This document shows, piece by piece, positions 1-64,000 of a stretch of DNA of 64,000 nucleotides; the stretch's first letter is position 1, and every line of letters starts with the position of its first letter. A model generated the notes under the pieces. The model had not been told where the DNA came from. It did not search any database and saw only the letters and a program-made list of their open reading frames with translations. Source of the DNA: Bdellovibrionales bacterium (lineage in GTDB: Bacteria > Bdellovibrionota > Bdellovibrionia > Bdellovibrionales > UBA1609); NCBI GenBank assembly GCA_041740515.1, contig JBGSLV010000036.1:4429-68428 (forward strand), written 5' to 3'. Position numbers and translations under genes: made by a program.

Positions 1-169
1 CTATCAGGATTACCTTTAGTCTTCTTTGGTTCTACTATTCTTCTTTCCCTGAAATCCAGCTTTAGTCCTATCCAATTTAGCAAAATAAAATTCATATAAA
101 ATGGACACCATGCGATATGCTAAGTTTTGGTTTTAGACGAAATAGAAATGGCTCGAGTATGATCGCTCA

Positions 170-490
170 ATGGGAACGAAATTGTCGCAGCAAGATTTGG
201 AGTTATATCGAAGAATTGACGAAGTGCTTTTTTATCTTTGGGATCCAATCGGTGTCTCTGGCACACCTGAAGCGAGAGATGAATACCATGCGTACCTTCC
301 AGTGGTCTTCTCGATGCTAAAGCAAAATAAAGAACCAAATGAAGTGGCTAGATATTTAACGCGGATAGAACGTGAACGTATGGGTTTTGATGGAGGGGAA
401 AAACAAGACAAAAGGAATCTCGAGATAGCCCTTCTGCTCGAAGATCATAAGTTGGTTATTTTAGAGAAATTTAGCAGAACTGAAACATGA
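170..490 (+). CDS. small cytoplasmic protein of unknown function (WDPIG...DEY motif, immunity-protein-like; tentative)
   Basis: 106-aa ORF with no signal peptide or TM. The motif LWDPIGVSGTPEARDEYHAYLPVV resembles small DUF1871/immunity-type families from memory (unverified). The antisense 72-aa ORF 120..338 looks like a shadow frame. Confidence 0.45.
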   Translation: MGTKLSQQDLELYRRIDEVLFYLWDPIGVSGTPEARDEYHAYLPVVFSMLKQNKEPNEVARYLTRIERERMGFDGGEKQDKRNLEIALLLEDHKLVILEKFSRTET

Positions 491-773
491 CACTAGTATC
501 ATGTATCTTGGAAGCTAAATCTCGCTTACATTTATTATGGAAGAGCGGCCGGCAGCTCTGTGAGCATTAATAATTTTTCTATTTTCAATGCAATTCAATA
601 CTTCTGGATTTAATTCTAGCACTCTTTCTATCCTCTATTTTTTAAAAAATTCAAGTTTGCACGACAAGGATATTGTGAACCTCAATCAGAGAGAAAAATT
701 ATTTTAGCATCTGGTCCTAACGCTTTTATTGATGGCAATTGGAGAATTTCAAGTCTGCTAAATCTGCTGGAGC

Positions 774-1940
774 TTACTTTCTACGATGTTCAATAATGCC
801 TAAGGCGGATTTTAAGACATTTTCGGCTACTTTATCATTGGCTAGCTGTTCTCCATTCATCGAAGGAGTCCAGTGAATATTGGCTGCTTTGGCGGCGGCG
901 ATGAAATCAAACCATTCGACCCAGTCCTGCCGTATTGTCCCATTTATTATCGCCTCACGATAAATATCATTCAAAAAAGTCCATGAAACGTTATGTGATG
1001 ATGGATCAATTTTCTTAGAAAGAGGATAAAAAGGTCCACGCCCTTCAAAAATAAAATCAGGATTGGTTTTCAACTCCTGTCTCATCTTATCGAACTCCAA
1101 ACTTGCTTTTTTAGTCTTGGATAATAAACTGATGTCCAACTCAAAATTTAGGTGTTTTTGAATTAGTTCTTTTAATTGAAGTGCGCCCTTATCAATAGCG
1201 AAAGATACAGATTTTTTTAGACTAAACTGAGGTGTGTAGTTAACAAAATCTCTTTTTAAATCGCAATCTCCGCTGAGTTGAAATAACGATCCTCCTCCAA
1301 CGTCAGCGAAGACATACCATCCTTTAGGAAGACATTCGTGGGTCATGAAGCCTTGCCTTTCGCCAAGGTAGGGACTTTCAAGTTCAAGGAACATGGTGAA
1401 ACCCAGTTGCATAAGAATATCAACAGTCAATCCTACTCTATCTAAATAGCCGGCCTCGAGTTGTTTAACATTGATATCTTCGACCATATTGTCGTAAAGT
1501 TTACGGTGAAAAAACATTCCTGAAAGAAATTGGGAAAGATCCAACAAAATATTTTTATTACTTATCGAATCCGAACTATTTCTTTTTCCTGACTTCGAGC
1601 AGAGTTTTTCTTTTAGAGTTTGGTTGTTGCATACATCTTCAATGCTACAGCCAAAAAACTTTTCTATCGCATCAGTATTAGCATTTCTTTCGATGTTATT
1701 GAGTCCGCCATATTCGTTGTAAGTCCCTTTTATCGGAAAACATAAAACGTTATAGATATCATTGGGGTAAACGTAAAAACTTTGACTCTGGACATCAGTA
1801 AGTATTTTTTTATCTCGATCTTTTAACTCACCTCTGATTCCATAGTAATCATAAGATTTATGTAACAATGGCACATACACAGCCTGTTCTTTATAAGTAA
1901 TTGAAATTTTACTGATGCTACAACTCACATTAAAAGCCAT
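774..1940 (-). CDS. hypothetical cytoplasmic protein (388 aa), no recognisable domain
   Basis: Long uninterrupted ORF with an ATG start and no signal peptide. Flanked by 280-380 bp of very AT-rich intergenic DNA. Confidence 0.6.
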   Translation of the reverse strand: MAFNVSCSISKISITYKEQAVYVPLLHKSYDYYGIRGELKDRDKKILTDVQSQSFYVYPNDIYNVLCFPIKGTYNEYGGLNNIERNANTDAIEKFFGCSIEDVCNNQTLKEKLCSKSGKRNSSDSISNKNILLDLSQFLSGMFFHRKLYDNMVEDINVKQLEAGYLDRVGLTVDILMQLGFTMFLELESPYLGERQGFMTHECLPKGWYVFADVGGGSLFQLSGDCDLKRDFVNYTPQFSLKKSVSFAIDKGALQLKELIQKHLNFELDISLLSKTKKASLEFDKMRQELKTNPDFIFEGRGPFYPLSKKIDPSSHNVSWTFLNDIYREAIINGTIRQDWVEWFDFIAAAKAANIHWTPSMNGEQLANDKVAENVLKSALGIIEHRRK

Positions 1941-2321
1941 TCTAATTACACCTCACTATTTGTGACTAATGCCGGCACTACTAATTGTATCGCTTACTAG
2001 TCTAATTTTCTAGCCCCTGTGTTCTAAAGTATAAAGATCGCGAGTCTCATTTCAATTCTAAATCAGTAGTTCAGTTATCACTTGGTTTCTTTGAGCAACC
2101 AACTGTCGCAATCCTGCTTAGTGATAAAGCGGGCTTTTTCTTTTTTCAGAAACGCTAACTTTAAAATTAAATTTTATTTTATACCATTGTATTAATACAT
2201 AATTATTAATTTTTAATCTTGATTAACTTCTGATACTTTAAATAATTTTATAGAGTTTAATAGGAGTTAGTAGATTGGGAAGATACCTCTATAGCAACTC
2301 CTTGAAAAAGACCCAAATATG

Positions 2322-3407
2322 TTATCTCTCTTGACCTATTAAAAGTGGAATTAATTGTGGTATTTGAAAAGTCGCTGGCTTATGTTTAATAGAAACTTGG
2401 TCATTTTTTATTTCTAAAGCTAACTTTTTGAGTCGATTTATAACATATGTTTTATATTCAGGACTTGTAGGATTATAATTCTCTTGAACAAAATTTAGTT
2501 GTTCTTGTAAAAACACAAGTGTATTTGATTTACCTTCGTTTTTCCAAATAGCAAAAGCGTGTTGTTCAATATGCCCATTGTTGGGGTGGTTACTTTTTGA
2601 AATCTCAGAGAAAATCTCTTTTTGAAGTTGGTAATCTTCGGTTTCACGATGTTTTAAACTTAAATAAGACTCTTCTTTAGGGTAATTCCTTTCAAAATAG
2701 CTTTTTACATCAGTCAAAATAGAGTCTTGGGGTGAAAATATCCCGAACTCCATCAACACATATAAATTGATGGACTTATTTTCACTGAATCTTAAATACA
2801 TCTCTTTTAACAGAGGTTCAGATTTTTTAAAGTCATCAACAATAAATGATTTTTTATGAAATCTTTGTCCAAGATACAGTCCAAAAAGCTCGTGATCTTC
2901 TAATTTTTTTAGGTCCGAATTTAGTAGTTCTGCGTTTTTTAATAAAAACAAAGAACCTTTAAAACCCAATAAAAAATCCAAACACGAAGTATTAGATGTA
3001 TTTGTTGATTCAAGATCTTTACAGCTATTAAAGAAAAGCATGTGATTTTCTATATTATCTTTAAAATCATCTTTTAGACAAGCTAAGGACTTCTCCCAAA
3101 AATGCTCATCAAGTTTTAATGCAAAAAAATCCCGTGAATTTAAAACCTCAAATGTCTGCACGCAATTTTTAGATAATTGCTTCTGACTATTATTTTTGGA
3201 TTCATCAATAATTAATTTGGATTTTTTAAAAGGCTTGGCGATAGATTTAATATCTAATTTTTTATTTTGAGATTTTGATAAATTTGTTTCTGTTTTACTA
3301 ATAGCTTTAGATTTATTTTTTACAAAATTTGAATTTTTATCAAAAAATAAAATCCAAATAAGAATTGTAAGAAAAGAAAAAGCTAAGTATTTATATTTTA
3401 TCTTCAA
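2322..3407 (-). CDS. N-terminally membrane-anchored Lys/Asn-rich protein of unknown function (361 aa)
   Basis: Hydrophobic N-terminus (YLAFSFLTILIWILFF), then a K/S/N-rich linker, then a Cys-containing globular part. The most AT-rich coding stretch in the window. Confidence 0.6.
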   Translation of the reverse strand: MKIKYKYLAFSFLTILIWILFFDKNSNFVKNKSKAISKTETNLSKSQNKKLDIKSIAKPFKKSKLIIDESKNNSQKQLSKNCVQTFEVLNSRDFFALKLDEHFWEKSLACLKDDFKDNIENHMLFFNSCKDLESTNTSNTSCLDFLLGFKGSLFLLKNAELLNSDLKKLEDHELFGLYLGQRFHKKSFIVDDFKKSEPLLKEMYLRFSENKSINLYVLMEFGIFSPQDSILTDVKSYFERNYPKEESYLSLKHRETEDYQLQKEIFSEISKSNHPNNGHIEQHAFAIWKNEGKSNTLVFLQEQLNFVQENYNPTSPEYKTYVINRLKKLALEIKNDQVSIKHKPATFQIPQLIPLLIGQER

Positions 3408-3642
3408 TACTACAAACTCCTAAGATAAAAATTTAACTTTCTTAATATTAATAAATTTGTAAAACCGCAGTCTTTATAGTTTCATAATTCCATACAAATT
3501 TAATAGGCATTTAATAAACAAATAATAAGTCTAAAGTTAAAAAATTAAAAGTCGCAATAAGATTAAATAGTATACATACAGTTCCAACAAGAAAAGTTAA
3601 ACTAAAGCGGGTAAAACAAATAATCGCTATATTTAAAATTTA

Positions 3643-4212
3643 TTAGTGATTATCCCAAACACAAATCACACCGGATCTGTGCAATCGATTAATTGGGGCA
3701 AAATCAAATGAGTTATCTCGGCCAATGAAACTCCAGACAAAAAGACTATAGTCATCCTGGGGCATATGAAAATTTCCGTCAAAAGAGGTTGAAGTCCAAA
3801 AGCTATAATTAGCTAGACCCTTTATCAATTCAGTCTTTGTCCCACGCTTAAATGGGCTATACTTTGTCGAAGGGAGCCAACCCTCCTGATGACCAAGAAA
3901 TTGAACTAGACGGATAAATTCAAAATATTCAGGTAACCGAGCGTCAAGATCGGAACATGCTTTTTCTGCTTGCTCATAGGAGGACTCAAAAATCATATCA
4001 CTCCAGATAAGACCATTTTGATCCTCAAGTCCATCAATTAATAAATCGGAAGAACGATAATGGGTCGGATTTTCTTCAACAACTTTTAATTTACTTTTGA
4101 TTCCATTGCTATATCTATCATGTTTAGTATCTGTCCCATACCTATTTATTTCACCGTATGAAATTTGTGTACATAGGATTAACCCTAAACCCAATCCTAA
4201 TAATCGTGGCAT
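3643..4212 (-). CDS. secreted DUF1566 (Lcl C-terminal-like) domain protein
   Basis: Motifs GLIWSD, EQAEKACSDLDARLPEYFEFIRL, FWTSTS and the C-terminal VICVW match the DUF1566 pattern. I moved the start to the internal ATG at 4212 (MPRLLGLGLGLILCTQISYGE signal peptide), which is preceded by a GGAAGG RBS. The ORF track extends to 4281. Confidence 0.55.
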   Translation of the reverse strand: MPRLLGLGLGLILCTQISYGEINRYGTDTKHDRYSNGIKSKLKVVEENPTHYRSSDLLIDGLEDQNGLIWSDMIFESSYEQAEKACSDLDARLPEYFEFIRLVQFLGHQEGWLPSTKYSPFKRGTKTELIKGLANYSFWTSTSFDGNFHMPQDDYSLFVWSFIGRDNSFDFAPINRLHRSGVICVWDNH

Positions 4213-4530
4213 GACAACCTTCCATTTTTTTAAATCTGTTAATTCTACACTGCAAGTTAAGGACCAAATTGTTAAGCGCAATTTACTTTCAATTCAAAAA
4301 TCTATATTTTTATTACCCCTAAGCTTGATGACGGTTTTTGGCACTTTCTCCCCATAACACGCAAAGTAGACCTGAAGTCACAGTACACAGCTTTCAATCT
4401 ATCATTGATGAAAACGGTCGAATTCACCTTATGGACACTCTGCGACTTATAAAAAAATGCAAGTGCTCACTTTTAGAACTACTGCTACTTTTAACAGATG
4501 GGCCGACACGTAATTGCTTCTTTTAAAGGT

Positions 4531-5247
4531 ATGTCAATTGTTGTTCCCGCTTATAACGAGGAGAAGGCACTGCCTTTGACTTTGGCATCGATAAACCATG
4601 CCCTATTAGAATTACAAACCCATGTTAACATCAAATCCGAAATTATTGTCGTTGATAATGTCTCTACAGATTCAACGGCTGAAGTGGCCAAGAGTTTTGG
4701 CGCGCGGGTAATCCGTCACGAAACTAGAAATATCGCATCGGTTCGAAATGCGGGAATACAAGCTGCAGCCAACGAATTGGTCTTAACGATAGATGCTGAT
4801 ACTTTAGTTCCGAAGCATGCCTTTATAAAAATTTGGCAGTCCATGAAAACTGGTCGCTATGTTGGTGGTGGCGTACGAGTGGGAGTTAGTGGGCCACGAA
4901 AAACTTTTAAGATTTTAGTAACAACACTTGATGCCGCCATGTTTATGGTGACTAGACTTTCGGGCGGTCTCTTTTTTTTCGACAAGCAAGCCGCTATTGC
5001 AATTGGTGGCTTTCCAGAAGGATTCATGGCGGCCGAAGATATAGCTTTTGCGCGCCAACTGAAACGATTTGGTGCAAAGACTGGGCTTAAATTTCTTAAC
5101 CTCCATACGGTTCGAATCCTTACGATGGATAGAAAAAAGGCTTCCATTTCACAAAGTCTTAGGGCTTTTGGCAGCGGCATCAAAGCTTATTTAGGATTTA
5201 AACTATCGAATCAAGAACTTTCATATTGGTATGATCCTGATCGATAA
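4531..5247 (+). CDS. family 2 glycosyltransferase
   Basis: SIVVPAYNEE N-terminus, DNVSTDST, TIDADT (DxD) and AEDIAF motifs. Start placed at ATG 4531 after AAAGG; the ORF track start at 4498 is also possible. Confidence 0.85.
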   Translation: MSIVVPAYNEEKALPLTLASINHALLELQTHVNIKSEIIVVDNVSTDSTAEVAKSFGARVIRHETRNIASVRNAGIQAAANELVLTIDADTLVPKHAFIKIWQSMKTGRYVGGGVRVGVSGPRKTFKILVTTLDAAMFMVTRLSGGLFFFDKQAAIAIGGFPEGFMAAEDIAFARQLKRFGAKTGLKFLNLHTVRILTMDRKKASISQSLRAFGSGIKAYLGFKLSNQELSYWYDPDR

Positions 5248-5393
5248 CTAAAAATATTTAATTATAGATCCAAAGCTTTTAAATTAAAGCAAATTTTAAC
5301 TTGTCTAATAAGCTTTAACGTTCAAATATTGATTATAGTCTTTTGTTTGGATTCTAATTTCGCATCTTAAATATTTTTTTGCACTGGAGCTTC

Positions 5394-6176
5394 ATGAAAC
5401 TTTACTTCATAATTTTGCAAGTCATTTTTTTTCAAATTTTATTAGCTTCTAATATATGGGCCAGTCCATTCTTTGCCAAAGAGAAGTTTCAGGTCGCTTT
5501 GGGTTTGCAAGCCGACTCACTGATTTATAAGCGAGGCATTATTACTTATGAAGGTCCTCAAGCCTTTCCAATTTATGCAGTGAGTTTATTTCATCCCGAT
5601 TTAATTTTGGCGGGCAGCGCCTTATACTATAAACAAAGAGTACTTTATGAAAATCTATATTTTCGAACACGACTTAATGTGAATTCAACAAACGATACGC
5701 CACTTTATTTTACAACTGAAAAAGAAGAAGACAGAATTCGAAGAGAAGACACAACTGAGCTTGACCTTTTCCTTGAGTATTTAATGCCCAACGAAAGTTT
5801 TTTGCGACTTAACTTGAGCCAAGATTTAGTAGCACACAAAGGACATTACTTAGAGCTTAGAGCAAGATTAGGTCTTCTAAATTTAATAAAAAACGAAGGT
5901 GAAAGAGCACTTATTCAGGCTGGGCTATTTGTCGCTGCTGGCTATGGGGACCAACGACATAATGAGTATTTTTACGGGCAAGGAGCCAATAAAAGTGGAG
6001 TTAACAATATTGAATATGGAATTTCAGTCGTAAGTCCAAAAGTGATTGATTTGTTTTGGCCGACTTTTACTATATCAAGATTTCATTTGTTGGGAGAAGA
6101 AAATAAAAATGGCTCTTTTGTCCAAGAACTTAAAGGTTGGTCAGCACAAGCTCTATTTGCTTTTAAAGTATGGTAA
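5394..6176 (+). CDS. outer-membrane beta-barrel protein (MipA/OmpV-like, tentative)
   Basis: Signal peptide MKLYFIILQVIFFQILLASNIWA after a GGAG RBS. Alternating amphipathic strands and a C-terminal aromatic residue (FAFKVW). Confidence 0.5.
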   Translation: MKLYFIILQVIFFQILLASNIWASPFFAKEKFQVALGLQADSLIYKRGIITYEGPQAFPIYAVSLFHPDLILAGSALYYKQRVLYENLYFRTRLNVNSTNDTPLYFTTEKEEDRIRREDTTELDLFLEYLMPNESFLRLNLSQDLVAHKGHYLELRARLGLLNLIKNEGERALIQAGLFVAAGYGDQRHNEYFYGQGANKSGVNNIEYGISVVSPKVIDLFWPTFTISRFHLLGEENKNGSFVQELKGWSAQALFAFKVW

Positions 6177-6212
6177 AAAATAAGTAAGGTTTAATCTCAA
6201 AATTACTTAGCC

Positions 6213-6584
6213 TTATTTAATAAAAATCAGTATCCACACCCCATAACCTACCACGGCGACTGCGCCCGCAAAATGAGTCAGCGAGGCTTTTTGATCACCG
6301 CAGCTTCTTACAACCATAAAATCCGACAAAGCCACAAGCCCGATACAAAATTGAATTAAAGCCATCTGAAGCCATAACTGATTAAAGTATAAAATTAAAA
6401 CAGTTAGACCCATAAATATATCCCTAATCCCAACACTTCTGACATAAGCTGTGGCCGTTCCACTTGCTTTGATACCAAAATTTTTGGACATAGGCTCTGG
6501 CTTCAAGATAGCGCCTAAGCCAATAAAAATTGTGGTTAAACCTATAAAAGGTGCTACAAAGTAAGAAAGTGCAATAAAGTCCAT
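6213..6584 (-). CDS. small integral membrane protein (about 4 TM helices)
   Basis: 123-aa ORF that is almost entirely hydrophobic helices. Confidence 0.6.
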   Translation of the reverse strand: MDFIALSYFVAPFIGLTTIFIGLGAILKPEPMSKNFGIKASGTATAYVRSVGIRDIFMGLTVLILYFNQLWLQMALIQFCIGLVALSDFMVVRSCGDQKASLTHFAGAVAVVGYGVWILIFIK

Positions 6585-6752
6585 AATAAGCCCTCGGCAA
6601 TTGTTTTATTTTAGTTAATTCAACCACCATTTAATGACTAGGATCAAGTGAAGTAAAGGGTTTACCCAAAAATCATTATACTTATGGATTGCAAAAATGT
6701 TGAAATATGTTACTTGCCCTAATAAGTCATTTAAACCCTTGAAGGAGATTTT

Positions 6753-7043
6753 ATGAAATTAGCTAGTTTAGTAATTGCAGCATTAATGAGTTTTTCTTGT
6801 TCCGCTTTTGCAAAAGATTATAAACAATTGGCCGCAGAGATTGTTACCAACATGTATGGTCAACCTGGTGATAGCGTTGTTGTAAACCATTTTTCAAATC
6901 CAAATGCTTTTCAAGTTGTTCTTTCAAATGGGGCAACTGTTGGTAGCGCGTCCTATACGGTCGAATTTTTTGAAAATGAGGGTGGAGCTGATGAAGGTGA
7001 AGTAGTTGCCAACATCAAAGTCACTTATGAAGGTGGAAACTAA
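6753..7043 (+). CDS. small secreted protein (96 aa)
   Basis: GGAG RBS and signal peptide MKLASLVIAALMSFSCSAFA. Confidence 0.6.
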   Translation: MKLASLVIAALMSFSCSAFAKDYKQLAAEIVTNMYGQPGDSVVVNHFSNPNAFQVVLSNGATVGSASYTVEFFENEGGADEGEVVANIKVTYEGGN

Positions 7044-7084
7044 ATTTATAAGTTTTAGCAAAAATTATGTTTAATTAAAAATTT

Positions 7085-7115
7085 ACAAATCCTGTGTTTG
7101 AAACACAGGATTTGT
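7085..7115. terminator. bidirectional rho-independent terminator between convergent genes
   Basis: Perfect 14-bp stem, ACAAATCCTGTGTT (7085-7098) / AACACAGGATTTGT (7102-7115), with a 3-nt loop. A T-run follows on the minus strand and a weaker one on the plus strand. Confidence 0.7.
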
Positions 7116-7136
7116 GGTTTAAAGAAAACCACTTTG

Positions 7137-8366
7137 TCAAAGCTGTGCTTCGTCGCTCGTAATATCCTCATTGGCAATTTGTAAATAGTATTTAATGACT
7201 AACAAACGCGAACTATATTCAAGCCAAAAATTTAGCGGATCAGTTTTTTGTAAGTTTATAGCCCTAGCAAGCCTATCCCAAGCTTGCGAAAAATTTTGCT
7301 TGGCTTGAGTCGCCTCAAAATTAGAACTAATAAGCATAATTTCAAAATGATGAAGCCTGTGATGTATATACCCATGCGCTTCTCTAGGCGCGACCAGATG
7401 AGATTGTGGAGGTACAGGCAGCAATCCGTTCAAAACCAGAAGATTAAAAAAATCTAGGACACTGGCTGCATTTTGCGAGCCACTTTGATCGACAAAGTAG
7501 CTTAGAGCTATGGGATGATTATACAAACTTAAATCTAAACTGGCTTTGAAATCTTTTGGCAAATCTTGACCAATTTGGGTTTCGGCAAAGCATTTTAAAT
7601 TTTTAGCGCCCCATAAGATTAATTTTACTTCCCCTTTTGAGGTTGAAATAAAAGCGATTTGATCTAATAAAAAATGAATAAGTGTTGCCAGATACTCTAA
7701 CCTGTTTTTATCGGCAAAAGGTTGATTAGTAGAATTAGTAAAAAGCTGTGCCGCTGAACTTAAATCCCCTAAAATTACGGCTCGTTGATAGAGCTGAATC
7801 GCCAGCTCAAAATGTTGCCTTAAGTTAGGTTGAGCCATAAGAAGACTTACGGAAATAAGATCGTCGATGTTAAGTAGTGGAATTTTTTTATGGGCATAAA
7901 GTTCAAATAAATAACTGTCATCCAAGACCCCTGTTCTCTCATCAAAAAAAAGTTGCACAGAGCCTGCTTTGGTATTTTTATAAGGGAAGGCTTTGACCTG
8001 ATCAGCATAGATGAATTCATACCCCGGCAGAAAAGTTTTTGCCCAAATAGCTAAATCATGCTTTAGCATTTCAGGAAACTGACCTTGAGATCTTTGCAAA
8101 ATATTAAAAAGCTCAGGTGCACCTTTCATACTTTCGATACCGTGTTTAAAAAATTCAACAGCCTTAATGAAAGCATCTATCGAAGTGTTTTTTGAAGAGT
8201 TGTTTGCATCCGCTAGTTTCGGAAAAGGCAGTTTTAGAGTCTTAGATATATGCATAAGAGGCTCTTTAAGATTTGAAGCCGCTAAGTAATTTGAACAGGT
8301 CATTTCTGCCACTGCGCTCTTTGAAGCAAATACCAAAACCAATATAACTAAATTTACAAACTTCAT
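7137..8366 (-). CDS. secreted protein of unknown function (409 aa)
   Basis: Signal peptide MKFVNLVILVLVFASKSAVA. Start overlaps the stop of the upstream gene (8363-8366). Confidence 0.65.
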   Translation of the reverse strand: MKFVNLVILVLVFASKSAVAEMTCSNYLAASNLKEPLMHISKTLKLPFPKLADANNSSKNTSIDAFIKAVEFFKHGIESMKGAPELFNILQRSQGQFPEMLKHDLAIWAKTFLPGYEFIYADQVKAFPYKNTKAGSVQLFFDERTGVLDDSYLFELYAHKKIPLLNIDDLISVSLLMAQPNLRQHFELAIQLYQRAVILGDLSSAAQLFTNSTNQPFADKNRLEYLATLIHFLLDQIAFISTSKGEVKLILWGAKNLKCFAETQIGQDLPKDFKASLDLSLYNHPIALSYFVDQSGSQNAASVLDFFNLLVLNGLLPVPPQSHLVAPREAHGYIHHRLHHFEIMLISSNFEATQAKQNFSQAWDRLARAINLQKTDPLNFWLEYSSRLLVIKYYLQIANEDITSDEAQL

Positions 8367-9343
8367 AAATTCTCCCCGACCAATGGTGTAGAGTTTCGGG
8401 ATTGTAGAATTTTTCTAAAATCATTGCCACTAATGCCAAGCACATACTCTTGAGAGCCATCGGGTAGATTTATAGTTTCTAATAATGTCATTTGATAGCG
8501 ACTTCGAAACAGTCGTAAGTGTATGGGGGTTGCCACGTGAGCGACAAAGTAGGAATTTGGAAAGTGTCGTAAATAGTAATTTTCTAGAAAAAGTTCGAAG
8601 GATTTTAAAATGGCATTGGTCTGTTTTAAATTACCTTTAGCGGTTAAGCGACCAATTTCAAAAAGTCTTAGCCCTGGGTTTAATAGTTTTAGCTGCATAA
8701 GTTTATTAGATAAACTATCACTGTTTAAATTACGAAAATCTAAACTTATTTCAACTGGCAGTTTAGGCGGTAATTCGGGGTATTGCACATATACTCTGTC
8801 TGGTGAAGCATCGTAGACTTGAATGGTTCCCAGAATCTCCCGGGGGCCGTAGTAGCCACTAGGATCAAGAACAATATCCGCTTTGTCGCTCCTTAAGGGA
8901 TCTAACTGCTGGTTAAGAGACTTCACTAAATGCAATACATTTACATTAAAAGTATGGGAGTACCAATCTAGAATATGAGTCATAAAAGATTCTCCAGGAC
9001 CGGGGAACATTCGACCTATCCGAGTGGATTTGGGGTCTCCTTGTGGGGCGAACACATAAGAGCCATGGCGTTTGTTGATGTGAGTGGCCTCAATTTCCCC
9101 GGGTTTTATACTCACAGGAAGATTCACCGCCCAGTCTAACCTGACGGGCTTATTGTCGTTTAGCTTTTCGATAAGACTTAGTGCTTCTATGATTAATCCG
9201 CCGTCACGGACAAAATCAAATCCTGGGCGATTGTAAAGATAGGACGCGCAACTAACTTGAGCGGCGATTGGATGAGTTAATACCATCCAGGTTAAAAACA
9301 TAAATAATTTAAACTTTAATTGCATATATTGAAGTAAATGCAA
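8363..9343 (-). CDS. secreted protein of unknown function (326 aa)
   Basis: Signal peptide ending THPIAA. 4-nt overlap with the downstream gene. Lies immediately downstream of the TetR gene on the same strand. Confidence 0.65.
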   Translation of the reverse strand: MHLLQYMQLKFKLFMFLTWMVLTHPIAAQVSCASYLYNRPGFDFVRDGGLIIEALSLIEKLNDNKPVRLDWAVNLPVSIKPGEIEATHINKRHGSYVFAPQGDPKSTRIGRMFPGPGESFMTHILDWYSHTFNVNVLHLVKSLNQQLDPLRSDKADIVLDPSGYYGPREILGTIQVYDASPDRVYVQYPELPPKLPVEISLDFRNLNSDSLSNKLMQLKLLNPGLRLFEIGRLTAKGNLKQTNAILKSFELFLENYYLRHFPNSYFVAHVATPIHLRLFRSRYQMTLLETINLPDGSQEYVLGISGNDFRKILQSRNSTPLVGENL

Positions 9344-9364
9344 TCTCTGTTCCAGACTAGAAAG

Positions 9365-10024
9365 CTATAAACTCTTATAAAGAAGCAGTTGCTCTTTTAG
9401 TATGAGCATAATCTGCTCCTGCTCGTCTTGGATATCAGCTCCTTTACCTTGCCTTAAGAGATGATCAAAAGAAGCGAATAAAATCATATGAATCGATCTG
9501 GTGCGACGGTAAAGATCAGGTTTAGACCAATGAGGGTAAGCCAAATTTAGCGCGTTTTGTATGCGAATAAAACCAGACTGAACTTCCGTTTTATAAATAC
9601 GACCCACTTCAGATCGTTCGGCAATGGCTGTCATTAAGGAGGAGATTCGACATAAATGGGGATATTCCGCAATCCATAAAAATATAGCCTCGGCCATTCT
9701 TAGTATGGTTTCGTCATAAGAGTTGGGTGGATATTTTAATATCAGATTTACAGTCGTTGTCCGACCTGTTTCGATCAAACATCGAAGCACGTCCTCTAAT
9801 ATTTCATCCATAGATTTATAGTGATACCTAAGTTTCTGCACCGACATTCCTGCCACTTTAGCCACGGCATTTAAGGACGTAGTTTGCGTGTCAGAATTCA
9901 ATATTGTAGCAATTGCCGCCCTTAAAATGTCACCTCGAATGCCACTTTCAAAGGAAACAGCAAGTTTAACGGCTTTAGGGAGGATTTTTTTATGCATTTT
10001 CATATTATAACAAAAAATTTTCAT
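9365..10024 (-). CDS. TetR/AcrR-family transcriptional regulator
   Basis: N-terminal HTH region RGDILRAAIATIL...LNAVAKVAGMSVQKLRYHYKSMDEILEDV. The true start may be one of the internal Met codons a few residues in. Confidence 0.8.
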   Translation of the reverse strand: MKIFCYNMKMHKKILPKAVKLAVSFESGIRGDILRAAIATILNSDTQTTSLNAVAKVAGMSVQKLRYHYKSMDEILEDVLRCLIETGRTTTVNLILKYPPNSYDETILRMAEAIFLWIAEYPHLCRISSLMTAIAERSEVGRIYKTEVQSGFIRIQNALNLAYPHWSKPDLYRRTRSIHMILFASFDHLLRQGKGADIQDEQEQIMLILKEQLLLYKSL

Positions 10025-10027
10025 ATA

Positions 10028-10047
10028 TGTGAAAATTAATTTACAAA
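10028..10047. promoter_or_regulatory. candidate TetR operator (imperfect 20-bp palindrome)
   Basis: TGTGAAAATT|AATTTACAAA, 8 of 10 positions symmetric. Located in the 84-bp divergent intergenic region between the TetR gene and 10109..10762. Confidence 0.3.
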
Positions 10048-10108
10048 ATATAAAAATAAAGGCATCTAAGGATGAAAACTAGACTAATCTTTTTTCAAGG
10101 AGAAAATA

Positions 10109-10762
10109 ATGATCATAAAATTTAGCTTTTTAAGATGTTTTAAGTGGGTTTTAAGCGGAGTCTTAATACAAATGACCCTAGGTATGTCCGTTTGGGCTTT
10201 AGAATCTTCTTATCAATCCACCATAACCTATGAGCACTCTGAATTCGTTGAAGCCTTATTTCCAGATTTAAAGTCGGGCGATAAAGTTAAAATTGTTTTT
10301 GATGTCCCTATGAGTTCGGCTGTTGTAGATCACGACAAAGTTTATGGCCAAACCTATGTATTGAGCTTAAATGGACCCCACACCGTGACCATATTGGTGA
10401 ACGATACAGTACGAGGTTTACCATTCACTATTGCCAACAGTGGGCGCACTTCTTCAGGCAATCATATGACAATCGTTAATCCCCAAAATTTTGCCTTGCC
10501 CCCAGACATTCGGGCTTATGAAGCAGAACTGTGGACCAATGAAGGCCCTAATTCACAAAAAATTACTTTAAGTTTAGCTAAAGATCCTTCCTTGACACCA
10601 AACACTCTGCTTCAAATTGTTTTAAATGACACAGTCAAAGTAGGGACATCGGCTGATACTACTTCTAAATTAAGCTACCAAGCTCAACCTGGGGTCCGAA
10701 GCTTATCTCCTATAATGAATACTAATAATTTATGTAAAAATTATTTAAAAAATAATAATTAA
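10109..10762 (+). CDS. secreted protein of unknown function (217 aa)
   Basis: AAGGAG RBS and an N-terminal signal sequence ending SVWA. Confidence 0.6.
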   Translation: MIIKFSFLRCFKWVLSGVLIQMTLGMSVWALESSYQSTITYEHSEFVEALFPDLKSGDKVKIVFDVPMSSAVVDHDKVYGQTYVLSLNGPHTVTILVNDTVRGLPFTIANSGRTSSGNHMTIVNPQNFALPPDIRAYEAELWTNEGPNSQKITLSLAKDPSLTPNTLLQIVLNDTVKVGTSADTTSKLSYQAQPGVRSLSPIMNTNNLCKNYLKNNN

Positions 10763-10859
10763 TTTTTATTTTCATATCATTTAAGTTTTTAAATAATAGC
10801 AACTAGTTTTTATTATTTTAATATTTTAGTTTTTTGCTATATCGCTTTCCAATTTATTT

Positions 10860-10900
10860 ATAGCTAGACCACTTTTGATAAATATTAGAGGTCTAGCTAT
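10860..10900. terminator. possible hairpin terminator between convergent genes
   Basis: Perfect 11-bp arms, ATAGCTAGACC (10860-10870) / GGTCTAGCTAT (10890-10900). The loop is 19 nt, which is large for an intrinsic terminator. Confidence 0.35.
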
Positions 10901-10923
10901 CCAGTAAATGCTTCAAATAATGA

Positions 10924-13900
10924 TTATGGGCCGTAACACAAGGGTTGATTTCCACCCACCGGGGTCCCAGAAAAGCTTCCTGTGAATTGAAAGTAACCCA
11001 TCCCGACAGAGCACTGAACAGCTCCGTTATTAACAAAATTATGCTGATGTCTGAATTGATAAGTAGAGATGTCAAATATGCCGCTTGAAATATTGAGTAC
11101 TGGAGAATAGGTGCTGGACGATGCTAATCCACCATTTCCAATCAATGAAACTCTATTTGTACTAAGGTTTTTGTTAATCCGTAAACTTACACCACGACTG
11201 CCCATATAACCTGACCCACCAGGTTCAAAATAAAGTTGCGAGTCTGCCCCACCTACTAGATTTATATCCACATCCCTAATTGCACCATAACAATCCTTCG
11301 TAGCGGGGTTCTGACAATGATAATTTATATTTCCGTAGACATTAAAGACAGCAAACGTTGGAAAATCTGATTTTATTGTTCCATTGTGAATGTCCATATC
11401 TCCTTCAATATTTACAATAGAGTCCGAAGTAAATTTAATCGAGTATTCGTCTCCGGTGGGCCCATCATTCAAATCAAGGTCGCCGGCGATATTTAGTGCA
11501 AAGTCGTTAAAAATGATCCCCGGGCCATCTATATCTATAACCATGGCAGACCTATTGTCATTGCTATTTGTAACCGAATCAAACGAAACTAAACCGTTAT
11601 TATGATCAAAGAAGCCTCCAAGATATTCAAAACCAATTGATGAGCTCTCTGTTGCAAAACTCGTATTCGACCCCTCACCAAAGCTTAAATGCTTAGGTGC
11701 TACAAAAGTTCCTTGAATAAGTCGAAACCTTCCTAATCTAAAATATCCAACAGCAGGATTGGTTGCGATCTGATTAACGCCATTAGGATTATCAATGATA
11801 AAACCTGGTGCCGCAGCACCGTCATCAAAAGTGTATGTTTGCGGAGTTCCATCATTTCGATTAAATCGTAAAAACGTATGCGCCCGAATTCCAACAATGG
11901 AAGCCCCACCTGGAATCGCAGATACATTTAGATTTGAACCTAAATCTGAGCATCTATCTGAGGCCGCGATATTGTCACATTCGAAATTCGCATTTAAACC
12001 TTGATATCTAATTTCGCCTTGTAAAAAATGACCGTCTCTCCAGTCCAGATTAGTCGATACATTGATGATTTTATTTGTTCCGTAAATATGTGTGCTAGCT
12101 AAAGCTTTTCTTCCAAAAGTAGTCCCGGTTCCATTGGAATTATTATCAATTATTAAGTTGGCCAAGTTTAATTGTTGGTCCACAGAGAAAGCAAAAACTC
12201 GAACTCCGTTTAAGTTTGTAGAAGAATTGATATGAACAGTCCCGTTATTGTGGTTAAAAACGCCGGTCGCTGAAAGTGTAAAGCCACATTCTCTGGAGTT
12301 CTTCCAGTCCCAAGCAGGTGATCCAGTTTCGCAATTACTATTATTAAAGCTGCTTCCCATAAGCAAAGTGCCGGAAGTCGATGTGAAAGCACCACCGATG
12401 ATATTTAATCGATCGACAGTTAAATTCGCATTCCCACCTTGAAATGTTCCGGCTTCCATTTCCCATTTACCAAAGTTGGGTGCTGATCCTGTAGAGCTAC
12501 GAAGACCAACCTGAAAAGTGACACCAGGATTTTGAGTGATTGTCCCTGAGTAAGTTGGTTTCATATAAACACGCCGAACCTGAGTGTTCGCATTGATATT
12601 GACATTACAATTGCCTGTAACCAGACACTCGTCGTCAAAATATGTGAACGCTGTACTTGGTGGGATTGCATTCACTCTCCAGTTGGACGGCGTGGTCCAA
12701 AGACCATCGCCAGCAGTTCCTAACCATGTATAATCTGGAATAGCTATTCGTAAAAACATCACCCTTTGTATCGTCCCAATCCCATCGGAGATTGTGATAG
12801 TATAATTTTGTCCAACGTCATCACTGACCGTAGGAGTACCTGAAATCAATCCTGTTCCCGCATTTATAGTCAGGCCTGCAGGTAAGGAAGGTGAAATTGA
12901 AAAGTTTGTTGGCGCTCCAGCAACCACCGTCGCTGCCACACCTGCAGAGGGATCATTAAGTGGCGTGTATTTTGGTCCCGTAAATGTCCCAGGATAAGTG
13001 ACATTTAAATTTGTGTAATTGATTGTAATGCCAACTGAGCCTGATGGATTTAAAGCTTGGTCTATTTGATTGACGTTGACTACTTTAACTCCGAATGCTG
13101 CCGTTAAAGTAATTGCTCTTGAGTAAGCACTTGCTACACAAGTTGTAGCGACTGGAGACCCAACAATGTCACCACTGATATTCACCGTCGCCCCCGTTTC
13201 ACAGGCACCAGAAACTGTTTGGCTTACAGATGAAACGGTAAGGTTATTTGTAGGCGCTACAACAGTAGGTGTGCTTGGAGCTATAGTGTCTAAAGTTAAA
13301 CTGATGTTTGTTGCTGATGAAGTATTTCCTGCAGGATCAGTTTGTGTTGCACTAATTGATTTTAATCCTTGCGACGAAATTAATGTTATATTCACAACAG
13401 TATACGAAGACGAGGAACACGGAGCAATGACCGGTGATTCAGAAAAGTCTCCACTGACGTTCACAATAGCACCACTCTCGCAAGAGCCGGTTACACTTTG
13501 AAAAATGGTGTTGGTGAATGAACCGTTAACTGGTGCAGTTATTGTTGGTGCACTTGGTGCAGTTGTGTCTAAGGTGACAGTGATATTTGTGGCTAAAGAC
13601 GTGTTGCCTGCCAAATCGGTTTGTGTGGCACTGATAGCTTTACTGCCTTGGGATGCGGCCAACGTGATCGCTCGTGTATAAGCATTTGCTACGCACGCTG
13701 CTGTGAGTGGTGATCCTGTAAAGTCTCCGGTTAAATTTACAGTCGCGCCCGATTCACAAGATCCTGTTACTGTCTGTGCCGTAGTATTGGTAAGCGATCC
13801 ATTAGCTGGAGTAGTTATGGTGGGTGCTGTTGGTGCTACTGAATCAAAAGTGATATTTATATTTGTAGCCACTGATGTGTTTCCAGATGGATCTGTCTGT

Positions 13901-16419
13901 GTGGCACTGATGGCTTTACTTCCTTGAGCGACTGTCAACGTGATCCCTCGTGAATAAAGTGATGCCACACAAGTGGCTGTCAGCGGTGATCCGGCAAAGT
14001 CCCCGCTTAAGTTTACAGTGGCTCCCGTTTCACATGCTCCAGTTACTGTTTGTGCCGAGATGTTGGTTACGGCTCCGTTCGCCGGCGTTGCTATCGTTGG
14101 TGAACCTGGGGCCACAGCATCAAACGTAACGGTTATATTCGTAGCCACAGATGTGTTTCCCGAAGGATCTGTTTGAGTCACATTGATGGATTTACTTCCC
14201 TGAGATGCTGTCAGAGTGATGGCTCGGGAATACCAAGCCGCTGCACACAACTCGGTCAGAGGCGATCCGACAAAGTCCCCGCTTAAGTTTACTGTGGATC
14301 CGGTCTCACATGCTCCCGTCACCGTTTGAGCTGTGGTGTTGGTAAAAGCACCACTCACTGGTGTAAGTATTGTCGGTGCACTTGGGGCGGCTGTATCTAA
14401 AGTGAATGAAATATTGGTCGAAAGGGAAATGTTTCCAGCTATATCCGTTTGAATTGCACTTAAAGCTTTGGAACCATCACCCGCTGATAAGACTACTAAT
14501 CTGGAAAAAGCCGAAGCCACACAAGTAGTGGTTTGAGGAGAAGTCACGATATCCCCTGAAATGCTAACAATTGCCCCGGTCTCACAGGCACCAGTTACCA
14601 CTTGAGATGTATTGTTGGTTAAACTTCCATTTGCAGGCGACGTTATGGTTGGTGCTCCAGGTAAAGTTGAATCTAAAGTGATACTGATGTTTGTGACTAA
14701 AGAGGTGTTACCCGCCAAATCCGTTTGTGTGGCACTGATGGCTTTACTGCCTTCTGATGCGGTCAATGTGATGGCTCGTGAATAAAGGGATGCAACACAC
14801 GAAGCTGTCAGTGGCGATCCTGTAAAGTCTCCGCTTAAGTTTACAGTGGCCCCCGTTTCACAAGCGCCGTTGACTGTTTGCGAAGTGGTGTTAGTAAAAG
14901 ACCCATTTGCAGGAGCTGTGATACTTGGAGCTAACGGATCCACAGAGTCTAAAGTCACACTGATGTTTGTTGCACTTGAAATGTTTCCAGCTAAATCTGT
15001 TTGTGTGGCACTAATAGATTTACTTCCTTGAGCTGCGGTCAAAGTGATGGCTTGAGAGTATGCGTTGGTCACACACGCAGCTGTGATTGGTGATCCTGTA
15101 AAAGCTCCACTTAAATTTACTGTGGCCCCTGTTTCACAAGCGCCTGTTACAGTTTGGGTTGTGGTATTTGTTAATGCTCCGTTTGATGGTGTCACAACTG
15201 TTGGTGCACTTGGTGCGATAGTGTCTAAAGTCACGTTGATATTGGTAGTCACCGAAGTGTTACCAGCTAAATCTGTCTGTGTGGCACTGATCGATTTACT
15301 TCCTTGAGCAACTGATAGCGTGATAGCTCGTGAATAAGCATTCGCTACGCAAGAAGCTGTCAAAGGCGACCCCGTAAAATCACCGCTTAAATTAACTGTG
15401 GCACCAGTTTCACATGCACCAGTTACAGTTTGTGACGTGATGTTTGTAAATGAATTATTTACTGGTGTTAAGATCGTTGGAACCGAAGGAATAACATCAT
15501 CTAAAGTTATATTTAATAGGGAAGTTGGCGAAGTTCCAACACCATTGGTTTGTGAAACGTTAATAGCTTTTAAACCGTTTAATGCTGTTAAAGTCACACC
15601 TAAACTATAAGTATTTAACACACAAGCGGTAGTGACCGGAGCCCCAACTACGTCACCAAAAATATTCACTGTTGCTCCAGACTCACAAGCACCCGAAATA
15701 GTTTGTGCAACTAAGGAAGTAATTAGTCCTGCTGAAGGAGTTAGAATTGTGGGCATCAAAGGTAAAATCCCAAGACTCACACTAATTGCATCAGCTGCAG
15801 AGGTATTTCCAACAGAGTCAGTTTGTGTAGCTGAAATATTTTTAGCGCCATTACCTAATACCAAAGAAGTTGGAGTCGAAAAAGCCCCTGCCACACAAGA
15901 AACTAAGATAGTCGAACCTTCGATATCACCAAAAACACTGACTGTAGTTCCTGTTTCGCATGTACCCGAAACTGTAATTGGTGTTGAGTTAAATGAAGCG
16001 CCATTGATTGGATTTAAAATTACGGGAACTGTAGGTACAATAGTGTCTTTTAAAACTTGAATTGAAGCGCTAGCGGTCAAAAGCGCTTGAGTCGCAGATA
16101 TAGAAGTTAAACCTTCTGGCAATCCCGCAGTACTTAAATCCACTGCGCCACTAAACAATCCATTCACGCATGGAAAAGTTTGTGACACCAAACTTGGTAT
16201 TCCCACATTCACAGTCACGTCATTGTATTGGGGCACACACCGGCCTGAAACAGGATAGGTTACAACATTACTTGCAGTAATGTTTGGTAAAGACTGAAAA
16301 GATAAATCAAAACCTTTGATGCTAGAATTTTCTAGGCTTGAAACAATTTCGCCGCAACCTGTGGTTAGAAAAAGTGTTGCGATCGTGTAAACTGAGAGTA
16401 AAAAAAACTTGAAAAACAT
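10924..16419 (-). CDS. giant surface lipoprotein (1831 aa): 11 tandem two-Cys Ig-like repeats, a cadherin-like Ig domain and a C-terminal beta-helix-like region
   Basis: Start moved to ATG 16419 (MFFKFFLLSVYTIATLFLTTGC, lipobox-like). Repeats of about 92 aa follow the pattern P.AP.I..P.NG..TN...Q.V.G.CE.GA.V...GDF.GSP...C....YS..I.L....G.K.ISATQTD.AGN.S. Next comes FSISPSLPAGLTINAGTGLISGTP, then DYTWLGTAGDGLWTTPSNWR, which resembles autotransporter-associated beta-strand (PATR) repeats. Confidence 0.85.
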   Translation of the reverse strand: MFFKFFLLSVYTIATLFLTTGCGEIVSSLENSSIKGFDLSFQSLPNITASNVVTYPVSGRCVPQYNDVTVNVGIPSLVSQTFPCVNGLFSGAVDLSTAGLPEGLTSISATQALLTASASIQVLKDTIVPTVPVILNPINGASFNSTPITVSGTCETGTTVSVFGDIEGSTILVSCVAGAFSTPTSLVLGNGAKNISATQTDSVGNTSAADAISVSLGILPLMPTILTPSAGLITSLVAQTISGACESGATVNIFGDVVGAPVTTACVLNTYSLGVTLTALNGLKAINVSQTNGVGTSPTSLLNITLDDVIPSVPTILTPVNNSFTNITSQTVTGACETGATVNLSGDFTGSPLTASCVANAYSRAITLSVAQGSKSISATQTDLAGNTSVTTNINVTLDTIAPSAPTVVTPSNGALTNTTTQTVTGACETGATVNLSGAFTGSPITAACVTNAYSQAITLTAAQGSKSISATQTDLAGNISSATNISVTLDSVDPLAPSITAPANGSFTNTTSQTVNGACETGATVNLSGDFTGSPLTASCVASLYSRAITLTASEGSKAISATQTDLAGNTSLVTNISITLDSTLPGAPTITSPANGSLTNNTSQVVTGACETGAIVSISGDIVTSPQTTTCVASAFSRLVVLSAGDGSKALSAIQTDIAGNISLSTNISFTLDTAAPSAPTILTPVSGAFTNTTAQTVTGACETGSTVNLSGDFVGSPLTELCAAAWYSRAITLTASQGSKSINVTQTDPSGNTSVATNITVTFDAVAPGSPTIATPANGAVTNISAQTVTGACETGATVNLSGDFAGSPLTATCVASLYSRGITLTVAQGSKAISATQTDPSGNTSVATNINITFDSVAPTAPTITTPANGSLTNTTAQTVTGSCESGATVNLTGDFTGSPLTAACVANAYTRAITLAASQGSKAISATQTDLAGNTSLATNITVTLDTTAPSAPTITAPVNGSFTNTIFQSVTGSCESGAIVNVSGDFSESPVIAPCSSSSYTVVNITLISSQGLKSISATQTDPAGNTSSATNISLTLDTIAPSTPTVVAPTNNLTVSSVSQTVSGACETGATVNISGDIVGSPVATTCVASAYSRAITLTAAFGVKVVNVNQIDQALNPSGSVGITINYTNLNVTYPGTFTGPKYTPLNDPSAGVAATVVAGAPTNFSISPSLPAGLTINAGTGLISGTPTVSDDVGQNYTITISDGIGTIQRVMFLRIAIPDYTWLGTAGDGLWTTPSNWRVNAIPPSTAFTYFDDECLVTGNCNVNINANTQVRRVYMKPTYSGTITQNPGVTFQVGLRSSTGSAPNFGKWEMEAGTFQGGNANLTVDRLNIIGGAFTSTSGTLLMGSSFNNSNCETGSPAWDWKNSRECGFTLSATGVFNHNNGTVHINSSTNLNGVRVFAFSVDQQLNLANLIIDNNSNGTGTTFGRKALASTHIYGTNKIINVSTNLDWRDGHFLQGEIRYQGLNANFECDNIAASDRCSDLGSNLNVSAIPGGASIVGIRAHTFLRFNRNDGTPQTYTFDDGAAAPGFIIDNPNGVNQIATNPAVGYFRLGRFRLIQGTFVAPKHLSFGEGSNTSFATESSSIGFEYLGGFFDHNNGLVSFDSVTNSNDNRSAMVIDIDGPGIIFNDFALNIAGDLDLNDGPTGDEYSIKFTSDSIVNIEGDMDIHNGTIKSDFPTFAVFNVYGNINYHCQNPATKDCYGAIRDVDINLVGGADSQLYFEPGGSGYMGSRGVSLRINKNLSTNRVSLIGNGGLASSSTYSPVLNISSGIFDISTYQFRHQHNFVNNGAVQCSVGMGYFQFTGSFSGTPVGGNQPLCYGP
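13020..16050 (-). repeat. intragenic tandem repeat array, about 11 units of about 276 bp
   Basis: Long blocks recur at about 276-bp spacing at nucleotide level (e.g. ...gtttcacaagcgcc..gttac.gt.tg...). This produces a ladder of plus-strand shadow ORFs that all begin M.PVSQAP.TV. Confidence 0.85.
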
Positions 16420-16812
16420 ATTGTATATATCGGAATTGATTAACGTAAAGTTTATTAAACCATTGAAATTTAAAACTATTTTCTTACAAACCCAGTAACG
16501 CAACAATGTAATTTTATTTTCGCCCATCTTAGCCTGAAGTCGCACTTTAATACGTCAAAAACAAAAGAAGAAAACAAGATATCAAAGCTTTTGTCTCATA
16601 TTTATACGTTCTTTTAAATTTACATAAACCTTAGACATCAATCCTTGGTAGATCTAGGTCTTCTAAAGAGTATAAAGCTTGGTTTGAAAAACTACGATAA
16701 ACCGATTATAGTTGGTTTTAGGTAGATGCCTAAACAGTCTCATTTCTATTTTGAAAGTTCAAAGTAGATTCAAAAAAAACTAACCCATTGGTAATTATGG
16801 CTAAACGAAAAA

Positions 16813-17832
16813 ATGCACAAAACCATGTTTAAAGTTGAATATTATAGAGAAGACTGGGTTGAATGTCCTGAACTCGTTTATGCTGTTTTTAATTCAGATT
16901 TTGACAAAGTTCAAAATCTACTTAAAACTGAATCAGTGGACCAACAGGATCAGAAAGGACGATCAGCATTTGAGTGGTCCTTAGAAATATCAATTCAACA
17001 CAATCCACCAATTTTACAAAAAAAAATATTGAGTTTACTTTTAGCCAAAAAGCCCAACCCATTTTTAAATTCGAAATCTGAAGTCGGTTGTTTTGAATAT
17101 ATTTACAAAGGCCATAAAGCTGAAATCACGAAGCTACTTTTAAACTCTTTTGATTCCAAGAATCTACTAAATTTAAAACAAAAATCTGAACTAGCTACTA
17201 AAGCATTACATCGTGGTAACTTTGAAGCTTATCAAGTTTTGATTCAAGCTTGGGGTGTTAAAAATTTATACTCAGCTCCATTTCAGACAACGGACTTACA
17301 TCTCGCCTGCCAATTCGGTTCCTACCTTGCAGCTTCTAAAGCTCTAGATACTATTAATGATGTAAATTTATTAAATGAACTTGGACAAACACCTTTAGAT
17401 CTAATCACGTTAACAAAAAAAGGTAGCCAAAGCGATAAAAAGTTAATCCAAGACTTACTAAAAAAGCAAGGTGGAGTCTTAAATTATTTAACAGCAACTG
17501 AGTATATTGAACTGCCGATATACACAAAAATGAATCATCAAAACTATTTGAATGGAGCTATTAATGTTAAACATCCTAGCACTTGGTTCATTAAAAATAT
17601 TTTCACCCTTTCTGAAACTGAAGCTATCCTAATTATAGAAAGTGAAAAAAATATTGATCAAAAAGATCTTTTGAATGGGACAGCATTATATTGGTCTGTA
17701 TATAAACACTGCTTACAATCAGACAACACCAAAGTCATAAACAAATTACTTGAACGAGGTGCCGATCCAAATATCGTCCACCATTTTATGGGTTCAATTC
17801 AAGACCTAAAAATGCATTTTAATCGATTTTAA
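16813..17832 (+). CDS. ankyrin-repeat protein
   Basis: Ankyrin-like signatures: DQKGRSAFEWSL, TTDLHLACQFGSYLAASKAL, NELGQTPLDL, NGTALYWSV....VINKLLERGADPN. Confidence 0.75.
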   Translation: MHKTMFKVEYYREDWVECPELVYAVFNSDFDKVQNLLKTESVDQQDQKGRSAFEWSLEISIQHNPPILQKKILSLLLAKKPNPFLNSKSEVGCFEYIYKGHKAEITKLLLNSFDSKNLLNLKQKSELATKALHRGNFEAYQVLIQAWGVKNLYSAPFQTTDLHLACQFGSYLAASKALDTINDVNLLNELGQTPLDLITLTKKGSQSDKKLIQDLLKKQGGVLNYLTATEYIELPIYTKMNHQNYLNGAINVKHPSTWFIKNIFTLSETEAILIIESEKNIDQKDLLNGTALYWSVYKHCLQSDNTKVINKLLERGADPNIVHHFMGSIQDLKMHFNRF

Positions 17833-17903
17833 ATACTTATTCGTTTTAAACCAGACCAAACAGGTTAATCATACCAAAGGCGACTTTAGAAAGGTAACTT
17901 TCC

Positions 17904-18800
17904 TTAGAGGCTATTTAAAAATTGATTAAGCTCGGTCCAGTAGATAGGAAAAGTGGCCAAGTCATCATGGGTACCTTTAGGAATCTTAACCAATGTGATA
18001 TTTTGATTAAGCCCTTTTAGTCTTAAAGCATGATCAATAGGAATCAAAGCGTCTTCTACACCATGAACTATAAAAATAGGCGCTCTGACATCAGAGACTA
18101 TCAAATCCGAACGAAAAGGATATTTGAGTAAAAAAGCTGGAACAAAAGGATATTGCGCGAGAGCTAAGTCCCTTATACTAAAATAAGGAGTTTCAAGAAT
18201 TATAGCGTCTATGGCTTTTTTAAATTTAAACGGAAAATTTAAAGCTTTCGGTGGATTTAAGGGGTCTTCGATTTTTTGACTTTGTTCATAATAATAAGCT
18301 AACCCAAGTGCCAAACCAGAACCTAAGGATCTGCCTAAAACAACAATTTTTTTAAAATCGTAGGCGGAGGCTTCATTCAAAGCATGTCTAGCAATGAGTT
18401 CCAACTGCTCTTGGGATTTAATGTCACCTTCACTTTTACCATACCCAGGGTAATCAATAATGAAGACATCCCAACCTGTTTTTTTAACAAGCTCTACGGC
18501 GCTTAAAGCACACTGGCTAAGCTCACATCCATTGCCATGAAAATATAAAATTAATCCTTTAGGATCTAGAGTTTTAAAATACAAACTATGAATTCTAAGA
18601 TCTTTAACTTGAAAAAATTTTTCTTCAAAAGGGATATCAAAAGAGTAGGCAAAATCTTGGGTCATTTTTTTGGGAAAAAACATAAATTTTTCCTGCAAAA
18701 AATACATCGTAATAAGTAAGGAAAGATACAGAAACAGGAATAAAAAAACTAAATTTTTAAAAAATTTTTTAACTCTCAATCTAAGCTTTTTTAATATCAT
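17904..18800 (-). CDS. membrane-anchored alpha/beta hydrolase (ABHD/BEM46-like serine hydrolase)
   Basis: N-terminal TM helix, HGNG oxyanion motif, nucleophile elbow GRSLGSG, and later VHGVEDALIP and GTHDD. Confidence 0.8.
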   Translation of the reverse strand: MILKKLRLRVKKFFKNLVFLFLFLYLSLLITMYFLQEKFMFFPKKMTQDFAYSFDIPFEEKFFQVKDLRIHSLYFKTLDPKGLILYFHGNGCELSQCALSAVELVKKTGWDVFIIDYPGYGKSEGDIKSQEQLELIARHALNEASAYDFKKIVVLGRSLGSGLALGLAYYYEQSQKIEDPLNPPKALNFPFKFKKAIDAIILETPYFSIRDLALAQYPFVPAFLLKYPFRSDLIVSDVRAPIFIVHGVEDALIPIDHALRLKGLNQNITLVKIPKGTHDDLATFPIYWTELNQFLNSL

Positions 18801-18874
18801 ACAATTACGTTATATATTTTTTTTTAAAAGTCATACCGCATTGGTATTAAGCTCTAAATATTTTTTAAACTTGC

Positions 18875-21800
18875 TTAAAATACCGCCGCTAACCCTAAGC
18901 TTAAAGCTCGCCCCCGTTGAAAGCTTGATACCACAAAATCCCCTTGTGTGCGCGTCACATCTGGATCTAAAAGATTTTGAGCCCGGAAAGTTAAATTTAA
19001 ATTCTTTTTTATTTTTTGAATAATCGATAGATCTAGCTGATGGATCGGCTGCTCATAAGTATCTGGTCGCCCCCCATCCCCCACATCTGTAATTCGTGGT
19101 CCCACAATGTTATATACCAGGGTCGTATTTAAATTGTACCAGGGCAAAGTTACATCAACACCAAAATTTAATAAGTAGGGGGATTGACCTTGTAGTGGTC
19201 TGGAAAAAGTAGTGGAGTTTCCTTTCTCTTCAGCGGACAAACGAACCTGTGAAGCAATTAACGAATAATTGCTAAAAACTTCGGTATTAAATCCTGCACC
19301 TAAAAATTCCGTGATGTCTTTACGGATTTCAAATTCAATCCCCGAGTTACTGGCTTCACTGATATTTCGATATGATCTTATGGTATCCGTGGAATTGACC
19401 GCGTAAGCTTCAATTGGATTTTCAAAGTTTTTTAGAAATACACCAACTGAAAGTAATTCTTTGGAGGTTGGATACCAATCCCATCTAAAATCAAAGTTAG
19501 TTATCCCGGCGGCAACAAGATCAGGATTTCCTATTTCATAAATGTTGTCGTTATCATTTAAAAATCTTGCCGGTGACAACTCTTTGAAATCTGGCCTTGA
19601 TACTGTTTTGGTAAAACCAAATCTAAGAGAGTGCTTTTGACTTAAAGCAAAATTTAAACCTAATGAAGGCAGAAAATCATCGGTTGCAAGCGCAGTGTTT
19701 ACACTAGATGTTGAAGAGTTTAAATCAAATGTATTCACATTCTGAGTCGAGCGCTCGAGCCTTAGGCCATAAACAAGTTGGGGCTTGAAGTAGTCATAAC
19801 CTGTGGCTGTGTTATACTTAAAATTAAAAGTATTAGAAGCTTGGATATAAAATGCATTTACATCTTGATCGGCCAAATAATTATCCGTTGGTAGTGTTGA
19901 ATCAATTAGTCGAAAACCACCCGGCCTAATATTCTCATCACTTAAGATATCATCAAGGGCGTCTTGCCGATTATAGGCCACTTGCGAGCCCGCAGTAGAA
20001 TCATTCCTAAATTTGAATCTTCGAACGTTAAACTCTCGGTCTTTATTGATATTTTGAAAGCCTAATTTAAGTCCAACATCCATAAAGGCGGTGGCCGAAG
20101 TTTTAAGTCGAGCCTGACTTTCATAAGATATTTTAAAATCATTCAAAACTTCATTCAAAGCCGAAAAGCTTCGCTCATTGCCATACACTTTATCATCAGC
20201 AAACAATAACTGCTCATTGATTTTCAAATAGTAATACTCCCGAAAATCAGGTTCATCTAACTGCGCTTGGCTGTTAGTAAAACCCCATGTTAACTTAGGG
20301 CCTTTATCAGATGATGTAAATTTATGAACTCCTGAAATCTGCATGGTATTAAGTTCACGCTCTTGCCATCTTAGTCGATAAATATTTGCTGTATCGTCAA
20401 TATTATTTCTGCCATCTCGCTCTATGGCGACTGTCGAATTTAAACTAGAACGGGTAATTACTTGGGTCGCATTGATTTGATGGTTTTTAAAAATCTCTAA
20501 GCCTAAGCCAAAAATGCCACCAAAATTGATAGTATTTTCTGTCTGAGTATTATTGTCTTCAAGTCCAACAACCCCTTCACTTTGAGTCACCATGTCGACC
20601 CTTCGCTGCAAAATCAAATCTGTATCAGTGGCATTGGCATAGGCGAGCTTAGCTGTCCCACCAATTTTAAAAATATTTCCGCGCTTAAACCTATCCCCCA
20701 TTTCAAAGTTCATTCCAAAATTAGCCGGCAGCGAAGCTTCTTTGACATTATAATTTCGAGAAAAACTTTGACCTAAAGCTTCAATCTCTTCGCCCGTAAA
20801 ACCACTGCCATCATTCACTGCAAAAGGATTGTCATCCACAAGATTGTTGATATCTCGGTTTTGCTTTAAAACCGATTTCACAGCCTCTGGTAAGCCTCGA
20901 ATATTATTTTGATCATACCCCGTCCAATCGGAATTTGAATTGGCATGAAATAATCCACGCTCCTTTCCTGTTAATACGTCTTCGGAACTTACGCCTACAT
21001 TCACACTCATACGAGCAAAGGCCTGGTCAGGGATGGATTTGGTCGTAATGTTCACCACCCCGCCCCCAAACTCTGACAACTGATCAGCACTATAGGTTTT
21101 TTGTACTTCGATACTTTCTATGAGTGCAGACGGAAACATATCTAAGGGCACAACTCGTCTTGAAGGATCAGGGCTTGGCAACATACTTCCATTTAATAAT
21201 GTGGACGAGTACCGCTCCCCTAAGCCCCGAACATAAATATATTTTCCATCAACTAAACTTAAACCCGTCACACGCCTTAGAGCTGAAGCCGCACTGCTAT
21301 CCCCCGATTTTGCCATTTGCTCTGAACCTAAAAGATCTTTCACTGACATGGATGACTTTCGTTGATTTAACATCGAAGACACACTGCCCTTAACATGAGG
21401 TGCAATAACGGTAATTTGGTCCAAAGCAATTCCTGAAGGTTGAAGAGCCAATTCAAGTTTTGGATACTTTAAAGGCCAAGGAACTGATTCCGACCATGTC
21501 ACATAAGAGGCATGTACAACGGCCATTTCAATAACATTTTTAGTTAAATTAGATGAATTAAAACTAAGAACAAATTCACCTTGGTCATTTGTAATTGCTG
21601 TTAAATTTAAACTTGGAACTAAAACGTTAGCATTATTTATAGGTCGAAAGGATTCTTTATCCACAACTCGACCTTGAATTTTTGCATCGGTAGAATTTAA
21701 AGCTTTAATTTCGGTATTACTTGCAACGGCATTTTGAGGAAAATTTGAACCCGTACTTTCGGCATCTATAGAAGCCCTATTTAATGCTGAATATTTTGAT

Positions 21801-22435
21801 GCGTTTGAAGAGCTGCTCAAATTCATGACCGAAGGGTCAATTGAGTCTTCGGATTGAGAATTTGCAATTAAGGTTTTTGGGTGCTCGACTTGGACATTAA
21901 ATTCGTAGTCATCAAATGAAACTATGACTTGAGTTTCATTTTGGGCATAAACTGAAAATTTAACATTTCTAGTCAACTTATCTTTAAATTTATATTTTAA
22001 AACGTAAGACCCTTCCTGAAGTTGAGTGGTAAAAACTCCTTCATCAAGAACTTGATGAACCAAGATATCTTCATTTTCTTCTCGCTTTAGTGAAGTTACA
22101 GTTCCACTATCTTTAGATAGATCTTCGATTGATTCTGGATTCACCGGGGCTGATTTTACGGGTAAGATTTTAATATCGATATTTGAAGCCAAGTTATTGA
22201 ATTTAAAAAAATACAAAGTGATGGAACCAGATTTAGAGGGCTTAATTGGCTTTATTGAAGTCTTGGGATTTTGTAAGGAAGGATGGCTTCCTAAAAGATT
22301 TACGGCCAAAGAAAATTCGGGGGACTTCGATAGTGTATCTGCTAAAATTCTGGGGCTTATAGTAACCATACAACAAAAACTAATCCATGAAGTGAGGACT
22401 AATTGTCTTACACAGTAATTCAGCTTTAAGTTCAT
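18875..22435 (-). CDS. TonB-dependent receptor with a long N-terminal extension (beta-sandwich plus carboxypeptidase-regulatory-like domain)
   Basis: Plug region: LLGSEQMAKSGDSSAASALRRVTGLSLVDGKYIYVRGLGERYSSTLLNGSMLPSPDPSRRVVPLDMFPSALIESIEVQKTYSADQLSEFGGGVVNITTKS. CarbopepD_reg-like IQGRVVDKESFRPINNANVLVP...TNDQGEF. C-terminal barrel ends in ...AAVF. Start set to ATG 22435, which forms an ATGA overlap with the upstream stop. Confidence 0.9.
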   Translation of the reverse strand: MNLKLNYCVRQLVLTSWISFCCMVTISPRILADTLSKSPEFSLAVNLLGSHPSLQNPKTSIKPIKPSKSGSITLYFFKFNNLASNIDIKILPVKSAPVNPESIEDLSKDSGTVTSLKREENEDILVHQVLDEGVFTTQLQEGSYVLKYKFKDKLTRNVKFSVYAQNETQVIVSFDDYEFNVQVEHPKTLIANSQSEDSIDPSVMNLSSSSNASKYSALNRASIDAESTGSNFPQNAVASNTEIKALNSTDAKIQGRVVDKESFRPINNANVLVPSLNLTAITNDQGEFVLSFNSSNLTKNVIEMAVVHASYVTWSESVPWPLKYPKLELALQPSGIALDQITVIAPHVKGSVSSMLNQRKSSMSVKDLLGSEQMAKSGDSSAASALRRVTGLSLVDGKYIYVRGLGERYSSTLLNGSMLPSPDPSRRVVPLDMFPSALIESIEVQKTYSADQLSEFGGGVVNITTKSIPDQAFARMSVNVGVSSEDVLTGKERGLFHANSNSDWTGYDQNNIRGLPEAVKSVLKQNRDINNLVDDNPFAVNDGSGFTGEEIEALGQSFSRNYNVKEASLPANFGMNFEMGDRFKRGNIFKIGGTAKLAYANATDTDLILQRRVDMVTQSEGVVGLEDNNTQTENTINFGGIFGLGLEIFKNHQINATQVITRSSLNSTVAIERDGRNNIDDTANIYRLRWQERELNTMQISGVHKFTSSDKGPKLTWGFTNSQAQLDEPDFREYYYLKINEQLLFADDKVYGNERSFSALNEVLNDFKISYESQARLKTSATAFMDVGLKLGFQNINKDREFNVRRFKFRNDSTAGSQVAYNRQDALDDILSDENIRPGGFRLIDSTLPTDNYLADQDVNAFYIQASNTFNFKYNTATGYDYFKPQLVYGLRLERSTQNVNTFDLNSSTSSVNTALATDDFLPSLGLNFALSQKHSLRFGFTKTVSRPDFKELSPARFLNDNDNIYEIGNPDLVAAGITNFDFRWDWYPTSKELLSVGVFLKNFENPIEAYAVNSTDTIRSYRNISEASNSGIEFEIRKDITEFLGAGFNTEVFSNYSLIASQVRLSAEEKGNSTTFSRPLQGQSPYLLNFGVDVTLPWYNLNTTLVYNIVGPRITDVGDGGRPDTYEQPIHQLDLSIIQKIKKNLNLTFRAQNLLDPDVTRTQGDFVVSSFQRGRALSLGLAAVF

Positions 22436-23643
22436 ATCAAACACTTCCAAGATCCATCTTCTGCACATTCTTGAGACCAGTCTTTGAGCTTGAGAGCTTT
22501 TTTAAACATTTCTGGCGTTTTAATTTGCTGCAAATATTGTTTAGCCTTTGTTACTTTACCAATTTTTACAGCACAGTAAGCCAAAGCATAAATTAGGGAC
22601 TCATCTTCGAGTAAACCTTGACGGTTCAATTCATCTTTTAAAAAATAGGCTTCGTGAAAATTTGCAGCTTTTATTTCTAAGGCGAATCTTTGTTTAGTTT
22701 TTTTCTTGGCATCAAGTACTTTCGAGTTAAAATATTTAGCTAAAACAAGATCATTGTTTTTAAGCAAAACCTCGGCGGCTTGATAAGCGTATTTGGCATC
22801 TAAATTCGCAGCTCGTAAATACAAATCTTTTGCGGGATAAAGGCTATTTTGAGCATAATATATATACGCCAATTCCGAAGTTATATCGGCATTTAGAGGA
22901 TTAACTGCAAGTTCAGCTTCAAGAAGTTTTTTTGCAAGATGTAATTCATTTTTTTGTTTTAAGAGATTAACTAAAAACAAAAAGTATGTCTGATCAAAAT
23001 CTTTAGTAGCAGATATTAAGCTTTGGCCTTCAAGATAAAGTTCATGCAATAGCCCAAGATCGGCAAAGTACAAAGCTTTTTGTTTGATGAGATTTGAACT
23101 TCTTGGGAACTTTTGTAAAGCTCGGCTTAATATATCAAAAGCCTTATCTTGTTTTTTTAAACCCCAATAACTACTACTTAAAATCAAGTAGGATTTTTCC
23201 GTTCGATTTTTTTGTAACCTTAACGCTGAAATAGCACTTTCAAATTCATTAAGTGCAAAGTGCGATTGCGCCATAAAAGTTGCTATGGGTGTTTGATAGT
23301 CAACTTCGCCGGTGGGGTTTATAAATTTTAATTTTTTTTCAGCCTGCCTGTAATACTCTAAAGCTTTCACATATTTTTTACTTTCAAAAGCCAACATGCC
23401 TTGATAAAAATAATATCGAACCTGATCCAATGGATTTAAATGAGCAAGATTTATAGACTTAAATAAAGTTTTAGCTTTTTTAAATTCAGAATTTTTTATC
23501 AACACTTCGATAGAATTAACTTCGATTGATGGTTTTAAATCAGTCTGAACAGATGGACTTTTTATCTTAGCCAAAACTTCAAATGGTGTAATAAATCCAA
23601 GGATGAACCAAAGCAGCATCACATAACTAAAAATAGCTTTCAT
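22432..23643 (-). CDS. periplasmic TPR-repeat protein (TtpD-like position in the TonB2-type operon)
   Basis: Signal peptide plus multiple TPR-like A..YY..G / A...Y..A helices. Sits immediately after tonB. Confidence 0.7.
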   Translation of the reverse strand: MKAIFSYVMLLWFILGFITPFEVLAKIKSPSVQTDLKPSIEVNSIEVLIKNSEFKKAKTLFKSINLAHLNPLDQVRYYFYQGMLAFESKKYVKALEYYRQAEKKLKFINPTGEVDYQTPIATFMAQSHFALNEFESAISALRLQKNRTEKSYLILSSSYWGLKKQDKAFDILSRALQKFPRSSNLIKQKALYFADLGLLHELYLEGQSLISATKDFDQTYFLFLVNLLKQKNELHLAKKLLEAELAVNPLNADITSELAYIYYAQNSLYPAKDLYLRAANLDAKYAYQAAEVLLKNNDLVLAKYFNSKVLDAKKKTKQRFALEIKAANFHEAYFLKDELNRQGLLEDESLIYALAYCAVKIGKVTKAKQYLQQIKTPEMFKKALKLKDWSQECAEDGSWKCLI

Positions 23644-23670
23644 AAGTTTTTAGTTCTCCTAATCATTCAA

Positions 23671-24312
23671 CTACTCAAGTGCAAAATTAATGGTTTGATT
23701 CAACCAAACGGCAACCTTTTTACCTTTGTACTCTGCGGGTTGAAAGCGCCATTGACTGACACTGGCTTGAGCTGCGGCTTCAAAGACACCCTTGGGACTA
23801 GCTTTCAGTATATTAACTTTTTCAACTTGACCTAACTCACTGACCAATAAACTGACTTCGACAAAACCTTGAATGCCTTTCTCTGCGGCTGAAGCCGGAT
23901 AATTAAGTTCAGGCTGAGTTAAAGATTTTGGCAAAACATCAACGGCTTGAGCCGACATCACGCCGTCATTAGCGCCATTAAGCAATGCTTGACCTGCACT
24001 TAAATCCAATTCAAGGGAAGGTAAGCCAAATGAAAATCCCTCTAGCACTTGATCTAGCTCTGGGCTTAGGTCAGAGCTTTTTTTTGGTTCTGTCGAGGCC
24101 TTAGGTTGTTCTTGCGCTTGTTTTTTTTCTAAAACTTCAAATCGAGTCGTCGATTTTGCAGCATAATTTTTATTAAACGATTTTTTTTGGTTTAAGTACT
24201 GCAGCAAGGCTAAAATTAAAAACGTACATACTAAGCCAAATAGTGTGGCTTGCAGATAAATTTTAGTTGTAGGTTTAACATGATTAAAAATCATTATATC
24301 CTTAAGCTCCAA
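23671..24312 (-). CDS. tonB: TonB-family energy transducer
   Basis: N-terminal TM anchor, a K/P/E/Q-rich linker, and a C-terminal TonB fold motif YPASAAEKGIQGFVEVSLLVSELGQVEKVNILKASPKGVFEAAAQASVSQWRFQP. An alternative start at 24294 avoids the 11-nt overlap with exbD. Confidence 0.85.
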   Translation of the reverse strand: MELKDIMIFNHVKPTTKIYLQATLFGLVCTFLILALLQYLNQKKSFNKNYAAKSTTRFEVLEKKQAQEQPKASTEPKKSSDLSPELDQVLEGFSFGLPSLELDLSAGQALLNGANDGVMSAQAVDVLPKSLTQPELNYPASAAEKGIQGFVEVSLLVSELGQVEKVNILKASPKGVFEAAAQASVSQWRFQPAEYKGKKVAVWLNQTINFALE

Positions 24313-24715
24313 ACTCTTGATCTGTGGCTACACCAATATCTTTAGCACCAGCCAAACGACACTGATCAACCACTTCAATTAAAAGCTCTGACTCCACACT
24401 TTTATCAACCAAAACTAAAATAGGACTGTTTTTGTCTTCTTTTAAGGCTTCACGAATTCGACTCTGAATCATCCAAGCTTTGACGGCTTCACCATTTACA
24501 TAAATGTTTTTAAGAGGATCAATAGTGACACGAATAGATTTTGTGTCGGCGCTTTCGGCACTTGAAGCTCCTGGTCGGTCTAAGTCAATTTTCATATCTT
24601 TAACAAATGTCGTGCTGACCATAAAAAAGATTAATAAAATAAAAACCATATCCACTAAAGATGTGACATCGACAGAATCCGTACTCTCTTCAACCCTTTG
24701 TCTTGATCGTTTCAT
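24302..24715 (-). CDS. exbD: ExbD/TolR-family biopolymer transport protein
   Basis: 137 aa with VDVTSLVDMVFILLIFFMVSTTF, a single TM helix and a periplasmic domain. Confidence 0.9.
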   Translation of the reverse strand: MKRSRQRVEESTDSVDVTSLVDMVFILLIFFMVSTTFVKDMKIDLDRPGASSAESADTKSIRVTIDPLKNIYVNGEAVKAWMIQSRIREALKEDKNSPILVLVDKSVESELLIEVVDQCRLAGAKDIGVATDQEFGA

Positions 24716-24757
24716 ATTCTAATCCTTTAAAAAAGAATTTTACTTAAAAACTAGTAT

Positions 24758-25213
24758 TTAAGTTTTGGATATTCCTTGGATAATGGGTGGAAAAGCTAAC
24801 TTATTTATGCGGGTTTCAATAAATTTACTAAATAATAAACCTGGAGCTGAAATCACCAATCCCATCTGTGTGGTAAATAGAGCTTTAGAGATTCCTGAAG
24901 CTATGCCTCCAGACTGACTGTATAACTGCATTGATCCCATGGAATCAAAAGTTTCAATCATTCCGGAAACAGTTCCTAACAAACCCAAAAGTGGAGCCAC
25001 CATCAATAAACTTTTAATCAGTGAGGTGTATTGATCTTGATGGGTTTGATATAGCCTTTGATCTTCATAATCAAAGGTGTGAGATTTAATTTGATGATTA
25101 AAATATTGGTATAGACAAAATCGAAAGCCTAAACAAAACCACAGGATTAGAGCCGCTAGACCTAAGGGCCACATCACCCAACCCCCATCTATAAAAAAAT
25201 CTATGAAAAACAT
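24758..25213 (-). CDS. exbB: short MotA/TolQ/ExbB-family proton channel subunit
   Basis: 151 aa, 3 TM helices, with PLLGLLGTVSGMIETF and ISKALFTTQMGLVISAP motifs. Confidence 0.85.
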   Translation of the reverse strand: MFFIDFFIDGGWVMWPLGLAALILWFCLGFRFCLYQYFNHQIKSHTFDYEDQRLYQTHQDQYTSLIKSLLMVAPLLGLLGTVSGMIETFDSMGSMQLYSQSGGIASGISKALFTTQMGLVISAPGLLFSKFIETRINKLAFPPIIQGISKT

Positions 25214-25216
25214 TTT

Positions 25217-26584
25217 CTAAGACTCCGAAGTTGTGGCATCAAAAATTTCAAATAAATTTCTTGAAATTCGTTTAGCCCAAGAGTTCAACCAGTTGCCTAA
25301 AAGCAAACAAGGTATTGCTACTATCAAACCAAACTCTGTTGTTACTAAAGCTTCAGAAATTCCACCAGATAGCATCTTCGGATTACCTGTTCCAATCTCG
25401 GTGATGACATCAAAGGTTGCAATCATACCAGTCACTGTTCCCAGCAAACCTAACAGCGGACCTACGGCTGCGATTCCCAGTAGCACCGGAGCATAAGCCA
25501 TAATTTTTTGATCTAAAGAAAGAATCAATGTCTCAGCTTCAATTTTGGCATTTTTAATATTTAAATATTTAAGTTCAGCATACAAAGGGCCAAGAGCAGG
25601 ATGCTGTTCCCATTTTTTGGCAATCTCTTGGCTGTTGTCTTTGGTGCTATTTTTAGCATTTATGGCTTTTATAAACTCACTCTTTATCTCATCATCAAAG
25701 TTGTATTTTCTTAATATAAAAAATCTTTTAACAGCCACTACTAAGCCAAATAGCCCAAAGATAATGATGACGTACCCAATCAATCCACCCGCATTTAAAA
25801 CATCATTCAAACTTTTTTCTAGTTTAGCTTCAAAGGGTTTATTGATAGAGTCATAAATAAAAAACTTTTGTGAATCTTGAGGCTGACTCACTAAAGGATC
25901 AAAAGGCTTCGTGGTTTCCACCACTTTAAGGTGGCCCAAACCGGCCGGAGCCAAAAGTCCCATGCCACTGGTTGTATTGCCATTATCAGTGTGATTTACG
26001 GCCATTGATGAGATTAAGCCAAACTGTAAAACATCAGCAGATATTTTTTTTCCTTTTATATCAAAGATATCCATACTTACTTTCTGCACTGAGTCCGTAG
26101 TTGCTAGTAAACTTTCGGCTTCCATAAATGCTTGCTTTAAGACTTCTACTTTACTAGCTCCAGATTCAGAACCTGTGATTGTATATCCATAGCTTTTTAA
26201 AGTTTCCGTAGTTTGCTGAGCCAAAGCTTGTAATTTTCGATCTTCAGATTCTGACTTTTCAATCAACTGTTGATACGTCTGATAAGCGGCAAGCTGATTT
26301 TCGGTTTTTGCTTCTAATGAAGATAGCTCTGCCAGCTGACGAACGACTTTGGATTCAAGTTCTTTGATGGAAGATTTTAGCTCGTTAATTGTTTGTTCTT
26401 TAGCTTTCAATAAATTATTTTTTTGCGTGTTTAAATAAATATACTCCCGCTGGTAAGCTTCTTGCAATTTAATATCAGAAGCTTGGGCCGATAAATTTGT
26501 CAGCCAAGGCAAAAAGAAAATAAACCCAAAGTTTTTTAAATCTTTGAGCCCACAAACAAATAATTTAAATTTAGGCCTGATCAT
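25217..26584 (-). CDS. long MotA/TolQ/ExbB-family protein with a periplasmic coiled-coil N-domain (TtpC-like)
   Basis: 455 aa: signal peptide, about 250 aa of periplasmic coiled coil, then a C-terminal ExbB module (GPLLGLLGTVTGMIATF, ISEALVTTEFGLIVAIP). Size and position match TtpC of Vibrio TonB2 systems. Confidence 0.8.
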   Translation of the reverse strand: MIRPKFKLFVCGLKDLKNFGFIFFLPWLTNLSAQASDIKLQEAYQREYIYLNTQKNNLLKAKEQTINELKSSIKELESKVVRQLAELSSLEAKTENQLAAYQTYQQLIEKSESEDRKLQALAQQTTETLKSYGYTITGSESGASKVEVLKQAFMEAESLLATTDSVQKVSMDIFDIKGKKISADVLQFGLISSMAVNHTDNGNTTSGMGLLAPAGLGHLKVVETTKPFDPLVSQPQDSQKFFIYDSINKPFEAKLEKSLNDVLNAGGLIGYVIIIFGLFGLVVAVKRFFILRKYNFDDEIKSEFIKAINAKNSTKDNSQEIAKKWEQHPALGPLYAELKYLNIKNAKIEAETLILSLDQKIMAYAPVLLGIAAVGPLLGLLGTVTGMIATFDVITEIGTGNPKMLSGGISEALVTTEFGLIVAIPCLLLGNWLNSWAKRISRNLFEIFDATTSES

Positions 26585-27374
26585 TTTTTTCTCCCCTTTT
26601 TACATTTTGCTTAGGATTGGGTGTGCTGGATTTAATTGGAATTTTGGGAAATTCAAAATAGCCTGTTCGTATTTGTTTTTTTAAGCTTGAAAAAAAACTT
26701 TCAATGAGAAGACTTGATTGCGAATTCGGCAAAATTTTGGGCGTCCAGCCTTCAGGACTTAAGTGGATATATCCAAGCTCGCCGTTGGACAGTTTGTAAA
26801 ACATCATTAGCATTCCCACTTTAGCCACTTCAACAAGTGTGGGCTGACCGGCTAAATCAATAACATCTTTATCTATACTGATATCTTTTGCCAGTTGGAT
26901 TTCGTCTTCGACATGTGACCACAATAATTGCAAAGTTTTTTCTGGAGTATTTTTAGTTTGTAAAAAATCATTTTTTATCTGTTCAAGGGACTGTAAGCGC
27001 TCTGTTCTCTTGAATGGTAAGGATTTCTTAAGCCTTGCCGTTTCGAAATCCATAAATTGAGCTATAATTTTGTCAAATTCTGGATTTTTAAGGTCTTTTA
27101 AATTTTTGGCTTTCGCAATTTTGTCATTAATGGCATTTAGTTGCAGGTTTTGACGACGTAGCTTTGAATCTAAATCCATTTTTTCTAAAGCTAATGTTTG
27201 AATTTTTGCTTTTAGAAGTTCTTTTTCAGTTTTAAAATCATCACTTAAAGCGCCGACTTCATCACGAAGCTGCATGATTTTGGTTGCGAAGTCTGTTGAT
27301 GAAAAGGCATAAAATGGAATGTATAATACTAATACTATTAAACAGAGATACCAAAACTTTATCATCAGACACAT
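26571..27374 (-). CDS. DUF3450-like periplasmic coiled-coil protein (TtpB-like position)
   Basis: 267 aa with an N-terminal signal/anchor and a long coiled coil. First gene of the operon; overlaps the next gene by 14 nt. Confidence 0.6.
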   Translation of the reverse strand: MCLMIKFWYLCLIVLVLYIPFYAFSSTDFATKIMQLRDEVGALSDDFKTEKELLKAKIQTLALEKMDLDSKLRRQNLQLNAINDKIAKAKNLKDLKNPEFDKIIAQFMDFETARLKKSLPFKRTERLQSLEQIKNDFLQTKNTPEKTLQLLWSHVEDEIQLAKDISIDKDVIDLAGQPTLVEVAKVGMLMMFYKLSNGELGYIHLSPEGWTPKILPNSQSSLLIESFFSSLKKQIRTGYFEFPKIPIKSSTPNPKQNVKRGEKNDQA

Positions 27375-27410
27375 CCTTATAAATAAAAAAATTAAAACTG
27401 AACTTAAAAA

Positions 27411-27442
27411 AGCACCTGCATTTTTTAAAAGATGCAGGTGCT
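27411..27442 (-). terminator. rho-independent terminator downstream of the 440-aa gene
   Basis: 11-bp stem AGCACCTGCAT / ATGCAGGTGCT with a 10-nt loop. On the minus strand the stem is followed by TTTTTT. Confidence 0.7.
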
Positions 27443-27492
27443 TGAAGTCATAAGCTTTAGGATTGAAGAATAACCAACTGATCCTTTAAAAT

Positions 27493-28815
27493 TTAGTTTT
27501 GGGCCGAAGTTGTCCAACCTTCAAACCAAAGATCAGAAGCGTCTTTAACAGCTCCGACATAATCCGTTGGTATGATGGCCGCACTAAACTGCGGTACTAC
27601 TAAATTTTGAAGTTGTATTGGGTTTATAGCTGCAAATCCAGACATTGCTACGCTAAACCCAACTTTATTGCCAGCTTGTGCTGTAAACCAGTCTTGAAGT
27701 AACCATGGCTCGTCTTTTTCTAAAGGCGTAACATCTTGAGCACAAGATACATACACATTTTCAAATACGATTCCAGGTTGACGATTATTTTCGCTACTAC
27801 CTTCTAAAGCATTTCTAAATGTTTCATTGTCATCGATATCAATGCAAGAACTTTTAAAACCACTCACGATTGAATTATAGATGTAAGCGCCTGTGCCTTT
27901 TCGTAATAAAATTCCTGAACCACCAGTAGCTGTAGCACCAGTTGTGCCTAACAAAGTCATATTCGATAATGTTGGAGCCGAACGAGGCATTCTATCCATT
28001 GGTGAATCTGAATTGTCTGCTTCAATTCCATGATTGGCAGCATCGTCAAACTGTTTAATAATTACAAACTGCGCACTACCTTTCCAGCCAGCAACCCAGT
28101 CCATCGAATCATCTTTGATGCCCGTTAACACTAAATGTTTAACATTTACATTGCCGCCGTAGAATTCAACGCCATCATCAGAGTTCATGTGAACTTGAAC
28201 AAAGTCTACTAAAGTTCCACGACCAACGCCTTGAAAGGAAATACCATTTAATTCGTTGTCAGGAGTTATTTCAGAACCAGCCCATTCTACAACCACAAAA
28301 TTTAAGACACCACTGCTATCGTCTTCAAGTGGTCCACCATAATTTCCAGTAGAGCCTTCACCTGATAATTCACAAATTCCTACATCACAGCCATTAACTG
28401 GTGCATTGCCATTGATTATTAAACCACCCCAAGATCCACGAGCTCTATTGGTTTGTTTGGCAGCTGTAAAGACAACGGGTTCTGTTTTAGTTCCTTGAGC
28501 CATAATTTGCGCGCCACGATCAATGACTAAAAAATCTTTAGTTGTTTGACCGTAAACTTTGGTACCTTTTTCTATTGTTAATTTTACTTTGGACTCAGAT
28601 GAGTCTGTGATCATTTTGTTAGAACCCACAAAAACGCCACCGGACAAAATCCAATTTTTCGAACTGTCTAAAGTTAAATCGGTAGTGATATTTCCTGCTA
28701 GTACACAAGAGTCTTTACCAAAAGCTTTTGGACCAGATGTTGTACCTGTAGGACACACAGCAAATGCTGCACTTCCAAGTGTTAATGATAATAAAATGGC
28801 TATTTTAGAATACAT
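27493..28815 (-). CDS. secreted protein of unknown function, probably beta-helical (440 aa)
   Basis: Signal peptide MYSKIAILLSLTLGSAAFA. Repetitive G/N/D-rich strands (GGLIINGNAPVNGC, NGISFQGVGRGTLVDFVQVHMNSDDGVEFYGGNVNVKHLVLTGIKDDSMDW). Strong G-rich RBS. Confidence 0.7.
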   Translation of the reverse strand: MYSKIAILLSLTLGSAAFAVCPTGTTSGPKAFGKDSCVLAGNITTDLTLDSSKNWILSGGVFVGSNKMITDSSESKVKLTIEKGTKVYGQTTKDFLVIDRGAQIMAQGTKTEPVVFTAAKQTNRARGSWGGLIINGNAPVNGCDVGICELSGEGSTGNYGGPLEDDSSGVLNFVVVEWAGSEITPDNELNGISFQGVGRGTLVDFVQVHMNSDDGVEFYGGNVNVKHLVLTGIKDDSMDWVAGWKGSAQFVIIKQFDDAANHGIEADNSDSPMDRMPRSAPTLSNMTLLGTTGATATGGSGILLRKGTGAYIYNSIVSGFKSSCIDIDDNETFRNALEGSSENNRQPGIVFENVYVSCAQDVTPLEKDEPWLLQDWFTAQAGNKVGFSVAMSGFAAINPIQLQNLVVPQFSAAIIPTDYVGAVKDASDLWFEGWTTSAQN

Positions 28816-29058
28816 AATCCCCCCGTGAGATATTCATTAATTATTAAATTTTGTTCTTACGGGCTTGAAGTTAATTGAGACTTGGTTTTTTAGTCATGTT
28901 AAGAAAGGGTCAACCGAGTTTCTTAACAACTTCTTAATTTTTGTTTTAAATTTTGACTAGATCTTAACGCTTAATCTTGTTTTATAAGATTTGATTTAAA
29001 ATCTGAAATGACACAAGCATTAAAAGTTTATTTTTTGTAAAGATGGATTTTAAAAAAA

Positions 29059-29084
29059 AAGCCACATGTTTGAACATGTGGCTT
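29059..29084 (-). terminator. rho-independent terminator downstream of 29235..29879
   Basis: AAGCCACATGTT / AACATGTGGCTT inverted repeat, followed on the minus strand by a 9-T run. Confidence 0.7.
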
Positions 29085-29234
29085 GATACTAATAAATTTT
29101 AATCATTAAAAAAATTTACTTAATAAATATTATAATAGGGTTGCAACAATTTATTTTCGTCTGTGTTAGCTTTTAGTCGCTTTGTAATTCAACGAAGGCG
29201 ATATAAATCATAACACCATTAACTTGCCACTCGT

Positions 29235-29879
29235 CTAGTAAGGATTGTGAGAGTAAAATTGCACGCCATCAATCCATTGGTCATGTCCACCACCATCAAA
29301 ATCAGAGAACATTAACCAAACATTCACATTATTGAAACAAGAAAGATTTACCCACAGGTCTTCTATGAATGGTCCGTCTTCGTCAGTGCCCATAGGTACT
29401 TCGACATAGTTAAAAAGATCTTGATCCGCTGTAAATTCGGCACCATTAAATCTAACAGTAAAAAATCCTTCAGCTCCGTAATTTAGATATTCAATGAAAT
29501 CACCAGCTTTAAACGATCTTCTTACTTCATCAAAATTTTCAGTTTCAAAATTATAATCACTGGTAATGTAAACAAAATCATTTTTTACAGGCAATTCAAC
29601 AATTTTTGACATGGAAATGTAAGTTGCAGCTGGTAAAGCTCGTCCAGGAGCATAGCGGTTTCGCTTTAACACGCACTCGACAGTAGGTGTTTCTTCTTTA
29701 TTTACCGAAGTTCGACCTAAAATCTTTACACCTTTTTTGTAAACTTGAAATCCTGGTGGATATTCTCCGGGCCATCCCATCGATTTGTGCCATGAAGAGT
29801 CGTAAGCCATAGCTGTGTTTGCAATCGAAAAAAAAGCTGTTGCTAATACTAGATTTAATAAAATTGATTTGTGTTTCAT
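29235..29879 (-). CDS. secreted protein of unknown function (214 aa)
   Basis: Signal peptide MKHKSILLNLVLATAFFSIANTAMA; GGGGG-type RBS. Confidence 0.65.
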   Translation of the reverse strand: MKHKSILLNLVLATAFFSIANTAMAYDSSWHKSMGWPGEYPPGFQVYKKGVKILGRTSVNKEETPTVECVLKRNRYAPGRALPAATYISMSKIVELPVKNDFVYITSDYNFETENFDEVRRSFKAGDFIEYLNYGAEGFFTVRFNGAEFTADQDLFNYVEVPMGTDEDGPFIEDLWVNLSCFNNVNVWLMFSDFDGGGHDQWIDGVQFYSHNPY

Positions 29880-29984
29880 AATCCCCCTTTGGATGTGGTG
29901 GAGTTACCTTTTAAAGCCCTGGCCTGTCAAGATATGTCGCCATAGTCACTTTAAATTTTACAGAGTTCTAAATTCTGCAAAATT

Positions 29985-30926
29985 TTATAGTTGGTCTTTA
30001 AGGATCAGCTCTCGAAGTTGCATAGCCACTGGACCTGGCTGGCCATCGCTTACTTTTTGACCTTCAAATTCTGTCACAGCTAACACATCCAACGTTGTAC
30101 CCACCATCATGATCTCTTGGGCTTCGGCTAAATCTTTGACTGTTAAATTTGCTTCCTGACGAATTTTAATAGTTTTAACATTGGCCGCAAGCTCAAAGGT
30201 GCGCTGCATAGTTGTTCCTCGTAAGATATGAGCCAGACTAGGTTTTATTAAGGCTCCATCGGCGGTAAGCACAATCAAATTTTCTGTACTACCTTCAGTG
30301 ATAAAGCCCTGTGAATTAACCCCAATAGTAAAATCAAGCCCCCTATCAATGGCTTCTTTTTTCATTAAAACATTTTGCAGATAGTTGCAGCTTTTAATCT
30401 GAGCCAGCCAACCTTCTTTAGGCGATATTTGTGAAAGTCCAATGCGAACACCCATTTTATGTTTAAGTTCAGGGACAGGTTGAAGAGTTGTAACCACTAA
30501 ATAGAGCTGTGCACCTAGAGTGTCGTAAGGACTAGTTGAAAATGATCCAGGCCCGCGGCTTAGAAATAATCGTAAGATGGCGTTTTGTAAGTTTGAAGCT
30601 TGTAAAGTCTGCTGCATTATCTGTTCAAGCTCAGTCCTTGTATAAGGACATATTAAACCGATGGCTGCTGCCGATCGCTCTAATCTATCTAAGTGTTCCT
30701 TTAATAAATAAATTTTACTGTTAATAACTTTTAAGGCTTCAAATACGGCATCACCTCGGTGGACTTGATGATCATCAATGGGTACAAACATACGAGTTGG
30801 GTCTATGACAATACCGTTCCACCAAGACGAAAACATAGCTTTATAATTTGATCTTTGGGTATTTTGTGGGTTTGACTGCAAAGCTTTTAGCCATTCGTCC
30901 GCTTGAAAAATTTTAATTGTGCTCAT
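29985..30926 (-). CDS. class IV (fold type IV) aminotransferase, branched-chain/D-amino-acid aminotransferase or ADC-lyase-like
   Basis: HRGDAVFEALKV, LKEHLDRLERSA and TEGSTENLIVL motifs. Start set at ATG 30926 (MSTIKIF...). Confidence 0.8.
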   Translation of the reverse strand: MSTIKIFQADEWLKALQSNPQNTQRSNYKAMFSSWWNGIVIDPTRMFVPIDDHQVHRGDAVFEALKVINSKIYLLKEHLDRLERSAAAIGLICPYTRTELEQIMQQTLQASNLQNAILRLFLSRGPGSFSTSPYDTLGAQLYLVVTTLQPVPELKHKMGVRIGLSQISPKEGWLAQIKSCNYLQNVLMKKEAIDRGLDFTIGVNSQGFITEGSTENLIVLTADGALIKPSLAHILRGTTMQRTFELAANVKTIKIRQEANLTVKDLAEAQEIMMVGTTLDVLAVTEFEGQKVSDGQPGPVAMQLRELILKDQL

Positions 30927-31291
30927 GCAATCCTCATAAAAACTTAATACCAAAAGAACTTAAAGCCAGTATGGCATTGCTTTTAAAAAATAGAAAGAAC
31001 TGGTGCTTAGCTTTAACTCTTATTTATCCGTACCTAATGCAACAAGCTAGTGATGGGACAATATAAATTATCCCATCACTAAAATTGTTTATCTGCACGA
31101 GCGTTATATATTGTGTGAAGAAAAAAGAAATATAATATCTGAAATTAAATTTTTAAAGCTAGAGATTGCAGATTCACAAATGCTTATTTAAAATTTTAAT
31201 TTAAAAATTTGCTACTTTAACAGACTTGCAACTTTAAAAATCTTTTCTATGAACTTTAAAATTACTTTTGCAAAATAAATGGGAGCTTATA

Positions 31292-32710
31292 ATGGATTCG
31301 TTGGGATTTAACATAGATGGAAGCTTACAGCTCATTGTAATTATAGCCGCCGTTTTTTTGGGTTTATCTTTAGTCATTGCGCTACTGCTTCGAAGAGTCG
31401 TGCACACCAATGAAGTGCATATCGTGCAATCAGGCAAAGCCACTGTCTCTTACGGTAAAGATCATCCTTCTGGAAATTCATACTACGAATGGCCCTCTTG
31501 GATTCCGAAATTTGGGATTGTGAAAATTGTTCTGCCGGTGTCGGTTTTTGATGAAGATCTTGAATCTTATGAAGCTTACGATAAGGGACGCTTGCCCTTT
31601 GTTGTTGATATCAAAGCTTTTTTTCGCATTACTGATTCGAATGTGGCCGCCCAACGCGTCAGTTCGTTTGATGAACTTCGAAGTCAACTTAGAGCCATTC
31701 TACAAGGTGCCACTCGAACCATTTTGGCCTCTGCCGATATTGAAGATATTATGCAAGGTCGAAGTCAATTTGGCGAAATGTTTACCCAAGAAGTTGAACT
31801 GCAACTAAAAAACTGGGGTGTTTCCACAGTAAAAAATATTGAACTTATGGATATTCGAGACTCTACGTCTTCGAATGTCATTCGTAATATTATGGAAAAG
31901 AAAAAATCATTGATTGAAATGCAAAGTCGAATTGAAGTGGCTGAAAATATGAAGCGAGCCAGTATTGCTGAAATTGAAGCCAAAAGAGAGACCGACATCC
32001 AATTGCAAGAAGCTTTACAACGAGTTGGATCAAGGACTGCTGAAAAAGATCAAGCTGTTGGAATTTCAAATGAAAAGGCCCAACAGTCTATCAAACAAGA
32101 AGCCAAAGCCACTGTTGAAAAAGAATTGGCTATTTTAAAATTACAACAGATTACCGAAGCTGAAATCGCCAAAAGTGTTGAGATTGTTAAAGCCAATCAA
32201 GATAAAGAAACCGCCAGTATTATAAAAGAAAAAGCTCTTATTCTGGCTTCCCAGGATAAAGAGACCAAAATTCTAGTGGCTGAAGGGGAAAAGGCCACGA
32301 CCATTTTAGTGGCCGAAGGAAATTTAGAAAGTAAAAAACGCGAGTCGGAAGGGATTGCTGTGGAAGGTACATCACGCGCCGAAGCTGAAAAAGCGATGCA
32401 ACTGGCCCCCGTCCAAGCCCAAATTGTTCTAGCCAAAGAGATAGGTAACAACGAAGGTTATCAAAAATATCTTGTAACTATTGAGCAAGTTAAAGCCAAT
32501 CAAGCCGTTGGTATCGAACAAGCTCGTGCACTTGCTGAAGCTGAATTAAAAATCATCGCCAACTCGGGCAATGTGGAAAGTGGCATGAAAGGTTTAATGG
32601 ATGTATTTTCAGCAAATGGTGGAACTCAGTTGGGTGCAATGCTCGAAGGCTTAGCCCAATCCGAACAAGGTGAAGCTATTTTAAGTAAAATTGGCCTTAA
32701 AAAACATTAG
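31292..32710 (+). CDS. flotillin-like SPFH/band-7 domain protein
   Basis: N-terminal TM helix, an SPFH core, and a long EA-rich coiled-coil flotillin tail. Start at ATG 31292, 6 nt after GGGAG. Confidence 0.85.
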   Translation: MDSLGFNIDGSLQLIVIIAAVFLGLSLVIALLLRRVVHTNEVHIVQSGKATVSYGKDHPSGNSYYEWPSWIPKFGIVKIVLPVSVFDEDLESYEAYDKGRLPFVVDIKAFFRITDSNVAAQRVSSFDELRSQLRAILQGATRTILASADIEDIMQGRSQFGEMFTQEVELQLKNWGVSTVKNIELMDIRDSTSSNVIRNIMEKKKSLIEMQSRIEVAENMKRASIAEIEAKRETDIQLQEALQRVGSRTAEKDQAVGISNEKAQQSIKQEAKATVEKELAILKLQQITEAEIAKSVEIVKANQDKETASIIKEKALILASQDKETKILVAEGEKATTILVAEGNLESKKRESEGIAVEGTSRAEAEKAMQLAPVQAQIVLAKEIGNNEGYQKYLVTIEQVKANQAVGIEQARALAEAELKIIANSGNVESGMKGLMDVFSANGGTQLGAMLEGLAQSEQGEAILSKIGLKKH

Positions 32711-32765
32711 GGCCTTGGCTTAGATTATGCTTTAATATTTTTTTTAAGCCAAATTCGGGGGTTTT

Positions 32766-35135
32766 ATGTCTGAGCTTAATACTGTTGTTTTAACTAAAGC
32801 CTATAAAAATCTAAGTTATCAACCAGAGCAGATTCTTAAATCGTTACAAATGTTAATCGATGAAAAGTCCACGATTCCATTTGTTTCTAGATATCGAAAA
32901 GAAGCCACAGGAGGGCTTGATGATCTAGCCCTGATTGAAATCTTGGATACCTATAATGACGGTGTGGAGCAAGAAGACCGAAGACTATTTATTCTTGAAA
33001 CGATAAAAAAACTTGAAAAGTTAACTCCTGAATTAGAAAAAGCCATATTAAATGCCAATTCATTAAATCAACTGGAAGACCTCTATGCTCCTTACAAAAG
33101 TAAAGTCAAAACTAAGGCCCAAGTGGCTTTTGAAAAAGGCTTAAAACCTTTAGCTGAACTTTTAAAAACAACAACCCTAAAGCTGCATGAATTGGAGAGC
33201 CAGAAAGGCAAAGAGTTTCTTACCAAAGAAAATCAATTGGTAACCTTTACTGAAGCTGTTGATGGCGCATCGGATATCATCATTGAAGAGATTGCCAACA
33301 CTCCCGAACTCAAAGACGAATTCAGACGAATGTATTGGGTGGATGCCACTTTAAAATCAAAACTAAAAAAGGGCGCTGAAAAAATTGCGGATCACGTCAA
33401 GTACCAAGATTATTTTGAGTTTGAACAAAAGCTTGCAACGCTGAAAGAGCCCAAAAATAATTTTAGATTCTTAGCACTTCGCCGAGGTGCCAATGAAAAG
33501 ATTCTTAGTCTTGATCTAGTCTTTGACGAAGTGTTTGCTAGCAAAATTATTAAAGCAAAAATGTTTCCTAAGCTCTCGTCCTTAGGATGCCAAGAGGTTT
33601 TAGAGTCTTGCGTTCAGAAAGCTTACATCCAATACATTCACCGAAGTTTAGAAACTGAGATTAAAAGTGAACTTAAAGATTTAGGGGATGAATCTGCGAT
33701 TAAAATATTTGGTGAAAATTTAAAAAATTTACTTTTGCAACCCTATATTGGGCAAAAAGCCATTTTAGGATTAGATCCTGGAGTTCGAACAGGTGTTAAA
33801 GCTGTTGCTATCGACAAAAATGGCAACTATCTTTTTGACTCTGTTGTATATCCTCACCCACCTAAAAACGACAAAGTGGGCTCCGCAAAAACAATCAATT
33901 TGTTTTTAGAAAAATTTAATATCGAGTTTATCGCGATCGGTAGTGGAACTTATGGCCGCGAGACCTTACAATTTTTGCAAGAACATATTCCATTAGTCCA
34001 AACAAATAAAGTTAAAGCCGTTCTTGTGAATGAAGATGGAGCAAGTATTTATTCGGCTAGCGCCATAGCGCGTGAAGAGTTTCCTGATAAAGATGTCACG
34101 GTTCGAGGGGCTATAAGTATCGCAAGGCGCTTTCAAGATCCTTTAGCCGAATTAGTAAAAATAGATCCAAAGTCTATTGGTGTTGGTCAGTATCAACATG
34201 ATGTTAATCCCGTGAAGTTAAAAAAATCTTTAGGCTATGTTGTCGAAGCCTGCGTGAATCATGTGGGTGTAGATTTAAATACCGCCAGCTTCTCGCTTTT
34301 GTCTTATGTTTCTGGCATTGGACCTGGTGTTGCAAAAAGTATAGTTACAACTCGGGAAAAACTAGGGGGATTCAAAGACCGAAAGCAACTGCTTAAAGTC
34401 TCTCGCTTTACTGAAAAGACTTTTGAACAGTCCGCAGGATTTTTACGAATTCATGGTGGACCTAATCCTTTAGACGCTACTTTCATTCACCCCGAGGCTT
34501 ACCCCATCTTAGAAAAGTGGTGCAAAACTAATAAAATCAAACTTGAGGATTTACCAAAATCCAAAGAAAATATCGAGCTCCTAGCGAAAGATAAAACTTT
34601 CAGATCTGATATTGGTGATTACACACATGATGATATCGTAAAGTGCTTAAAGGCTCCCACACAAGATCCTAGAACAGCTTTTGAGCCCTTCAGTTATCGT
34701 AATGACATCAAAGAGATTCAAGATCTAAAGTTAGGTCAAATTTATCCAGGTCTGGTCACCAACATCACTCAGTTTGGGGCGTTCGTAGATATTGGCATCA
34801 AAGAAAATGCTCTTATTCATATTTCGCAAATGTCGGATACCTTTGTTGACAATCCACTGGCTGTTTTAAAAGTTGGCGAAACTGTGAAAGGACGACTGAT
34901 TGATTTAGATGTAGATCGAAAACGCATTTCGCTGTCGTTAAAATCTAACCCCGAGATGGGTAATAAAACGAATTCGAATCAACGACCTAAAAATAGTGAT
35001 CGGTCTATAAAATCTGTTGATAGAGTCAACAATAAATACGATGGTCCTCAAAAGAATAAATCTAATAACAGGCCGATTGATACTTCTAACGAAAGCTCAA
35101 ATCCCTTTGCGGCCCTAAAAAAACTTAAACTTTAA
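32766..35135 (+). CDS. tex: Tex transcription accessory protein (YqgF/HHH/S1 domains)
   Basis: N-terminus IPFVSRYRKEATGGLDD, YqgF-like GLDPGVRTGVKAVAID, HHH region, and a C-terminal S1 domain (GQIYPGLVTNITQFGAFVDIG...GRLIDLDVDRKRISLSLK). Confidence 0.92.
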   Translation: MSELNTVVLTKAYKNLSYQPEQILKSLQMLIDEKSTIPFVSRYRKEATGGLDDLALIEILDTYNDGVEQEDRRLFILETIKKLEKLTPELEKAILNANSLNQLEDLYAPYKSKVKTKAQVAFEKGLKPLAELLKTTTLKLHELESQKGKEFLTKENQLVTFTEAVDGASDIIIEEIANTPELKDEFRRMYWVDATLKSKLKKGAEKIADHVKYQDYFEFEQKLATLKEPKNNFRFLALRRGANEKILSLDLVFDEVFASKIIKAKMFPKLSSLGCQEVLESCVQKAYIQYIHRSLETEIKSELKDLGDESAIKIFGENLKNLLLQPYIGQKAILGLDPGVRTGVKAVAIDKNGNYLFDSVVYPHPPKNDKVGSAKTINLFLEKFNIEFIAIGSGTYGRETLQFLQEHIPLVQTNKVKAVLVNEDGASIYSASAIAREEFPDKDVTVRGAISIARRFQDPLAELVKIDPKSIGVGQYQHDVNPVKLKKSLGYVVEACVNHVGVDLNTASFSLLSYVSGIGPGVAKSIVTTREKLGGFKDRKQLLKVSRFTEKTFEQSAGFLRIHGGPNPLDATFIHPEAYPILEKWCKTNKIKLEDLPKSKENIELLAKDKTFRSDIGDYTHDDIVKCLKAPTQDPRTAFEPFSYRNDIKEIQDLKLGQIYPGLVTNITQFGAFVDIGIKENALIHISQMSDTFVDNPLAVLKVGETVKGRLIDLDVDRKRISLSLKSNPEMGNKTNSNQRPKNSDRSIKSVDRVNNKYDGPQKNKSNNRPIDTSNESSNPFAALKKLKL

Positions 35136-35138
35136 TGC

Positions 35139-35234
35139 TTTAGTACTTTAGTACTCTAGTAATTTAATAATTTGGTATTTTAGTATTTTAAAATATTAAA
35201 ATATTAAAATATTAAAATATTAAAATATTATTAA
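35139..35234. repeat. degenerating 8-bp tandem array (about 12 units)
   Basis: Reads in register as tttagtac tttagtac tctagtaa tttaataa tttggtat tttagtat tttaaaat attaaaat x4 attattaa. It starts 4 nt after the tex stop codon. Confidence 0.8.
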
Positions 35235-35434
35235 AAACAAAATTGACACTAACTTAATTTTCACAAAACAAAAAATCGAAGTCGCTACTCCTAAAATTAA
35301 GTTAATATCTTGTGTTAACTTAATTTTAGCTTGTCTAGCTGAGTGAATAGAATAAAAGGGATATAAGAAGAGTTAAGCCAAGATGTATGGCTTATTTTAT
35401 TTTACAACCAATATACAAATTCCAGGGGGGAATT

Positions 35435-35887
35435 ATGACACTATTAAATAAGATACTATTTATCGCTGTTGCACTTTTTAGTTTTAACACTTTTGCTACA
35501 GTTGATGGCTTTACTGAAGCTTGGATTGTTGTTGAAGATTTTAATGAAGAGGACAGATTTTTTGTCCAAAAAGTCCCCGTTATTGGATGTTATGGTTTGC
35601 CTCAAGGCCCGCAAGTTGTTCAGTTTGTTTCTGAATATAAAGTTAAATCATCTTTAGGTTGTGGGGACGATAGTGAAGATATGATGAACATCAATGCTTT
35701 ATCCTGTGCCACACTTGAAGACTCTATCGAAGATGATGCTTTCATGGCTTATAAAAAAGTAGTGTTGAACATATCTAAATGTCCCCAAAAAAATAATAGC
35801 AAATTTATCAGGTTAGAACAGCTGCAGCTAAAAACTTTCCTCAATTCAAAAATGGCAAGTATGTTGCTAAACCTGAAGTTGAATTAG
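35435..35887 (+). CDS. small secreted Cys-containing protein (150 aa)
   Basis: GGGGGG RBS, then MTLLNKILFIAVALFSFNTFA signal peptide. The ORF track start at 35387 is less likely. The C-terminal 30 aa look low-complexity. Confidence 0.5.
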   Translation: MTLLNKILFIAVALFSFNTFATVDGFTEAWIVVEDFNEEDRFFVQKVPVIGCYGLPQGPQVVQFVSEYKVKSSLGCGDDSEDMMNINALSCATLEDSIEDDAFMAYKKVVLNISKCPQKNNSKFIRLEQLQLKTFLNSKMASMLLNLKLN

Positions 35888-36031
35888 TTTTAATCAAATA
35901 GTTTCTAGAATGTGAAAAGGTTTAAAAATTTTGATTTAGACCTTTTCATAAAATCCAACACTATCAATTTATAAAATTTAATGAATTAAATTGGACAAGA
36001 TATACCGACATCTGTAGAAGATATCTTTGAG

Positions 36032-36940
36032 ATGTCCCAAGATACCCTTGCCTATTTATACGCTTTTTCTGCAGTTTTCACTTTCTCTGTTGCGGCGATT
36101 GGGTTTACCTATCTAAGTCAAAAGGTATCACCACTTTGGATGAATATCTTTAAGTGTATTTTTTCCTTTTTGATCAGCCTACCTTTAGTTATTTACTTAA
36201 ATCATCAAGTTTATTGGTCCTTTGAACAGGCTTGGCCGTTTTACTTAAGTGGCATTATTGGACTTAATTTGGGCGATTGGCTGCTACTCAGCGCTTATAA
36301 AAAAATTGGTCCCGCACGCACCCTCTTACTTTTTGGTTTTCAACCTTTGATTGCTGGTGGCTTTTCTTATTATGTTTGGGGCGAAATGGTTTACCCTAAA
36401 CAGCTCATTGCCATTATATTTTTTGTGATATGTTTAATTCTATTTGGGTATGAGAAATTTCAAATACAGCGTAAATTAGATTTTTCGGGACTTTTGTTTG
36501 CACTTGGCGGTGTAACTTTAGATAGCCTTGGAGTAATCTTAACTCGCTATGGTTTTAATGAAAATCCGCAGTTAACAGGCGTTGAAGCCCAATACTTAAG
36601 AACACTAGCGGCCTTAGTTAGCTTTACGGTCTTGATTCCATTTATTAGATTAAAAATTATCGAATTAAATTTTATTAAAAACTTTTTAGCACTCACATCT
36701 GGCGAAAAGCTACTGGCTTCAGTAGCCAGTTTTTTGGGTACTTTTTTATCCCTCGCCTTTTACATGCAAGCTGTTAAAATCGGTAAACTAGCAGCAGTCA
36801 CATCCATTGTTTTAACTGATCCTATGATGTCAACCTTCTTTGAATCCCTATGGCTTAAAAAATGGCCCTCAAAATATTTGTGGTATGCTATGATAAGTTT
36901 TTTATGTGCTATGTACTTTTTGTTTTCACCACAGCTTTAA
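36032..36940 (+). CDS. EamA/DMT-superfamily transporter
   Basis: About 10 TM helices in two EamA-like halves. Confidence 0.75.
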   Translation: MSQDTLAYLYAFSAVFTFSVAAIGFTYLSQKVSPLWMNIFKCIFSFLISLPLVIYLNHQVYWSFEQAWPFYLSGIIGLNLGDWLLLSAYKKIGPARTLLLFGFQPLIAGGFSYYVWGEMVYPKQLIAIIFFVICLILFGYEKFQIQRKLDFSGLLFALGGVTLDSLGVILTRYGFNENPQLTGVEAQYLRTLAALVSFTVLIPFIRLKIIELNFIKNFLALTSGEKLLASVASFLGTFLSLAFYMQAVKIGKLAAVTSIVLTDPMMSTFFESLWLKKWPSKYLWYAMISFLCAMYFLFSPQL

Positions 36941-37189
36941 GAAGCCACAATCAACCTAACGAGCATAAACCCTGTAAGATTTCTAAGAAAACCAAACTTA
37001 ATAGGGTTGAATAATCATCTTCGGTGTATAGTCATAAATATTTCTTTGTCGGTTATTTGTTAAGATTTTTAGGCTTTTAGCGTTACCCCCTTTAAATTCA
37101 TAAATAAAATTAATTTTTTAGCGTATTTTCAACTTTAGTATTTTTCTATAACAAATATTTCGACGACTTAATTATATTAGGATGGATTC

Positions 37190-38167
37190 ATGACTATTGA
37201 TTTCACAGTGATCTTTAATCTGATGGGTAGCTTAGCTATTTTTCTTTTTGCGATTGAATATCTTGCCGATGCTTTAAAAAATCTTGATCTTGAAAATTTA
37301 AAAAAATGGTTACTTTACTCTTCTAAAACGCCGACCAGAGGTCTTATTACCGGTGCTATAACCACAACCCTTCTAGACTCTTCTTCGGTTGTGATTATTT
37401 TTTTAATCACTTTTGTGGATGCAGGTTTGATAAGTTTTTCTAATTCTTTGGGTATAGTCTTAGGAGCTAATATTGGAACAACTATTTCTAGTCAAATCAT
37501 AGCTTTTCAGATTGGTGACTATGCCGCTTTACCTCTTATAGTTGCCGTTTTCACAAAACTTCTGGTCTCTAGTAAAAAAGCTCAGTGGATGTGCCAATTT
37601 GTAATTGGCGTTAGTTTGATATTTTTTAGTTTACATCTTATGAATTTATCAGTTTTGCCTTATAAAAATTCTGCCGAACTGCAGTCGTGGATGGCAGGTT
37701 TAAATAATCCTTACACAGGTGTCCTTATTGGAGCTTTTATAACTCTTATCATCCAATCCTCTTCAGCTACTGTAGCAATTGCGATCACTCTAGCTAGTCA
37801 AGGCATGATGTCTTTGGATGCAGGGATAGCTATTATGCTTGGATCAGAGATCGGCACATGCTCTGACACTTTACTGGCTACTATTGGTCGATCCAGAGAA
37901 GCCGTACGAATTGGTATGTTCCACCTTTTTTACAATATTTTTGCAGTTATAATGGGACTAATAACTTTCGCATGGCTCAAAGGCTTTGTTGTATGGGTTG
38001 ATGGCGGTGGAGCTAATACAGCCCGAATGATTGCCAATGCTCACGTGGCTTTTAATGTGGGAGGCGCTTTGATCTTTTTACTTTTAATTCCTGTGTGTCG
38101 AAAAATCTTACTGTTAACCCTTCCTCAAAAACCTGCGAAATTAACACCAAAAATTTTAGCGCAGTAA
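37190..38167 (+). CDS. Na/Pi-cotransporter family (PF02690-like) membrane protein, short form lacking a PhoU-like tail
   Basis: GSLAIFLFAIEYL, LLDSSSVVIIF, GANIGTT and IQSSSATVAIAI repeats are typical of the NptA-related family. Confidence 0.75.
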   Translation: MTIDFTVIFNLMGSLAIFLFAIEYLADALKNLDLENLKKWLLYSSKTPTRGLITGAITTTLLDSSSVVIIFLITFVDAGLISFSNSLGIVLGANIGTTISSQIIAFQIGDYAALPLIVAVFTKLLVSSKKAQWMCQFVIGVSLIFFSLHLMNLSVLPYKNSAELQSWMAGLNNPYTGVLIGAFITLIIQSSSATVAIAITLASQGMMSLDAGIAIMLGSEIGTCSDTLLATIGRSREAVRIGMFHLFYNIFAVIMGLITFAWLKGFVVWVDGGGANTARMIANAHVAFNVGGALIFLLLIPVCRKILLLTLPQKPAKLTPKILAQ

Positions 38168-38189
38168 TTATTTTCTACGCGTCATACTA

Positions 38190-38221
38190 TTGACCCTGTA
38201 GTTAAGTACAGGGTTTAAAGT
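38190..38221 (+). promoter_or_regulatory. MerR-type promoter with 19-20-bp spacer and perfect dyad operator
   Basis: TTGACC (38190-38195), dyad ACCCTGTA-N6-TACAGGGT (38193-38214), then TTAAAG/TAAAGT (38215-38221). Closely resembles CadR/PbrR/ZntR-type operators (ACCCTATAG...CTACAGGGT). The ATG at 38228 lies about 7 nt after the -10 and has no SD. Confidence 0.6.
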
Positions 38222-38227
38222 TAAATT

Positions 38228-38647
38228 ATGAAAGCGAAATCAAACACTAGTTTAACTATTGGCAAAGTTGCAAAGCTGGCCCATGTAAATTTAGAGACAG
38301 TGCGCTTTTATGAAGCTAAAGGTTTAATCGAAAAACCTATTAAAAGCGGCGCATTTAGATATTATAGTTTAGACCACATAAAAAAAATAAAATTTGTAAA
38401 AAAAGCGCAGGCACTGGGATTTACTCTCGCTGAAGCCAAAAGTTTATTGGACTTAAATTTAACGAAGCAAGCTAAGTGTAAAGATGTGTTAACTAAAACC
38501 CAAATTAAGATTTTAGAAATAGAGCAAAAAATTGCAGATTTAAAAAAAATGCAAGCTTCACTTCGAAAACTTTCCAAGTGCTGTGTAGATCAAGAGGTCT
38601 TATTATCTGAATGCCCTATTCTTGACGCTTTTGGAGCCACTATATGA
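38228..38647 (+). CDS. MerR-family metal(loid)-responsive transcriptional regulator
   Basis: HTH TIGKVAKLAHVNLETVRFYEAKGLI, coiled-coil dimerisation helix, and Cys84, Cys118, Cys119 and Cys129 (KCCVDQEVLLSECPILD) in positions analogous to the MerR/ZntR metal ligands. Confidence 0.85.
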   Translation: MKAKSNTSLTIGKVAKLAHVNLETVRFYEAKGLIEKPIKSGAFRYYSLDHIKKIKFVKKAQALGFTLAEAKSLLDLNLTKQAKCKDVLTKTQIKILEIEQKIADLKKMQASLRKLSKCCVDQEVLLSECPILDAFGATI

Positions 38648-39162
38648 CTATCAATATAAAATCGACATTAAGCCATGAATCGACAAATCTGCAGCCTAAG
38701 GCCTTAAAAATTTTATTCTTATGCACTGGGAACTCTTGTCGATCTCAGATGGCCGAGGGATGGGCTAAATATTATTTTCCTAATCAGGAAAATTATTTGT
38801 TTTTTTCCGCAGGGACAACCAAGCACGGCATGAACCAAAGAGCTATTCAAGTTATGCAAGAAGTTGGCGTAGATATCTCTTCCCACTATTCAAAAACTGT
38901 TGAAGATTTAAGAGCAAGTTATACAGATCCTAGGGCTTCCGAACTGTTATTTGATTTAGTTATTACCGTATGTTCTGAGGCTCATGAAAATTGCCCCTAT
39001 ATTCCTGCTCAACATATTCTACACATGGGTTTTGAAGACCCACCAAGACTCACGAAAAATTTAAGTCAAGAAGAAGAGATCTTAGAAGTGTATCGTCGAA
39101 TCCGTGACGAGATTAAACTCGCCGTTAAAAACTTTGATTTTTATAGCTTGGAGTTTAAATGA
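38644..39162 (+). CDS. arsC: arsenate reductase, LMW-PTP/thioredoxin-coupled type
   Basis: CTGNSCRSQMAEGW P-loop plus the downstream Cys pair VCSEAHENCP (C-x6-C, like S. aureus ArsC Cys82/Cys89). ATGA overlap with the merR-like stop. Confidence 0.9.
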   Translation: MTINIKSTLSHESTNLQPKALKILFLCTGNSCRSQMAEGWAKYYFPNQENYLFFSAGTTKHGMNQRAIQVMQEVGVDISSHYSKTVEDLRASYTDPRASELLFDLVITVCSEAHENCPYIPAQHILHMGFEDPPRLTKNLSQEEEILEVYRRIRDEIKLAVKNFDFYSLEFK

Positions 39163-40193
39163 AAAACAATGACTTAAAGATAGGTTTTTTTGAACAGTAC
39201 TTAACTATTTGGGTTGGTGCTTGCATCATTTTAGGATTAATTTTAGGCCAATTTTTTGGACCTATCTTTGAAGATTTAAGTTCTATGACGATTTCCAATG
39301 TAAATCTACCCGTAGCTTTATTGGTTTGGATGATGATCTTTCCCATGATGGTGCAAGTGAATTTCAGCGCCATAAAAGATGTGGGAAAAAATCCTAAAGG
39401 TTTAATTTTAACCCTAGCCATCAATTGGCTCATCAAGCCTTTCACAATGGCTTTGATCGCTTGGATTTTTTTTACAATGGTCTTTGCTTCCTATTTGACG
39501 GATCTACAAATAGAGCAATATATGGCGGGAGCTATTTTATTAGGTGCAGCACCTTGCACCGCTATGGTTTTTGTCTGGTCCTATTTAACCAAAGGTGATC
39601 CCGAATACACGCTGGTGCAAGTAGCCATCAATGATTTAGTTTTGCTCGTGGCTTTTATACCTATCGTTAAATTTCTTTTAGGGGTCACCAATATTGAAAT
39701 TCCATTTGCTACCTTATTTTATTCGGTATTTATCTTTGTTGTTATTCCACTTGTGGCTGGGCTCATCACCAACCGGATTTTAATAAATACCAAAGGGCAA
39801 ACTTGGTTTGAATCTGTGTTTTTACCTCAACTTAAGCCTGTATCTATTTTAGCTCTTCTTAGCACTCTGATTTTACTCTTTGCTTTTCAAGGTGAAACTA
39901 TTTTGTCGTCACCTCTTCATATCTTGATCATTGCCGTTCCACTTACTGTGCAAACCTATTTAATATTTTTTGTCAGCTGGTATTTAGGAAAGAAGTTAAA
40001 GCTCACTCATAAGGTTTTAGCCCCCGCAGCCATGATAGGTGCCAGTAATTTTTTCGAACTGGCCGTAGCTGTGGCTATAGCTTTATTTGGGTTAAATTCT
40101 GGGGCGGCTCTAGCTACAGTCGTAGGTGTATTGATCGAAGTGCCCGTCATGTTATCCCTTGTGAAGCTAGCAAATCGATGGCGTTTTGAATGA
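39159..40193 (+). CDS. acr3: ACR3-family arsenite efflux permease
   Basis: FFEQYLTIWV N-terminus, the conserved GAAPCTAMVFVWS motif and 10 TM helices. ATGA overlap with arsC. Confidence 0.9.
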   Translation: MKNNDLKIGFFEQYLTIWVGACIILGLILGQFFGPIFEDLSSMTISNVNLPVALLVWMMIFPMMVQVNFSAIKDVGKNPKGLILTLAINWLIKPFTMALIAWIFFTMVFASYLTDLQIEQYMAGAILLGAAPCTAMVFVWSYLTKGDPEYTLVQVAINDLVLLVAFIPIVKFLLGVTNIEIPFATLFYSVFIFVVIPLVAGLITNRILINTKGQTWFESVFLPQLKPVSILALLSTLILLFAFQGETILSSPLHILIIAVPLTVQTYLIFFVSWYLGKKLKLTHKVLAPAAMIGASNFFELAVAVAIALFGLNSGAALATVVGVLIEVPVMLSLVKLANRWRFE

Positions 40194-40236
40194 TTCTTTC
40201 TTGACAGCTTAAAGCTGGGCTAAGCACACTTAAGTG

Positions 40237-41097
40237 ATGGGCTTTAAATGCGAGCACAATACCATCTCCCTTCGAAATTTAAGCTGGGCCATTGGTATAA
40301 ATTTAGTTTTATCGATAGTACAGATTCTAGCGGGCCTGCTGTCAGGAAGTTTATCCCTGATTGCGGACGCCATTCATAACCTCAGTGATGCTATCAGTTT
40401 ATTAATAGCTTTTGTTGCCGAAAAAATATCGCATTGGCCTGCCAATCAAGACTTAAATTTTGGCTATGGACGAGCTCAAATTATTGGGGCGTTAATTAAC
40501 AGTTTGTCATTAATCCTAGTGGCTATATATATTATTTACGAAGTCATTTTAAGATTTTTAGAACCTAAACCCATTAATGGATGGTGGGTTATAATCGTGG
40601 CAAGCTTTGCTTTAGTCATTGATTTACTGACTGCCAAATTGACCCATGAGGGCTCAAAACACAACATCAATATGCGAGCGGCTTTTATACATAATGTAAC
40701 CGATGCTTTGGCCTCCATTGTCGTCATTTTTTCTGGCGTGTTGGTGCTACTTTATGACTTTTACATTTTTGATCTACTGGCCAGCCTATTAATTGCTGGA
40801 TATATTTGTTATCAATCGATAGGTTTAATTCAAGATTGTCTTCGACATTTAATGCAAGCTGTTCCTGCTGACATCAATTATCAAGATGTGCAAAAAACAA
40901 TCTTGAATTGTACTGAAATCAAAGAGATCAAAAATTTATACATTTGGTCCATGAATGAAAGCCAAATAGCACTTCAGGCCCATTTAATATTACAAGACCA
41001 CAAGACCATAAATCAAAGTGAGCTGCTTGTAAGGCTTAAAAAAAGCATGTTAGAAAATTACAAAATTCAGATGACTACTTTTGAGCTTTCACCTTAA
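40237..41097 (+). CDS. cation diffusion facilitator (CzcD/ZitB-like) divalent-metal exporter
   Basis: Six TM helices, IADAIHNLSDA and HNVTDALAS motifs, and a C-terminal cytoplasmic domain. A GTG at 40234 is an alternative start. Confidence 0.85.
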   Translation: MGFKCEHNTISLRNLSWAIGINLVLSIVQILAGLLSGSLSLIADAIHNLSDAISLLIAFVAEKISHWPANQDLNFGYGRAQIIGALINSLSLILVAIYIIYEVILRFLEPKPINGWWVIIVASFALVIDLLTAKLTHEGSKHNINMRAAFIHNVTDALASIVVIFSGVLVLLYDFYIFDLLASLLIAGYICYQSIGLIQDCLRHLMQAVPADINYQDVQKTILNCTEIKEIKNLYIWSMNESQIALQAHLILQDHKTINQSELLVRLKKSMLENYKIQMTTFELSP

Positions 41098-41121
41098 GTT
41101 TTGTAAATATCAAAACTAAAC

Positions 41122-41796
41122 TCAAAGTCTAAAATGAAACCCACAAACAACACCAAACTCTTCCAATGTGGCTGGTGTGTCAGAAACGTCAATGAATGAA
41201 GAGGATGTGAAAATTTCCGGTCGAAGTATCAATTGTGGTGTAATCTGATAATCAAAACCAATATGTATACCAAAGTATATTTGGGAAGAAGTAACATCAG
41301 CAACCACATCGGTTTCACGCTCTGTTTTAGCCATAGCAATTCCAGATCCTAAACCAATAAAAGGCGCCCATGTCTGCATCGTTACAGAAGAACCTAATTT
41401 GCTATTTGGAATAACGGGAGGTGGATTATAAAAGTATCTTCGTAAAGTAAAACCTGTAAAACTAACACCTGAAGTAAATGGTCCAAGTCTAAACCCACGA
41501 CGATGCCCTAATGCTAATGAATACTTGGGGGCAATGAAAGTTTCAATACTGAGCCCAAACATTCCTGGTGTCTCTGCTCTGGATAAATCAAAACTTTCAC
41601 CAGCAACTATTACCGTTTTATCGATCCCAGAACCACCATATCCAAACAAGCCACCATAAATAAAATCAGGTTTAAATCTCATGGCCTGAGCTGAATTCAT
41701 AAACCCAACGCTTGCTACAATAATTAAAAAAGATTGAAACCAGAAATTAAGCGGCAACAGATAACCCCTTAGCACTATCTTCCTTTTTAATAGCAT
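41122..41796 (-). CDS. small outer-membrane beta-barrel protein (224 aa)
   Basis: Signal peptide ending NSAQA, Gly/aromatic-rich alternating strands, C-terminus GFHFRL. Overlaps the upstream gene by 50 nt. Confidence 0.6.
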   Translation of the reverse strand: MLLKRKIVLRGYLLPLNFWFQSFLIIVASVGFMNSAQAMRFKPDFIYGGLFGYGGSGIDKTVIVAGESFDLSRAETPGMFGLSIETFIAPKYSLALGHRRGFRLGPFTSGVSFTGFTLRRYFYNPPPVIPNSKLGSSVTMQTWAPFIGLGSGIAMAKTERETDVVADVTSSQIYFGIHIGFDYQITPQLILRPEIFTSSSFIDVSDTPATLEEFGVVCGFHFRL

Positions 41797-43513
41797 CTTC
41801 TAAAGTTAAGACATTACTAAAAACCAGATTCACAAGCTTATTATGCAAAGATAAAATTAAACGCTCTTTTTCATTTTCAGGTAAGTTATCAGCTCGAGAT
41901 AAATCGTCTTCCAATATCTGTTTAGCTCTTGGTGAGATAAGCTCTAACACACTGGGAATCATATTAGGTACAACCCTTAAATAGGCTATTAACTCTTCAT
42001 TGGTCGCTCGCTTAATTAAGATCTCTTGCGTTGTTACTGTCCATTTAGAAAAAAAGCCAATGTGTGGACTTCTGCATTTGTACTCTTCAACCATAGGACC
42101 TTTAATTTTAGGCAACAACTTGCAAGCTTCTGTATACGACATACTGTCTACAAGTTTATTAAGTGTCATAGCTAATGAAATTTCAGACTCGCTGATTTGT
42201 TCCGTGAAATAGGGAGCAATTTGATTTTCAATGTCTTTTAACTTCTGTTGACTGATAGAGCTAAGCTGAGCGGCATTGTTTAAAAGCTCAATTTTTTTAT
42301 CAGGATCAAGTTTAGAAAAATAGTTTTTTCGTAAATTTTCAGGCATGTATAGAGAAACAACTGTTTGGATATCCGTATCGTTCCCTAATAGAACTTGGTT
42401 AACAGTCCCCAGATTCGTGTTACCTAAAAATGAAAACGGCTTGTGCAAAGCGTCTGTGCCTAAATTCAAGGAGGCCACCAAATCCCAATAAACTTTATTT
42501 ACTATATCATAACGTTTATCTAAACTTAAAGCTGACATTTGCGAAAACACATCCCCCATCTTCTTTTTTTCTTCTTTAGGGATAGGCAAACTACCAAGCA
42601 CACTTCCTGAAATTTCAGCAAAACAAGCAATTTGACTTAAACCTATTTCTCCTTGCTCACACCACTGATTGATCAATTGATCCAATTGGGTAATTAACTT
42701 CGGAGCAAGTTCTTTTATTTGTAAAGACAGTTGTGCAATTTTAGTCTCCATGGCTAATTTTTCAGCCACTTGCATTTGATCGTCGGCACCACGGCCCGAC
42801 ATAAAGCCTTCGCCGGCTTTCATTTCTGATTTGCTTTCAATATTAACAGAAGGGGTTTGTGACTCCCCTTTTGCGGCTCCACCACTTAAAATACGCCACA
42901 ATATAATTCCTAGTAATATTGCTAGTGCTAAGATGAGCTGACCTACAAGACCTTGTACTTGAATAATGCGATCAAAAGTTGATGGATTAGAGTTTTCATT
43001 TTGAATAAATTGTACTTGCGACTTTCCTAAACCTTGAAACTCTTCTTGAACTCGGTTTTGCAGCCAAGTCTCGATGGATTTTTTTACGGTATCACCCATG
43101 CTTTGGTGTAATCCAACATTTACACTCACTGACTTAATGGCATACTTTGCTAAAGGGCTGACGCTGCCAGCATCAACGTTGGCATAACGATCAAATAAAG
43201 TGTCTGCATCTAAGTAACCTAAATCTAAATCCGTATAATTTTCATCTTGTCCATTGAAATTTCTTTTCTTTTGGGAATCATCAATAATTTCTAATTCAAA
43301 TCGTGCTCCAACATTAAATTTTTCAAAAGTTATAATTGCAGATAACTCTTGAGTATACCTTTTCACGATCATCTCTTCTAAAGCCGCTTTGACACTGATA
43401 ACGTCCGCACGTCGTAATGGCGAAATAGTTTCTGATGTGTTTTTAGTATTTTGCGCCCAAACACAACTAAAACTAAAATATATTAAAGCTATTAAAAATA
43501 TCTTCAAATTCAT
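41747..43513 (-). CDS. single-pass inner-membrane protein: periplasmic N-domain, TM helix, and a cytoplasmic coiled coil plus FliG/MgtE_N-like C-terminal region
   Basis: Signal MNLKIFLIALIYFSFSCVWA; TM helix LVGQLILALAILLGIILWRIL. The cytoplasmic segments LLGNDTDIQTVVSLYMPENLRKNYFSKLDPDKKIELLNNAAQLSSISQQKLKDIENQI and LISPRAKQILEDDLSRADNLPENEKERLILSLHNKLVNLV read like the FliG middle and C-terminal motifs (compare MSKRAAEMLKEDLE). The domain call is by eye only. Confidence 0.6.
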   Translation of the reverse strand: MNLKIFLIALIYFSFSCVWAQNTKNTSETISPLRRADVISVKAALEEMIVKRYTQELSAIITFEKFNVGARFELEIIDDSQKKRNFNGQDENYTDLDLGYLDADTLFDRYANVDAGSVSPLAKYAIKSVSVNVGLHQSMGDTVKKSIETWLQNRVQEEFQGLGKSQVQFIQNENSNPSTFDRIIQVQGLVGQLILALAILLGIILWRILSGGAAKGESQTPSVNIESKSEMKAGEGFMSGRGADDQMQVAEKLAMETKIAQLSLQIKELAPKLITQLDQLINQWCEQGEIGLSQIACFAEISGSVLGSLPIPKEEKKKMGDVFSQMSALSLDKRYDIVNKVYWDLVASLNLGTDALHKPFSFLGNTNLGTVNQVLLGNDTDIQTVVSLYMPENLRKNYFSKLDPDKKIELLNNAAQLSSISQQKLKDIENQIAPYFTEQISESEISLAMTLNKLVDSMSYTEACKLLPKIKGPMVEEYKCRSPHIGFFSKWTVTTQEILIKRATNEELIAYLRVVPNMIPSVLELISPRAKQILEDDLSRADNLPENEKERLILSLHNKLVNLVFSNVLTLEDAIKKEDSAKGLSVAA

Positions 43514-44232
43514 GGCGATGCCTTTTTTGCACCTGGGTTTGGACTTAGAGAATTTTCTAAAGTGGCTTTTATTTCGTTGGATGACGGTGTTTGAGCTGGC
43601 AGTCGATTAGGTATTCGAAGTGTGTCTCGGACTTTACCAGCCATATCGATAGCTGTTTTAAGCTCAGGGTTTACAGCTAAAGCATTTTCGTACCATTTTA
43701 AACTCTCTTCAAACTCCCCTTTGGCATAATGAATGGCCGCTTTCATACTTAATGCGCGGTCAAACTTGGGAAACACTTCAAGGATTTTGTCTATTTCAAT
43801 TAAGGCTCTTTCTAATTGAGCTGATTTGGCAAACTGTTGTGATAAAAAAAGCTTTTGTAACAAATCTTGGGCTGTCTTGAGTTCATCGGAGCTACTTGTG
43901 GTAGGATCTAACTTTAAAACTAGCTGTGTTCCCAACTGACCACCGGCATTGATAGGAACCCAAATGTCTTTAGCTTTAAAACCGTCTTTACGAATAATTA
44001 TATTTACTAACCCACCTGGATAATTCTGGCCTTTTAAGTGCTCGCTTAAGTCTTTATCAGTTTTAAGCAGTGGGGTTTGCCCCAAATTTTTCTCTTCTTT
44101 AGTTTCAGGATTCACAATATAAACATCTGCAACTTCAGGCTCTGTGATCACTTTAAACGGAACCGTTCCACAACTTGTAAGAAATTGTATTGCAGCCAAC
44201 ACCATAGAAACTTTAAAAACCAACTTACCCAT
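43510..44232 (-). CDS. lipoprotein with PEGA-like domain and TPR repeats
   Basis: Lipobox AAIQFLTSC. PEGA-type strand FKVITEPEVADVYIVNPETKEEKNLGQTPL. C-terminal TPR (ALSMKAAIHYAKGEFEESLKWYENALAVNP). ATGA overlap with the next gene. Confidence 0.7.
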   Translation of the reverse strand: MGKLVFKVSMVLAAIQFLTSCGTVPFKVITEPEVADVYIVNPETKEEKNLGQTPLLKTDKDLSEHLKGQNYPGGLVNIIIRKDGFKAKDIWVPINAGGQLGTQLVLKLDPTTSSSDELKTAQDLLQKLFLSQQFAKSAQLERALIEIDKILEVFPKFDRALSMKAAIHYAKGEFEESLKWYENALAVNPELKTAIDMAGKVRDTLRIPNRLPAQTPSSNEIKATLENSLSPNPGAKKASP

Positions 44233-44317
44233 AATGATCCTTCCATGCTATTTATCGAGAAAACAGTAGGTACTCTTGATGTAGTATCAGGGTTTCTAAA
44301 CTATAGACTTGTTTTAT

Positions 44318-44342
44318 TTTTTAAGATTTTCTTAAGATTTCA
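44318..44342 (-). promoter_or_regulatory. conserved intergenic element, copy A (TTTTTAAGAT-ttt-CTTAAGATTTCA)
   Basis: 22 of 22 nt identical, apart from a 3-nt indel, to copy B at 60830-60851. Lies about 85-110 nt upstream of the PEGA/TPR lipoprotein start. Confidence 0.35.
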
Positions 44343-44462
44343 GATTCTTAAATATGCATTTTTTGTATTGAAAAAATTAAGCCTTAAATTGAAACAAATA
44401 AGACTTAAGTCGTGCAAAAACAATACTTCGTTAAATTTAATATGGCCGATAATTGCATTGAT

Positions 44463-47400
44463 TTAGGGTCCTGATTCCACTAGTATCTGCGAACTTCGAA
44501 TAGTTATTTGACCTTGTGATGGTGAAACTCGTGATACAAATTTTTCATTTATTGGAAGACCCACAATCTCTGGACTTCGATAGTTATTTAAAGTCGCAGG
44601 GTTGATAAAAATTTGTGATCCCGTCACTAAATTTAATCCTAGATTGCCAGAACTTGCACTATGATACATTAAATCCACTGACCCTTGCGATAAACTGTCG
44701 GTATCGGCTGTCACTTGATAATATACTTTAGGATTAGTAAATTGGCTTCGATCAAAAATAGCGCGTTGATAAGTAAGTATGGTTTCAACTCCAATCATGC
44801 GATTTAAAGATCCAATTCTATAAACTAAACTTGTTTTTGATAAATTTCTAAGTTTTACCCAAAGCCCCGCTTTGTGAATTCGGACGGAACCAGTTGAGCA
44901 GTAATATTCACATCGTAAAACTAATCTGTAATTGTGCCCTTCATTGACCCCACGAAATTGTAAAACACCTTCGTTAAATGGAATACTAGTTATTATTACA
45001 CCAGGTCCTGAAAATCGTGTTTCGGTCATAGCTACTAATTGGCTTGTGTTGTTATTGTAAAGCCCTAATATTCCTTCGGCTCCATTTACTGTTGAAATTA
45101 ATGTCTCAAGTTCCCAAGCGTTATACTCAATGATTTTATCTAAACTTAAAGCTCTTCTGGTAAATAGACTAGCTTGGGGGAAATCATGATAGACAGTGTC
45201 TGATGTGCTATAAGCAAAAACATCAGCGTCAACATTGATTGGGGATTCATCAGAGCTTAGCAAAGGATAATAGATTTTTGTCTTAGTAGCATTGACTTGA
45301 TTAACAAGTAATTTCGCCGAGTACACCGACAGCTGCCCATCTGAAGTCGTCTGTTCAAGCTCTAGTCGAAGTTTCTGTGCCCCCGAATTTATAGTTATAG
45401 GGGATTTAAAAACAGTAGGTTCAAAAGTATTTGCTGGAATTGTTATAAAATCCATCATCACATCTGACTCATTAACAATACCTACAGATCTAGCCGTTGT
45501 ATCAAAATTAGTTCCTATAACTTCAAACTCTAACCCTGTAACACCATCGTAGTCGTTAGTGTCAAAAGTTGTTAAAGTTCTATTGAAAGCTATGTTGTTA
45601 GAGCCACTAGATGCAATCGCTAAGTCTGTTAACTCAATAGGAACTTGAAAGCGTAAAGATCCATCTCTAATGATACTGACAGTGTTGGAACTCACCGATC
45701 TGCGACCATTTGCATACACTCCTCTTACGGCATAATAATAAGTCACAGCTGCGACCACATTACTGTCTAATGCTGAAGTTGTTACAGAAGTTTGTACCAC
45801 GCCGTAAGGACCTGAAGAGGATTCGGATCTTAAAACTTCATACTGTGTCACGGATGGGATAACATCCCAATTTAATTCAACAGCTGAGGTACCGTTTACG
45901 GCTGTTAAATTTGTCGGACCACTCACTAACAGGACCGAAACTTGATTGGAATTGTTAGAAATAACGCCTGAACTATTTACCGTTCGAAGTACATAAAAAT
46001 AACTATCCCCAGGAATTACCGTGGTGTCCAAGTACTCTGTGGTAGCTGGAGGTAACGTAGCTATGACACTGTAAGGTCCCCCTGAATTTACGGATCGAAG
46101 CAGTTCATAACTTGCGATGCTAGGAACATTCGGCCAATATAGCTCTACAGAATTTGTTGACTGCGAAGCTAAATTTAATCCAACCGGAGTTTGAGGTCGT
46201 ATTGATACATTCACAGGGTCACTGATCAGCGAGGTTGCCATTTCACTGCCGTTGATCGCTATAGCTTGATACTGATAATAATAGGTCTGAGCTGGTGCAA
46301 TTGAAGCGTCGACATAAGAGGTCGTTGGTAACCCTGAAGCAATGAGTTCAAAATTAACAGCGTTTGTTGAACGATATAAATTATAGGTATTTGCATTTAC
46401 GACACTTGCCCAAGATATTCCAATTGAAGTGGTAGTGTTAAATTGCACATCTGGCTTAGGCGTGCTCATTTCAGACTGGATCATGACTTCATTAGAAGGT
46501 GCACTTTCATTAAAGCCATTCAAAGCTGTAACTCTAAAATAATACGTAGTTCCTGCTACTAAACCACTGACAATAGTCCCTGAAGAGCTTGTAGTGTTCT
46601 GGATCGGGGCCCCGTAAACTCCGGAAGTTGTTGATCGATAAATATTAAAAGAAGTTCGCCCAGAGACATCCGTCCAAGTTAAATTCACATCATTTCCAGA
46701 TCCAGTGTTTTCAGCATGCAATTGCACTGGAGACAGTGGTATACGCCCAGGACTAAAACCAACGCTAATTGGCGAAAGCAATTGCAGTGGAGGATAGTTT
46801 GTCTTAATCCGATAAAAATATACGTTGCCATTGCTTGCAGTATTATCAGTGAAGTTTGTCATTGCATAGTTTGTGCTAATGGCACTAAAGGTTGATCCAT
46901 CCGTTGATCTTTCAATATCATAATCAATAGCCCCTGCCATTGGTGTCCATGACAAAGTCACTTGATTATTACCCGTTATTCCACTGGGGGCTGAAGCTGG
47001 CATAAATGTCCATGCTTGAGCTACTGGTGAAGTTTGAGGAACACCGGCAACAATGGCCACCACTCTGATGTAATATAAACTTTGAGGATTTAAGCCAAAT
47101 ATGGTTGCCGTATTCGTTGCTGTTGTGGTTGCTATTGTATATGGACCTGCAATGTTTAAGGCCCGTTCCACACGATAAGAAGTTGTGGCTGGAACACTTG
47201 GCCAATCTACACGCATGAACGTATCACCAAGAACCGTTAAGCTGATATTAGAGGGAAGGGTGGAAGTAGTTATTTGACCTAACACAACTTGAGATGATTG
47301 ACCCTCGGTTAAATCCGAAAAGCGCGCACGTACTCGGTAATAATAACCCGTGTTCACGTTGACTGCAGTGTCTTGATAAGTTGCCGTAGAGGCAACATCG

Positions 47401-50400
47401 TAATTGACAAATGGACCATCAAAAGAATTGGCTCTGGCTATGACATAGTCTTGCGCGCCAGCTACAGCATTCCAAGATAGTTGCAAACGATCCGATTGAG
47501 GAGCCATTGCAAAACCAGTTATAGGTGCATTTCTAAATCCAACAGTATTTGTAGGAGCTGTCTCATGACTTCCCCAAACCGCTGTGATTCGAAAAAAATT
47601 CATACCAGTTAATAAAGGTGCGGAACTCATAAATGTAGTGTTAATATTTTGGACAAAAGTAAATGGTCCAAGTTCATTGGCGGATCGGTACAATCTGAAA
47701 TTATTAAAATGTGAAGGTGATATCCAATCCAGCTGAACTCTATTATCTGCAGCAATGAAATTTAAAATCAAATTTCCCGGCGCAGATGGATTAACGTTTG
47801 CTCTTGCCGCTTTGATAGCAGTTGGATAACCGACGTAAATTTTATCGCCATCGATATCAAAAAGATAAGCTTGAACATAATAATAAGCCCCATCCATATT
47901 GGCTGTAGGATCAACCAAAGAACGTGGTGTATAGCCATCCACTAAAACTGAAAAATTTTTGTCAGGGTCTGAAGATTTATATACAGTGTAGAATAAATCC
48001 CCGGAATTGTAGGACCCAAAAGTGCTTGGTGCCGTCCAAGAAAGAATCACTTCGCCATCTCCAGGAGCAAGATTTAATTGTGGCGAATCCGAAGAGTAAA
48101 AACCGACAATATTTGAGCCCCCACTTTCAGAAAGTCCCCATCCTGCTCTGACACGAATGTAATTGATGTTATCATTGCCAAAACCACAATCATCAAATGA
48201 AGCTAAATCAGTAGAACCCATAAGCCCTAAAGAATTTTTTGGAAAGCCTTTATAAACATTAAATGTGTCATAGTAAGAAGATCTGGACCAATTTATTTTT
48301 AAACCCTGACCACCACCGCAACTAGCAATGGCATTAAGTGGAGTGATTGACAATAAGGTCGGAGCACTTGGATTAGCTTTTGGGACAGCTGAAGCTATAT
48401 TAGACTGGGAACTTTCACCGGCAGGATTACTGGCTTTGATTAAATAAAAATAAGTTTGTCCGTTCGACAAACCTGTATCTGCATAAAAAGTTGAAGTCGT
48501 TGTAACTCCTAGATCTGTAAATGGTCCGGCAAATTGTAAAGATCGAAAAATTCGATAAGTGACATTTTCAGGAAATCCACTCCAAGTCAAATTCACTCTT
48601 GAATCACCAACAGTAGTGACCAAATTATTAGAAGCAATTGGTGTTGGAGCTGCAATTGTGATACTAACTTCGGGGGAACTTTGGCTTCGCCCCGTAACAT
48701 TGGATGCAAACACGCGGTAATAATACGTCTCGCCATCAGTAATTTGTAAATCGTTATAGTTATTTCCAATCTGTTGACTGCTTAATACTGTATAAGGGCC
48801 ACCCGACTGGTTTGATCTTTCCACTGTGTATCTAGGAGTGGGATTTGCAAGTCCATCAGGAAGCCAAGACAAATTGACCGAACCATTTACATTGTTACTA
48901 GCCACCAAATTCGCTGGCGGTAAATTGTTATGTGTAAAATTGGTTAAAAATCGGCATGCAGATAAAGTTCCGACTTCATTTATTGTTTGGCCATACAAAG
49001 CCATTGTTGCATTCGGGTTTACTTGTATTGGCACACCAGTGGTTGTCAACAGAGTGGGATTTGCGGAAGTGACTAAACTTGTGCAGATGGAATTAGCATA
49101 AATACTTAAGTTAACTCGATTCATAAAATCTGGACTTAATGTGTAAGACCCAAACAGTCTAATCTCTTGGTTATAAGACGGAGAAGTAGGTGTAGTGCTT
49201 TGAAAGACAGGTGCGGCAGGTACAAGAATATTGTAAGTGTAAAAAGTTAAAAGCGTACAATTACTTTCATTACCTGCCGCATCGAAGGCTTTAGCATAGA
49301 TGGAAGTTTCAGCGTTGATATTCACATCAATCGTTATTCCTGTTGCATTAAATTGATTTGGTGTACCCTCACCCAGTTTTGTTACACAGGAGTCACTGTC
49401 AAAGAATTCAACTCTTGAAGGTGGCAACTGACTGGCTGGATTATCTAACACATCCCCTGAAATAGTCGGTGTCGAGGATTGATTGTTTGGTGAAATGGGA
49501 GCAATCCCGCTGTATGTTGGATTTACTGGAGACACATTATTATGAATATAAGTCGTTAAAAAAACACAAGCTGAAAAGTTACCGTAAATATCAACAGCGC
49601 GAGCAAAAAGCTGAGTGGTCGAATTTAAAGGCAAATTAGCAACAACTCCCGATGCTGTATATTGCCCTCTGGAAGCTGATGCAATCTGTGTGGTACAGGT
49701 TGGGTTGGTAAAAATCCGTATCGTTTCAATTGTAGGATCAGCTGTTCCTAAGATAGCAGGAGTACTAGAAAATCTTGAAGGCGAAGCAGGTACTGTGAAA
49801 GCAAATGTAGGATTCGGCGCAGGCACACTTGAATGTTCATAACTGGCATGGAAGGTACAATCGGACATATTACCTTCAAGATCAGAAACGCGGACGTAGA
49901 TGGGAGTGGTCGAATTGGTATCTAAGTTTAGCAAAATACCATTCACTTCATAATCATCGATATCCCCTTGACCCACACTGACAGTGCATAATTCATCTTT
50001 ATAGAAAAACAAATTTACTGTTCGAGCTGCCGCTTGCCCGATGATCAAAGGAGTTGTTGTTAAATTCGTAGGCGAAAGCGGATCTGTTCTATTAAACACT
50101 GGGTTTTCAGGAGGTGTAGTATTATGAATATAACTTGTTAAAAATGTGCAGTCCGAGCCATTATCAGAGCTATCAAAAGCTCGTGCGTAAATATTGGTTG
50201 TGTCATTGCTGCGTACATTTGTAACGGCACCAATTCCAATAAAATCAGGACGATTTCCAAAACCGATAGTGTTTAAACACAAAGCCGAATCATAAAAAAT
50301 AATCTCATCTGTATCGCTACTTGCCGAACCAAAAATTCTTGGCAAAGTCTTTTGGTTTGTGGGCGACATGGGACTTGCCCCTAAATATCCAAGAGCAGCT

Positions 50401-51350
50401 GGGGGTAAATTGTCATGAGTGTAAGTGGTAAATAAAGCGCATACGGATGGGGCTCCCATCCCATCAACGGATCTTGCATAAATAACTGTGGTTGCATTTT
50501 CAGGCAAAGTTACATCAAAGCCTGCCGTCTCAAAGTCACTGGGATCACCCGAAACCAAAAGGTTCATACAACCAGAATCTGTGTACAACGAAACTGTGAC
50601 TGAACCCACCGAGGTTGTACCTCTTATATTAGGCGCAAAAGAAGCTTTTGAAGGTGACAAAGGTGTAATGGCTAACAATTCAGGAAAGGGACTATTTACA
50701 TTTGAATGCGTAAAATCTGTCATGTAAACACAGCCCGACAATGTGCCAATAGGATCTCTGGTTCTTGCATAAATAGATGTTGTTTGGTTTAAAGGAAGCT
50801 GCACAGCTATGCCAGATTGCGCAAAATTACTTGCTGACCCCGAAGCTAAAGCTTGTGTGCAAATAGCGTCACTAAAAAATTCAACCGTTGACGACAATGG
50901 CAGTGCCTGCCCAAACAAACCCGGAGCCGTAGTAAATCTTGAGGGTGATTGGGGCGATATGGCAGTAAAAATTGGCTCCCCAGGAACTAAAGGGTCATGA
51001 CTAAAGTTTTCAAGCAGCAAGGTACATGTATTTAAAGCTTGCGATTTCACATAAAAATCAGTGGGCACGTTCACCGGAATTTGAACTAAAATTCCCGAAC
51101 TATTAAACTGCGCTACAGTAGCTTGGCCTACACTTACAGTTTGACATAAGTTATCTGTATGTACGGTGAGCAGGTCTAAATTCAAATAATCACTTGAAGT
51201 AACGCCAATAAGTCTTATTTGGGCCAAGACACTTGTGTAATCAATAAGTTGGCTAGAAGTCAGCGATACACTTAAATCTTCAGAAGAGTTTACACGCTCA
51301 CCATCAGCACAAGAAACTTGTAGCCCAAAAGCAAACAGTAATATTAGCAA
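44463..51350 (-). CDS. giant surface lipoprotein (about 2295 aa): 8 two-Cys Ig-like modules, 12 FN3 domains and a C-terminal triple module of unknown fold
   Basis: LLFAFGLQVSC lipobox-like N-terminus. About 98-aa modules follow the pattern SP.SP....P.I.G.......V.F..D..C.......F...G..V.L..N.TT.IYAR..D..GN.S.C...T.Y.H. The FN3 units follow V.L.W......Y.[VIL].RS...GP[YF].........Y.D......Y[YF]Y.V. The annotated start is TTG and is uncertain. Confidence 0.85.
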   Translation of the reverse strand: MLILLFAFGLQVSCADGERVNSSEDLSVSLTSSQLIDYTSVLAQIRLIGVTSSDYLNLDLLTVHTDNLCQTVSVGQATVAQFNSSGILVQIPVNVPTDFYVKSQALNTCTLLLENFSHDPLVPGEPIFTAISPQSPSRFTTAPGLFGQALPLSSTVEFFSDAICTQALASGSASNFAQSGIAVQLPLNQTTSIYARTRDPIGTLSGCVYMTDFTHSNVNSPFPELLAITPLSPSKASFAPNIRGTTSVGSVTVSLYTDSGCMNLLVSGDPSDFETAGFDVTLPENATTVIYARSVDGMGAPSVCALFTTYTHDNLPPAALGYLGASPMSPTNQKTLPRIFGSASSDTDEIIFYDSALCLNTIGFGNRPDFIGIGAVTNVRSNDTTNIYARAFDSSDNGSDCTFLTSYIHNTTPPENPVFNRTDPLSPTNLTTTPLIIGQAAARTVNLFFYKDELCTVSVGQGDIDDYEVNGILLNLDTNSTTPIYVRVSDLEGNMSDCTFHASYEHSSVPAPNPTFAFTVPASPSRFSSTPAILGTADPTIETIRIFTNPTCTTQIASASRGQYTASGVVANLPLNSTTQLFARAVDIYGNFSACVFLTTYIHNNVSPVNPTYSGIAPISPNNQSSTPTISGDVLDNPASQLPPSRVEFFDSDSCVTKLGEGTPNQFNATGITIDVNINAETSIYAKAFDAAGNESNCTLLTFYTYNILVPAAPVFQSTTPTSPSYNQEIRLFGSYTLSPDFMNRVNLSIYANSICTSLVTSANPTLLTTTGVPIQVNPNATMALYGQTINEVGTLSACRFLTNFTHNNLPPANLVASNNVNGSVNLSWLPDGLANPTPRYTVERSNQSGGPYTVLSSQQIGNNYNDLQITDGETYYYRVFASNVTGRSQSSPEVSITIAAPTPIASNNLVTTVGDSRVNLTWSGFPENVTYRIFRSLQFAGPFTDLGVTTTSTFYADTGLSNGQTYFYLIKASNPAGESSQSNIASAVPKANPSAPTLLSITPLNAIASCGGGQGLKINWSRSSYYDTFNVYKGFPKNSLGLMGSTDLASFDDCGFGNDNINYIRVRAGWGLSESGGSNIVGFYSSDSPQLNLAPGDGEVILSWTAPSTFGSYNSGDLFYTVYKSSDPDKNFSVLVDGYTPRSLVDPTANMDGAYYYVQAYLFDIDGDKIYVGYPTAIKAARANVNPSAPGNLILNFIAADNRVQLDWISPSHFNNFRLYRSANELGPFTFVQNINTTFMSSAPLLTGMNFFRITAVWGSHETAPTNTVGFRNAPITGFAMAPQSDRLQLSWNAVAGAQDYVIARANSFDGPFVNYDVASTATYQDTAVNVNTGYYYRVRARFSDLTEGQSSQVVLGQITTSTLPSNISLTVLGDTFMRVDWPSVPATTSYRVERALNIAGPYTIATTTATNTATIFGLNPQSLYYIRVVAIVAGVPQTSPVAQAWTFMPASAPSGITGNNQVTLSWTPMAGAIDYDIERSTDGSTFSAISTNYAMTNFTDNTASNGNVYFYRIKTNYPPLQLLSPISVGFSPGRIPLSPVQLHAENTGSGNDVNLTWTDVSGRTSFNIYRSTTSGVYGAPIQNTTSSSGTIVSGLVAGTTYYFRVTALNGFNESAPSNEVMIQSEMSTPKPDVQFNTTTSIGISWASVVNANTYNLYRSTNAVNFELIASGLPTTSYVDASIAPAQTYYYQYQAIAINGSEMATSLISDPVNVSIRPQTPVGLNLASQSTNSVELYWPNVPSIASYELLRSVNSGGPYSVIATLPPATTEYLDTTVIPGDSYFYVLRTVNSSGVISNNSNQVSVLLVSGPTNLTAVNGTSAVELNWDVIPSVTQYEVLRSESSSGPYGVVQTSVTTSALDSNVVAAVTYYYAVRGVYANGRRSVSSNTVSIIRDGSLRFQVPIELTDLAIASSGSNNIAFNRTLTTFDTNDYDGVTGLEFEVIGTNFDTTARSVGIVNESDVMMDFITIPANTFEPTVFKSPITINSGAQKLRLELEQTTSDGQLSVYSAKLLVNQVNATKTKIYYPLLSSDESPINVDADVFAYSTSDTVYHDFPQASLFTRRALSLDKIIEYNAWELETLISTVNGAEGILGLYNNNTSQLVAMTETRFSGPGVIITSIPFNEGVLQFRGVNEGHNYRLVLRCEYYCSTGSVRIHKAGLWVKLRNLSKTSLVYRIGSLNRMIGVETILTYQRAIFDRSQFTNPKVYYQVTADTDSLSQGSVDLMYHSASSGNLGLNLVTGSQIFINPATLNNYRSPEIVGLPINEKFVSRVSPSQGQITIRSSQILVESGP

Positions 51351-51392
51351 CCAAACACGTTCCAGAATAACTTCCTTAATAGTAAATTTTTT

Positions 51393-54300
51393 TTATTGAC
51401 CTAGAAACACTTTAATGAGCGCCTCCGAATCATCTAAAATGGTTATATCCAAAATTTGATCATTATTTAAATCATCGACAGCAATATGACTTGCATTCAC
51501 ACCCGTATTAATACTAGATATAGTTGCATAGTTGCCGGTTGGTGAACCAAACAAAATGGTTAGGTTTCGTTGCATACCATTGCCAACAATAATATCTTCT
51601 CGACCATTTCCGTTCAAATCACCTTTAGCCAGTGAAGTAGGTTCAATACCTGCTGAAAAATGATTGGCTGGATTAAAAGTTCCATCGCCTCGACCTTTTA
51701 AAATACTTACCGAAGATGATATGTTATTTGATACGGCTAAATCTAAGAAACCATCCGAATCAAAAAAACCAGCAATGATACCATTGGGGCCTGATTCAAC
51801 ATCAAAGTCTGCTGTTTGAAAGGTGCCATTGCCATTGGATAAAAACACTGTGACGGAATCATCGGACTGATTTACAACAGCCACATCCAAAACGAAATCT
51901 TCATTAAAATCACCAGCGGTAATATGTGAGGGTTGTGCTCCTGAAACTGAAGTTGTTCTTGGGCCAAATGATCCATCTCCTTGCCCAGGAAGAAAGTTCA
52001 TGCGATTTGCCCCACTGCAAGTTACGGCAACATCCATTAGACCATCGTTATTAAAATCTCCATGAACTATAGATGTGGGTTGTGAATGTACGGGATAACT
52101 TCCACCTGAAGCAAAAACACCGCCCCCTTGCCCCATAAAAACCCGCACTGAGCTTGCAGCATTAAGCACAATCACTAAGTCTACTAAACCATCGTTATTT
52201 AAATCTACAAAATCGGCATCAGTAGGACTATTGCCAACGTTTAAAAATCCAAGAGAACTAAACAAACCATTTCCTAAACCTTTGTGAAGAGTTATGGAAT
52301 TTGCGGCACGATTGACAACTGCTTTATCCAAAAATCCATCATTATCCAGATCATGACTGATCACTTTTACGGGTGTATCTGACACTGAGGTTAAAAAACC
52401 AAGTATTCCATCTGTTTGACCCGGTAAAATTTGAATTTTAGTTTCCCCATTAGAAACAATCAGTAAGTCCTGAAGCATATCCTGATTAAAATCTGAAGCC
52501 ATTATGTTGATGGGATTTGATAAAGTATTAATAGATGGTCTGATATCAAATGTCCCGGTATTCAAGCCGTAAAAAATTGAAAGCGTGCTATCGCCAACAT
52601 TAGCTATCGCTAAATCAATAAAGCCGTCGGCATTCAAGTCCTTAGCACTTAGAGCAATTGGCGTCAGCCCTACACTTGTAATATCCGGAATATCAAATGT
52701 TCCATCATTTAAGTTTAGAAATACCGAAATATTATCACTCCCACTATTTGTGACAATAATATCTTGAAAAAGATCACCGTTTAAACGAGCCATGGTAACA
52801 CTTGATGGGGCCACACCTGTGCTGTAAATCACTTGTGATGAAAAACCACCACTGCCATTATTAATATAAACACTCATCGTATCATCAGATGCGTTGATAA
52901 CAGCTAAATCTTCAAAACCATCGTTATTTAAATCACCTACCGCAACTTTTGTGGGTAGAGATCCAGAAGGATAAATAGTGGGTGAGTCAAAAGTGCCATT
53001 ATTATTTCCAAATCTTATTGCAATGTTGTTAGAAGCTCCATTGACTATCACAATATCTTTATCGCCATCATTGTTAAAATCACCAATGGCTACATCAACT
53101 GGTAAAGTTTCAAGGGGATCTTGCAAAGTATTTACGGCCGCACTGAAAGAACCATTGCCAACTCCAGCTAAAAATGAAAATTGCCCAGTCCCATTACAAA
53201 CTAAAATTAAATCTTTATTGGTGTCATTATTGAAATCCGCAAACGCCATGCCCGAAGGGCCGCTGCAAAGACCAGTTAGTTTGGACTGTGTGGTAAAAAG
53301 TCCGTTGCCTCGTCCCAAAAATCTAGAAATGGTAGCTTCACTTTTGTTTAAAACAAAAATATCATTGAAACCATCATTATTAAAATCACCAACCAAAGTA
53401 TTTTCGGCACCACTACCCACATTATAATTCAAATCAAAAGCTCCTGAATTTCTACTTTGACTTGATAATAAAAAGCGAGCTTTACTTAATCCTGAAGCAA
53501 CCACATCGGGTAGAGTTCCAATTAGGGGTAAAACAGAAACATAGGATCTTGCTGCATTATACCCTTGAAGCACCGATACCGTTGCCGTTCCTGATGCATT
53601 CGTGCGACGTTCTGAAGGACCAATGATATGAACATCCCCAGCTGTTCGTTGGAAGAGGACTGGATAATTTGATACGCCATTACCAAAACGATCTACAACT
53701 CGTATACTAATAGGTTCAGAAAAACTTTGCCCGATAAATGCGGACTGATTATTTCCACTAAGAGTAGGAAACTCAAAATGATCAGCGACATCTGCTAAAA
53801 CTTGAATGTTTATCTGTTGTGAAAATCCTTGGTTGTCAGTCACAGTTAAAACATCGGTGACGCCAGCTCGGGATCCCGCCGTATAAGTACTGGTGCTTGA
53901 ATTGTAATTCGCTGTCAGCGAATTATTTTGCGTTAACACAACCGTATATGGTGCTGTCCCGCCGGTGATATTAAAAACTTCACTTTGGCCAACAACGATC
54001 TGTGGATCATTTGGGATTACGCTTAATGACTGTTTTTGCCAAACTAAATTTAAGCTGGCTTGATTACCCGCTAGATCGGTTTGTCTGATTTCAATATTGT
54101 AATTGCCGTCAGCAAATTTAGGTAAACTTATACTAAATGTCGAATTGGAACATGTCGTAGAACCTGTACCATCATTGGCTAAACTAACCAAAGCGCCTGT
54201 TTCACAGCCCCCTTGAATATTGAGTACAGCCTCGCTAGAGCTATGTGGGTTACTGGGAGGATAAGTTAAAGAAGGTTGAGAGACGCTGGTTTTTCGATAC

Positions 54301-54671
54301 CAAATAAAACTCACTGGGGCTGAAATGTTTCCCATATCATTTTGAGTTAGAAAATAATTATAAACGCCATCGGTCGTTTGGCTTAGCGCAAAAGAAAATT
54401 CAGAGTTGGAGCATATCGTTGAGGCGATCGAGGCTCCAGAGAGAGAAATTAAACTCCCCGATTTACAAAGTCCTTGAATTGATAAAGTACTTCCTTGCGA
54501 GTAATAAGGGTTTTGTGCAGGAATACTTAAAACAGGTACTTCTATATCGGGACCATTGTTAGAGCTTTGAACATTAAGATTTTGTTTACAAGATATAAAA
54601 TTAATAACAGCAAAAAATGCTGTTATTAATTTTATAATTTTAAAACTAAAGTCAACGTTCCCTATATTCAT
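51393..54671 (-). CDS. lipoprotein with two-Cys Ig-like modules, Big-like domains and about 14 FG-GAP/VCBS repeats (two integrin-alpha-like propellers)
   Basis: Lipobox FAVINFISC. GDFNNDGFNDIFVLN-type Ca-binding FG-GAP loops repeat about 14 times. The N-terminal modules contain IRQTDLAGNQAS, like the repeats of the 10924..16419 protein. Confidence 0.85.
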   Translation of the reverse strand: MNIGNVDFSFKIIKLITAFFAVINFISCKQNLNVQSSNNGPDIEVPVLSIPAQNPYYSQGSTLSIQGLCKSGSLISLSGASIASTICSNSEFSFALSQTTDGVYNYFLTQNDMGNISAPVSFIWYRKTSVSQPSLTYPPSNPHSSSEAVLNIQGGCETGALVSLANDGTGSTTCSNSTFSISLPKFADGNYNIEIRQTDLAGNQASLNLVWQKQSLSVIPNDPQIVVGQSEVFNITGGTAPYTVVLTQNNSLTANYNSSTSTYTAGSRAGVTDVLTVTDNQGFSQQINIQVLADVADHFEFPTLSGNNQSAFIGQSFSEPISIRVVDRFGNGVSNYPVLFQRTAGDVHIIGPSERRTNASGTATVSVLQGYNAARSYVSVLPLIGTLPDVVASGLSKARFLLSSQSRNSGAFDLNYNVGSGAENTLVGDFNNDGFNDIFVLNKSEATISRFLGRGNGLFTTQSKLTGLCSGPSGMAFADFNNDTNKDLILVCNGTGQFSFLAGVGNGSFSAAVNTLQDPLETLPVDVAIGDFNNDGDKDIVIVNGASNNIAIRFGNNNGTFDSPTIYPSGSLPTKVAVGDLNNDGFEDLAVINASDDTMSVYINNGSGGFSSQVIYSTGVAPSSVTMARLNGDLFQDIIVTNSGSDNISVFLNLNDGTFDIPDITSVGLTPIALSAKDLNADGFIDLAIANVGDSTLSIFYGLNTGTFDIRPSINTLSNPINIMASDFNQDMLQDLLIVSNGETKIQILPGQTDGILGFLTSVSDTPVKVISHDLDNDGFLDKAVVNRAANSITLHKGLGNGLFSSLGFLNVGNSPTDADFVDLNNDGLVDLVIVLNAASSVRVFMGQGGGVFASGGSYPVHSQPTSIVHGDFNNDGLMDVAVTCSGANRMNFLPGQGDGSFGPRTTSVSGAQPSHITAGDFNEDFVLDVAVVNQSDDSVTVFLSNGNGTFQTADFDVESGPNGIIAGFFDSDGFLDLAVSNNISSSVSILKGRGDGTFNPANHFSAGIEPTSLAKGDLNGNGREDIIVGNGMQRNLTILFGSPTGNYATISSINTGVNASHIAVDDLNNDQILDITILDDSEALIKVFLGQ

Positions 54672-54729
54672 ATTTTAAATTGCAAATTCCTATTTCATAG
54701 TAAAAAGTTAAACCCTCAACAGTTAAAAT

Positions 54730-57700
54730 CTATTTCGGAAATCGTGTCATACGATTGCCATTTTTGTCTGTGACATATAAAAAGTGGTCGTCTCCAAACA
54801 TCATACCCAAAGAGTCATTAAATTTACCCAAAGTAGATCCACTAGAGACTCTTCCGCCTTGACACCATCCGGGTGTCAAATCTGATGACCCAGCACAGCC
54901 TGGATCGCCACCACTGGTTGGGAATGAAGCTTGAATGCCACCTTTCCAACCTACAATAGTTCCTGTGGTTTTATCCATTTTCCATATAGCAGCGCCATTG
55001 CCACTTCCACATGTGTTGGCATTCATACCGTAAATAAAATTTGAATCAACCCATACACTCACTGGCATTGAGCAGTCTAGACCATTACCAATATTGGCAA
55101 TGTTAGCAGCGGCACTTTGCCACGTGTTAACGTACATATCTTGTCGTGTGCTAGTGGATTCCACCAACACGCCACCAAAAGTGTATTTGTCGATACGGAT
55201 ATTTCTAGTATTGGTGATGTATAAGTGCGAACCGTCTGTGGCTATTCCACCTCGATCATAGTTACCCCAATCAAAGTTAAAACCACCACCACGATCATTT
55301 CTATAACTCGCTAAAGAGGCCGAACCACCTAAGCACCATCCTGCCACGGATACCACATAGTTGCCATTACTTGCTGTTGTACAACCTGGATTTGGCGCTG
55401 AACCCACTCGACCAATCCAACCATTGAAATTTCCCGTAGCCGCATTATAGGAGGACACACGGTGATTTCTTGTATCAACTACATATAAATTCCCACCATG
55501 GAAGACAATAGCTGTGGGTTGATACATTTGACCATCCCCATTACCTTCTCGGCTAAGTCCACCTAAACACCAACCCGGAGTAAAAGAGTTCACTCCAGCG
55601 GCTGTACATCCAGGATCGCCACCGGTTGGAATATTAGCCACAGAATTTCCAATGCGACCAATCCATCCCCCATAAGCACCAGTATCAAGATTGAACCTTT
55701 GAATTCGATGTAAACTAAAATCAGTTACATACAACCATGTGCCATCAGTGGTTAAACCGTGGGGTCTTTGCATTATACCATTAACGTTGGAAGCAATTAA
55801 GTTTTGATCACCCCATGTGAAAGACGGATAATTACTGGCTCCTAAACACCAACTCGGTGATGGCCCCATAGCATTGGCCGCTAAACAGGAAGCTGGATTT
55901 TGTCCTCCCGTAGCGGTCGAGGTCATAGCTCCGATCCAACCTATTAATTCCCCAGTGCGTTTATTAAATTTTTTAACTCTAGAGCCATCCACTTCGGCCA
56001 TAAACAAAAAATCACCCACAATAAGTGAACCCATAGGATTATAAGTCGAATAGTCATCAAAGCCATGAAATTCCACTCGTGCTTGTCTGTCAGAAGACCA
56101 TGATCTTGGACTGATGCTCTCTAGACCAATGCTGCCTTGATAATTACCTGTGCTAACGCTGAATTTTTTAAGCATAGGAAAGCGTCGACTGATGGTCACA
56201 AATGAGCCTGAACCATCTAAAGCAAGGCCCCAATTATCCAAGAAAGAAGTTTCATCTAAACCTGGTTTGTAGGTTCCACCCAAGCACCATCCCGGTGTGT
56301 TTTGATTTGACGCCAACGAGTTACAGCCTGCATTACCACTCATGCCTGAAGGGTTGGCGACTTTCCCCATCCAAGATTCTATGAGGCCAGTTGCACCAAC
56401 TTTTAAAATACGCTCATCATCGGCCACATAAAAGAATGATCCATCAAAATCCATTGCAATAGGATTGTTCCAATTGAAACTTAAATTGGCTAATCGTTGG
56501 ATAAAGGCACCAGTATCAATATTATATCTATTGATCACACCACCATCACCACTATTTAGGACGTATAGGTTTGTGCCACTGATAACCATGTCACGGGCTT
56601 CACGAACACCACCTTGCACCCCACTTTGGGATTGAGCATTGGAATATAAAAACTCACCACCAAAACACCAACCTGGAGTCCGTTGACCTTGTGGAGTTGA
56701 AGTACAACCTACGGCTCCCCCAGTTGGAGTCACGTTAACAATACCTAACCAACCTTGAAAGGCCCCTGTGGCTTTATTATATCTTAAAACAGCACCAGAA
56801 ACGCCTACATACATGAATACAGAATCTACTTTTACACCGTTGGGGTTAATCATACGCCCATCACCGATTCGACTGTTTCCAGTATCAAGGCTTCCACCTC
56901 GACACCAACCCGGTGACACTGTACTTGTTGAAGTGTTACAGCTTCCAGGACCACCCGTTGCCGATCCACTTGGAGCTGTTGTACCTATCAGACCAATCCA
57001 CCCTTCGAATTCACCGGTATCAATACGGTGACGAGAGACTGAATTTGTATTTGAACTTGAAACATAAATGTAAGTATCATCGGCTGTAATGCCCCATGGA
57101 TTACTAAATCCCCCAGTTGATTCAGTACCATTGATTGACAATCCACCCACACACCATCCTGGCAATGGCTGATCATTGCCGGTTCCAACGCATAATGCAC
57201 TGCTTGGAATCGATTGCGCACTTCCAGATGGTCCTATACCGTTCTCGCGGCGCATACGCCCAATCCATCCACGATACTCTAATGATTGGTAGTCGTACTT
57301 GATCACACGGTTGGCATCATGATCTGCTACAAATAAGAACTGTTTATTTGGCGAAAAAGCTATATGATTCGCACCACGAATTCCATCATATCGTGCGGCA
57401 ACTGGTTTTACGCCCATTCTAAAAGGCAATAAATTTCCATTTGAATCTGTCTGAGTTGAAGCAGTTCCAACCCAACCTAAATCGCCAAGAACAGCCCATG
57501 CTTGTGTAGCAGCTGTTAAAACTCCAGCACTATGAGTCGCCGTCAAAGTTAAACTTGTTTCAGGAAACTGCCCTTTAAAGTAAAACTGTCTTGAGCTTTG
57601 ACCTGAAATAAAAGTTGTAGATGTAATGATTGCGGTACAATTATTATCGCTATAAAAAGCCCCTGAAATTCCTGCCCCAGATAAATTAGCTTGGGTTGTT

Positions 57701-60591
57701 GCCACCACCGGAGCCACTGTTCCTACACCGTCTAAAGTTTCTAGAACAAATGGTCCTCGACACTGGCTAGTTAAAGAACTTACTGGCAACACAGGAGGTG
57801 TTATACGAAACGCAGATGGGCTGATCGTTAATGTTCGAGTACTAGACTGGGTCATTCCCAAGGCCACATTCGAAATAAAAATATTTAAAATCTCAGCCTG
57901 GTTACCACGGAAATATACGGGTGTTGATCCCGATCCATTCGGCATAGTGATTGTCGTATTAGACCCACCACCTGTGCATGACGAAGATGTGTAAAATCGG
58001 CCAGTGGTTGATACTCCCTGTACACCGTTGATGGTTAGATTTAAATTTTGATGTGCAGGAACAACATTATTTAAAGTGTCTCGAAGACTTACCGTAAATG
58101 CAGTTGAACATTGACCTGCGACAACGCTTGATGGTCCTGTATAATTAATTCTTGAAGCTAAAACTTTAATCTCTTGCGGCAAGGACACCGTAGTAATTAA
58201 ACCATTTGGATCAGCGGCGTTAACCATTAAATTTTCACCCACAGGATCTCTTAAATAAACAAAAGTATTTGAATTTGGCGCGGCCCCTAAACTCATTGGA
58301 AAACTTGTAGCCGTAATCGCCGTTGTACAAGTATCATCAGAAAAAAGCGTGGCACTTGACCCTAATATACCAGACATAGCTATATTAATTGTTCCAAAAA
58401 CTTGTCCTTGGGTGTCGTCCTCTGCAAGGGGTGAAATCACAATTCGAGTTGAACATTGTCCAGATAGAACCGTCAGCAATGTTCCTGGGGCTGCAGGAAT
58501 AGCAGCTTCAGCCAATAAACGAATTTTACTTGGTGTGATATTCAAAGCGTAGTTTGCCGCTGTTAAAACAGATGAAGAGTCAGAGACTGCAATATTTAAA
58601 GCCAATGATTTATTATTTTTTAAATAAAGAATTTTAGTGTTTTGTCCTGTACTGAATAGAACATTGGTACTTAGTGGTGCGCCCCCACATGTGTTGCTAG
58701 AGTAAAAACTTGAAGTCCCATGACCAGAGATTTGCACGGTTGTATTACCAGTGGCGTTGGCTAAATTGCCTCCTAAATCGCGAAGCTGTATTAAGATCTG
58801 ATCACTACACTGTCCCGATCGAACTTCACTAGGACCTGATACTGTAATGACTCTTGGTATGCCGGCTGTAATGTTAAAGTTATTACTTGTTGCTGGAGTT
58901 AAAACTCCAGAATTGGCGACCAAACGATAGTTGGTACCTGTTCTATCAATACCTAAATCATTAAACTGAGCAATCCCATTAACAGCGACCACAGGATTTG
59001 TTCCGGTAAGTATTGCACCATTAACGTTATTCGAAATTGTTAAAGCAATTGATGACGAAGCTTGTGCACCTGTGGTGATAAGATTGCCCTGGGCATCTTG
59101 AACTGCAAGTTGAATTGGGTTCATACTTGCCAGACCTGCAGGGGAAGTTTGTGGCTGTGCTAAAAAAGCCAATCGAGCAGGAGGCCCCGCTTTGAACGGA
59201 GCTAAAACTTGTATGGCATTAAGACCCGAGGGTGAAGTGATACTTAAAACTCTTGCCGGTGTTGTATCTGCAATTGAAGTTGAAATAGAACCAGTTGTGA
59301 CTCCCGTTGCATCGGTGTTTAACGAGGGCTGTGTTATCGAATCACCCACAATGTTCGAAGAAAATTGCGGTCTAATTCCTGAAACGGGGTTTCCAAAAGA
59401 ATCACGAAGCGTAAAAATCACTTGATAGGAATCCGAGCCATTGGCAATCAAAGCTTCAAACGGAGGAATAATGGCTGGATTAATTGTTAGTGTACTTAAA
59501 GTCGGCGAAACGTTTCCTGGTGTTATATTAAATTGGCTAGAGTCAACAACCATCTCTGGACTACCAAAAGGTAAACCTGAGGTATCAGCTTTACGTGCCG
59601 ATATTATTTTTAATCCCGACTCTTCAAAATTAATTCCAGTGAATGTGGCAACTCCCGCCACAGCATTGATGGCAAATGTTCCACCAACACTTCCGCTGGA
59701 GGGGGATGTCGGTGCGATCTCTAAAGTGATAAGAGCCGTGGCATCAGGTCCCCCTGAAACAATATTACCATTTTCATCTAAAACTCGTACTACAGGCTGT
59801 TGAGTTAATATTTGTCCCGCTTGAGCATTTCCAGGTTGGGTTGCAAAAACTAAAGATTCAGCTCGACCCAAAGCTGTAAAGGTCACAATTTGATTATTAT
59901 TATCTTCAATACCATCAACGGAAACAGCAACACGGCAATTATAAACTGTGTTTGTAACTAAGCTTGTGATTGGCACGCTTGTCAAAGTGATATCTGTAAG
60001 TGTGCTAACTAAACTGAATTCAGTTGCTGCAGCGGTTTTACAATAGACGCTAACTGCTGTGGCTTCACCGGATGTAGCAGGACTAAAATTTAAAATAGCT
60101 TCAGTGCTACTTACTACAAGTGCATTGGTTGCACCCCCATAAGCAATACCTGGAAGATCATTTTCATTTATGTCTTCCATATCTCGATCATCAACAGCTT
60201 TGACTCGAAATTGGTAAACTCTATTTCTATTTAAGCCTGAAATAATGGTTGAAGACACGTTGCCAACTTCTCGTTTAATTTCTGGGAAGGAAGGTAAAGT
60301 TGTATCGTAGATGCGATAACCTGTTACTCTTGTGCTTGAAGATTGAGTCCAAGTGATTCGGACCGAAGAGTCTGATAAAGTTTGGACTGTGGCAGCTCCG
60401 GTAAAGCCACCAAATGTTGTATCCCCATCAATGATAGCTTGAGTTAATGACTCTTCAGAAGGCATACATGAAACTACGGCATGAAGAGATAAGACTAATA
60501 TTAATCTTAAGAAATTTTTTAAGTGAAACAATCTATTAAGATTTGCTGCTTTATAATTATAAACTTGTAAAATGGCTTTTACATGTTTCAT
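54730..60591 (-). CDS. giant surface lipoprotein (1953 aa): 2 FN3, Big/invasin-like Ig domains, 4 two-Cys domains, and about 10 NHL-like beta-propeller blades carrying a GWIG...C...PGWCxGG insert
   Basis: Start set at ATG 60591 after GGGAGAG (MKHVKAIL...LILVLSLHAVVSC lipobox). NHL-like strands: HGLTTDGTWLYVTDFSLHRIQRFNLDTGAY and PTAIVFHGGNLYVVDTRNHRVSSYNAATGNF. The ORF track's extra 35 N-terminal codons are unlikely to be translated. Confidence 0.85.
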   Translation of the reverse strand: MKHVKAILQVYNYKAANLNRLFHLKNFLRLILVLSLHAVVSCMPSEESLTQAIIDGDTTFGGFTGAATVQTLSDSSVRITWTQSSSTRVTGYRIYDTTLPSFPEIKREVGNVSSTIISGLNRNRVYQFRVKAVDDRDMEDINENDLPGIAYGGATNALVVSSTEAILNFSPATSGEATAVSVYCKTAAATEFSLVSTLTDITLTSVPITSLVTNTVYNCRVAVSVDGIEDNNNQIVTFTALGRAESLVFATQPGNAQAGQILTQQPVVRVLDENGNIVSGGPDATALITLEIAPTSPSSGSVGGTFAINAVAGVATFTGINFEESGLKIISARKADTSGLPFGSPEMVVDSSQFNITPGNVSPTLSTLTINPAIIPPFEALIANGSDSYQVIFTLRDSFGNPVSGIRPQFSSNIVGDSITQPSLNTDATGVTTGSISTSIADTTPARVLSITSPSGLNAIQVLAPFKAGPPARLAFLAQPQTSPAGLASMNPIQLAVQDAQGNLITTGAQASSSIALTISNNVNGAILTGTNPVVAVNGIAQFNDLGIDRTGTNYRLVANSGVLTPATSNNFNITAGIPRVITVSGPSEVRSGQCSDQILIQLRDLGGNLANATGNTTVQISGHGTSSFYSSNTCGGAPLSTNVLFSTGQNTKILYLKNNKSLALNIAVSDSSSVLTAANYALNITPSKIRLLAEAAIPAAPGTLLTVLSGQCSTRIVISPLAEDDTQGQVFGTINIAMSGILGSSATLFSDDTCTTAITATSFPMSLGAAPNSNTFVYLRDPVGENLMVNAADPNGLITTVSLPQEIKVLASRINYTGPSSVVAGQCSTAFTVSLRDTLNNVVPAHQNLNLTINGVQGVSTTGRFYTSSSCTGGGSNTTITMPNGSGSTPVYFRGNQAEILNIFISNVALGMTQSSTRTLTISPSAFRITPPVLPVSSLTSQCRGPFVLETLDGVGTVAPVVATTQANLSGAGISGAFYSDNNCTAIITSTTFISGQSSRQFYFKGQFPETSLTLTATHSAGVLTAATQAWAVLGDLGWVGTASTQTDSNGNLLPFRMGVKPVAARYDGIRGANHIAFSPNKQFLFVADHDANRVIKYDYQSLEYRGWIGRMRRENGIGPSGSAQSIPSSALCVGTGNDQPLPGWCVGGLSINGTESTGGFSNPWGITADDTYIYVSSSNTNSVSRHRIDTGEFEGWIGLIGTTAPSGSATGGPGSCNTSTSTVSPGWCRGGSLDTGNSRIGDGRMINPNGVKVDSVFMYVGVSGAVLRYNKATGAFQGWLGIVNVTPTGGAVGCTSTPQGQRTPGWCFGGEFLYSNAQSQSGVQGGVREARDMVISGTNLYVLNSGDGGVINRYNIDTGAFIQRLANLSFNWNNPIAMDFDGSFFYVADDERILKVGATGLIESWMGKVANPSGMSGNAGCNSLASNQNTPGWCLGGTYKPGLDETSFLDNWGLALDGSGSFVTISRRFPMLKKFSVSTGNYQGSIGLESISPRSWSSDRQARVEFHGFDDYSTYNPMGSLIVGDFLFMAEVDGSRVKKFNKRTGELIGWIGAMTSTATGGQNPASCLAANAMGPSPSWCLGASNYPSFTWGDQNLIASNVNGIMQRPHGLTTDGTWLYVTDFSLHRIQRFNLDTGAYGGWIGRIGNSVANIPTGGDPGCTAAGVNSFTPGWCLGGLSREGNGDGQMYQPTAIVFHGGNLYVVDTRNHRVSSYNAATGNFNGWIGRVGSAPNPGCTTASNGNYVVSVAGWCLGGSASLASYRNDRGGGFNFDWGNYDRGGIATDGSHLYITNTRNIRIDKYTFGGVLVESTSTRQDMYVNTWQSAAANIANIGNGLDCSMPVSVWVDSNFIYGMNANTCGSGNGAAIWKMDKTTGTIVGWKGGIQASFPTSGGDPGCAGSSDLTPGWCQGGRVSSGSTLGKFNDSLGMMFGDDHFLYVTDKNGNRMTRFPK

Positions 60592-60829
60592 CTTTACTCT
60601 CCCGCTTACGTACAAATTCTTTAACAAAATTGAACAGATATTTATCGTCATGTTATATAAAGTCCTGCAGATTCTAAGAGGACATAAGTGTTTCAATTTA
60701 AGAATAGACTAAATTTTAAGACCAAAGTTCAGAAAACAAATCTTAAGATTAGGTTAAAGGATAAATCTTCATCACTCATCCAACGTAGTGGATTTAAGTG
60801 TATCAAAATAAGAATTTATTATGTTCTGA

Positions 60830-60851
60830 TTTTTAAGATCTTAAGATTTCA
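60830..60851 (-). promoter_or_regulatory. conserved intergenic element, copy B (TTTTTAAGAT-CTTAAGATTTCA)
   Basis: Same element as 44318-44342. Lies about 240 nt upstream of the 1953-aa lipoprotein start, in a 342-bp intergenic region that also holds the palindrome AATCTTAAGATT (60739-60750). Confidence 0.35.
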
Positions 60852-60933
60852 TGCAGAACACATTTTGAAAATGCACAAAAATATCCTTTTGAGACACTAA
60901 GATTTGTAAACATTAAGACACTATAGATTGGCT

Positions 60934-62043
60934 TTAAAAACTTAAAGCTACATAGGCATTGAACTGGTCTGTGTTTATTTTTTCAAGGGTATCGGTAAAT
61001 CTGTGGCTTGAGTATGAAAACCCATACTGTACTCTTCGAAGATTGTTTAAATTTTGGGTTAAATCCAAACTTAATTTTAAGGATCTTTCGCTAATAGGCT
61101 CCGAAAAATCATATGGTCTATAACTAATTTCAGCTCCGTAACTGATATCACTGTCACGATAGAATTCGGTTCGTAAACCCAAATCAAAGCCATATAAACC
61201 CGAAAATCCAAAAGGTGCACCTAAGGAAAAAAGGTTTATCGTGCCGCCGCCCAAAGTAATACGACTTCGATATTTAGGATTACGCACCAATGGGATTAAG
61301 TAACTTAAACCTACCCTGCCCTCAAAAAACTGTGGGTTTTCCTCCACTGGGGATGACGTATAGGTGAACAGTGTCAATAAAGCATCTGCAAAGTATCCCA
61401 ATTTATACCCTTTTTCAGGAGATGTGTACTTGGCTCCAACGAGTAAAGCTTGGGATACAAAAGTTCCAAATGAACTTTGACGATAGATCAAATACGAATG
61501 CCCAATGGAAAAAAATACCGAGTCAAAAACATTGGCCATTTTATACTCCCTAGCTTCAGGAGCAAAAAGATACAAGGTTTCACCAACTCGTTCATTCTTT
61601 GGTCCAACCGCTGTCAGATATAGCGTGCTAATTCTAGATCTAAGATAAGCGTAAACGACGTATTCACCTTCGACATCTGACTTCCGAACAGGTTCCTTAT
61701 CACTCAAAAAGATTTTCCATCCGGGTTTATTATACTTAAGTTTAAGCTTTACCATGGGTCTAAAGTTTTCACCCTGAGGCACCAAATAAACTGGAACTTT
61801 ATCAGTTTCTAATATTAAATCTTCAATACTACTGCTGCTTGTTTTATCTCTTAGAATGTGGGCTATCCAAAGCGCTTGTTTGGATTTATAAACTTCTCTA
61901 TCTTCAGGGGTGATCTGTTTGGAATTATTTGGTGTTATAGGCTTAGCAGCATCTATGGCTGGAACAGCATCTGGTTTAGACACTCCCTCAGCCAAGACGT
62001 TTTGTAAATGGAGCATCAGTGCAAATAGCAGCAAAATTTTCAT
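60934..62043 (-). CDS. outer-membrane protein: periplasmic N-domain plus C-terminal beta-barrel (369 aa)
   Basis: Signal peptide MKILLLFALMLHLQNVLA (start moved to ATG 62043). The C-terminal half has alternating aromatic/Gly strands and ends ...NAYVALSF with a terminal Phe. Confidence 0.6.
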   Translation of the reverse strand: MKILLLFALMLHLQNVLAEGVSKPDAVPAIDAAKPITPNNSKQITPEDREVYKSKQALWIAHILRDKTSSSSIEDLILETDKVPVYLVPQGENFRPMVKLKLKYNKPGWKIFLSDKEPVRKSDVEGEYVVYAYLRSRISTLYLTAVGPKNERVGETLYLFAPEAREYKMANVFDSVFFSIGHSYLIYRQSSFGTFVSQALLVGAKYTSPEKGYKLGYFADALLTLFTYTSSPVEENPQFFEGRVGLSYLIPLVRNPKYRSRITLGGGTINLFSLGAPFGFSGLYGFDLGLRTEFYRDSDISYGAEISYRPYDFSEPISERSLKLSLDLTQNLNNLRRVQYGFSYSSHRFTDTLEKINTDQFNAYVALSF

Positions 62044-62146
62044 ACTTTTAAGGTTCTCAAATACTAAGACTTCTGACAATGAATATCAGCGAGATGAATA
62101 AGTAATTAACCGAAATAGTCTAAAATAGTTTTGACAGGTGTATATA

Positions 62147-63496
62147 TCATTCCCCAAAAGGTGCAATAAGATGAGGAGCTTGGTAGATGCTTGTGGGACT
62201 GTTGCCTCTAAAAACTAAGCGATCTTGATCATCCCGAACACCTCTAAGTTCAACTCTAATATTACTGGTGCAAGTTATTTGGTTTGATTCAAGCAAAAAA
62301 CAAATTGATGATTCGCCAAACATTACTTTTTTAAAATTCTTTGGGGCATTGCTTACTTTGGTAAATGAACTTGCGATAGGATCTTTTTTACTTTCATATT
62401 TTAAACCCGATGGTAAAATACCTCGACAGTACAACTCCTTATCTAAGGTGACTCCACACATGGCATCAATTAAATGACTCACTTCCACAAATTTATACCC
62501 CTCAGAGATCTCTTTGCCTTGTTTAATGCTAAAGCCTAAATCGGAATAGCTTATGCCATATTTCCTTCGAGTAACCCTAAGATTAGATACATCTTCACTA
62601 AATAGATATAGTTTATTGTTAGTCGCATTTAGTACAATATTATCAGCCATTTGGAAAATATTATGCACTTCTTGATTAAAGACAAACTCATACATTGCTA
62701 AAGTTAAATCTATTGGTATTAAATATTCATTTAAATCACTCGATCTACTTCGACGTTGCCAATTATAAATTTTTCCGTCTAAACCAACAGCAAAAACGCA
62801 AGATGTGGAAAGAAAGAACTCTTTAATTTTTATGTCCGTCATCTTTAGAAAACTATAATTGTCATAGGGTGTACTTATAATTTCATTTAAATCACTTCCA
62901 CCACAAAAAAGTTCATGCTCTGAGTTCAAATAACAAATTAGACTTTCATATATTTTAAGATCTAGAAGGTCTTCGCCAAAGTTGTAAGAAATATTGCTTG
63001 TAAGTATTGATGGCAACATTCTATCAGGATCTATAAATGTCCAATTGTTATTCATATCTTCAACAGCAAGCGCTTGATATCCCATTTCTAATCTTTTAAC
63101 TCCATCAGGAATATGCAACTGCCGAAGGCCAATAAAATTTAAATAGTTATTTCCAAAGCAGTAAACATCTTTGACCAAGGCATAACAATAACTTCTACCG
63201 TAGTTGGCTGTTAACAAAACTTCATCTAGTTTTTTGACTTCCATTTTATCTTCAGAAAGTAAGTTTTGGATAATTTTGACCGCACCAGCTTGTAGATCTG
63301 TTGGCAGCTGCTGCACTAAAATCGATCGAGAGGGCACCTTTTTATCTATTCGAAGTAAGATTTGCTCACACAATTGCTGAGCATATCTTTTTTTGGTCAG
63401 TTTAATATTCATAATTTTTGCTAAAGAAGAAGAAGAAGAATTTGAAACTTCGTCCATAGATACGGCCTCTGGATTCCCATAAATCATTTCACTCAT
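62147..63496 (-). CDS. cytoplasmic protein with degenerate RCC1-like beta-propeller repeats (449 aa)
   Basis: No signal peptide. Recurrent blade signature: SYCYALVKDVYCFGNNYLNFIGL, ICYLNSEHELFCGGSDLNEI, SCVFAVGLDGKIYNWQ, AMCGVTLDKELYCRGILPSGL, SSICFLLESNQITCTSN. Confidence 0.5.
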   Translation of the reverse strand: MSEMIYGNPEAVSMDEVSNSSSSSLAKIMNIKLTKKRYAQQLCEQILLRIDKKVPSRSILVQQLPTDLQAGAVKIIQNLLSEDKMEVKKLDEVLLTANYGRSYCYALVKDVYCFGNNYLNFIGLRQLHIPDGVKRLEMGYQALAVEDMNNNWTFIDPDRMLPSILTSNISYNFGEDLLDLKIYESLICYLNSEHELFCGGSDLNEIISTPYDNYSFLKMTDIKIKEFFLSTSCVFAVGLDGKIYNWQRRSRSSDLNEYLIPIDLTLAMYEFVFNQEVHNIFQMADNIVLNATNNKLYLFSEDVSNLRVTRRKYGISYSDLGFSIKQGKEISEGYKFVEVSHLIDAMCGVTLDKELYCRGILPSGLKYESKKDPIASSFTKVSNAPKNFKKVMFGESSICFLLESNQITCTSNIRVELRGVRDDQDRLVFRGNSPTSIYQAPHLIAPFGE

Positions 63497-63601
63497 AGAG
63501 GCTAAAAAAGGTATAAAATTCTCTACAGTTTTTTGAGCATTTACAGGCTCTATACATGCAGCTTTGACCGCACTAAGGTCCTTGGTTTTAAAACCTAATA
63601 A

Positions 63602-64000
63602 TTAAATACTAAGCTTGTCCCCAGGTTTAGCTTTTAAGATCACTTCACGGGTCATGGTTAATTTAGCTCTCATGAGACCAATTCCATCAAAGGATAAATC
63701 TCTTTGCAGCAATTCTAGACCCGTCGCTTTAGTAGGTAAATAACCATTAACTTTTATTTCAATTCCATCCAAAGTAAGATCAATCTTTTGATGACTGCTT
63801 AAAGAAATATGAACAACTTTGATAAAGTCAGGTTTAAATTTACGAACCTTGGTTGTAAGTGTCAGTGCCACATGACCCACTTGGATCTGTTCAGAATGAG
63901 TCGTGATATCCTTCGAATTAAGCTCCCAAGATTTAGGTTCATCCGCTTTTGAATGAGCCGTAACAGCCGCTACATAATTGGTAAAGAGCTCGTTCAGTTC
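63602..64000 (-). CDS. 3' part of a gene running off the window (C-terminal 132 aa), unknown function
   Basis: My hand translation shows the frame of ORF 63602..63880 stays open up to base 64000 (ELNELFTNYVAAVTAHSKADEPKSWELNSKDITTHSEQIQVGHVALTL...). The track's start is a GTG inside this frame. Confidence 0.55.
   Translation of the reverse strand, partial: ELNELFTNYVAAVTAHSKADEPKSWELNSKDITTHSEQIQVGHVALTLTTKVRKFKPDFIKVVHISLSSHQKIDLTLDGIEIKVNGYLPTKATGLELLQRDLSFDGIGLMRAKLTMTREVILKAKPGDKLSI

Follow-up and report, generated by a model that had tools for sequence, protein, structure and literature searches.

A probable eight-gene TonB-dependent outer-membrane transport machine in a Bdellovibrionales bacterium

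The stretch of Bdellovibrionales DNA analysed here (the window, 64,000 nucleotides) carries on its minus strand a unit of eight genes that, on balance, we judge to encode a genuine, self-contained TonB-dependent outer-membrane transport machine. Seven co-oriented open reading frames occupy positions 18875-27374, as an earlier note on this DNA had claimed, and encode in order a DUF3450 protein, a long ExbB, a short ExbB, ExbD, TonB, a TPR protein and a TonB-dependent receptor (TBDR). The eighth gene is the first of the unit, upstream of the other seven, and encodes a 440-aa beta-helix protein (27493-28815, minus strand). The earlier note described a complete six-gene module fused to its receptor; this has to be revised, since the unit has eight genes, the constant pairing is of beta-helix protein and receptor rather than of motor and receptor, and the span first given misses both the conserved eighth gene and the promoter region. 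The features of the unit and of its receptor are as follows, in the direction of transcription.

29059..29084, minus strand: intrinsic terminator of the preceding gene, an 11-pair stem then a T-run (-16.2 kcal/mol, z = -5.6)
28892..28937, minus strand: conserved promoter-proximal block, kept in the three closest loci (L089, L090 and L001)
27493..28815, minus strand: secreted right-handed parallel beta-helix protein, 440 aa (PF28492, Beta_helix_4)
27406..27443, minus strand: terminator-like hairpin and T-run between the beta-helix and DUF3450 genes (-22 kcal/mol, z = -4.5)
26571..27374, minus strand: DUF3450 protein, TtpB-like (PF11932, E = 1.8e-16; 60.6 bits against a cut-off of 32.6)
25217..26584, minus strand: long ExbB, TtpC-like, 455 aa (Pfam MotA_ExbB at residues 354-443)
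24758..25213, minus strand: short ExbB, 151 aa, three hydrophobic segments (PF01618, E = 2.6e-20)
24302..24715, minus strand: ExbD (PF02472, E = 6.6e-26, 91 bits)
23671..24312, minus strand: TonB, 213 aa (C-terminal TonB_C, 76 bits; one transmembrane segment, residues 18-36)
22432..23643, minus strand: TPR protein, TtpD-like, 403 aa (several TPR Pfam families matched)
18875..22435, minus strand: TonB-dependent receptor, 1186 aa (Pfam CarbopepD_reg_2, Plug, TonB_dep_Rec_b-barrel)
21884-22231, minus strand: receptor N1 beta domain, residues 69-184, all-beta (AlphaFold2, pLDDT about 80-89)
21692-21877, minus strand: receptor disordered linker, residues 187-248 (AlphaFold2)
21437-21688, minus strand: receptor N2, CarbopepD_reg_2, residues 250-331, all-beta (AlphaFold2, pLDDT 81-94)
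21398-21421, minus strand: putative TonB box DQITVIAP, residues 339-346
about 20936-21388, minus strand: receptor plug (PF07715, AlphaFold2)
about 18878-20758, minus strand: receptor 22-strand barrel (PF00593, AlphaFold2)

The six motor genes follow the order TtpB(DUF3450)-TtpC(long ExbB)-ExbB-ExbD-TonB-TtpD(TPR), are co-oriented, and are separated by gaps of at most 42 nt with three overlaps. The claimed ATGA overlap at 22432-22435 is present: the TPR gene stops with TGA at 22432-22434, and the ATG of the receptor gene occupies 22433-22435. Gene order and Pfam assignments bear out a TtpB-to-TtpD-like architecture with a translationally coupled receptor. The DUF3450 protein has a hydrophobic N-terminus that is either a signal or an anchor, and its gene overlaps that of the long ExbB by 14 nt. 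In the long ExbB a hydrophobic N-terminus is followed by about 230 non-hydrophobic residues and then by hydrophobic segments at 267-285, 367-391 and 409-430, from which the protein is predicted to have an N-terminal domain of about 230 aa in the periplasm, with a putative coiled coil, and three transmembrane segments of the MotA_ExbB type. The TPR protein begins with a signal or anchor sequence and carries a conserved pair of cysteines at its C-terminal end. The label “Vibrio-type” stands for the six-gene TonB2/TonB3 architecture, but not at the level of the individual proteins: the short ExbB scores 40.9 bits against the ExbB2 equivalog model TIGR02805 (cut-off 135.35) and ExbD 40.3 bits against the ExbD2 model TIGR02804 (cut-off 123.45); against TolR, ExbD scores higher.

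Pfam supports all of the families named earlier (DUF3450, MotA_ExbB, ExbD, TonB_C, TPR, CarbopepD_reg_2, Plug and TonB_dep_Rec_b-barrel), and the receptor accompanies the module in every related locus checked. The earlier note had staked its reading on HMM support for the DUF3450 protein and long ExbB and on synteny with the receptor; both were found, and so it is not refuted on either count. The beta-helix gene lies upstream of the seven-gene set in every related locus examined. All eight genes are syntenic in six of six loci anchored on receptor homologues and also in L090, and a scan of 80 genomes anchored on the beta-helix protein returned 11 complete eight-gene loci and several partial ones. 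Bdellovibrionota, Myxococcota and Planctomycetota share the layout with several gammaproteobacterial orders, and receptor-linked Ton clusters have already been described (PMC6957404, PMC5554404, PMC4141801, PMC6434023), so an operon of motor plus receptor is not unusual, contrary to the earlier note.

The beta-helix and receptor genes are adjacent in about 70 of the 80 sampled genomes, in three layouts and more than eight phyla, while the motor is variably linked. Judged by this adjacency, the conserved core of the system is the beta-helix/receptor gene pair. Both the PF28492 match and the right-handed parallel beta-helix fold of the first gene product were confirmed; it has a Sec signal peptide but lacks a general lipobox. 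It is better conserved among relatives (41-69% identity) than the motor proteins (28-52%). The family is large, with 4197 clusters at 50% identity (E <= 1e-30), and many members are multi-domain giants of 900-2400 aa. Fold matches are generic, at about 10% identity, and lean towards carbohydrate-active enzymes, with the non-enzyme NosD tied for the top match.

The receptor belongs to an uncharacterised TBDR clade. A Foldseek search with its model matched TBDR structures at E = 1e-25; among solved structures, siderophore and haem receptors come nearest, with 10-14% identity to the siderophore receptors, and the receptor barrel is much larger. A PDB sequence search with the receptor profile gave no match outside N2, through which it reaches RagA and 9gbc. 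The protein ends in ...AAVF, with the aromatic F last, and the TonB-box-like DQITVIAP sits in a low-confidence stretch of the model between N2 and the plug. The proposed N-terminal beta-sandwich plus carboxypeptidase-regulatory-like domain corresponds to the two all-beta domains N1 and N2 of the AlphaFold2 model, the latter scoring 34 bits against PF13715 (cut-off 32.2). It is misleading, however, to count some 330 residues as extra: N2 is common to the family and N1 is shared by motor-linked relatives, and alignment leaves as clade-specific only an insert of about 25 aa in N1 and the low-complexity linker of about 60 aa.

N1 occurs only where a dedicated motor is present. Of the 14 motor-linked loci in the genome scan, 12 have receptor matches that begin at HMM position 2-22, compared with 180-238 in 40 loci that have the adjacent pair without such a motor and 115-134 in 14 loci where the receptor gene precedes the beta-helix gene. 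The two exceptions are L033 (position 86), which is probably an ORF miscall, and L020 (position 139), which also lacks the short ExbB and ExbD. Alignment places N1 in five further loci (L002-L006).

The upstream boundary of the unit is the terminator at 29059..29084. The promoter-proximal block contains a direct repeat TTAAGAA-N4-TTAAGAA (28937-28920), TTGACC (28913-28908) and TTCTTAACATGACT (28905-28892); within it GTTAAGAA and TTCTTAAC make up a palindrome whose halves are 14 nt apart, and L090 carries the symmetric change GTTAGGAA/TTCCTAAC. The block is found once in the window, ends 77 nt 5′ of the beta-helix ATG, and is probably a regulator binding site. The hairpin at 27406-27443 is kept with compensatory changes in L089 (GCACCTATGT/ACATAGGTGC), L090 and L001, and a scan of the minus strand across the 118-nt gap that contains it flagged nothing sigma-70-like. 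The hairpin is probably an attenuator that would allow read-through, with the beta-helix protein expressed above motor and receptor. In line with the earlier note, there is no Fur box: upstream, the 19-mer consensus is matched at 12 of 19 positions at best, no more than chance, with 110 window positions scoring exactly 12 and 133 scoring at least 12.

Evidence on regulation comes from relatives. In 16 gammaproteobacterial loci, phoB/phoR genes (identified by scores above NCBIfam equivalog cut-offs) adjoin the beta-helix/receptor pair in at least three arrangements, and PhoR and response-regulator families rank top in the flank census. Pho-box-like sites, defined as at least 11/14 matches to CTGTCAT-N4-CTGTCAT, lie upstream of 32 of 78 beta-helix genes compared with 45 of 608 controls (p = 1.3e-13) and in 7 of 16 motor-linked loci (p = 1.2e-4), although these Fisher p-values overstate the evidence because the loci are phylogenetically non-independent. 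Six loci have their Pho box between divergently transcribed phoB and beta-helix genes, where it might act on phoB only. A PhoU gene adjoins the receptor in L006; the flanks of motor-linked loci hold no recurrent Pho gene, and neither an inner-membrane transporter nor a phosphatase shows consistent linkage. The 64-kb window contains no phoB/phoR homologue and no consensus Pho box (best 10/14; promoter block 8-9/14). Because Gammaproteobacteria carry the orthologous pair within the Pho regulon, scavenging of a phosphorus-containing nutrient is the likeliest role. For the window this role, carried over by orthology only, is the least certain step of the analysis, and is possible rather than probable.

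Several other substrates can be weighed against phosphorus. The beta-helix protein could be an enzyme acting on polysaccharides (lyase, hydrolase or epimerase), with the receptor importing the resulting oligosaccharides, as in proteobacterial carbohydrate-utilisation loci. The receptor does match TIGR01782 (TonB-Xanth-Caul) end to end, but its 223.5 bits lie under the cut-off of 310, and fold identity is only about 10%, with NosD, a non-enzyme, tied for the top match. The recurrent neighbours are Pho regulators; the top 25 families of the flank censuses include no recurrent glycoside-hydrolase, sugar-kinase or sugar-transporter family, with the sole exception of a UgpC/MalK-like ATPase in four Poribacteria loci, leaving glycan uptake unlikely. 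Peptide or protein uptake of the RagAB kind, in support of a proteolytic or predatory life, would fit the match of N2 to the RagA N-terminal domain and the peptidase genes beside some loci of Bdellovibrionota (S9 in L001 and L089, S8 in L002, trypsin in L003). The gene for the Shewanella TBDR SO_1822 presumably adjoins a TonB2 cluster. SO_1822 is needed on gelatin and has been called a peptide-uptake gene (PMC3658271), and by analogy the Lrp and CRP control of V. vulnificus TonB3 (PMC6957404, PMC5554404), a feature of the Vibrio operon, might point the same way. However, N2 is a generic domain, the peptidase neighbours do not recur in the flank censuses and predators carry many peptidases anyway, which makes this reading improbable.

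An iron or siderophore system is the least credible reading. It would draw on the six-gene architecture shared with Vibrio TonB2, which is essential for siderophore uptake (PMC6957404), and on a generic TBDR fold closest to siderophore and haem receptors. Against it stand the lack of a Fur box, the low identity and larger barrel, the absence of PDB sequence matches beyond N2, the unmatched ExbB2/ExbD2 models, and the absence of linked siderophore biosynthesis, ABC transporter or periplasmic binding-protein genes; moreover, the receptor-linked relative Vibrio TonB3 has no part in iron transport (PMC6957404). The flow could also be outward, with the motor-powered receptor secreting the beta-helix protein over the outer membrane. 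The precedent is Oar of Myxococcus: this TBDR, which bears a CarboxypepD_reg N-terminal extension and has a Ton system encoded next to it, is required for secretion of PopC (PMC6434023). Here the beta-helix protein, which carries a Sec signal peptide but lacks a general lipobox, has its gene next to that of the receptor in every case. Oar is however a single case, the giants among the beta-helix relatives are unlikely cargo for a plugged barrel, and type II secretion genes (GspC, GspD) beside the pair in alphaproteobacterial loci suggest another export route. Export is thus very unlikely.

Among known systems, the V. vulnificus tonB3 operon VV0250-VV0244 (receptor, TtpB3, TtpC3, ExbB3, ExbD3, TonB3, TtpD3) combines the same six motor genes, identically ordered, with a gene for an outer-membrane receptor in a single operon, and is neither iron-regulated nor for siderophores (PMC6957404, PMC5554404). 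There, however, the receptor gene is first; here it is last and a beta-helix gene is first. Vibrio TonB2 shares the gene order, DUF3450 protein, long ExbB with periplasmic N-domain and TPR protein, and in V. vulnificus all six proteins are needed for function (PMC6957404), but it is Fur-regulated and serves many siderophore receptors, with no dedicated receptor in V. vulnificus. In V. parahaemolyticus, peuA shares a transcript with a TonB2-type motor (PMC4141801); its product, a ferric-enterobactin receptor, is encoded upstream of the motor, under the PeuRS two-component system and without a beta-helix partner. Myxococcus has three TBDT-plus-Ton clusters (PMC6434023). In M. xanthus, Oar, whose N-terminal extension is of the CarboxypepD_reg type, is a TBDR with ExbB/ExbD/TonB genes of its own alongside (PMC6434023). 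Its motor differs in having four genes (tonB1, exbB1, exbD1, exbD2), with DUF3450, long ExbB and TPR proteins not reported, and Oar has a secretion function and a dispensable extension. SusCD/RagAB of Bacteroidota also combine a CarbopepD_reg_2 extension ahead of the TonB box, a box that is putative here, with one obligatory, adjacently encoded extracytoplasmic partner; the SusC/RagA extension is essential, and a specificity for certain TonB paralogues has been suggested (PMC7782687). Their partner is a TPR-like lipoprotein lid, SusD/RagB, rather than a beta-helix protein, and N1 and the in-operon motor are additional here; no SusD/RagB-family lipoprotein gene occurs in the window or the related loci.

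The machine is probably built and works as follows. A promoter with the clade-conserved predicted regulator site would drive the secreted beta-helix protein, and the conserved hairpin would attenuate transcription into the seven tightly packed or overlapping genes, which encode the receptor and a dedicated inner-membrane motor (DUF3450, long ExbB, short ExbB, ExbD, TonB and TPR proteins). Either extracellularly or within the periplasm, the beta-helix protein would probably bind or cleave a polymeric substrate, and the receptor would import the product, energised via its putative TonB box by the dedicated TonB. Because N1 is restricted to motor-linked receptors, this periplasmic domain would most likely dock the receptor to the motor accessory proteins, TPR and/or DUF3450, a proposal that draws on co-occurrence alone. 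We tentatively suggest, as a conjecture far more likely to fail than to hold, that the pair is an undescribed, widespread phosphate-starvation system importing a phosphorus-rich polymer (polyphosphate, teichoic-acid-like or nucleic-acid-derived), with N1 docking TtpD/TtpB in its motor-linked versions. If true, this would give the first mechanistic role for the TtpD/TtpB accessory proteins and for the N-terminal extensions of TBDRs, and would offer TonB3-type systems a function that can be tested.

ORF listing and translation of the window bear out seven co-oriented minus-strand genes where the earlier note had placed a six-gene TonB2-type module and its receptor, and Pfam or NCBIfam matches for each gene agree with the domain-level annotation given there. 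What the note missed is an eighth member, the partner gene directly upstream, which encodes a beta-helix protein.

Genes of the unit, in window coordinates
27493-28815, minus strand: beta-helix protein, 440 aa, counterpart of the upstream PF28492 gene in relatives
26571-27374, minus strand: DUF3450 protein (PF11932, E = 1.8e-16)
25217-26584, minus strand: long ExbB, 455 aa (PF01618, residues 354-443 only)
24758-25213, minus strand: short ExbB, 151 aa (PF01618)
24302-24715, minus strand: ExbD (PF02472)
23671-24312, minus strand: TonB (PF03544)
22432-23643, minus strand: TPR protein (several TPR families)
18875-22435, minus strand: TonB-dependent receptor, 1186 aa (PF13715, PF07715 and PF00593)

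The seven genes from DUF3450 to receptor are tightly packed, with a widest gap of 42 nt and overlaps at three junctions (14 nt, 11 nt and the claimed ATGA shared by the TPR stop and receptor start, which is present at 22432-22435). In a hydropathy scan the long ExbB has approximately 230 N-terminal residues followed by three C-terminal transmembrane segments, the short ExbB has three such segments, ExbD and TonB have one each, and the DUF3450 and TPR proteins carry N-terminal signals or anchors. The TPR alignment is without conserved stretches and that of DUF3450 is equally weak in conservation. The receptor matches the NCBIfam model TIGR01782 from end to end at 223 bits, below the cut-off of 310.

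The 440-aa ORF of the window has no family match in the Pfam scan, the PF28492 (Beta_helix_4) matches being seen in its counterparts in relatives. Its product shows a signal peptide, conserved cysteines and an invariant ladder of acidic, His and Trp residues (D213/D214, D235/D236, E265/D267, H209, W240), and the AlphaFold2 model of the protein is a right-handed parallel beta-helix with a pLDDT of 93. Across phyla its identity is 41-69%, compared with 28-52% for the long ExbB. At E <= 1e-30 the family has 4197 cluster representatives, and many of these hold 2-6 copies of the domain in tandem; in the giants P0241, P0250, P0311 and P0330, of 1500-2400 aa, the whole 400-aa beta-helix domain is repeated in tandem 5-6 times. 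A BtuH-type B12 binder was considered for the window protein, and the absence of any matching PDB chain in a sequence search with the family profile argues against it. All of the listed relatives are named 'hypothetical protein' in their sources, apart from one blank metaclust entry, and among relatives in plasmid records two are otherwise named, as 'Ig-like domain-containing protein' and 'cell shape-determining protein MreB'. In the literature on DUF3450, TtpC and beta-helix proteins with TonB we found no account of the beta-helix/receptor pairing.

Homologues of the receptor number in the thousands, and the genomic context was taken for six of them with 33-64% identity to the window receptor (a Pseudobdellovibrionaceae MAG, two other Bdellovibrionota-like contigs, Marinicella, a Xanthomonadales MAG and one 9.3-Mb genome). 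The synteny of receptor and motor module expected in related genomes is seen in all six, which have the same seven genes with a PF28492 gene directly upstream. A one-genome-per-species scan with the beta-helix alignment gave at least 578 relatives, from which 80 loci were kept, and their six-frame ORFs were scored with HMMs for the eight proteins, built from the window and the loci L001-L006.

Layouts among the loci
Layout A: beta-helix, six motor genes, receptor (window order); 11 complete loci, partial contigs and two permutations (L079, L067)
Layout B: beta-helix then receptor, adjacent, without such a motor; 40 loci in Gamma- and Alphaproteobacteria
Layout C: receptor then beta-helix; 14 loci in Poribacteria and Acidobacteriota

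The constant element across these layouts is the beta-helix/receptor pair. Layout A is found in Bdellovibrionota, 'Deltaproteobacteria' MAGs, Myxococcota, Planctomycetota, Methylothermaceae, Wenzhouxiangella and Lysobacterales. In Alteromonadales (L047, L052, L056, L076, L080) a more Vibrio-like six-gene motor lies before or after the layout B pair, such a motor likewise adjoins the pair in an annotated Pseudoalteromonas replicon, and a receptor/beta-helix-like pair is present in a Parabacteroides replicon. A hard-wired motor-plus-receptor operon had been called unusual; its rarity was over-rated, because layout A is common, recurring across phyla, and receptor-linked Ton clusters have been described before (PMC6957404, PMC5554404, PMC4141801, PMC6434023). 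The family is widespread, conserved and uncharacterised by experiment, and the window locus is one of its ordinary members. One of the six receptor contexts, L002, has a second, canonical ExbB-ExbD-TonB cluster at 21699-23102, approximately 8.6 kb downstream of the receptor, and carriers therefore own a general Ton system besides the dedicated one.

The extra N-terminal residues of the receptor are real, although layout A homologues have both of their domains too. In the AlphaFold2 model they form a predicted eight-stranded beta domain, N1 (residues 69-184), a disordered low-complexity linker (187-248) and a carboxypeptidase-regulatory-like domain, N2 (250-331), which coincides with the CarbopepD_reg_2 match; a flexible stretch with DQITVIAP then leads to the plug and barrel. 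It is this model that predicts N1 as a domain; the first 262 residues have no Pfam match at E <= 1. The receptor profile matches PDB chains through N2 only, and Foldseek returns only generic TonB-dependent receptors. The additions peculiar to the window's clade are, in the alignment, only an insert of approximately 25 aa in N1 and the linker of approximately 60 aa. Receptor HMM matches start at position 2-22 in layout A (N1 and N2), at 180-238 in layout B (neither) and at 115-134 in layout C (N2 only). This co-occurrence of N1 with the dedicated motor is a new observation, from which we infer that N1 couples the receptor to that motor. By the same co-occurrence the periplasmic TPR protein, whose gene in most layout A loci is coupled in translation to that of the receptor, is the obvious candidate partner of N1. 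A role in specificity for TonB paralogues has been proposed for the SusC N-terminal extension (PMC7782687).

Alignment of the window with the three closest loci, L089, L090 and L001, revealed two conserved non-coding elements.

Conserved non-coding elements, in window coordinates
27406-27443: hairpin and T-run between the beta-helix and DUF3450 genes (-22 kcal/mol, z = -4.5)
28892-28937: block with TTAAGAA-N4-TTAAGAA direct repeats, TTGACC and TTCTTAACATGACT

Pairing in the hairpin stem is kept by compensatory changes in the comparison with these loci. Because the hairpin is conserved and no sigma-70-like site was flagged on the minus strand of the 118-nt gap between the two genes, partial read-through is the probable source of motor and receptor expression, and would yield more beta-helix protein than motor. 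The second block contains a 9-N14-9-like palindrome that is maintained in L090 by a symmetric change. The conserved promoter motif has no second copy in the window and is otherwise confined to the closest relatives. Sites for OmpR/PhoB-family regulators typically have tandem repeats with an 11-bp period. The window block matches the Pho box consensus at 8-9/14 positions and is not consensus; the homologous block in L001 reaches 11/14.

A link to phosphate emerges from the relatives. Among 139 ORFs beside layout B and C loci compared with Pfam, the commonest families are OmpR-type response regulators (10), the type II secretion families GspD (7) and GspC (5), the PhoR sensor domain (6), UgpC/MalK-like ATPases in Poribacteria (4) and Ppx/GppA (2). 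PhoB and PhoR score above NCBIfam equivalog cut-offs in L011 and L028, and in 16 loci phmmer places phoB, with or without phoR, next to the pair. At least three arrangements occur: phoB lies downstream of the receptor, is transcribed divergently from the beta-helix gene, or stands upstream in the same orientation (Glaciecola, Alteromonas). Upstream regions were scanned for CTGTCAT-N4-CTGTCAT, other upstream regions of the same loci serving as controls.

Pho boxes upstream of beta-helix genes and in controls (Fisher p values; related genomes are not independent samples)
At least 11/14: beta-helix upstream 32/78, controls 45/608, p = 1.3e-13
At least 12/14: beta-helix upstream 12/78, controls 19/608, p = 5e-5
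At least 11/14, layout A only: 7/16, controls 45/608, p = 1.2e-4

Near-consensus boxes occur in L030 (CTGTCATAAAACAGTCAT) and L080 (TGGTCATAAAACTGTCAT), six boxes sit in divergent phoB intergenic regions, and in L006, which is of layout A, the receptor gene has phoU as a neighbour. The 64-kb window contains neither phoBR nor a consensus Pho box, and the flank census of motor-linked loci found no recurrent neighbour for layout A. Since the closest beta-helix relatives outside Bdellovibrionota (43-47% identity) include the phoBR-linked L011, L012, L013 and L065, we transfer a putative role in phosphorus acquisition to the window unit with modest confidence, on sequence relationships.

In Pseudomonas aeruginosa a Pho-regulated island brings together exbB2-exbD2-tonB-like genes, a dedicated type II secretion system and secreted proteins, both phosphatase and beta-helical. 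In seven alphaproteobacterial loci (L017, L022, L027, L048, L062, L068, L075) ORFs of approximately 300 and 650 aa directly follow the pair; the T2SSC (5) and GspD (7) census matches are assigned to them by size and position, an assignment that would suggest that the long alphaproteobacterial beta-helix proteins are type II secretion substrates. In the poribacterial L050 a gene for a UgpC-like ABC ATPase (sn-glycerol-3-phosphate type) lies just upstream of the pair, at 424 bits against a cut-off of 432, and in L055, L073 and L078 ORFs that resemble it in size and position probably account for the remaining three OB_MalK/TOBE_2 matches.

Alternative readings were weighed as well. Glycan uptake would fit the fold matches and the similarity to TIGR01782, but the nearby genes show no recurrent carbohydrate enzymes or transporters, and we consider it unlikely. 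The gelatin phenotype of Shewanella SO_1822 (PMC3658271), the RagA-like N2 and the peptidase genes that adjoin some loci would all suit uptake of peptides, to which we give a small probability, and a smaller one still to Oar-like export of the beta-helix protein. Siderophore uptake is the least probable: the receptor is divergent, TonB3 behaviour is non-iron and, as the earlier note had held, there is no convincing Fur box, the best upstream match of 12/19 being at chance level.

Around the unit, the gene directly upstream (29235-29879, minus strand) encodes 214 aa with a signal peptide, for which neither Pfam nor NCBIfam has a family; this gene is followed by its own strong terminator, is present in the identical Logan contig L091 and is absent from more distant relatives. 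In L001 (1-3428) and L089 (993-4982), the nearest two relatives for which there is upstream sequence, Peptidase_S9 and Na+/H+ exchanger genes precede the unit; the window's upstream neighbours differ from these, and the unit has therefore moved as a block. An alpha/beta hydrolase gene (17904-18800, minus strand) was rejected as a member of the unit as it is not syntenic in other loci. The receptor gene ends 74 nt before it on the same strand; the gap holds no convincing terminator, and the hydrolase gene may be co-transcribed by accident of position. Further away are an ankyrin-repeat protein of 339 aa (16813-17832, plus strand), the ankyrin repeat being an uncommon bacterial domain, and a 1873-aa protein (10924-16545, minus strand) with bacterial Ig-like repeats (Big_6 x10, Big_13, Glucodextran_B), whose gene stretch has a G+C of 0.44-0.45 against approximately 0.36 around it; the window as a whole is 36% G+C, a value that, with the best database hits, makes Bdellovibrionota the probable origin. 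Three consecutive giant ORFs of 2295, 1092 and 1988 aa (44463-60696, minus strand), with fn3, 12 FG-GAP repeats, NHL and Big_1, have the look of a large gene cluster for surface or adhesin proteins.

The accessory TtpB, TtpC and TtpD proteins of TonB2/TonB3-type motors are still without an explained mechanism, Vibrio TonB3 has been without an assigned function for more than a decade, and the N-terminal extensions of SusC/Oar-type receptors are essential or conserved yet unexplained. The present family links such a dedicated motor to a receptor whose extra N-terminal domain is seen only alongside that motor, and to an uncharacterised secreted beta-helix partner. Its value comes from comparison, through the beta-helix/receptor pairing, the co-occurrence of N1 with the motor and the Pho-regulon link. 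In its gammaproteobacterial members the evidence points to induction by phosphate starvation, and Rheinheimera, Alteromonas, Pseudoalteromonas and Marinicella are culturable carriers for experiments. The family may represent a phosphorus-acquisition route of marine, soil, sponge-symbiont and predatory bacteria.

Follow-up and report, generated by a model that had tools for sequence, protein, structure and literature searches.

The window, that is, the whole 64 kb stretch of DNA analyzed here, contains an ars operon headed by a gene for a MerR-family protein, preceded by a promoter with an embedded operator and flanked by two transporter genes. The features of the locus are as follows:

37190-38167, plus strand: Na/Pi-cotransporter-family gene (NF037997, 204 bits)
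38190-38221, plus strand: MerR-type promoter, comprising a -35 element TTGACC (38190-38195), a 20-nt spacer (38196-38215) and a -10 element TAAAGT (38216-38221)
38196-38211, no strand assigned: operator dyad CTGTAG-TTAA-GTACAG within the 20-nt spacer
38228-38647, plus strand: MerR-family regulator gene, 139 aa (Pfam MerR_1 and MerR-DNA-bind), encoding a candidate As(III)/metalloid sensor
38644-39162, plus strand: arsC, thioredoxin-coupled arsenate reductase of the pI258 type with the LMW-PTPase fold, 172 aa (NCBIfam and structure alignment)
39159-40193, plus strand: acr3, arsenite efflux permease Acr3, 344 aa (TIGR00832 equivalog)
40234-41097, plus strand: CDF (ZitB/CzcD-like) cation exporter gene (TIGR01297, 231 bits)

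The original prediction joined the regulator gene, arsC and acr3 by two ATGA overlaps, and both can be read directly from the sequence: at 38644-38647 the arsC start overlaps the stop codon of the regulator gene, and at 39159-39162 the acr3 start overlaps that of arsC. Since the ATG at 38644 is the sole canonical in-frame start before the ArsC P-loop, the first overlap is no artefact of start-codon choice. The regulator gene follows the Na/Pi gene after 60 nt, and the CDF gene follows acr3 after 40 nt; as no terminator was predicted between acr3 and the CDF gene, the latter is possibly co-transcribed with the operon. The presence and spacing of these two flanking genes were thus also predicted correctly, but they do not belong to a conserved system: each of the two transporter genes adjoins the module in this window only and in none of about 30 other loci, so both were ruled out as module parts and are regarded as incidental neighbors. 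A recent horizontal island is likewise unsupported, the GC content of 0.35-0.39 across 31-46 kb being the same as that of the surroundings.

Both hallmarks of an ars operon, an arsenite efflux permease and an arsenate reductase with conserved catalytic cysteines, were found. Acr3 scored 400 bits against TIGR00832 (NCBIfam cut-off 283) and is 67-76% identical to the Acr3 proteins of other MerR-headed operons. ArsC scored 128 bits against the pI258-type model TIGR02691, under its NCBIfam cut-off of 174, and can be aligned along the entire protein with the solved thioredoxin-type ArsC structures 1JL3 and 1LJL. Its P-loop CTGNSCRS and a C-X6-C pair supply Cys27, Cys110 and Cys117, which align with C10, C82 and C89 of both structures.

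The regulator has the architecture of a MerR-family protein. Pfam matches to MerR_1 (E 6e-16) and MerR (E 3.5e-9) cover the N-terminal winged helix-turn-helix at residues 10-75, and MerR-DNA-bind (E 6e-15) covers the dimerization helix region at residues 52-115; no Pfam or NCBIfam match to the ArsR-type winged helix (HTH_5 or HTH_20) was obtained. The alignment with solved MerR and CueR structures spans residues 10-134 from end to end, and the dimerization helix and C-terminal metal-binding loop of the family are both present. Translation confirmed the predicted cysteines at positions 84, 118, 119 and 129, of which Cys84, Cys119 and Cys129 align with the Hg ligands of solved MerRs (C82, C117 and C126 in Tn501), the loop being one residue longer. 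A vicinal cysteine pair plus a third cysteine is the As(III) S3 motif that recurs in several ArsR types, such as AfArsR (C95/C96/C102) and CgArsR (C15/C16/C55).

Within the family, the relationship to MerR, ZntR, CadR, PbrR and CueR, a comparison proposed with the original prediction, came out in favor of MerR in the NCBIfam and PDB searches alike, with ZntR, CadR and PbrR more distant in each. The best NCBIfam match was MerR (TIGR02051) at 116.3 bits, under the equivalog cut-off of 150.85. None of the remaining cut-offs was reached either, whether for the two ZntR models (104.8 bits vs 143; 96.8 vs 168), CueR (94.1 vs 147), NF010315 (83 vs 261) or CadR-PbrR (81.3 vs 151), and NCBIfam holds no model for the clade of the regulator. 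With the Hg MerRs 4UA1 and 5CRL as its closest solved structures, a mer-type operator and a full set of three Hg ligand cysteines, the regulator is, on sequence grounds, a member of the mercury-MerR lineage and not of the ZntR/CadR lineage; profile scores and operator type led us to discard a ZntR/CadR identity.

The promoter at 38190-38221 displays the overlong (19-20 nt) spacer with a dyad operator that is typical of MerR-family targets. It was read by eye and then compared with those of relatives; a sigma-70 scan with the standard 16-18 nt spacer returned nothing upstream of the regulator gene, because the 20-nt spacer exceeds that range. The extended operator arms are ACCCTGTA (38193-38200) and TACAGGGT (38207-38214), and relatives carry the dyad CCGTAC-N4-GTACGG, from which that of the window varies. 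The pattern CYGTASNNNNGTACRG has a single match in the 64 kb window, directly before the regulator gene, and the same window scan found no mer-type dyad before the CDF gene. About 30 related loci carry TTGACT-CCGTACnnnnGTACGG at the same place, with the -10 hexamer 4 nt past the dyad, and nearly all of them combine the 20-nt spacer with an ATG 5-8 nt past the -10 element. In the window, the ATG at 38228 stands 6 nt past the -10 element, so the mRNA of the regulator operon is probably leaderless. This is the only recognizable promoter for the operon, and since regulator, operator and promoter fit in about 460 bp, one small reporter construct would suffice for a direct test of the arrangement.

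The frequency with which MerR-family genes precede arsC-acr3, also raised by the original prediction, was surveyed in a genome-collection sample of one genome per species, in which regulators at least 50% identical to that of the window (n = 11, all from Bdellovibrionota) were compared with those at 47% identity or less (n = 69). Genes of the ars type follow the regulator in 10 of the 11 close loci, nine with the order merR-arsC-acr3 (usually plus arsH) and one with merR-arsH, vs none of the 69 distant ones (Fisher p = 6.7e-12), whose neighbors are predominantly mercury genes, among them MerT (16), HMA (7), a MerA-type reductase (4) and MerC (4). The linkage also appears from the opposite end, three of four close Acr3 homologs sitting in MerR-LMWPc-SBF-FMN_red operons. 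The conserved module is accordingly MerR-ArsC-Acr3-ArsH, with unrelated flanking genes; the ArsH assignment in relatives rests on an equivalog match (361 bits vs a cut-off of 292). Near the regulator in the window and beside its clade members, merT, merP, merA and merC are missing, except at locus L015, and at locus L090 a CC-type regulator has no ars gene within the short contig at hand.

Neighbor-joining placed the regulator in a Bdellovibrionota clade (bootstrap 81/100). The ars-linked regulators are not cleanly monophyletic in this tree (bootstrap 17/100), and L015, with its MerC-type context, nests among them. Within its clade, the regulator of the window has diverged furthest: C-to-T and C-to-G changes occur in its operator, the ECF-motif cysteine is absent, and a CDF gene stands where others have arsH, so its specificity may have drifted. 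Metagenomic relatives head operons with acr3-arsC, ArsI/CadI, ArsM (369 bits vs a cut-off of 263), MIP channels or an ArsP-like permease. At least two cysteine architectures can be distinguished. The first, C84 / CC118-119 / C129, is that of the window; in the second, a metagenomic subtype heading arsM, arsI, arsC or acr3, Tyr or Phe stands in place of the third Hg-ligand cysteine, and there are new cysteines in an ECF motif and in a C-terminal CxC. The occurrence of the arrangement in about 30 other bacterial loci points to an uncharacterized family of putative arsenic sensors.

An ArsR-family gene acting at this locus would have spoken against the original prediction. Seed searches recovered no such gene in the 64 kb window, nor in 25 ars-linked loci amounting to 259 kb; the ArsR seeds did recover ArsR genes in positive-control loci, which indicates that the probes work. 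Together with the Pfam assignment, this bears out the claim that a MerR-family gene, rather than an ArsR gene, heads the operon. In one lineage (L169-L171), a Cys-rich ArsR-family gene lies 470 nt upstream on the opposite strand. The predicted possibility of an uncharacterized MerR-type metalloid sensor gains backing from this absence of ArsR, from the MerR-type promoter and operator upstream, from the clade-specific ars linkage and from the metagenomic members, with gene context pointing to As(III) as the effector.

We consider it probable that the 139-aa protein is an As(III)-responsive MerR-type activator, possibly responding also to Sb(III) or methylarsenite, that autoregulates the ars operon. 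In the proposed mechanism, whose activator logic is carried over from MerR by homology, the regulator dimer would bind CTGTAG-N4-GTACAG inside the 20-nt spacer of its own promoter, where the -35 and -10 elements would be out of phase in the effector-free state. A thiophilic metalloid, most likely As(III), probably Sb(III) and possibly methylarsenite, would then bind a cysteine cluster at the dimer interface, with a putative site formed by Cys84 of one subunit, Cys119 and Cys129 of the other and the clade-specific Cys118; binding would untwist the DNA and turn transcription on. The transcript, presumably leaderless and starting at or beside the ATG at 38228, would encode the regulator itself, providing positive autoregulation, and through the two ATGA overlaps would also yield ArsC, which would convert As(V) into As(III), and Acr3 for As(III) export; in this genome, transcription probably continues into the CDF gene. 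The effector, the set of ligands, the start without a leader and the co-transcription of the CDF gene are parts of the model that we infer. With similar confidence, the regulator appears to be a recruit from the mercury-MerR lineage that now controls arsenic resistance.

Among other readings, the strongest, though unlikely, holds that the regulator is still a genuine Hg(II) or broad soft-metal sensor, the ars genes being under a mercury-responsive promoter or subject to Hg/As cross-talk. Its nearest solved structures, its best NCBIfam model, its mer-type operator and the alignment of all three Hg ligands are consistent with this view, as are the MerC-like operon headed by L015 of the same clade and the reported induction of Ars proteins by Hg in a Pseudomonas (PMC10433974). 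Against it, merA, merT and merP, present beside distant relatives, adjoin none of about 30 ars-linked regulators; the regulator scores below the MerR equivalog cut-off; and an ars-linked sister subtype lacks the third Hg ligand. Moreover, we know of no role against mercury for Acr3, ArsC, ArsH, ArsM or ArsI. Because the window subtype keeps all three canonical Hg(II) ligands, some response to Hg(II) is nevertheless conceivable.

Less likely again is that an ArsR protein from another part of the genome serves as the primary arsenic switch, leaving the MerR-like protein accessory or redundant, for instance as a sensor of arsenic-caused thiol or redox stress. The nearby Cys-rich ArsR-family gene of the L169-L171 lineage would suit such a scheme, as would the extent of the search, which covered 64 kb of this genome and only the loci in relatives; however, neither the window nor the 25 ars-linked loci yielded an ArsR gene, and a complete MerR-type promoter precedes the regulator gene, whose translation is coupled to that of arsC. 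Very improbable is the case that the original prediction had raised against itself, namely that the regulator senses Zn, Cd or Pb in the manner of ZntR, CadR or PbrR and has the downstream CDF exporter as its true target: the CC motif, which we take to resemble C114/C115 of ZntR, the scores of 97-105 bits with ZntR models and a Zn/Cd-type CDF gene 40 nt past acr3 with no predicted terminator agree with it, but that gene adjoins the module in this window alone and lacks a mer-type dyad, and ZntR, CadR and PbrR lie further away than MerR.

To our knowledge, all characterized ars operon regulators belong to the ArsR/SmtB repressor family, none other having been found in our literature search, and we know of no MerR-family protein that senses a metalloid. 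The openly accessible literature that was searched contained no account of an ars regulator from the MerR family, and prior publication is possible. Returning to the As(III)-responsive activator, we lean, by a narrow preference, toward a broader interpretation, in which a sizeable and so far uncharacterized branch of the mercury-MerR lineage has turned into arsenic or organoarsenical sensor-activators that replace ArsR at ars operons in Bdellovibrionota and other uncultured bacteria, with at least two cysteine architectures. If the clade senses As(III), it would extend the MerR family by a new class of effector and represent a natural case in which specificity moved from Hg to As while the operator was conserved, with intermediate forms at hand. 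It would also provide low-background, activator-type arsenic switches with a well-understood DNA-distortion mechanism as an alternative to ArsR in biosensors.

Among known systems, MerR (Tn501, 5CRL; Bacillus megaterium, 4UA1) shares the fold and domains of the regulator, namely the winged helix-turn-helix, the dimerization helix and the C-terminal Cys loop, as well as a similar operator, a CCGTAC-N4-GTACGG-type dyad inside a 19-20 nt spacer. Gram-positive mer operons likewise begin with the gene for their own regulator, as does the operon here. Unlike MerR, the regulator of the window precedes arsC-acr3(-arsH) rather than merTPA and presumably responds to a metalloid, and it differs further in its additional vicinal Cys118, its longer ligand loop, its apparently leaderless mRNA and its score under the MerR cut-off. 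ZntR, CadR and PbrR are members of this family too, ZntR likewise with a CC pair, and often control cation exporters, a CDF gene lying downstream here; they are nevertheless further in sequence than MerR proper, and the CDF linkage is unique to the window whereas the ars linkage is conserved. ArsR occupies the same position, as first ars gene, and has the same presumed task of coupling As(III) to arsC and acr3 expression, both proteins using cysteine thiolates. The folds, however, are unrelated, a MerR winged helix-turn-helix with a coiled coil here vs the ArsR/SmtB winged helix, and the operators differ. The regulatory logic would also be opposite, with a sub-optimal promoter activated through distortion of its DNA in place of a ligand-released repressor. 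As(III) sites have been invented repeatedly and independently within ArsR, and the two or more cysteine architectures of the MerR branch would parallel that history.

The operon headed by the regulator, its promoter elements and the adjoining genes are arranged as follows.

37190-38167, + strand: Na/Pi-cotransporter-family gene
38190-38195: -35 hexamer TTGACC, in the 60-nt gap before the regulator
38216-38221: -10 hexamer TAAAGT, separated from the -35 hexamer by a 20-nt spacer that holds a dyad
38228-38647, + strand: MerR-family gene, 139 aa (Pfam MerR_1 and MerR-DNA-bind)
38644-39162, + strand: arsC, 172 aa, pI258/thioredoxin-type
39159-40193, + strand: acr3, above the equivalog cut-off
40234-41097, + strand: CDF gene, ZitB/CzcD-like

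All five genes, from Na/Pi to CDF, are co-directional on the + strand, and the middle three are chained by ATGA start/stop overlaps at 38644-38647 (merR/arsC) and 39159-39162 (arsC/acr3). The regulator/arsC overlap is independent of start-codon choice, since ATG 38644 is the sole canonical in-frame start before the ArsC P-loop. Acr3 scores 400 bits against an NCBIfam equivalog cut-off (the curated threshold for family membership) of 283. ArsC falls below its cut-off (128 versus 174 bits), but its alignment with solved ArsC structures covers the whole protein and shows conservation of both the P-loop cysteine and the C-X6-C pair. At 172 aa, the window ArsC exceeds the 138-145 aa of homologues in related operons by about 30 aa; compared with the solved structures, it has an N-terminal extension of 20 aa and an insertion of 11 residues (about residues 88-100). 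The gene order, overlaps and family assignments of the original prediction were confirmed from the sequence and by Pfam and NCBIfam, and the four regulator cysteines it had named, Cys84, Cys118, Cys119 and Cys129, were found at those positions.

MerR-type promoters characteristically have an overlong spacer that encloses a dyad. The dyad here, CTGTAG-TTAA-GTACAG, has extended arms ACCCTGTA and TACAGGGT, and its pattern has a single match across the 64 kb of the window, before the regulator; because the spacer is overlong, a standard promoter scan at 16-18 nt misses this promoter. The ATG lies 6 nt past the -10 hexamer, implying a leaderless mRNA. Nearly all related loci share TTGACT-CCGTACnnnnGTACGG with a -10 hexamer 4 nt past the dyad (20-nt spacer) and an in-frame ATG 5-8 nt past the -10, the exception being L111, a related locus with an 18-nt leader carrying AGGAG. 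The relatives' dyad, which we take to be essentially the Tn501 mer operator dyad, has a variant form in the window operator (CTGTAG...GTACAG). The regulator very likely controls the operon from this MerR-type promoter.

The regulator scores below every NCBIfam equivalog cut-off (MerR, 116 versus 151; ZntR, 105 versus 143; CueR, 94 versus 147; CadR/PbrR, 81 versus 151), and no model in NCBIfam release 20 captures its clade. Among solved structures, two mercury sensors are nearest to it, Bacillus MerR (4UA1, E 3e-22) and Tn501 MerR (5CRL, E 2e-20). Aligned with these, C84, C119 and C129 coincide with the three Hg(II) ligands; the ligand loop has one extra residue, and C118 is an additional cysteine. 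The best non-self match in a collection of 5.8 billion proteins is 57% identical. A regulator phylogeny, as the original prediction had proposed, was constructed by neighbor joining and rooted on CueR, taking in 13 ars-linked proteins, L015 (a related locus from a Bacteriovoracaceae MAG) and mercury MerRs; it places the regulator within the mercury-MerR lineage. The 13 ars-linked proteins and L015 form one clade (bootstrap 81/100), nested among mercury MerRs, both solved ones included, and this placement indicates that the ars association arose inside a Bdellovibrionota MerR lineage. Since L015 nests among them, monophyly of the ars-linked proteins alone lacks robust support (17/100).

A survey of how often such MerR genes precede arsC-acr3, also part of that proposal, used a profile built from the three closest proteins; with each species represented by one genome, it yielded 80 loci. 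Eleven share at least 50% identity with the regulator, all from Bdellovibrionota (Bacteriovorax, Halobacteriovorax, and MAGs of Bacteriovoracia, Pseudobdellovibrionaceae and Oligoflexia), and in nine of them arsC and acr3 directly follow the regulator. In Bacteriovorax sp. DB6_IX, arsH alone follows. In the eleventh, L015, a single Cys replaces CC, and the regulator heads an operon of MerC-like, thioredoxin-like and CopZ-N-terminal-like genes, which may be either a reversal or the mercury-type state from which the clade descends. At L015 (5989-7355), the regulator is 53% identical, and the MerC-like match is weak (54 bits). The regulators of the other 69 loci, with identities no higher than 47%, never adjoin ars genes; their neighbors include MerT (16), HMA (7), MerA-type reductases (4) and MerC (4). 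Linkage to ars genes is thus 10/11 versus 0/69 (Fisher p = 6.7e-12). Neighbor clustering defines a conserved module of MerR-like, ArsC, Acr3 and ArsH proteins, the last an equivalog match (361 bits versus 292), to which an ArsI/CadI-like protein is at times added; the module's flanks are unrelated between loci.

The closest metagenomic homologue, P0002, shows the order merR-arsC-acr3-arsH-(57 aa)-glyoxalase. The metagenome scan added three clade members (L087, L088 and L091), as well as more distant MerR-like proteins (42-51% identity) heading other arsenic genes. Arrangements at individual related loci were as follows.

L093: acr3-arsC, Acr3 at 440 bits
L140: arsC-acr3, Acr3 72% identical to that of the window
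L092: ArsI/CadI, then MIP channel
L099 and L111: ArsI/CadI, then arsC
L108: arsenite methyltransferase ArsM, 369 bits versus 263
L124: ArsI-like, arsC, permease, ArsE-type thioredoxin

A second subtype (L099, L108, L111, L124 and L140), whose regulators head ArsM, ArsI/CadI, ArsC or Acr3 genes, carries Tyr or Phe at the third Hg-ligand position (KQ[YF]KVQECF) and new cysteines in an ECF motif, with a C-terminal CxC in all but L140. Loss of the third ligand makes the canonical MerR mercury site impossible, and the arsenic linkage is kept nonetheless. Four homologues of Acr3 at 73-76% identity were also sampled: three belong to MerR-LMWPc-SBF-FMN_red operons, and the fourth has no regulator gene upstream. 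At L090 (599-1349), a CC-type regulator and mer-type operator precede an 82-aa ORF rather than ars genes; 330 nt further on the contig ends, so ars genes may simply lie beyond.

The window regulator may still respond to Hg(II), as its retention of all three Hg ligands would allow; however, none of the ars-linked members is accompanied by mer genes, and one of the ligands is missing in the sister subtype.

The original prediction held that a MerR-family rather than an ArsR-family gene heads the operon, and no ArsR-family gene was found within the window: Pfam scans of its small ORFs revealed no ArsR-type HTH, and tblastn using a set of four ArsR/SmtB probes gave nothing better than E = 0.3. Across the 259 kb of 25 ars-linked loci, the probes gave nothing better than E = 0.065, and they detected ArsR genes in several mercury-type control loci. 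An ArsR encoded elsewhere in the genome may contribute. Related loci L169-L171, the only ars-linked type with both regulators, contain a 99-aa Cys-rich ArsR-family gene (LCQC, TCC, C-terminal DCCR) encoded on the opposite strand 470 nt upstream, beyond a 71-aa ORF. In L169 this gene (2385-2684, - strand) is divergent from a MerR-arsC-acr3-arsH-arsP operon.

The Na/Pi transporter and CDF exporter that had been predicted to flank the operon do adjoin it, but are incidental, lying beside the module only in the window; a Zn/Cd/Pb sensor serving the CDF gene is therefore unlikely. The 40-nt acr3-CDF gap lacks a predicted terminator or mer-type dyad, so the CDF gene is probably read through, which would be particular to this genome. 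Within 40205-40236, this gap holds two perfect short palindromes, CAGCTTAAAGCTG (40205-40217) and CACTTAAGTG (40227-40236), the latter overlapping the CDF start codon. A perfect TTGACA (40201-40206) is also present, but no -10 is usable at a spacing of 16-20 nt. These elements could constitute a separate CDF operator or be due to chance.

Elsewhere, the window contains five very large ORFs (1092-2295 aa), presumably surface proteins, which occupy about 40% of its length, and a TonB-related cluster.

10924-16545, - strand: very large ORF
18875-22468, - strand: very large ORF
44463-51350, - strand: very large ORF
51393-54671, - strand: very large ORF
54730-60696, - strand: very large ORF
23671-25213, - strand: TonB (C-terminal domain), ExbD-like and ExbB/MotA-family gene cluster

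The 2295-aa ORF comprises many repeated units of about 90 aa resembling fibronectin-III or Ig-like modules.

From its homology with MerR, a regulator dimer on the dyad would hold the promoter in a poor conformation, and a thiophilic ligand at the interfacial cysteines would untwist the DNA and switch transcription on. A vicinal Cys pair with a third Cys forms the As(III) site of some ArsR proteins. Gene context suggests As(III), and probably also Sb(III), as the ligand; the frequent presence of ArsH, ArsI, ArsM and ArsP as partners makes methylarsenite a further possibility. Since the operon begins with the regulator gene, the circuit would be positively autoregulated, with ArsC and Acr3 translationally coupled to the regulator on a probably leaderless mRNA. 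Comparative genomics supports the metalloid sensor envisaged originally, and the gene context makes an arsenic species its probable physiological inducer.

A review of ars gene distribution nowhere mentions MerR (PMC6205960), and another review describes the minimal ars operon with ArsR as its regulator (PMC6138428). A full-text literature search, with subscription-only literature outside its reach, found no MerR-family ars regulator. The closest published case is a Pseudomonas in which a MerR2 box is predicted upstream of arsR and Hg induces Ars proteins (PMC10433974). The present locus pairs a known regulator family with a known operon type; this pairing is new, as, presumably, is the effector class.

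Follow-up and report, generated by a model that had tools for sequence, protein, structure and literature searches.

Two intergenic spacers in a gene cluster of an uncultured Bdellovibrionales bacterium share a short element, and the question raised by this locus is whether the element places the two operons that follow it under common control. An earlier note on the 64,000-nucleotide stretch of DNA analysed here (the window) had described TTTTTAAGAT-ttt-CTTAAGATTTCA in the first spacer, copy A, and the same letters without the ttt in the second, copy B, and had argued from these that the operons are co-regulated. The letters and coordinates of the pair are exact (Table 1). Every gene between 41122 and 63496 is encoded by the minus strand, so that both copies are flanked on all sides by minus-strand genes and share, as had been claimed, one orientation with respect to transcription.

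Copy A is 86 to 110 nt 5' of the ATG at 44232 that starts the gene for a 240-aa lipoprotein. Copy B is 239 to 260 nt 5' of the ATG at 60591, the likely start of the first giant lipoprotein gene. This ATG is preceded by the ribosome binding site GGGAGAG and the alignment with orthologues starts at residue 2 of this reading; the TTG at 60696 in the list of open reading frames is probably an over-extension. Spacer A is 230 bp and spacer B is 341 bp, together 572 bp, with a G+C content of 27-28%. These are not the only two sizeable spacers of the cluster, as a third of 130 bp is present at 62017-62146. Some of the gene labels also require revision. The 240-aa protein, labelled PEGA, has a Pfam match to TPR instead, while the FliG-like label of the 588-aa protein corresponds to a FliG_M match that is present but sub-threshold (E 0.0099), and a PDB sequence search with this protein returned no match. 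The giant lipoproteins contain fn3, FG-GAP, and NHL/Big_1 domains (Pfam) and have lipobox-like N-termini.

The best gapped local alignment between spacers A and B has a score of 36, which was reached by 16 of 5000 dinucleotide shuffles. This alignment ranks third among the 136 intergenic spacer pairs in the window, and the pairs that score at least as well are long, gappy, low-complexity AT alignments. On its own, the A-B match is unusual, yet not unique among the AT-rich spacers of the window. In a ranking of exact shared words on information content, A and B share the two that come first over all spacer pairs: TCTTAAGATTTCA, in the same orientation in each, and the 14-mer CTTAAATTGAAACA, which is inverted (44383-44396 on the plus strand and 60689-60702 on the minus strand). 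The earlier estimate of approximately 0.03 expected occurrences for the shared 12-mer is correct to an order of magnitude when only this pair is considered. That the match is unlikely by chance is supported, the decisive evidence being the enrichment of one word in both spacers. A search for a dispersed repeat of the REP or MITE kind found A-B similarity over only 33 aligned positions plus the inverted 14-mer, and there are no terminal inverted repeats at A or B. Recent duplication of a whole promoter region was considered as a source of the similarity and rejected because the two promoter regions of the window cannot be aligned outside of the motifs.

The enriched word is TCTTAA. Counting both strands, spacer A has 4 copies against a shuffle mean of 0.47 (3 of 1000 shuffles reach 4) and spacer B has 8 against 0.78 (none of 1000 shuffles reach 8). 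Together there are 12 in 572 bp where 0.95 to 1.25 are expected (p ~5e-10). None of 14 control spacers, from which 28816-29234 was left out, is enriched and these hold 4 copies in total. An unbiased ranking of the 5-, 6-, and 7-mers of the two spacers places CTTAA, TCTTAA, and CTTAAGA at the top. The 5-mer TTAAG/CTTAA occurs 17 times in A and B, or 29.7 per kb, compared to 4.75 per kb in the other 15 spacers and 3.9 per kb in the whole window; CTTAAG is present 4 times in A and B and is absent from 4.2 kb of other spacers. The box consensus is AAATCTTAAGA, with the core TCTTAA(G/A/T), and its three exact copies in the window are all in spacers A and B. Tandem Repeats Finder reports an 11-bp period of 2.4 copies at 44316-44340. 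In spacer B, ATCTTAAGATT occurs twice, 98 bp apart, with the second copy at 60740-60750, and the element is itself repeated in degenerate form at 60887-60905. These internal repeats, together with the 21-nt tandem of array A, bear out a modular construction.

The boxes are not specific to the giant-lipoprotein cluster, since further arrays of them are present at two other sites in the window (Table 1). The third array has 4 copies of TCTTAA against 0.71 expected, a number reached by 8 of 1000 shuffles. The operon 3' of it encodes a 440-aa protein, a DUF3450 protein, ExbB, ExbD, TonB, and a TonB-dependent receptor. The fourth, which was spotted post hoc and is in coding sequence, falls within the codons for the signal peptide of a secreted-protein gene (10109-10762) that is divergent from a TetR-family gene. 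The boxes are mostly in the TCTTAA sense in A and B and in the TTAAGA sense in the third and fourth arrays. The 22-mer is, as far as can be read from the DNA, the best-preserved pair within arrays of putative boxes that fill both spacers and at least two further 5' regions. Enrichment was measured in approximately 64 kb of the source genome and approximately 100 kb from relatives.

Table 1. Features of the window, with the promoter sequences of the A and B regions in the window and its relatives
Feature	Position	Strand	Description
Copy A	44318-44342	minus	plus strand TTTTTAAGATTTTCTTAAGATTTCA; transcribed strand TGAAATCTTAAGAAAATCTTAAAAA; boxes CTTAAG-N5-CTTAAA, 11 bp step
Copy B	60830-60851	minus	plus strand TTTTTAAGATCTTAAGATTTCA; transcribed strand TGAAATCTTAAGATCTTAAAAA; two boxes, 8 bp step
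Box array A	44318-44412		six C/G-anchored TTAA boxes; includes 21-nt tandem repeat 44367-44408
Box array B	60698-60925		seven boxes, being 8 TCTTAA words, both strands
Third box array	28899-28974	minus	TTAAGcgTTAAGA and TTAAGAagttgTTAAGA; 5' of ExbB/ExbD/TonB operon
Fourth box array	10130-10167	plus	TTAAG, TTAAG, TTAAG, CTTAA; 10-, 11-, and 12-bp steps
Conserved block, A	44295-44309	minus	AGTCTATAGTTTAGA; consensus AGnCnWTRGTnTAGA; between copy A and the sigma-28 -35 box
Conserved block, B	60846-60866	minus	AAAATGTGTTCTGCATGAAAT; orthologues AAAATnTGT..C.T..TGAGAA; 3' end is the TGAAAT edge of copy B
Promoter A	44253-44279	minus	TCAAG-N16-TCGATA(AATA); operon TPR-lipoprotein / 588-aa / 224-aa; probable sigma-28 type
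Promoter B	60643-60669	minus	TGCAG-N16-ACGATA(AATA); three giant lipoprotein genes; probable sigma-28 type
A regions, window, L014, L004, and L013			TCAAG-N16-TCGATA
A region, L092			TCAAG-N16-CCGATA
A region, L095			TAAAG-N16-CCGATA
A region, L096			TAAAG-N16-ACGATA
B region, window			TGCAG-N16-ACGATA
B region, L014			TAGAG-N16-TCGATA
B region, L009			TCTAG-N16-TCGATA
B region, L012			TCCAG-N16-TCGATA
B region, L013			TCCAG-N16-ACGATA
B region, L093			TCAAG-N16-CCGAAT
B region, L094			TTAAG-N16-CCGATC

Comparison was made with Bdellovibrionales/Pseudobdellovibrionaceae MAGs, seven in all. The closer relatives have 57-70% amino-acid identity (loci L002/L008/L014, L004/L009, L007/L013, and L012) and the distant relatives have approximately 50% identity (L092, L093/L095, and L094/L096). 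A scan of genome contigs with the FG-GAP alignment identified only three true orthologous loci. The same alignment used against metagenome contigs found no orthologue among the matches listed, these being unrelated FG-GAP proteins of 39% identity or less. A global MAFFT alignment of the B spacers misaligned the conserved blocks and a motif-anchored comparison was used for these instead.

Judged from these sequences, the strongest conserved signal common to both spacers is a probable sigma-28-type promoter. In all 14 of the A and B regions from the window and the relatives, anchored on CGATA, T..AG is followed by exactly N16 and then by (T/A/C)CGA(T/A). In Bdellovibrio bacteriovorus, mapping of transcription start sites has given TTAAG-N16-CCGATA as the sigma-28 (FliA) consensus, present at 92 of 140 attack-phase promoters (PMC3627812), and the FliA regulon of that species takes in many surface proteins (PMC12622784). 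Promoter A matches this consensus at 4 of 5 and 5 of 6 positions and promoter B at 3 of 5 and 5 of 6, having a degenerate -35 box, TGCAG. The distance to the start codon is 21 to 24 nt for A and approximately 50 nt for B. The likeness to Bdellovibrio FliA promoters is therefore seen in both spacers, in the expected place 5' of the start and with surface-protein genes as in the published regulon. It belongs to promoters A and B and not to the 22-mer. We infer that sigma-28 would read these two conserved promoters.

In the window, TNNAG-N17-CGATA has 4 matches against 1.2 expected. Three of these are in spacers, sense-upstream of genes: those in A and B and one at 16673-16699. A loose FliA scan that allows 3 mismatches returns 85 matches in the window and is unspecific. 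Proof of the promoters cannot come from the window by itself, and the sigma-28 assignment is carried by conservation. Two further candidates were tried and rejected. Of the 6 exact copies of CGATAAATA in the window only 2 are in spacers, which is not significant, and this sequence therefore needs the -35 box, the spacer length, and conservation to be informative. The 22-mer was tried as a complete FliA promoter in its own right; TTAAG is present in it with no CGATA-like hexamer at N15 to N17 on either strand. The element is thus not itself a FliA promoter, as its TTAAG words lack a CCGATA partner on both strands.

The relatives have not kept the 22-mer as a whole. In the A orthologues of the 57-70% identity group, there is positional conservation of the promoter-proximal box only, which is ATCTTAAA in L002, AACTTAAA in L007, and a variant in L004. 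The A orthologue of L004 has TCTTAATATCTTAAT, again with an 8-bp step. At copy B, the TGAAAT edge is kept in the orthologues as part of a conserved block, the proximal box is kept in one relative, and the boxes that come after the block are kept only in L012. The element is absent from the three relatives of approximately 50% identity. Because the relatives do not have the shared 22-mer, the near-identity of copies A and B is probably recent; it could have arisen by convergence on the box consensus, by local slippage of 11-bp or 8-bp units, or by gene conversion.

Boxes as such are found more widely. Within L014 and within L013 the densest box clusters are those of the A and B orthologues, and within L012 that of the B orthologue. 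The last of these, L012_B, has 7 copies of TCTTAA against 1.04 expected, a number reached in none of 1000 shuffles, and contains TTAAGatagtCTTAAGgttgtCTTAAG. Enrichment is moderate in L013_B (4 against 1.27), L009_B (3 against 0.81), and L004_A (2 against 0.25), and neither spacer of L014, in the 57-70% identity range, is significantly enriched in TCTTAA. In L094_B, CTTAAT-acagt-CTTAAT abuts the -35 box. The recurrence of clusters in spacers that cannot be aligned would fit turnover of sites under selection for the cluster, rather than a single conserved operator. One L004 box cluster sits in a spacer between convergent genes, a place in which a promoter would not be expected.

The AGTCTATAGTTTAGA block of spacer A is deeply conserved, being found in all seven A orthologues. 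It may serve as the -10 of a second promoter or be a site for another protein. If it were a -10 region, being 16 nt 3' of the proximal box, copy A would be a class-II-type activator site.

There is a statistical preference in the spacing of the boxes. Among same-orientation pairs within 33 bp of each other in 13 spacers, 6 of 23 are exactly 11 bp apart, where uniform placement gives a mean of 0.55 and none of 5000 random placements reach 6. Steps of 7 bp and 8 bp have two occurrences each; like copy B, L004_A and L094_B have box pairs with 8-bp spacing. The element had been described as a direct repeat of TTAAGAT with the geometry used by OmpR/PhoB-type response regulators. The repeated TTAAGA/TCTTAA boxes are confirmed and the 11-bp step of copy A is the favoured one, but the 8-bp step of copy B puts its boxes on different faces of the helix and therefore does not fit a tandem OmpR/PhoB dimer. 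Half-sites are present as a direct repeat, CTTAAG and CTTAAA, on the transcribed strand of both copies, with the orientation of CTTAAG ambiguous because it is a palindrome. Copy B (CTTAAG-at-CTTAAA) forms the perfect palindromes TTAAGATCTTAA and ATCTTAAGAT, and for this reason may be bound by a symmetric dimer.

Relative to the sigma-28-type promoters, the element is at approximately -72 to -96 in A and approximately -194 to -215 in B. Neither copy is at or just 5' of a -35 box, as would be expected of an OmpR/PhoB-type site; boxes in that position are seen only in L094_B, although copy A might be so placed if the conserved TATAGT were a second -10 hexamer. There is no response-regulator gene in the window, where the regulator genes are of the TetR and MerR families only.

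Spacing of 11 bp in a head-to-tail arrangement is a hallmark of OmpR/PhoB-class regulators, and three members of the class offer comparisons. The CtrA box of the Alphaproteobacteria is TTAA-N7-TTAA(C), and CtrA, an alphaproteobacterial regulator of this class, controls motility and surface genes. Site A and several of the other pairs are exactly TTAA-N7-TTAA; the requirement for a flanking C/G (TCTTAAG) differs from the CtrA box and copy B does not fit the pattern. The OmpR sites F1-F2-F3 at ompF form a multi-site response-regulator array, and the arrays here are similar in having several tandem, roughly helically phased sites 5' of envelope-protein genes, although orientations are mixed and spacing is irregular beyond adjacent pairs. 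The third is CTTAAG-N5-xTTAAT, the box at which PmrA (BasR), a response regulator of the OmpR/PhoB family, binds head-to-tail in Salmonella and Klebsiella (PMC3973317). The half-site word (CTTAAG/CTTAAT) and the 11-bp distance between centres are the same, and the likeness is nearly letter for letter at site A (CTTAAG-aaaat-CTTAAA), L012_B (CTTAAG-gttgt-CTTAAG), and L094_B (CTTAAT-acagt-CTTAAT). In contrast to the PmrA box, there are 6 to 8 boxes per spacer here in both orientations, the copy B boxes are separated by 2 bp (an 8-bp period), and most sites are far 5' of probable promoters that are of the sigma-28 type rather than the sigma-70 type. The host is also an uncultured member of the Bdellovibrionales.

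The TCTTAA(G) boxes would most likely be bound by one sequence-specific DNA-binding protein. The 11-bp head-to-tail TTAA-N7-TTAA arrangement points to a winged-helix response regulator from the OmpR/PhoB class whose half-sites resemble those of PmrA or CtrA. Several copies of it might bind 5' of the promoters and adjust their activity. The promoters would be distinct from the boxes, each operon having its own conserved TnnAG-N16-(T/A/C)CGATA. Co-expression of the two operons would then follow from the shared sigma-28 together with the boxes. We put at about even the chance that this whole reading is correct, with the boxes as candidate sites of one regulator that modulates separate sigma-28-type promoters and the operons co-expressed. 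Co-regulation of the operons, as proposed in the earlier note, is plausible, although not chiefly through the 22-mer but mainly through the sigma-28 promoters, which are conserved in 14 of 14 regions. It is plausible that the boxes are a lineage-specific extra layer of control on top of sigma-28. The observation itself holds, more strongly than it was first put. As a whole, the locus is a fresh instance of familiar kinds of system, an array of binding sites and an alternative-sigma promoter. A literature search for the motif in Bdellovibrio found no relevant publication.

Other readings of the boxes have to be weighed against this one. They could be without function, generated by AT-rich composition and replication slippage (of the 11-bp ATTTT(T/C)TTAAG in A and an 8-bp unit in B), the identity of A and B then being coincidence. 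Tandem Repeats Finder does list 44316-44340 as an 11-bp tandem, similar gapped scores are obtained for other spacer pairs, other short AT-rich tandem arrays are present in the window, and in the relatives the 22-mer is not conserved and L014 is not enriched. We nevertheless consider it unlikely, given that the enrichment outlasts dinucleotide shuffling (0 of 1000 for both B and L012_B) and is missing from the 14 other tested spacers with their 4 TCTTAA in total, that the boxes are dispersed over 100-230 bp and not just in tandem, that independent clusters occur in otherwise unalignable orthologous spacers, and that the bias to 11-bp spacing is seen across species. It would be more improbable that the boxes are parts of promoters, either with ATCTTA/TCTTAA as the -35 of a second promoter or with TTAAG as a -35 read by sigma-28. 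For a second promoter, the candidate -10 sequences 16-18 nt 3' of the boxes are TATAGT (A) and CATAAT (B). AnCTTA is exactly 16 nt 5' of a conserved T(A/T)(T/A)(A/G)GT in A and two orthologues, the first B box is 18 nt 5' of CATAAT, the boxes of L094_B adjoin the true -35 box, and TTAAG is the published -35 word of FliA (PMC3627812). However, no CCGATA-like hexamer is found 15-17 nt 3' of the TTAAG of the element on either strand, a scan with the sigma-70 consensus finds no minus-strand promoter in either spacer, and the B boxes are mostly CTTAA rather than TTAAG in the sense direction. In addition, the conserved block ends in TAGA, A-11 is unconserved, and 6-8 boxes per spacer are far above what a promoter needs.

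Nor does it seem probable that the arrays, instead of serving a dedicated regulator, are where a nucleoid-associated or silencing protein loads, or are phased A-tract curvature elements, and so mark surface-protein loci that are AT-rich and possibly acquired. The sites are numerous, run in both directions, and are spread over 100-300 bp; one cluster is in a convergent spacer that lacks a promoter, and the giant-gene block is missing in L092, so that it is an indel. The conserved TCGATAAAT also resembles the high-affinity motif of H-NS, tCGATAAATT. Against these, CGATA at a fixed N16 from T..AG is a better fit to a sigma-28 promoter, the box motif is specific and contains G/C, other, equally AT-rich spacers are without it, and an exact 11-bp preference is what would suit a dimeric protein with specific sites. 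With no terminator between the upstream genes and the spacers, the element may be transcribed and could act as RNA in the read-through transcripts, as a terminator, a processing site, or the target of an sRNA. A 150-nt stretch that surrounds copy B has a better fold than its shuffled versions (z -2.4), with copy B in the loop of a GUGUUCUG/CAGAACAU stem; this flanking stem is, however, specific to B and missing from A and the orthologues, and folding is insignificant around copy A (z -1.2 and +0.3) and for the 81-nt core of B (z -0.5). As there is also no hairpin with a U-run, no minus-strand terminator-like site in either spacer, and no Rfam match at the gathering score in the whole window, a role as RNA is scarcely credible.

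Should the boxes be real sites for a regulator, they would define a small envelope and surface regulon in an uncultured Pseudobdellovibrionaceae-like predator. The regulon would include the giant fn3/FG-GAP/NHL lipoproteins, the FliG-like/TPR/OMP operon, the ExbBD-TonB system, and the secreted protein, and would come on top of the attack-phase programme that FliA drives in B. bacteriovorus. It would also offer a handle on the regulator and on the conditions in which the adhesin-like giants are displayed. Perfect palindromes centred on CTTAAG are approximately 20-fold enriched in spacers A and B, including the two ATCTTAAGATT in B. By analogy with the methylation-based on/off switches of Dam and Lrp at pap and of Dam and OxyR at agn43, these might be targets of a CTTAAG-specific DNA methyltransferase, with methylation in competition with the regulator to give a heritable, phase-variable switch for the giant surface lipoproteins of a predator, a speculation to which very little probability is attached. 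In a less exotic variant of this speculation, the TTAAG boxes of a lineage-specific regulator could mimic the sigma-28 -35 word, titrating FliA or competing with it at surface-protein operons.

The probable sigma-28 promoters extend the picture of FliA as the attack-phase master sigma factor to a second family of the Bdellovibrionales and to giant lipoprotein genes, which is helpful for annotation and conceptually expected. L092 lacks the three giant genes, and its TPR/588-aa/224-aa operon, with the promoter TCAAG-N16-CCGATA, comes immediately after the OMP-like gene. The giant-gene block has therefore been either inserted or deleted between two sigma-28-type promoters.

Two blocks of sequence are conserved in the spacers of the lipoprotein cluster, one in spacer A, upstream of the operon for the TPR lipoprotein, the 588-aa FliG-like protein and a 224-aa protein, and one in spacer B, upstream of the three giant lipoprotein genes. 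The spacer A block, AGTCTATAGTTTAGA, has been retained even in relatives with about 50% amino-acid identity and is found upstream of the sigma-28-like promoter, its end 15 to 18 nt from the -35 box. The spacer B block, AAAATGTGTTCTGCATGAAAT, overlaps the edge of the copy of the 22-nt element in that spacer (copy B); in three genomes, giant gene 1 starts approximately 260 to 270 nt downstream of it.

Table. Sequence features of the spacers and of box arrays elsewhere, in window positions unless a locus is named
Feature	Position	Strand	Description
Conserved block AGTCTATAGTTTAGA	44295-44309	-	Consensus AGnCnWTRGTnTAGA; kept in 7/7 spacer A orthologues
Conserved block AAAATGTGTTCTGCATGAAAT	60846-60866	-	Spacer B orthologues: AAAATnTGT..C.T..TGAGAA
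14-mer CTTAAATTGAAACA common to spacers A and B	44383-44396; 60689-60702	+; -	Exact match
Inverted repeat TGTTCTG / CAGAACA around copy B	60822-60828 and 60854-60860
Third spacer match to a sigma-28-like promoter	16673-16699	+	TAAAG-N16-ACGATA
TTAAGA box array	28899-28974	-	One pair at 11 bp, one at 7 bp
Four-box array	10130-10167	+	Steps of 10, 11 and 12 bp
Five-box cluster	L004 (related genome) 19549-19668		Includes TCTTAATTCTTAA and ACTTAAGAAAATTTT

The ORF list probably misplaces the start of giant gene 1, and the ATG at 60591 is to be preferred to the listed TTG at 60696. This ATG has a ribosome binding site, GGGAGAG, the first residue aligned with orthologues is residue 2 when it is read as the start, and the predicted spacer B promoter falls within the extension that begins at the TTG. 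In two distantly related loci (L092, at about 11216-11252, and L095, at about 1786-1822) the sequence is CCGATA-tgaaac-ATG; the start codon thus lies 6 nt past the -10 hexamer, which suggests that the mRNA of the TPR-lipoprotein gene may be leaderless in these relatives. The third spacer match to a sigma-28-like promoter is sense-upstream of an ankyrin-repeat gene (16813-17832).

In the first of these distant relatives (L092 11093-11249; GCA_054003375.1) the three giant genes are absent and the OMP-like gene is directly followed by the TPR/577-aa/233-aa operon; by this comparison the giant block is an indel between two sigma-28-type promoters. In another related locus (L011 5939-6487, from the sample yielding MAG GFS_9291) the next gene after the OMP-like gene encodes a Y1 transposase and the giant genes of the organism are on a separate contig, so spacer B would be interrupted there, by an inserted IS or by a break in the assembly. 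The flanks upstream of the cluster in distant relatives (L092 to L094) carry genes similar to motA and motB, separated from it by a few genes. Their presence, alongside the FliG-like protein and the sigma-28 promoters, is a hint that the cluster may be connected with motility or the attack phase.

The boxes are also arrayed elsewhere. Downstream of the TTAAGA array is an operon for a 440-aa protein, DUF3450, ExbB, ExbB, ExbD, TonB, a TPR protein and a TonB-dependent receptor. The four-box array, which contains the window's third copy of TTTTTAAGAT, sits within the signal-peptide codons of a secreted-protein gene (10109-10762) that is divergent from a TetR-family gene (9365-10024). The five-box cluster in the related genome is in a spacer between genes that converge, a setting not expected to contain a promoter.

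Among all of the spacer pairs compared, the 14-mer CTTAAATTGAAACA is the exact match of highest information. Its orientation relative to transcription in spacer A is opposite to that in spacer B and, in spacer A, it straddles the junction of a 21-nt tandem repeat (44367-44408). The inverted repeat around copy B was not found at copy A or in the orthologues. Other tandem repeats are present in the window. Two adjoining 8-bp arrays, ACTTTAGT (7.8 copies) and TTAAAATA (5.4 copies), occupy 35129-35230 in the spacer upstream of the gene at 35387-35887, and a 1873-aa ORF (10924-16545) contains 276-bp tandem repeats (13615-15450; 2.6 and 2.8 copies, approximately 75% matches).
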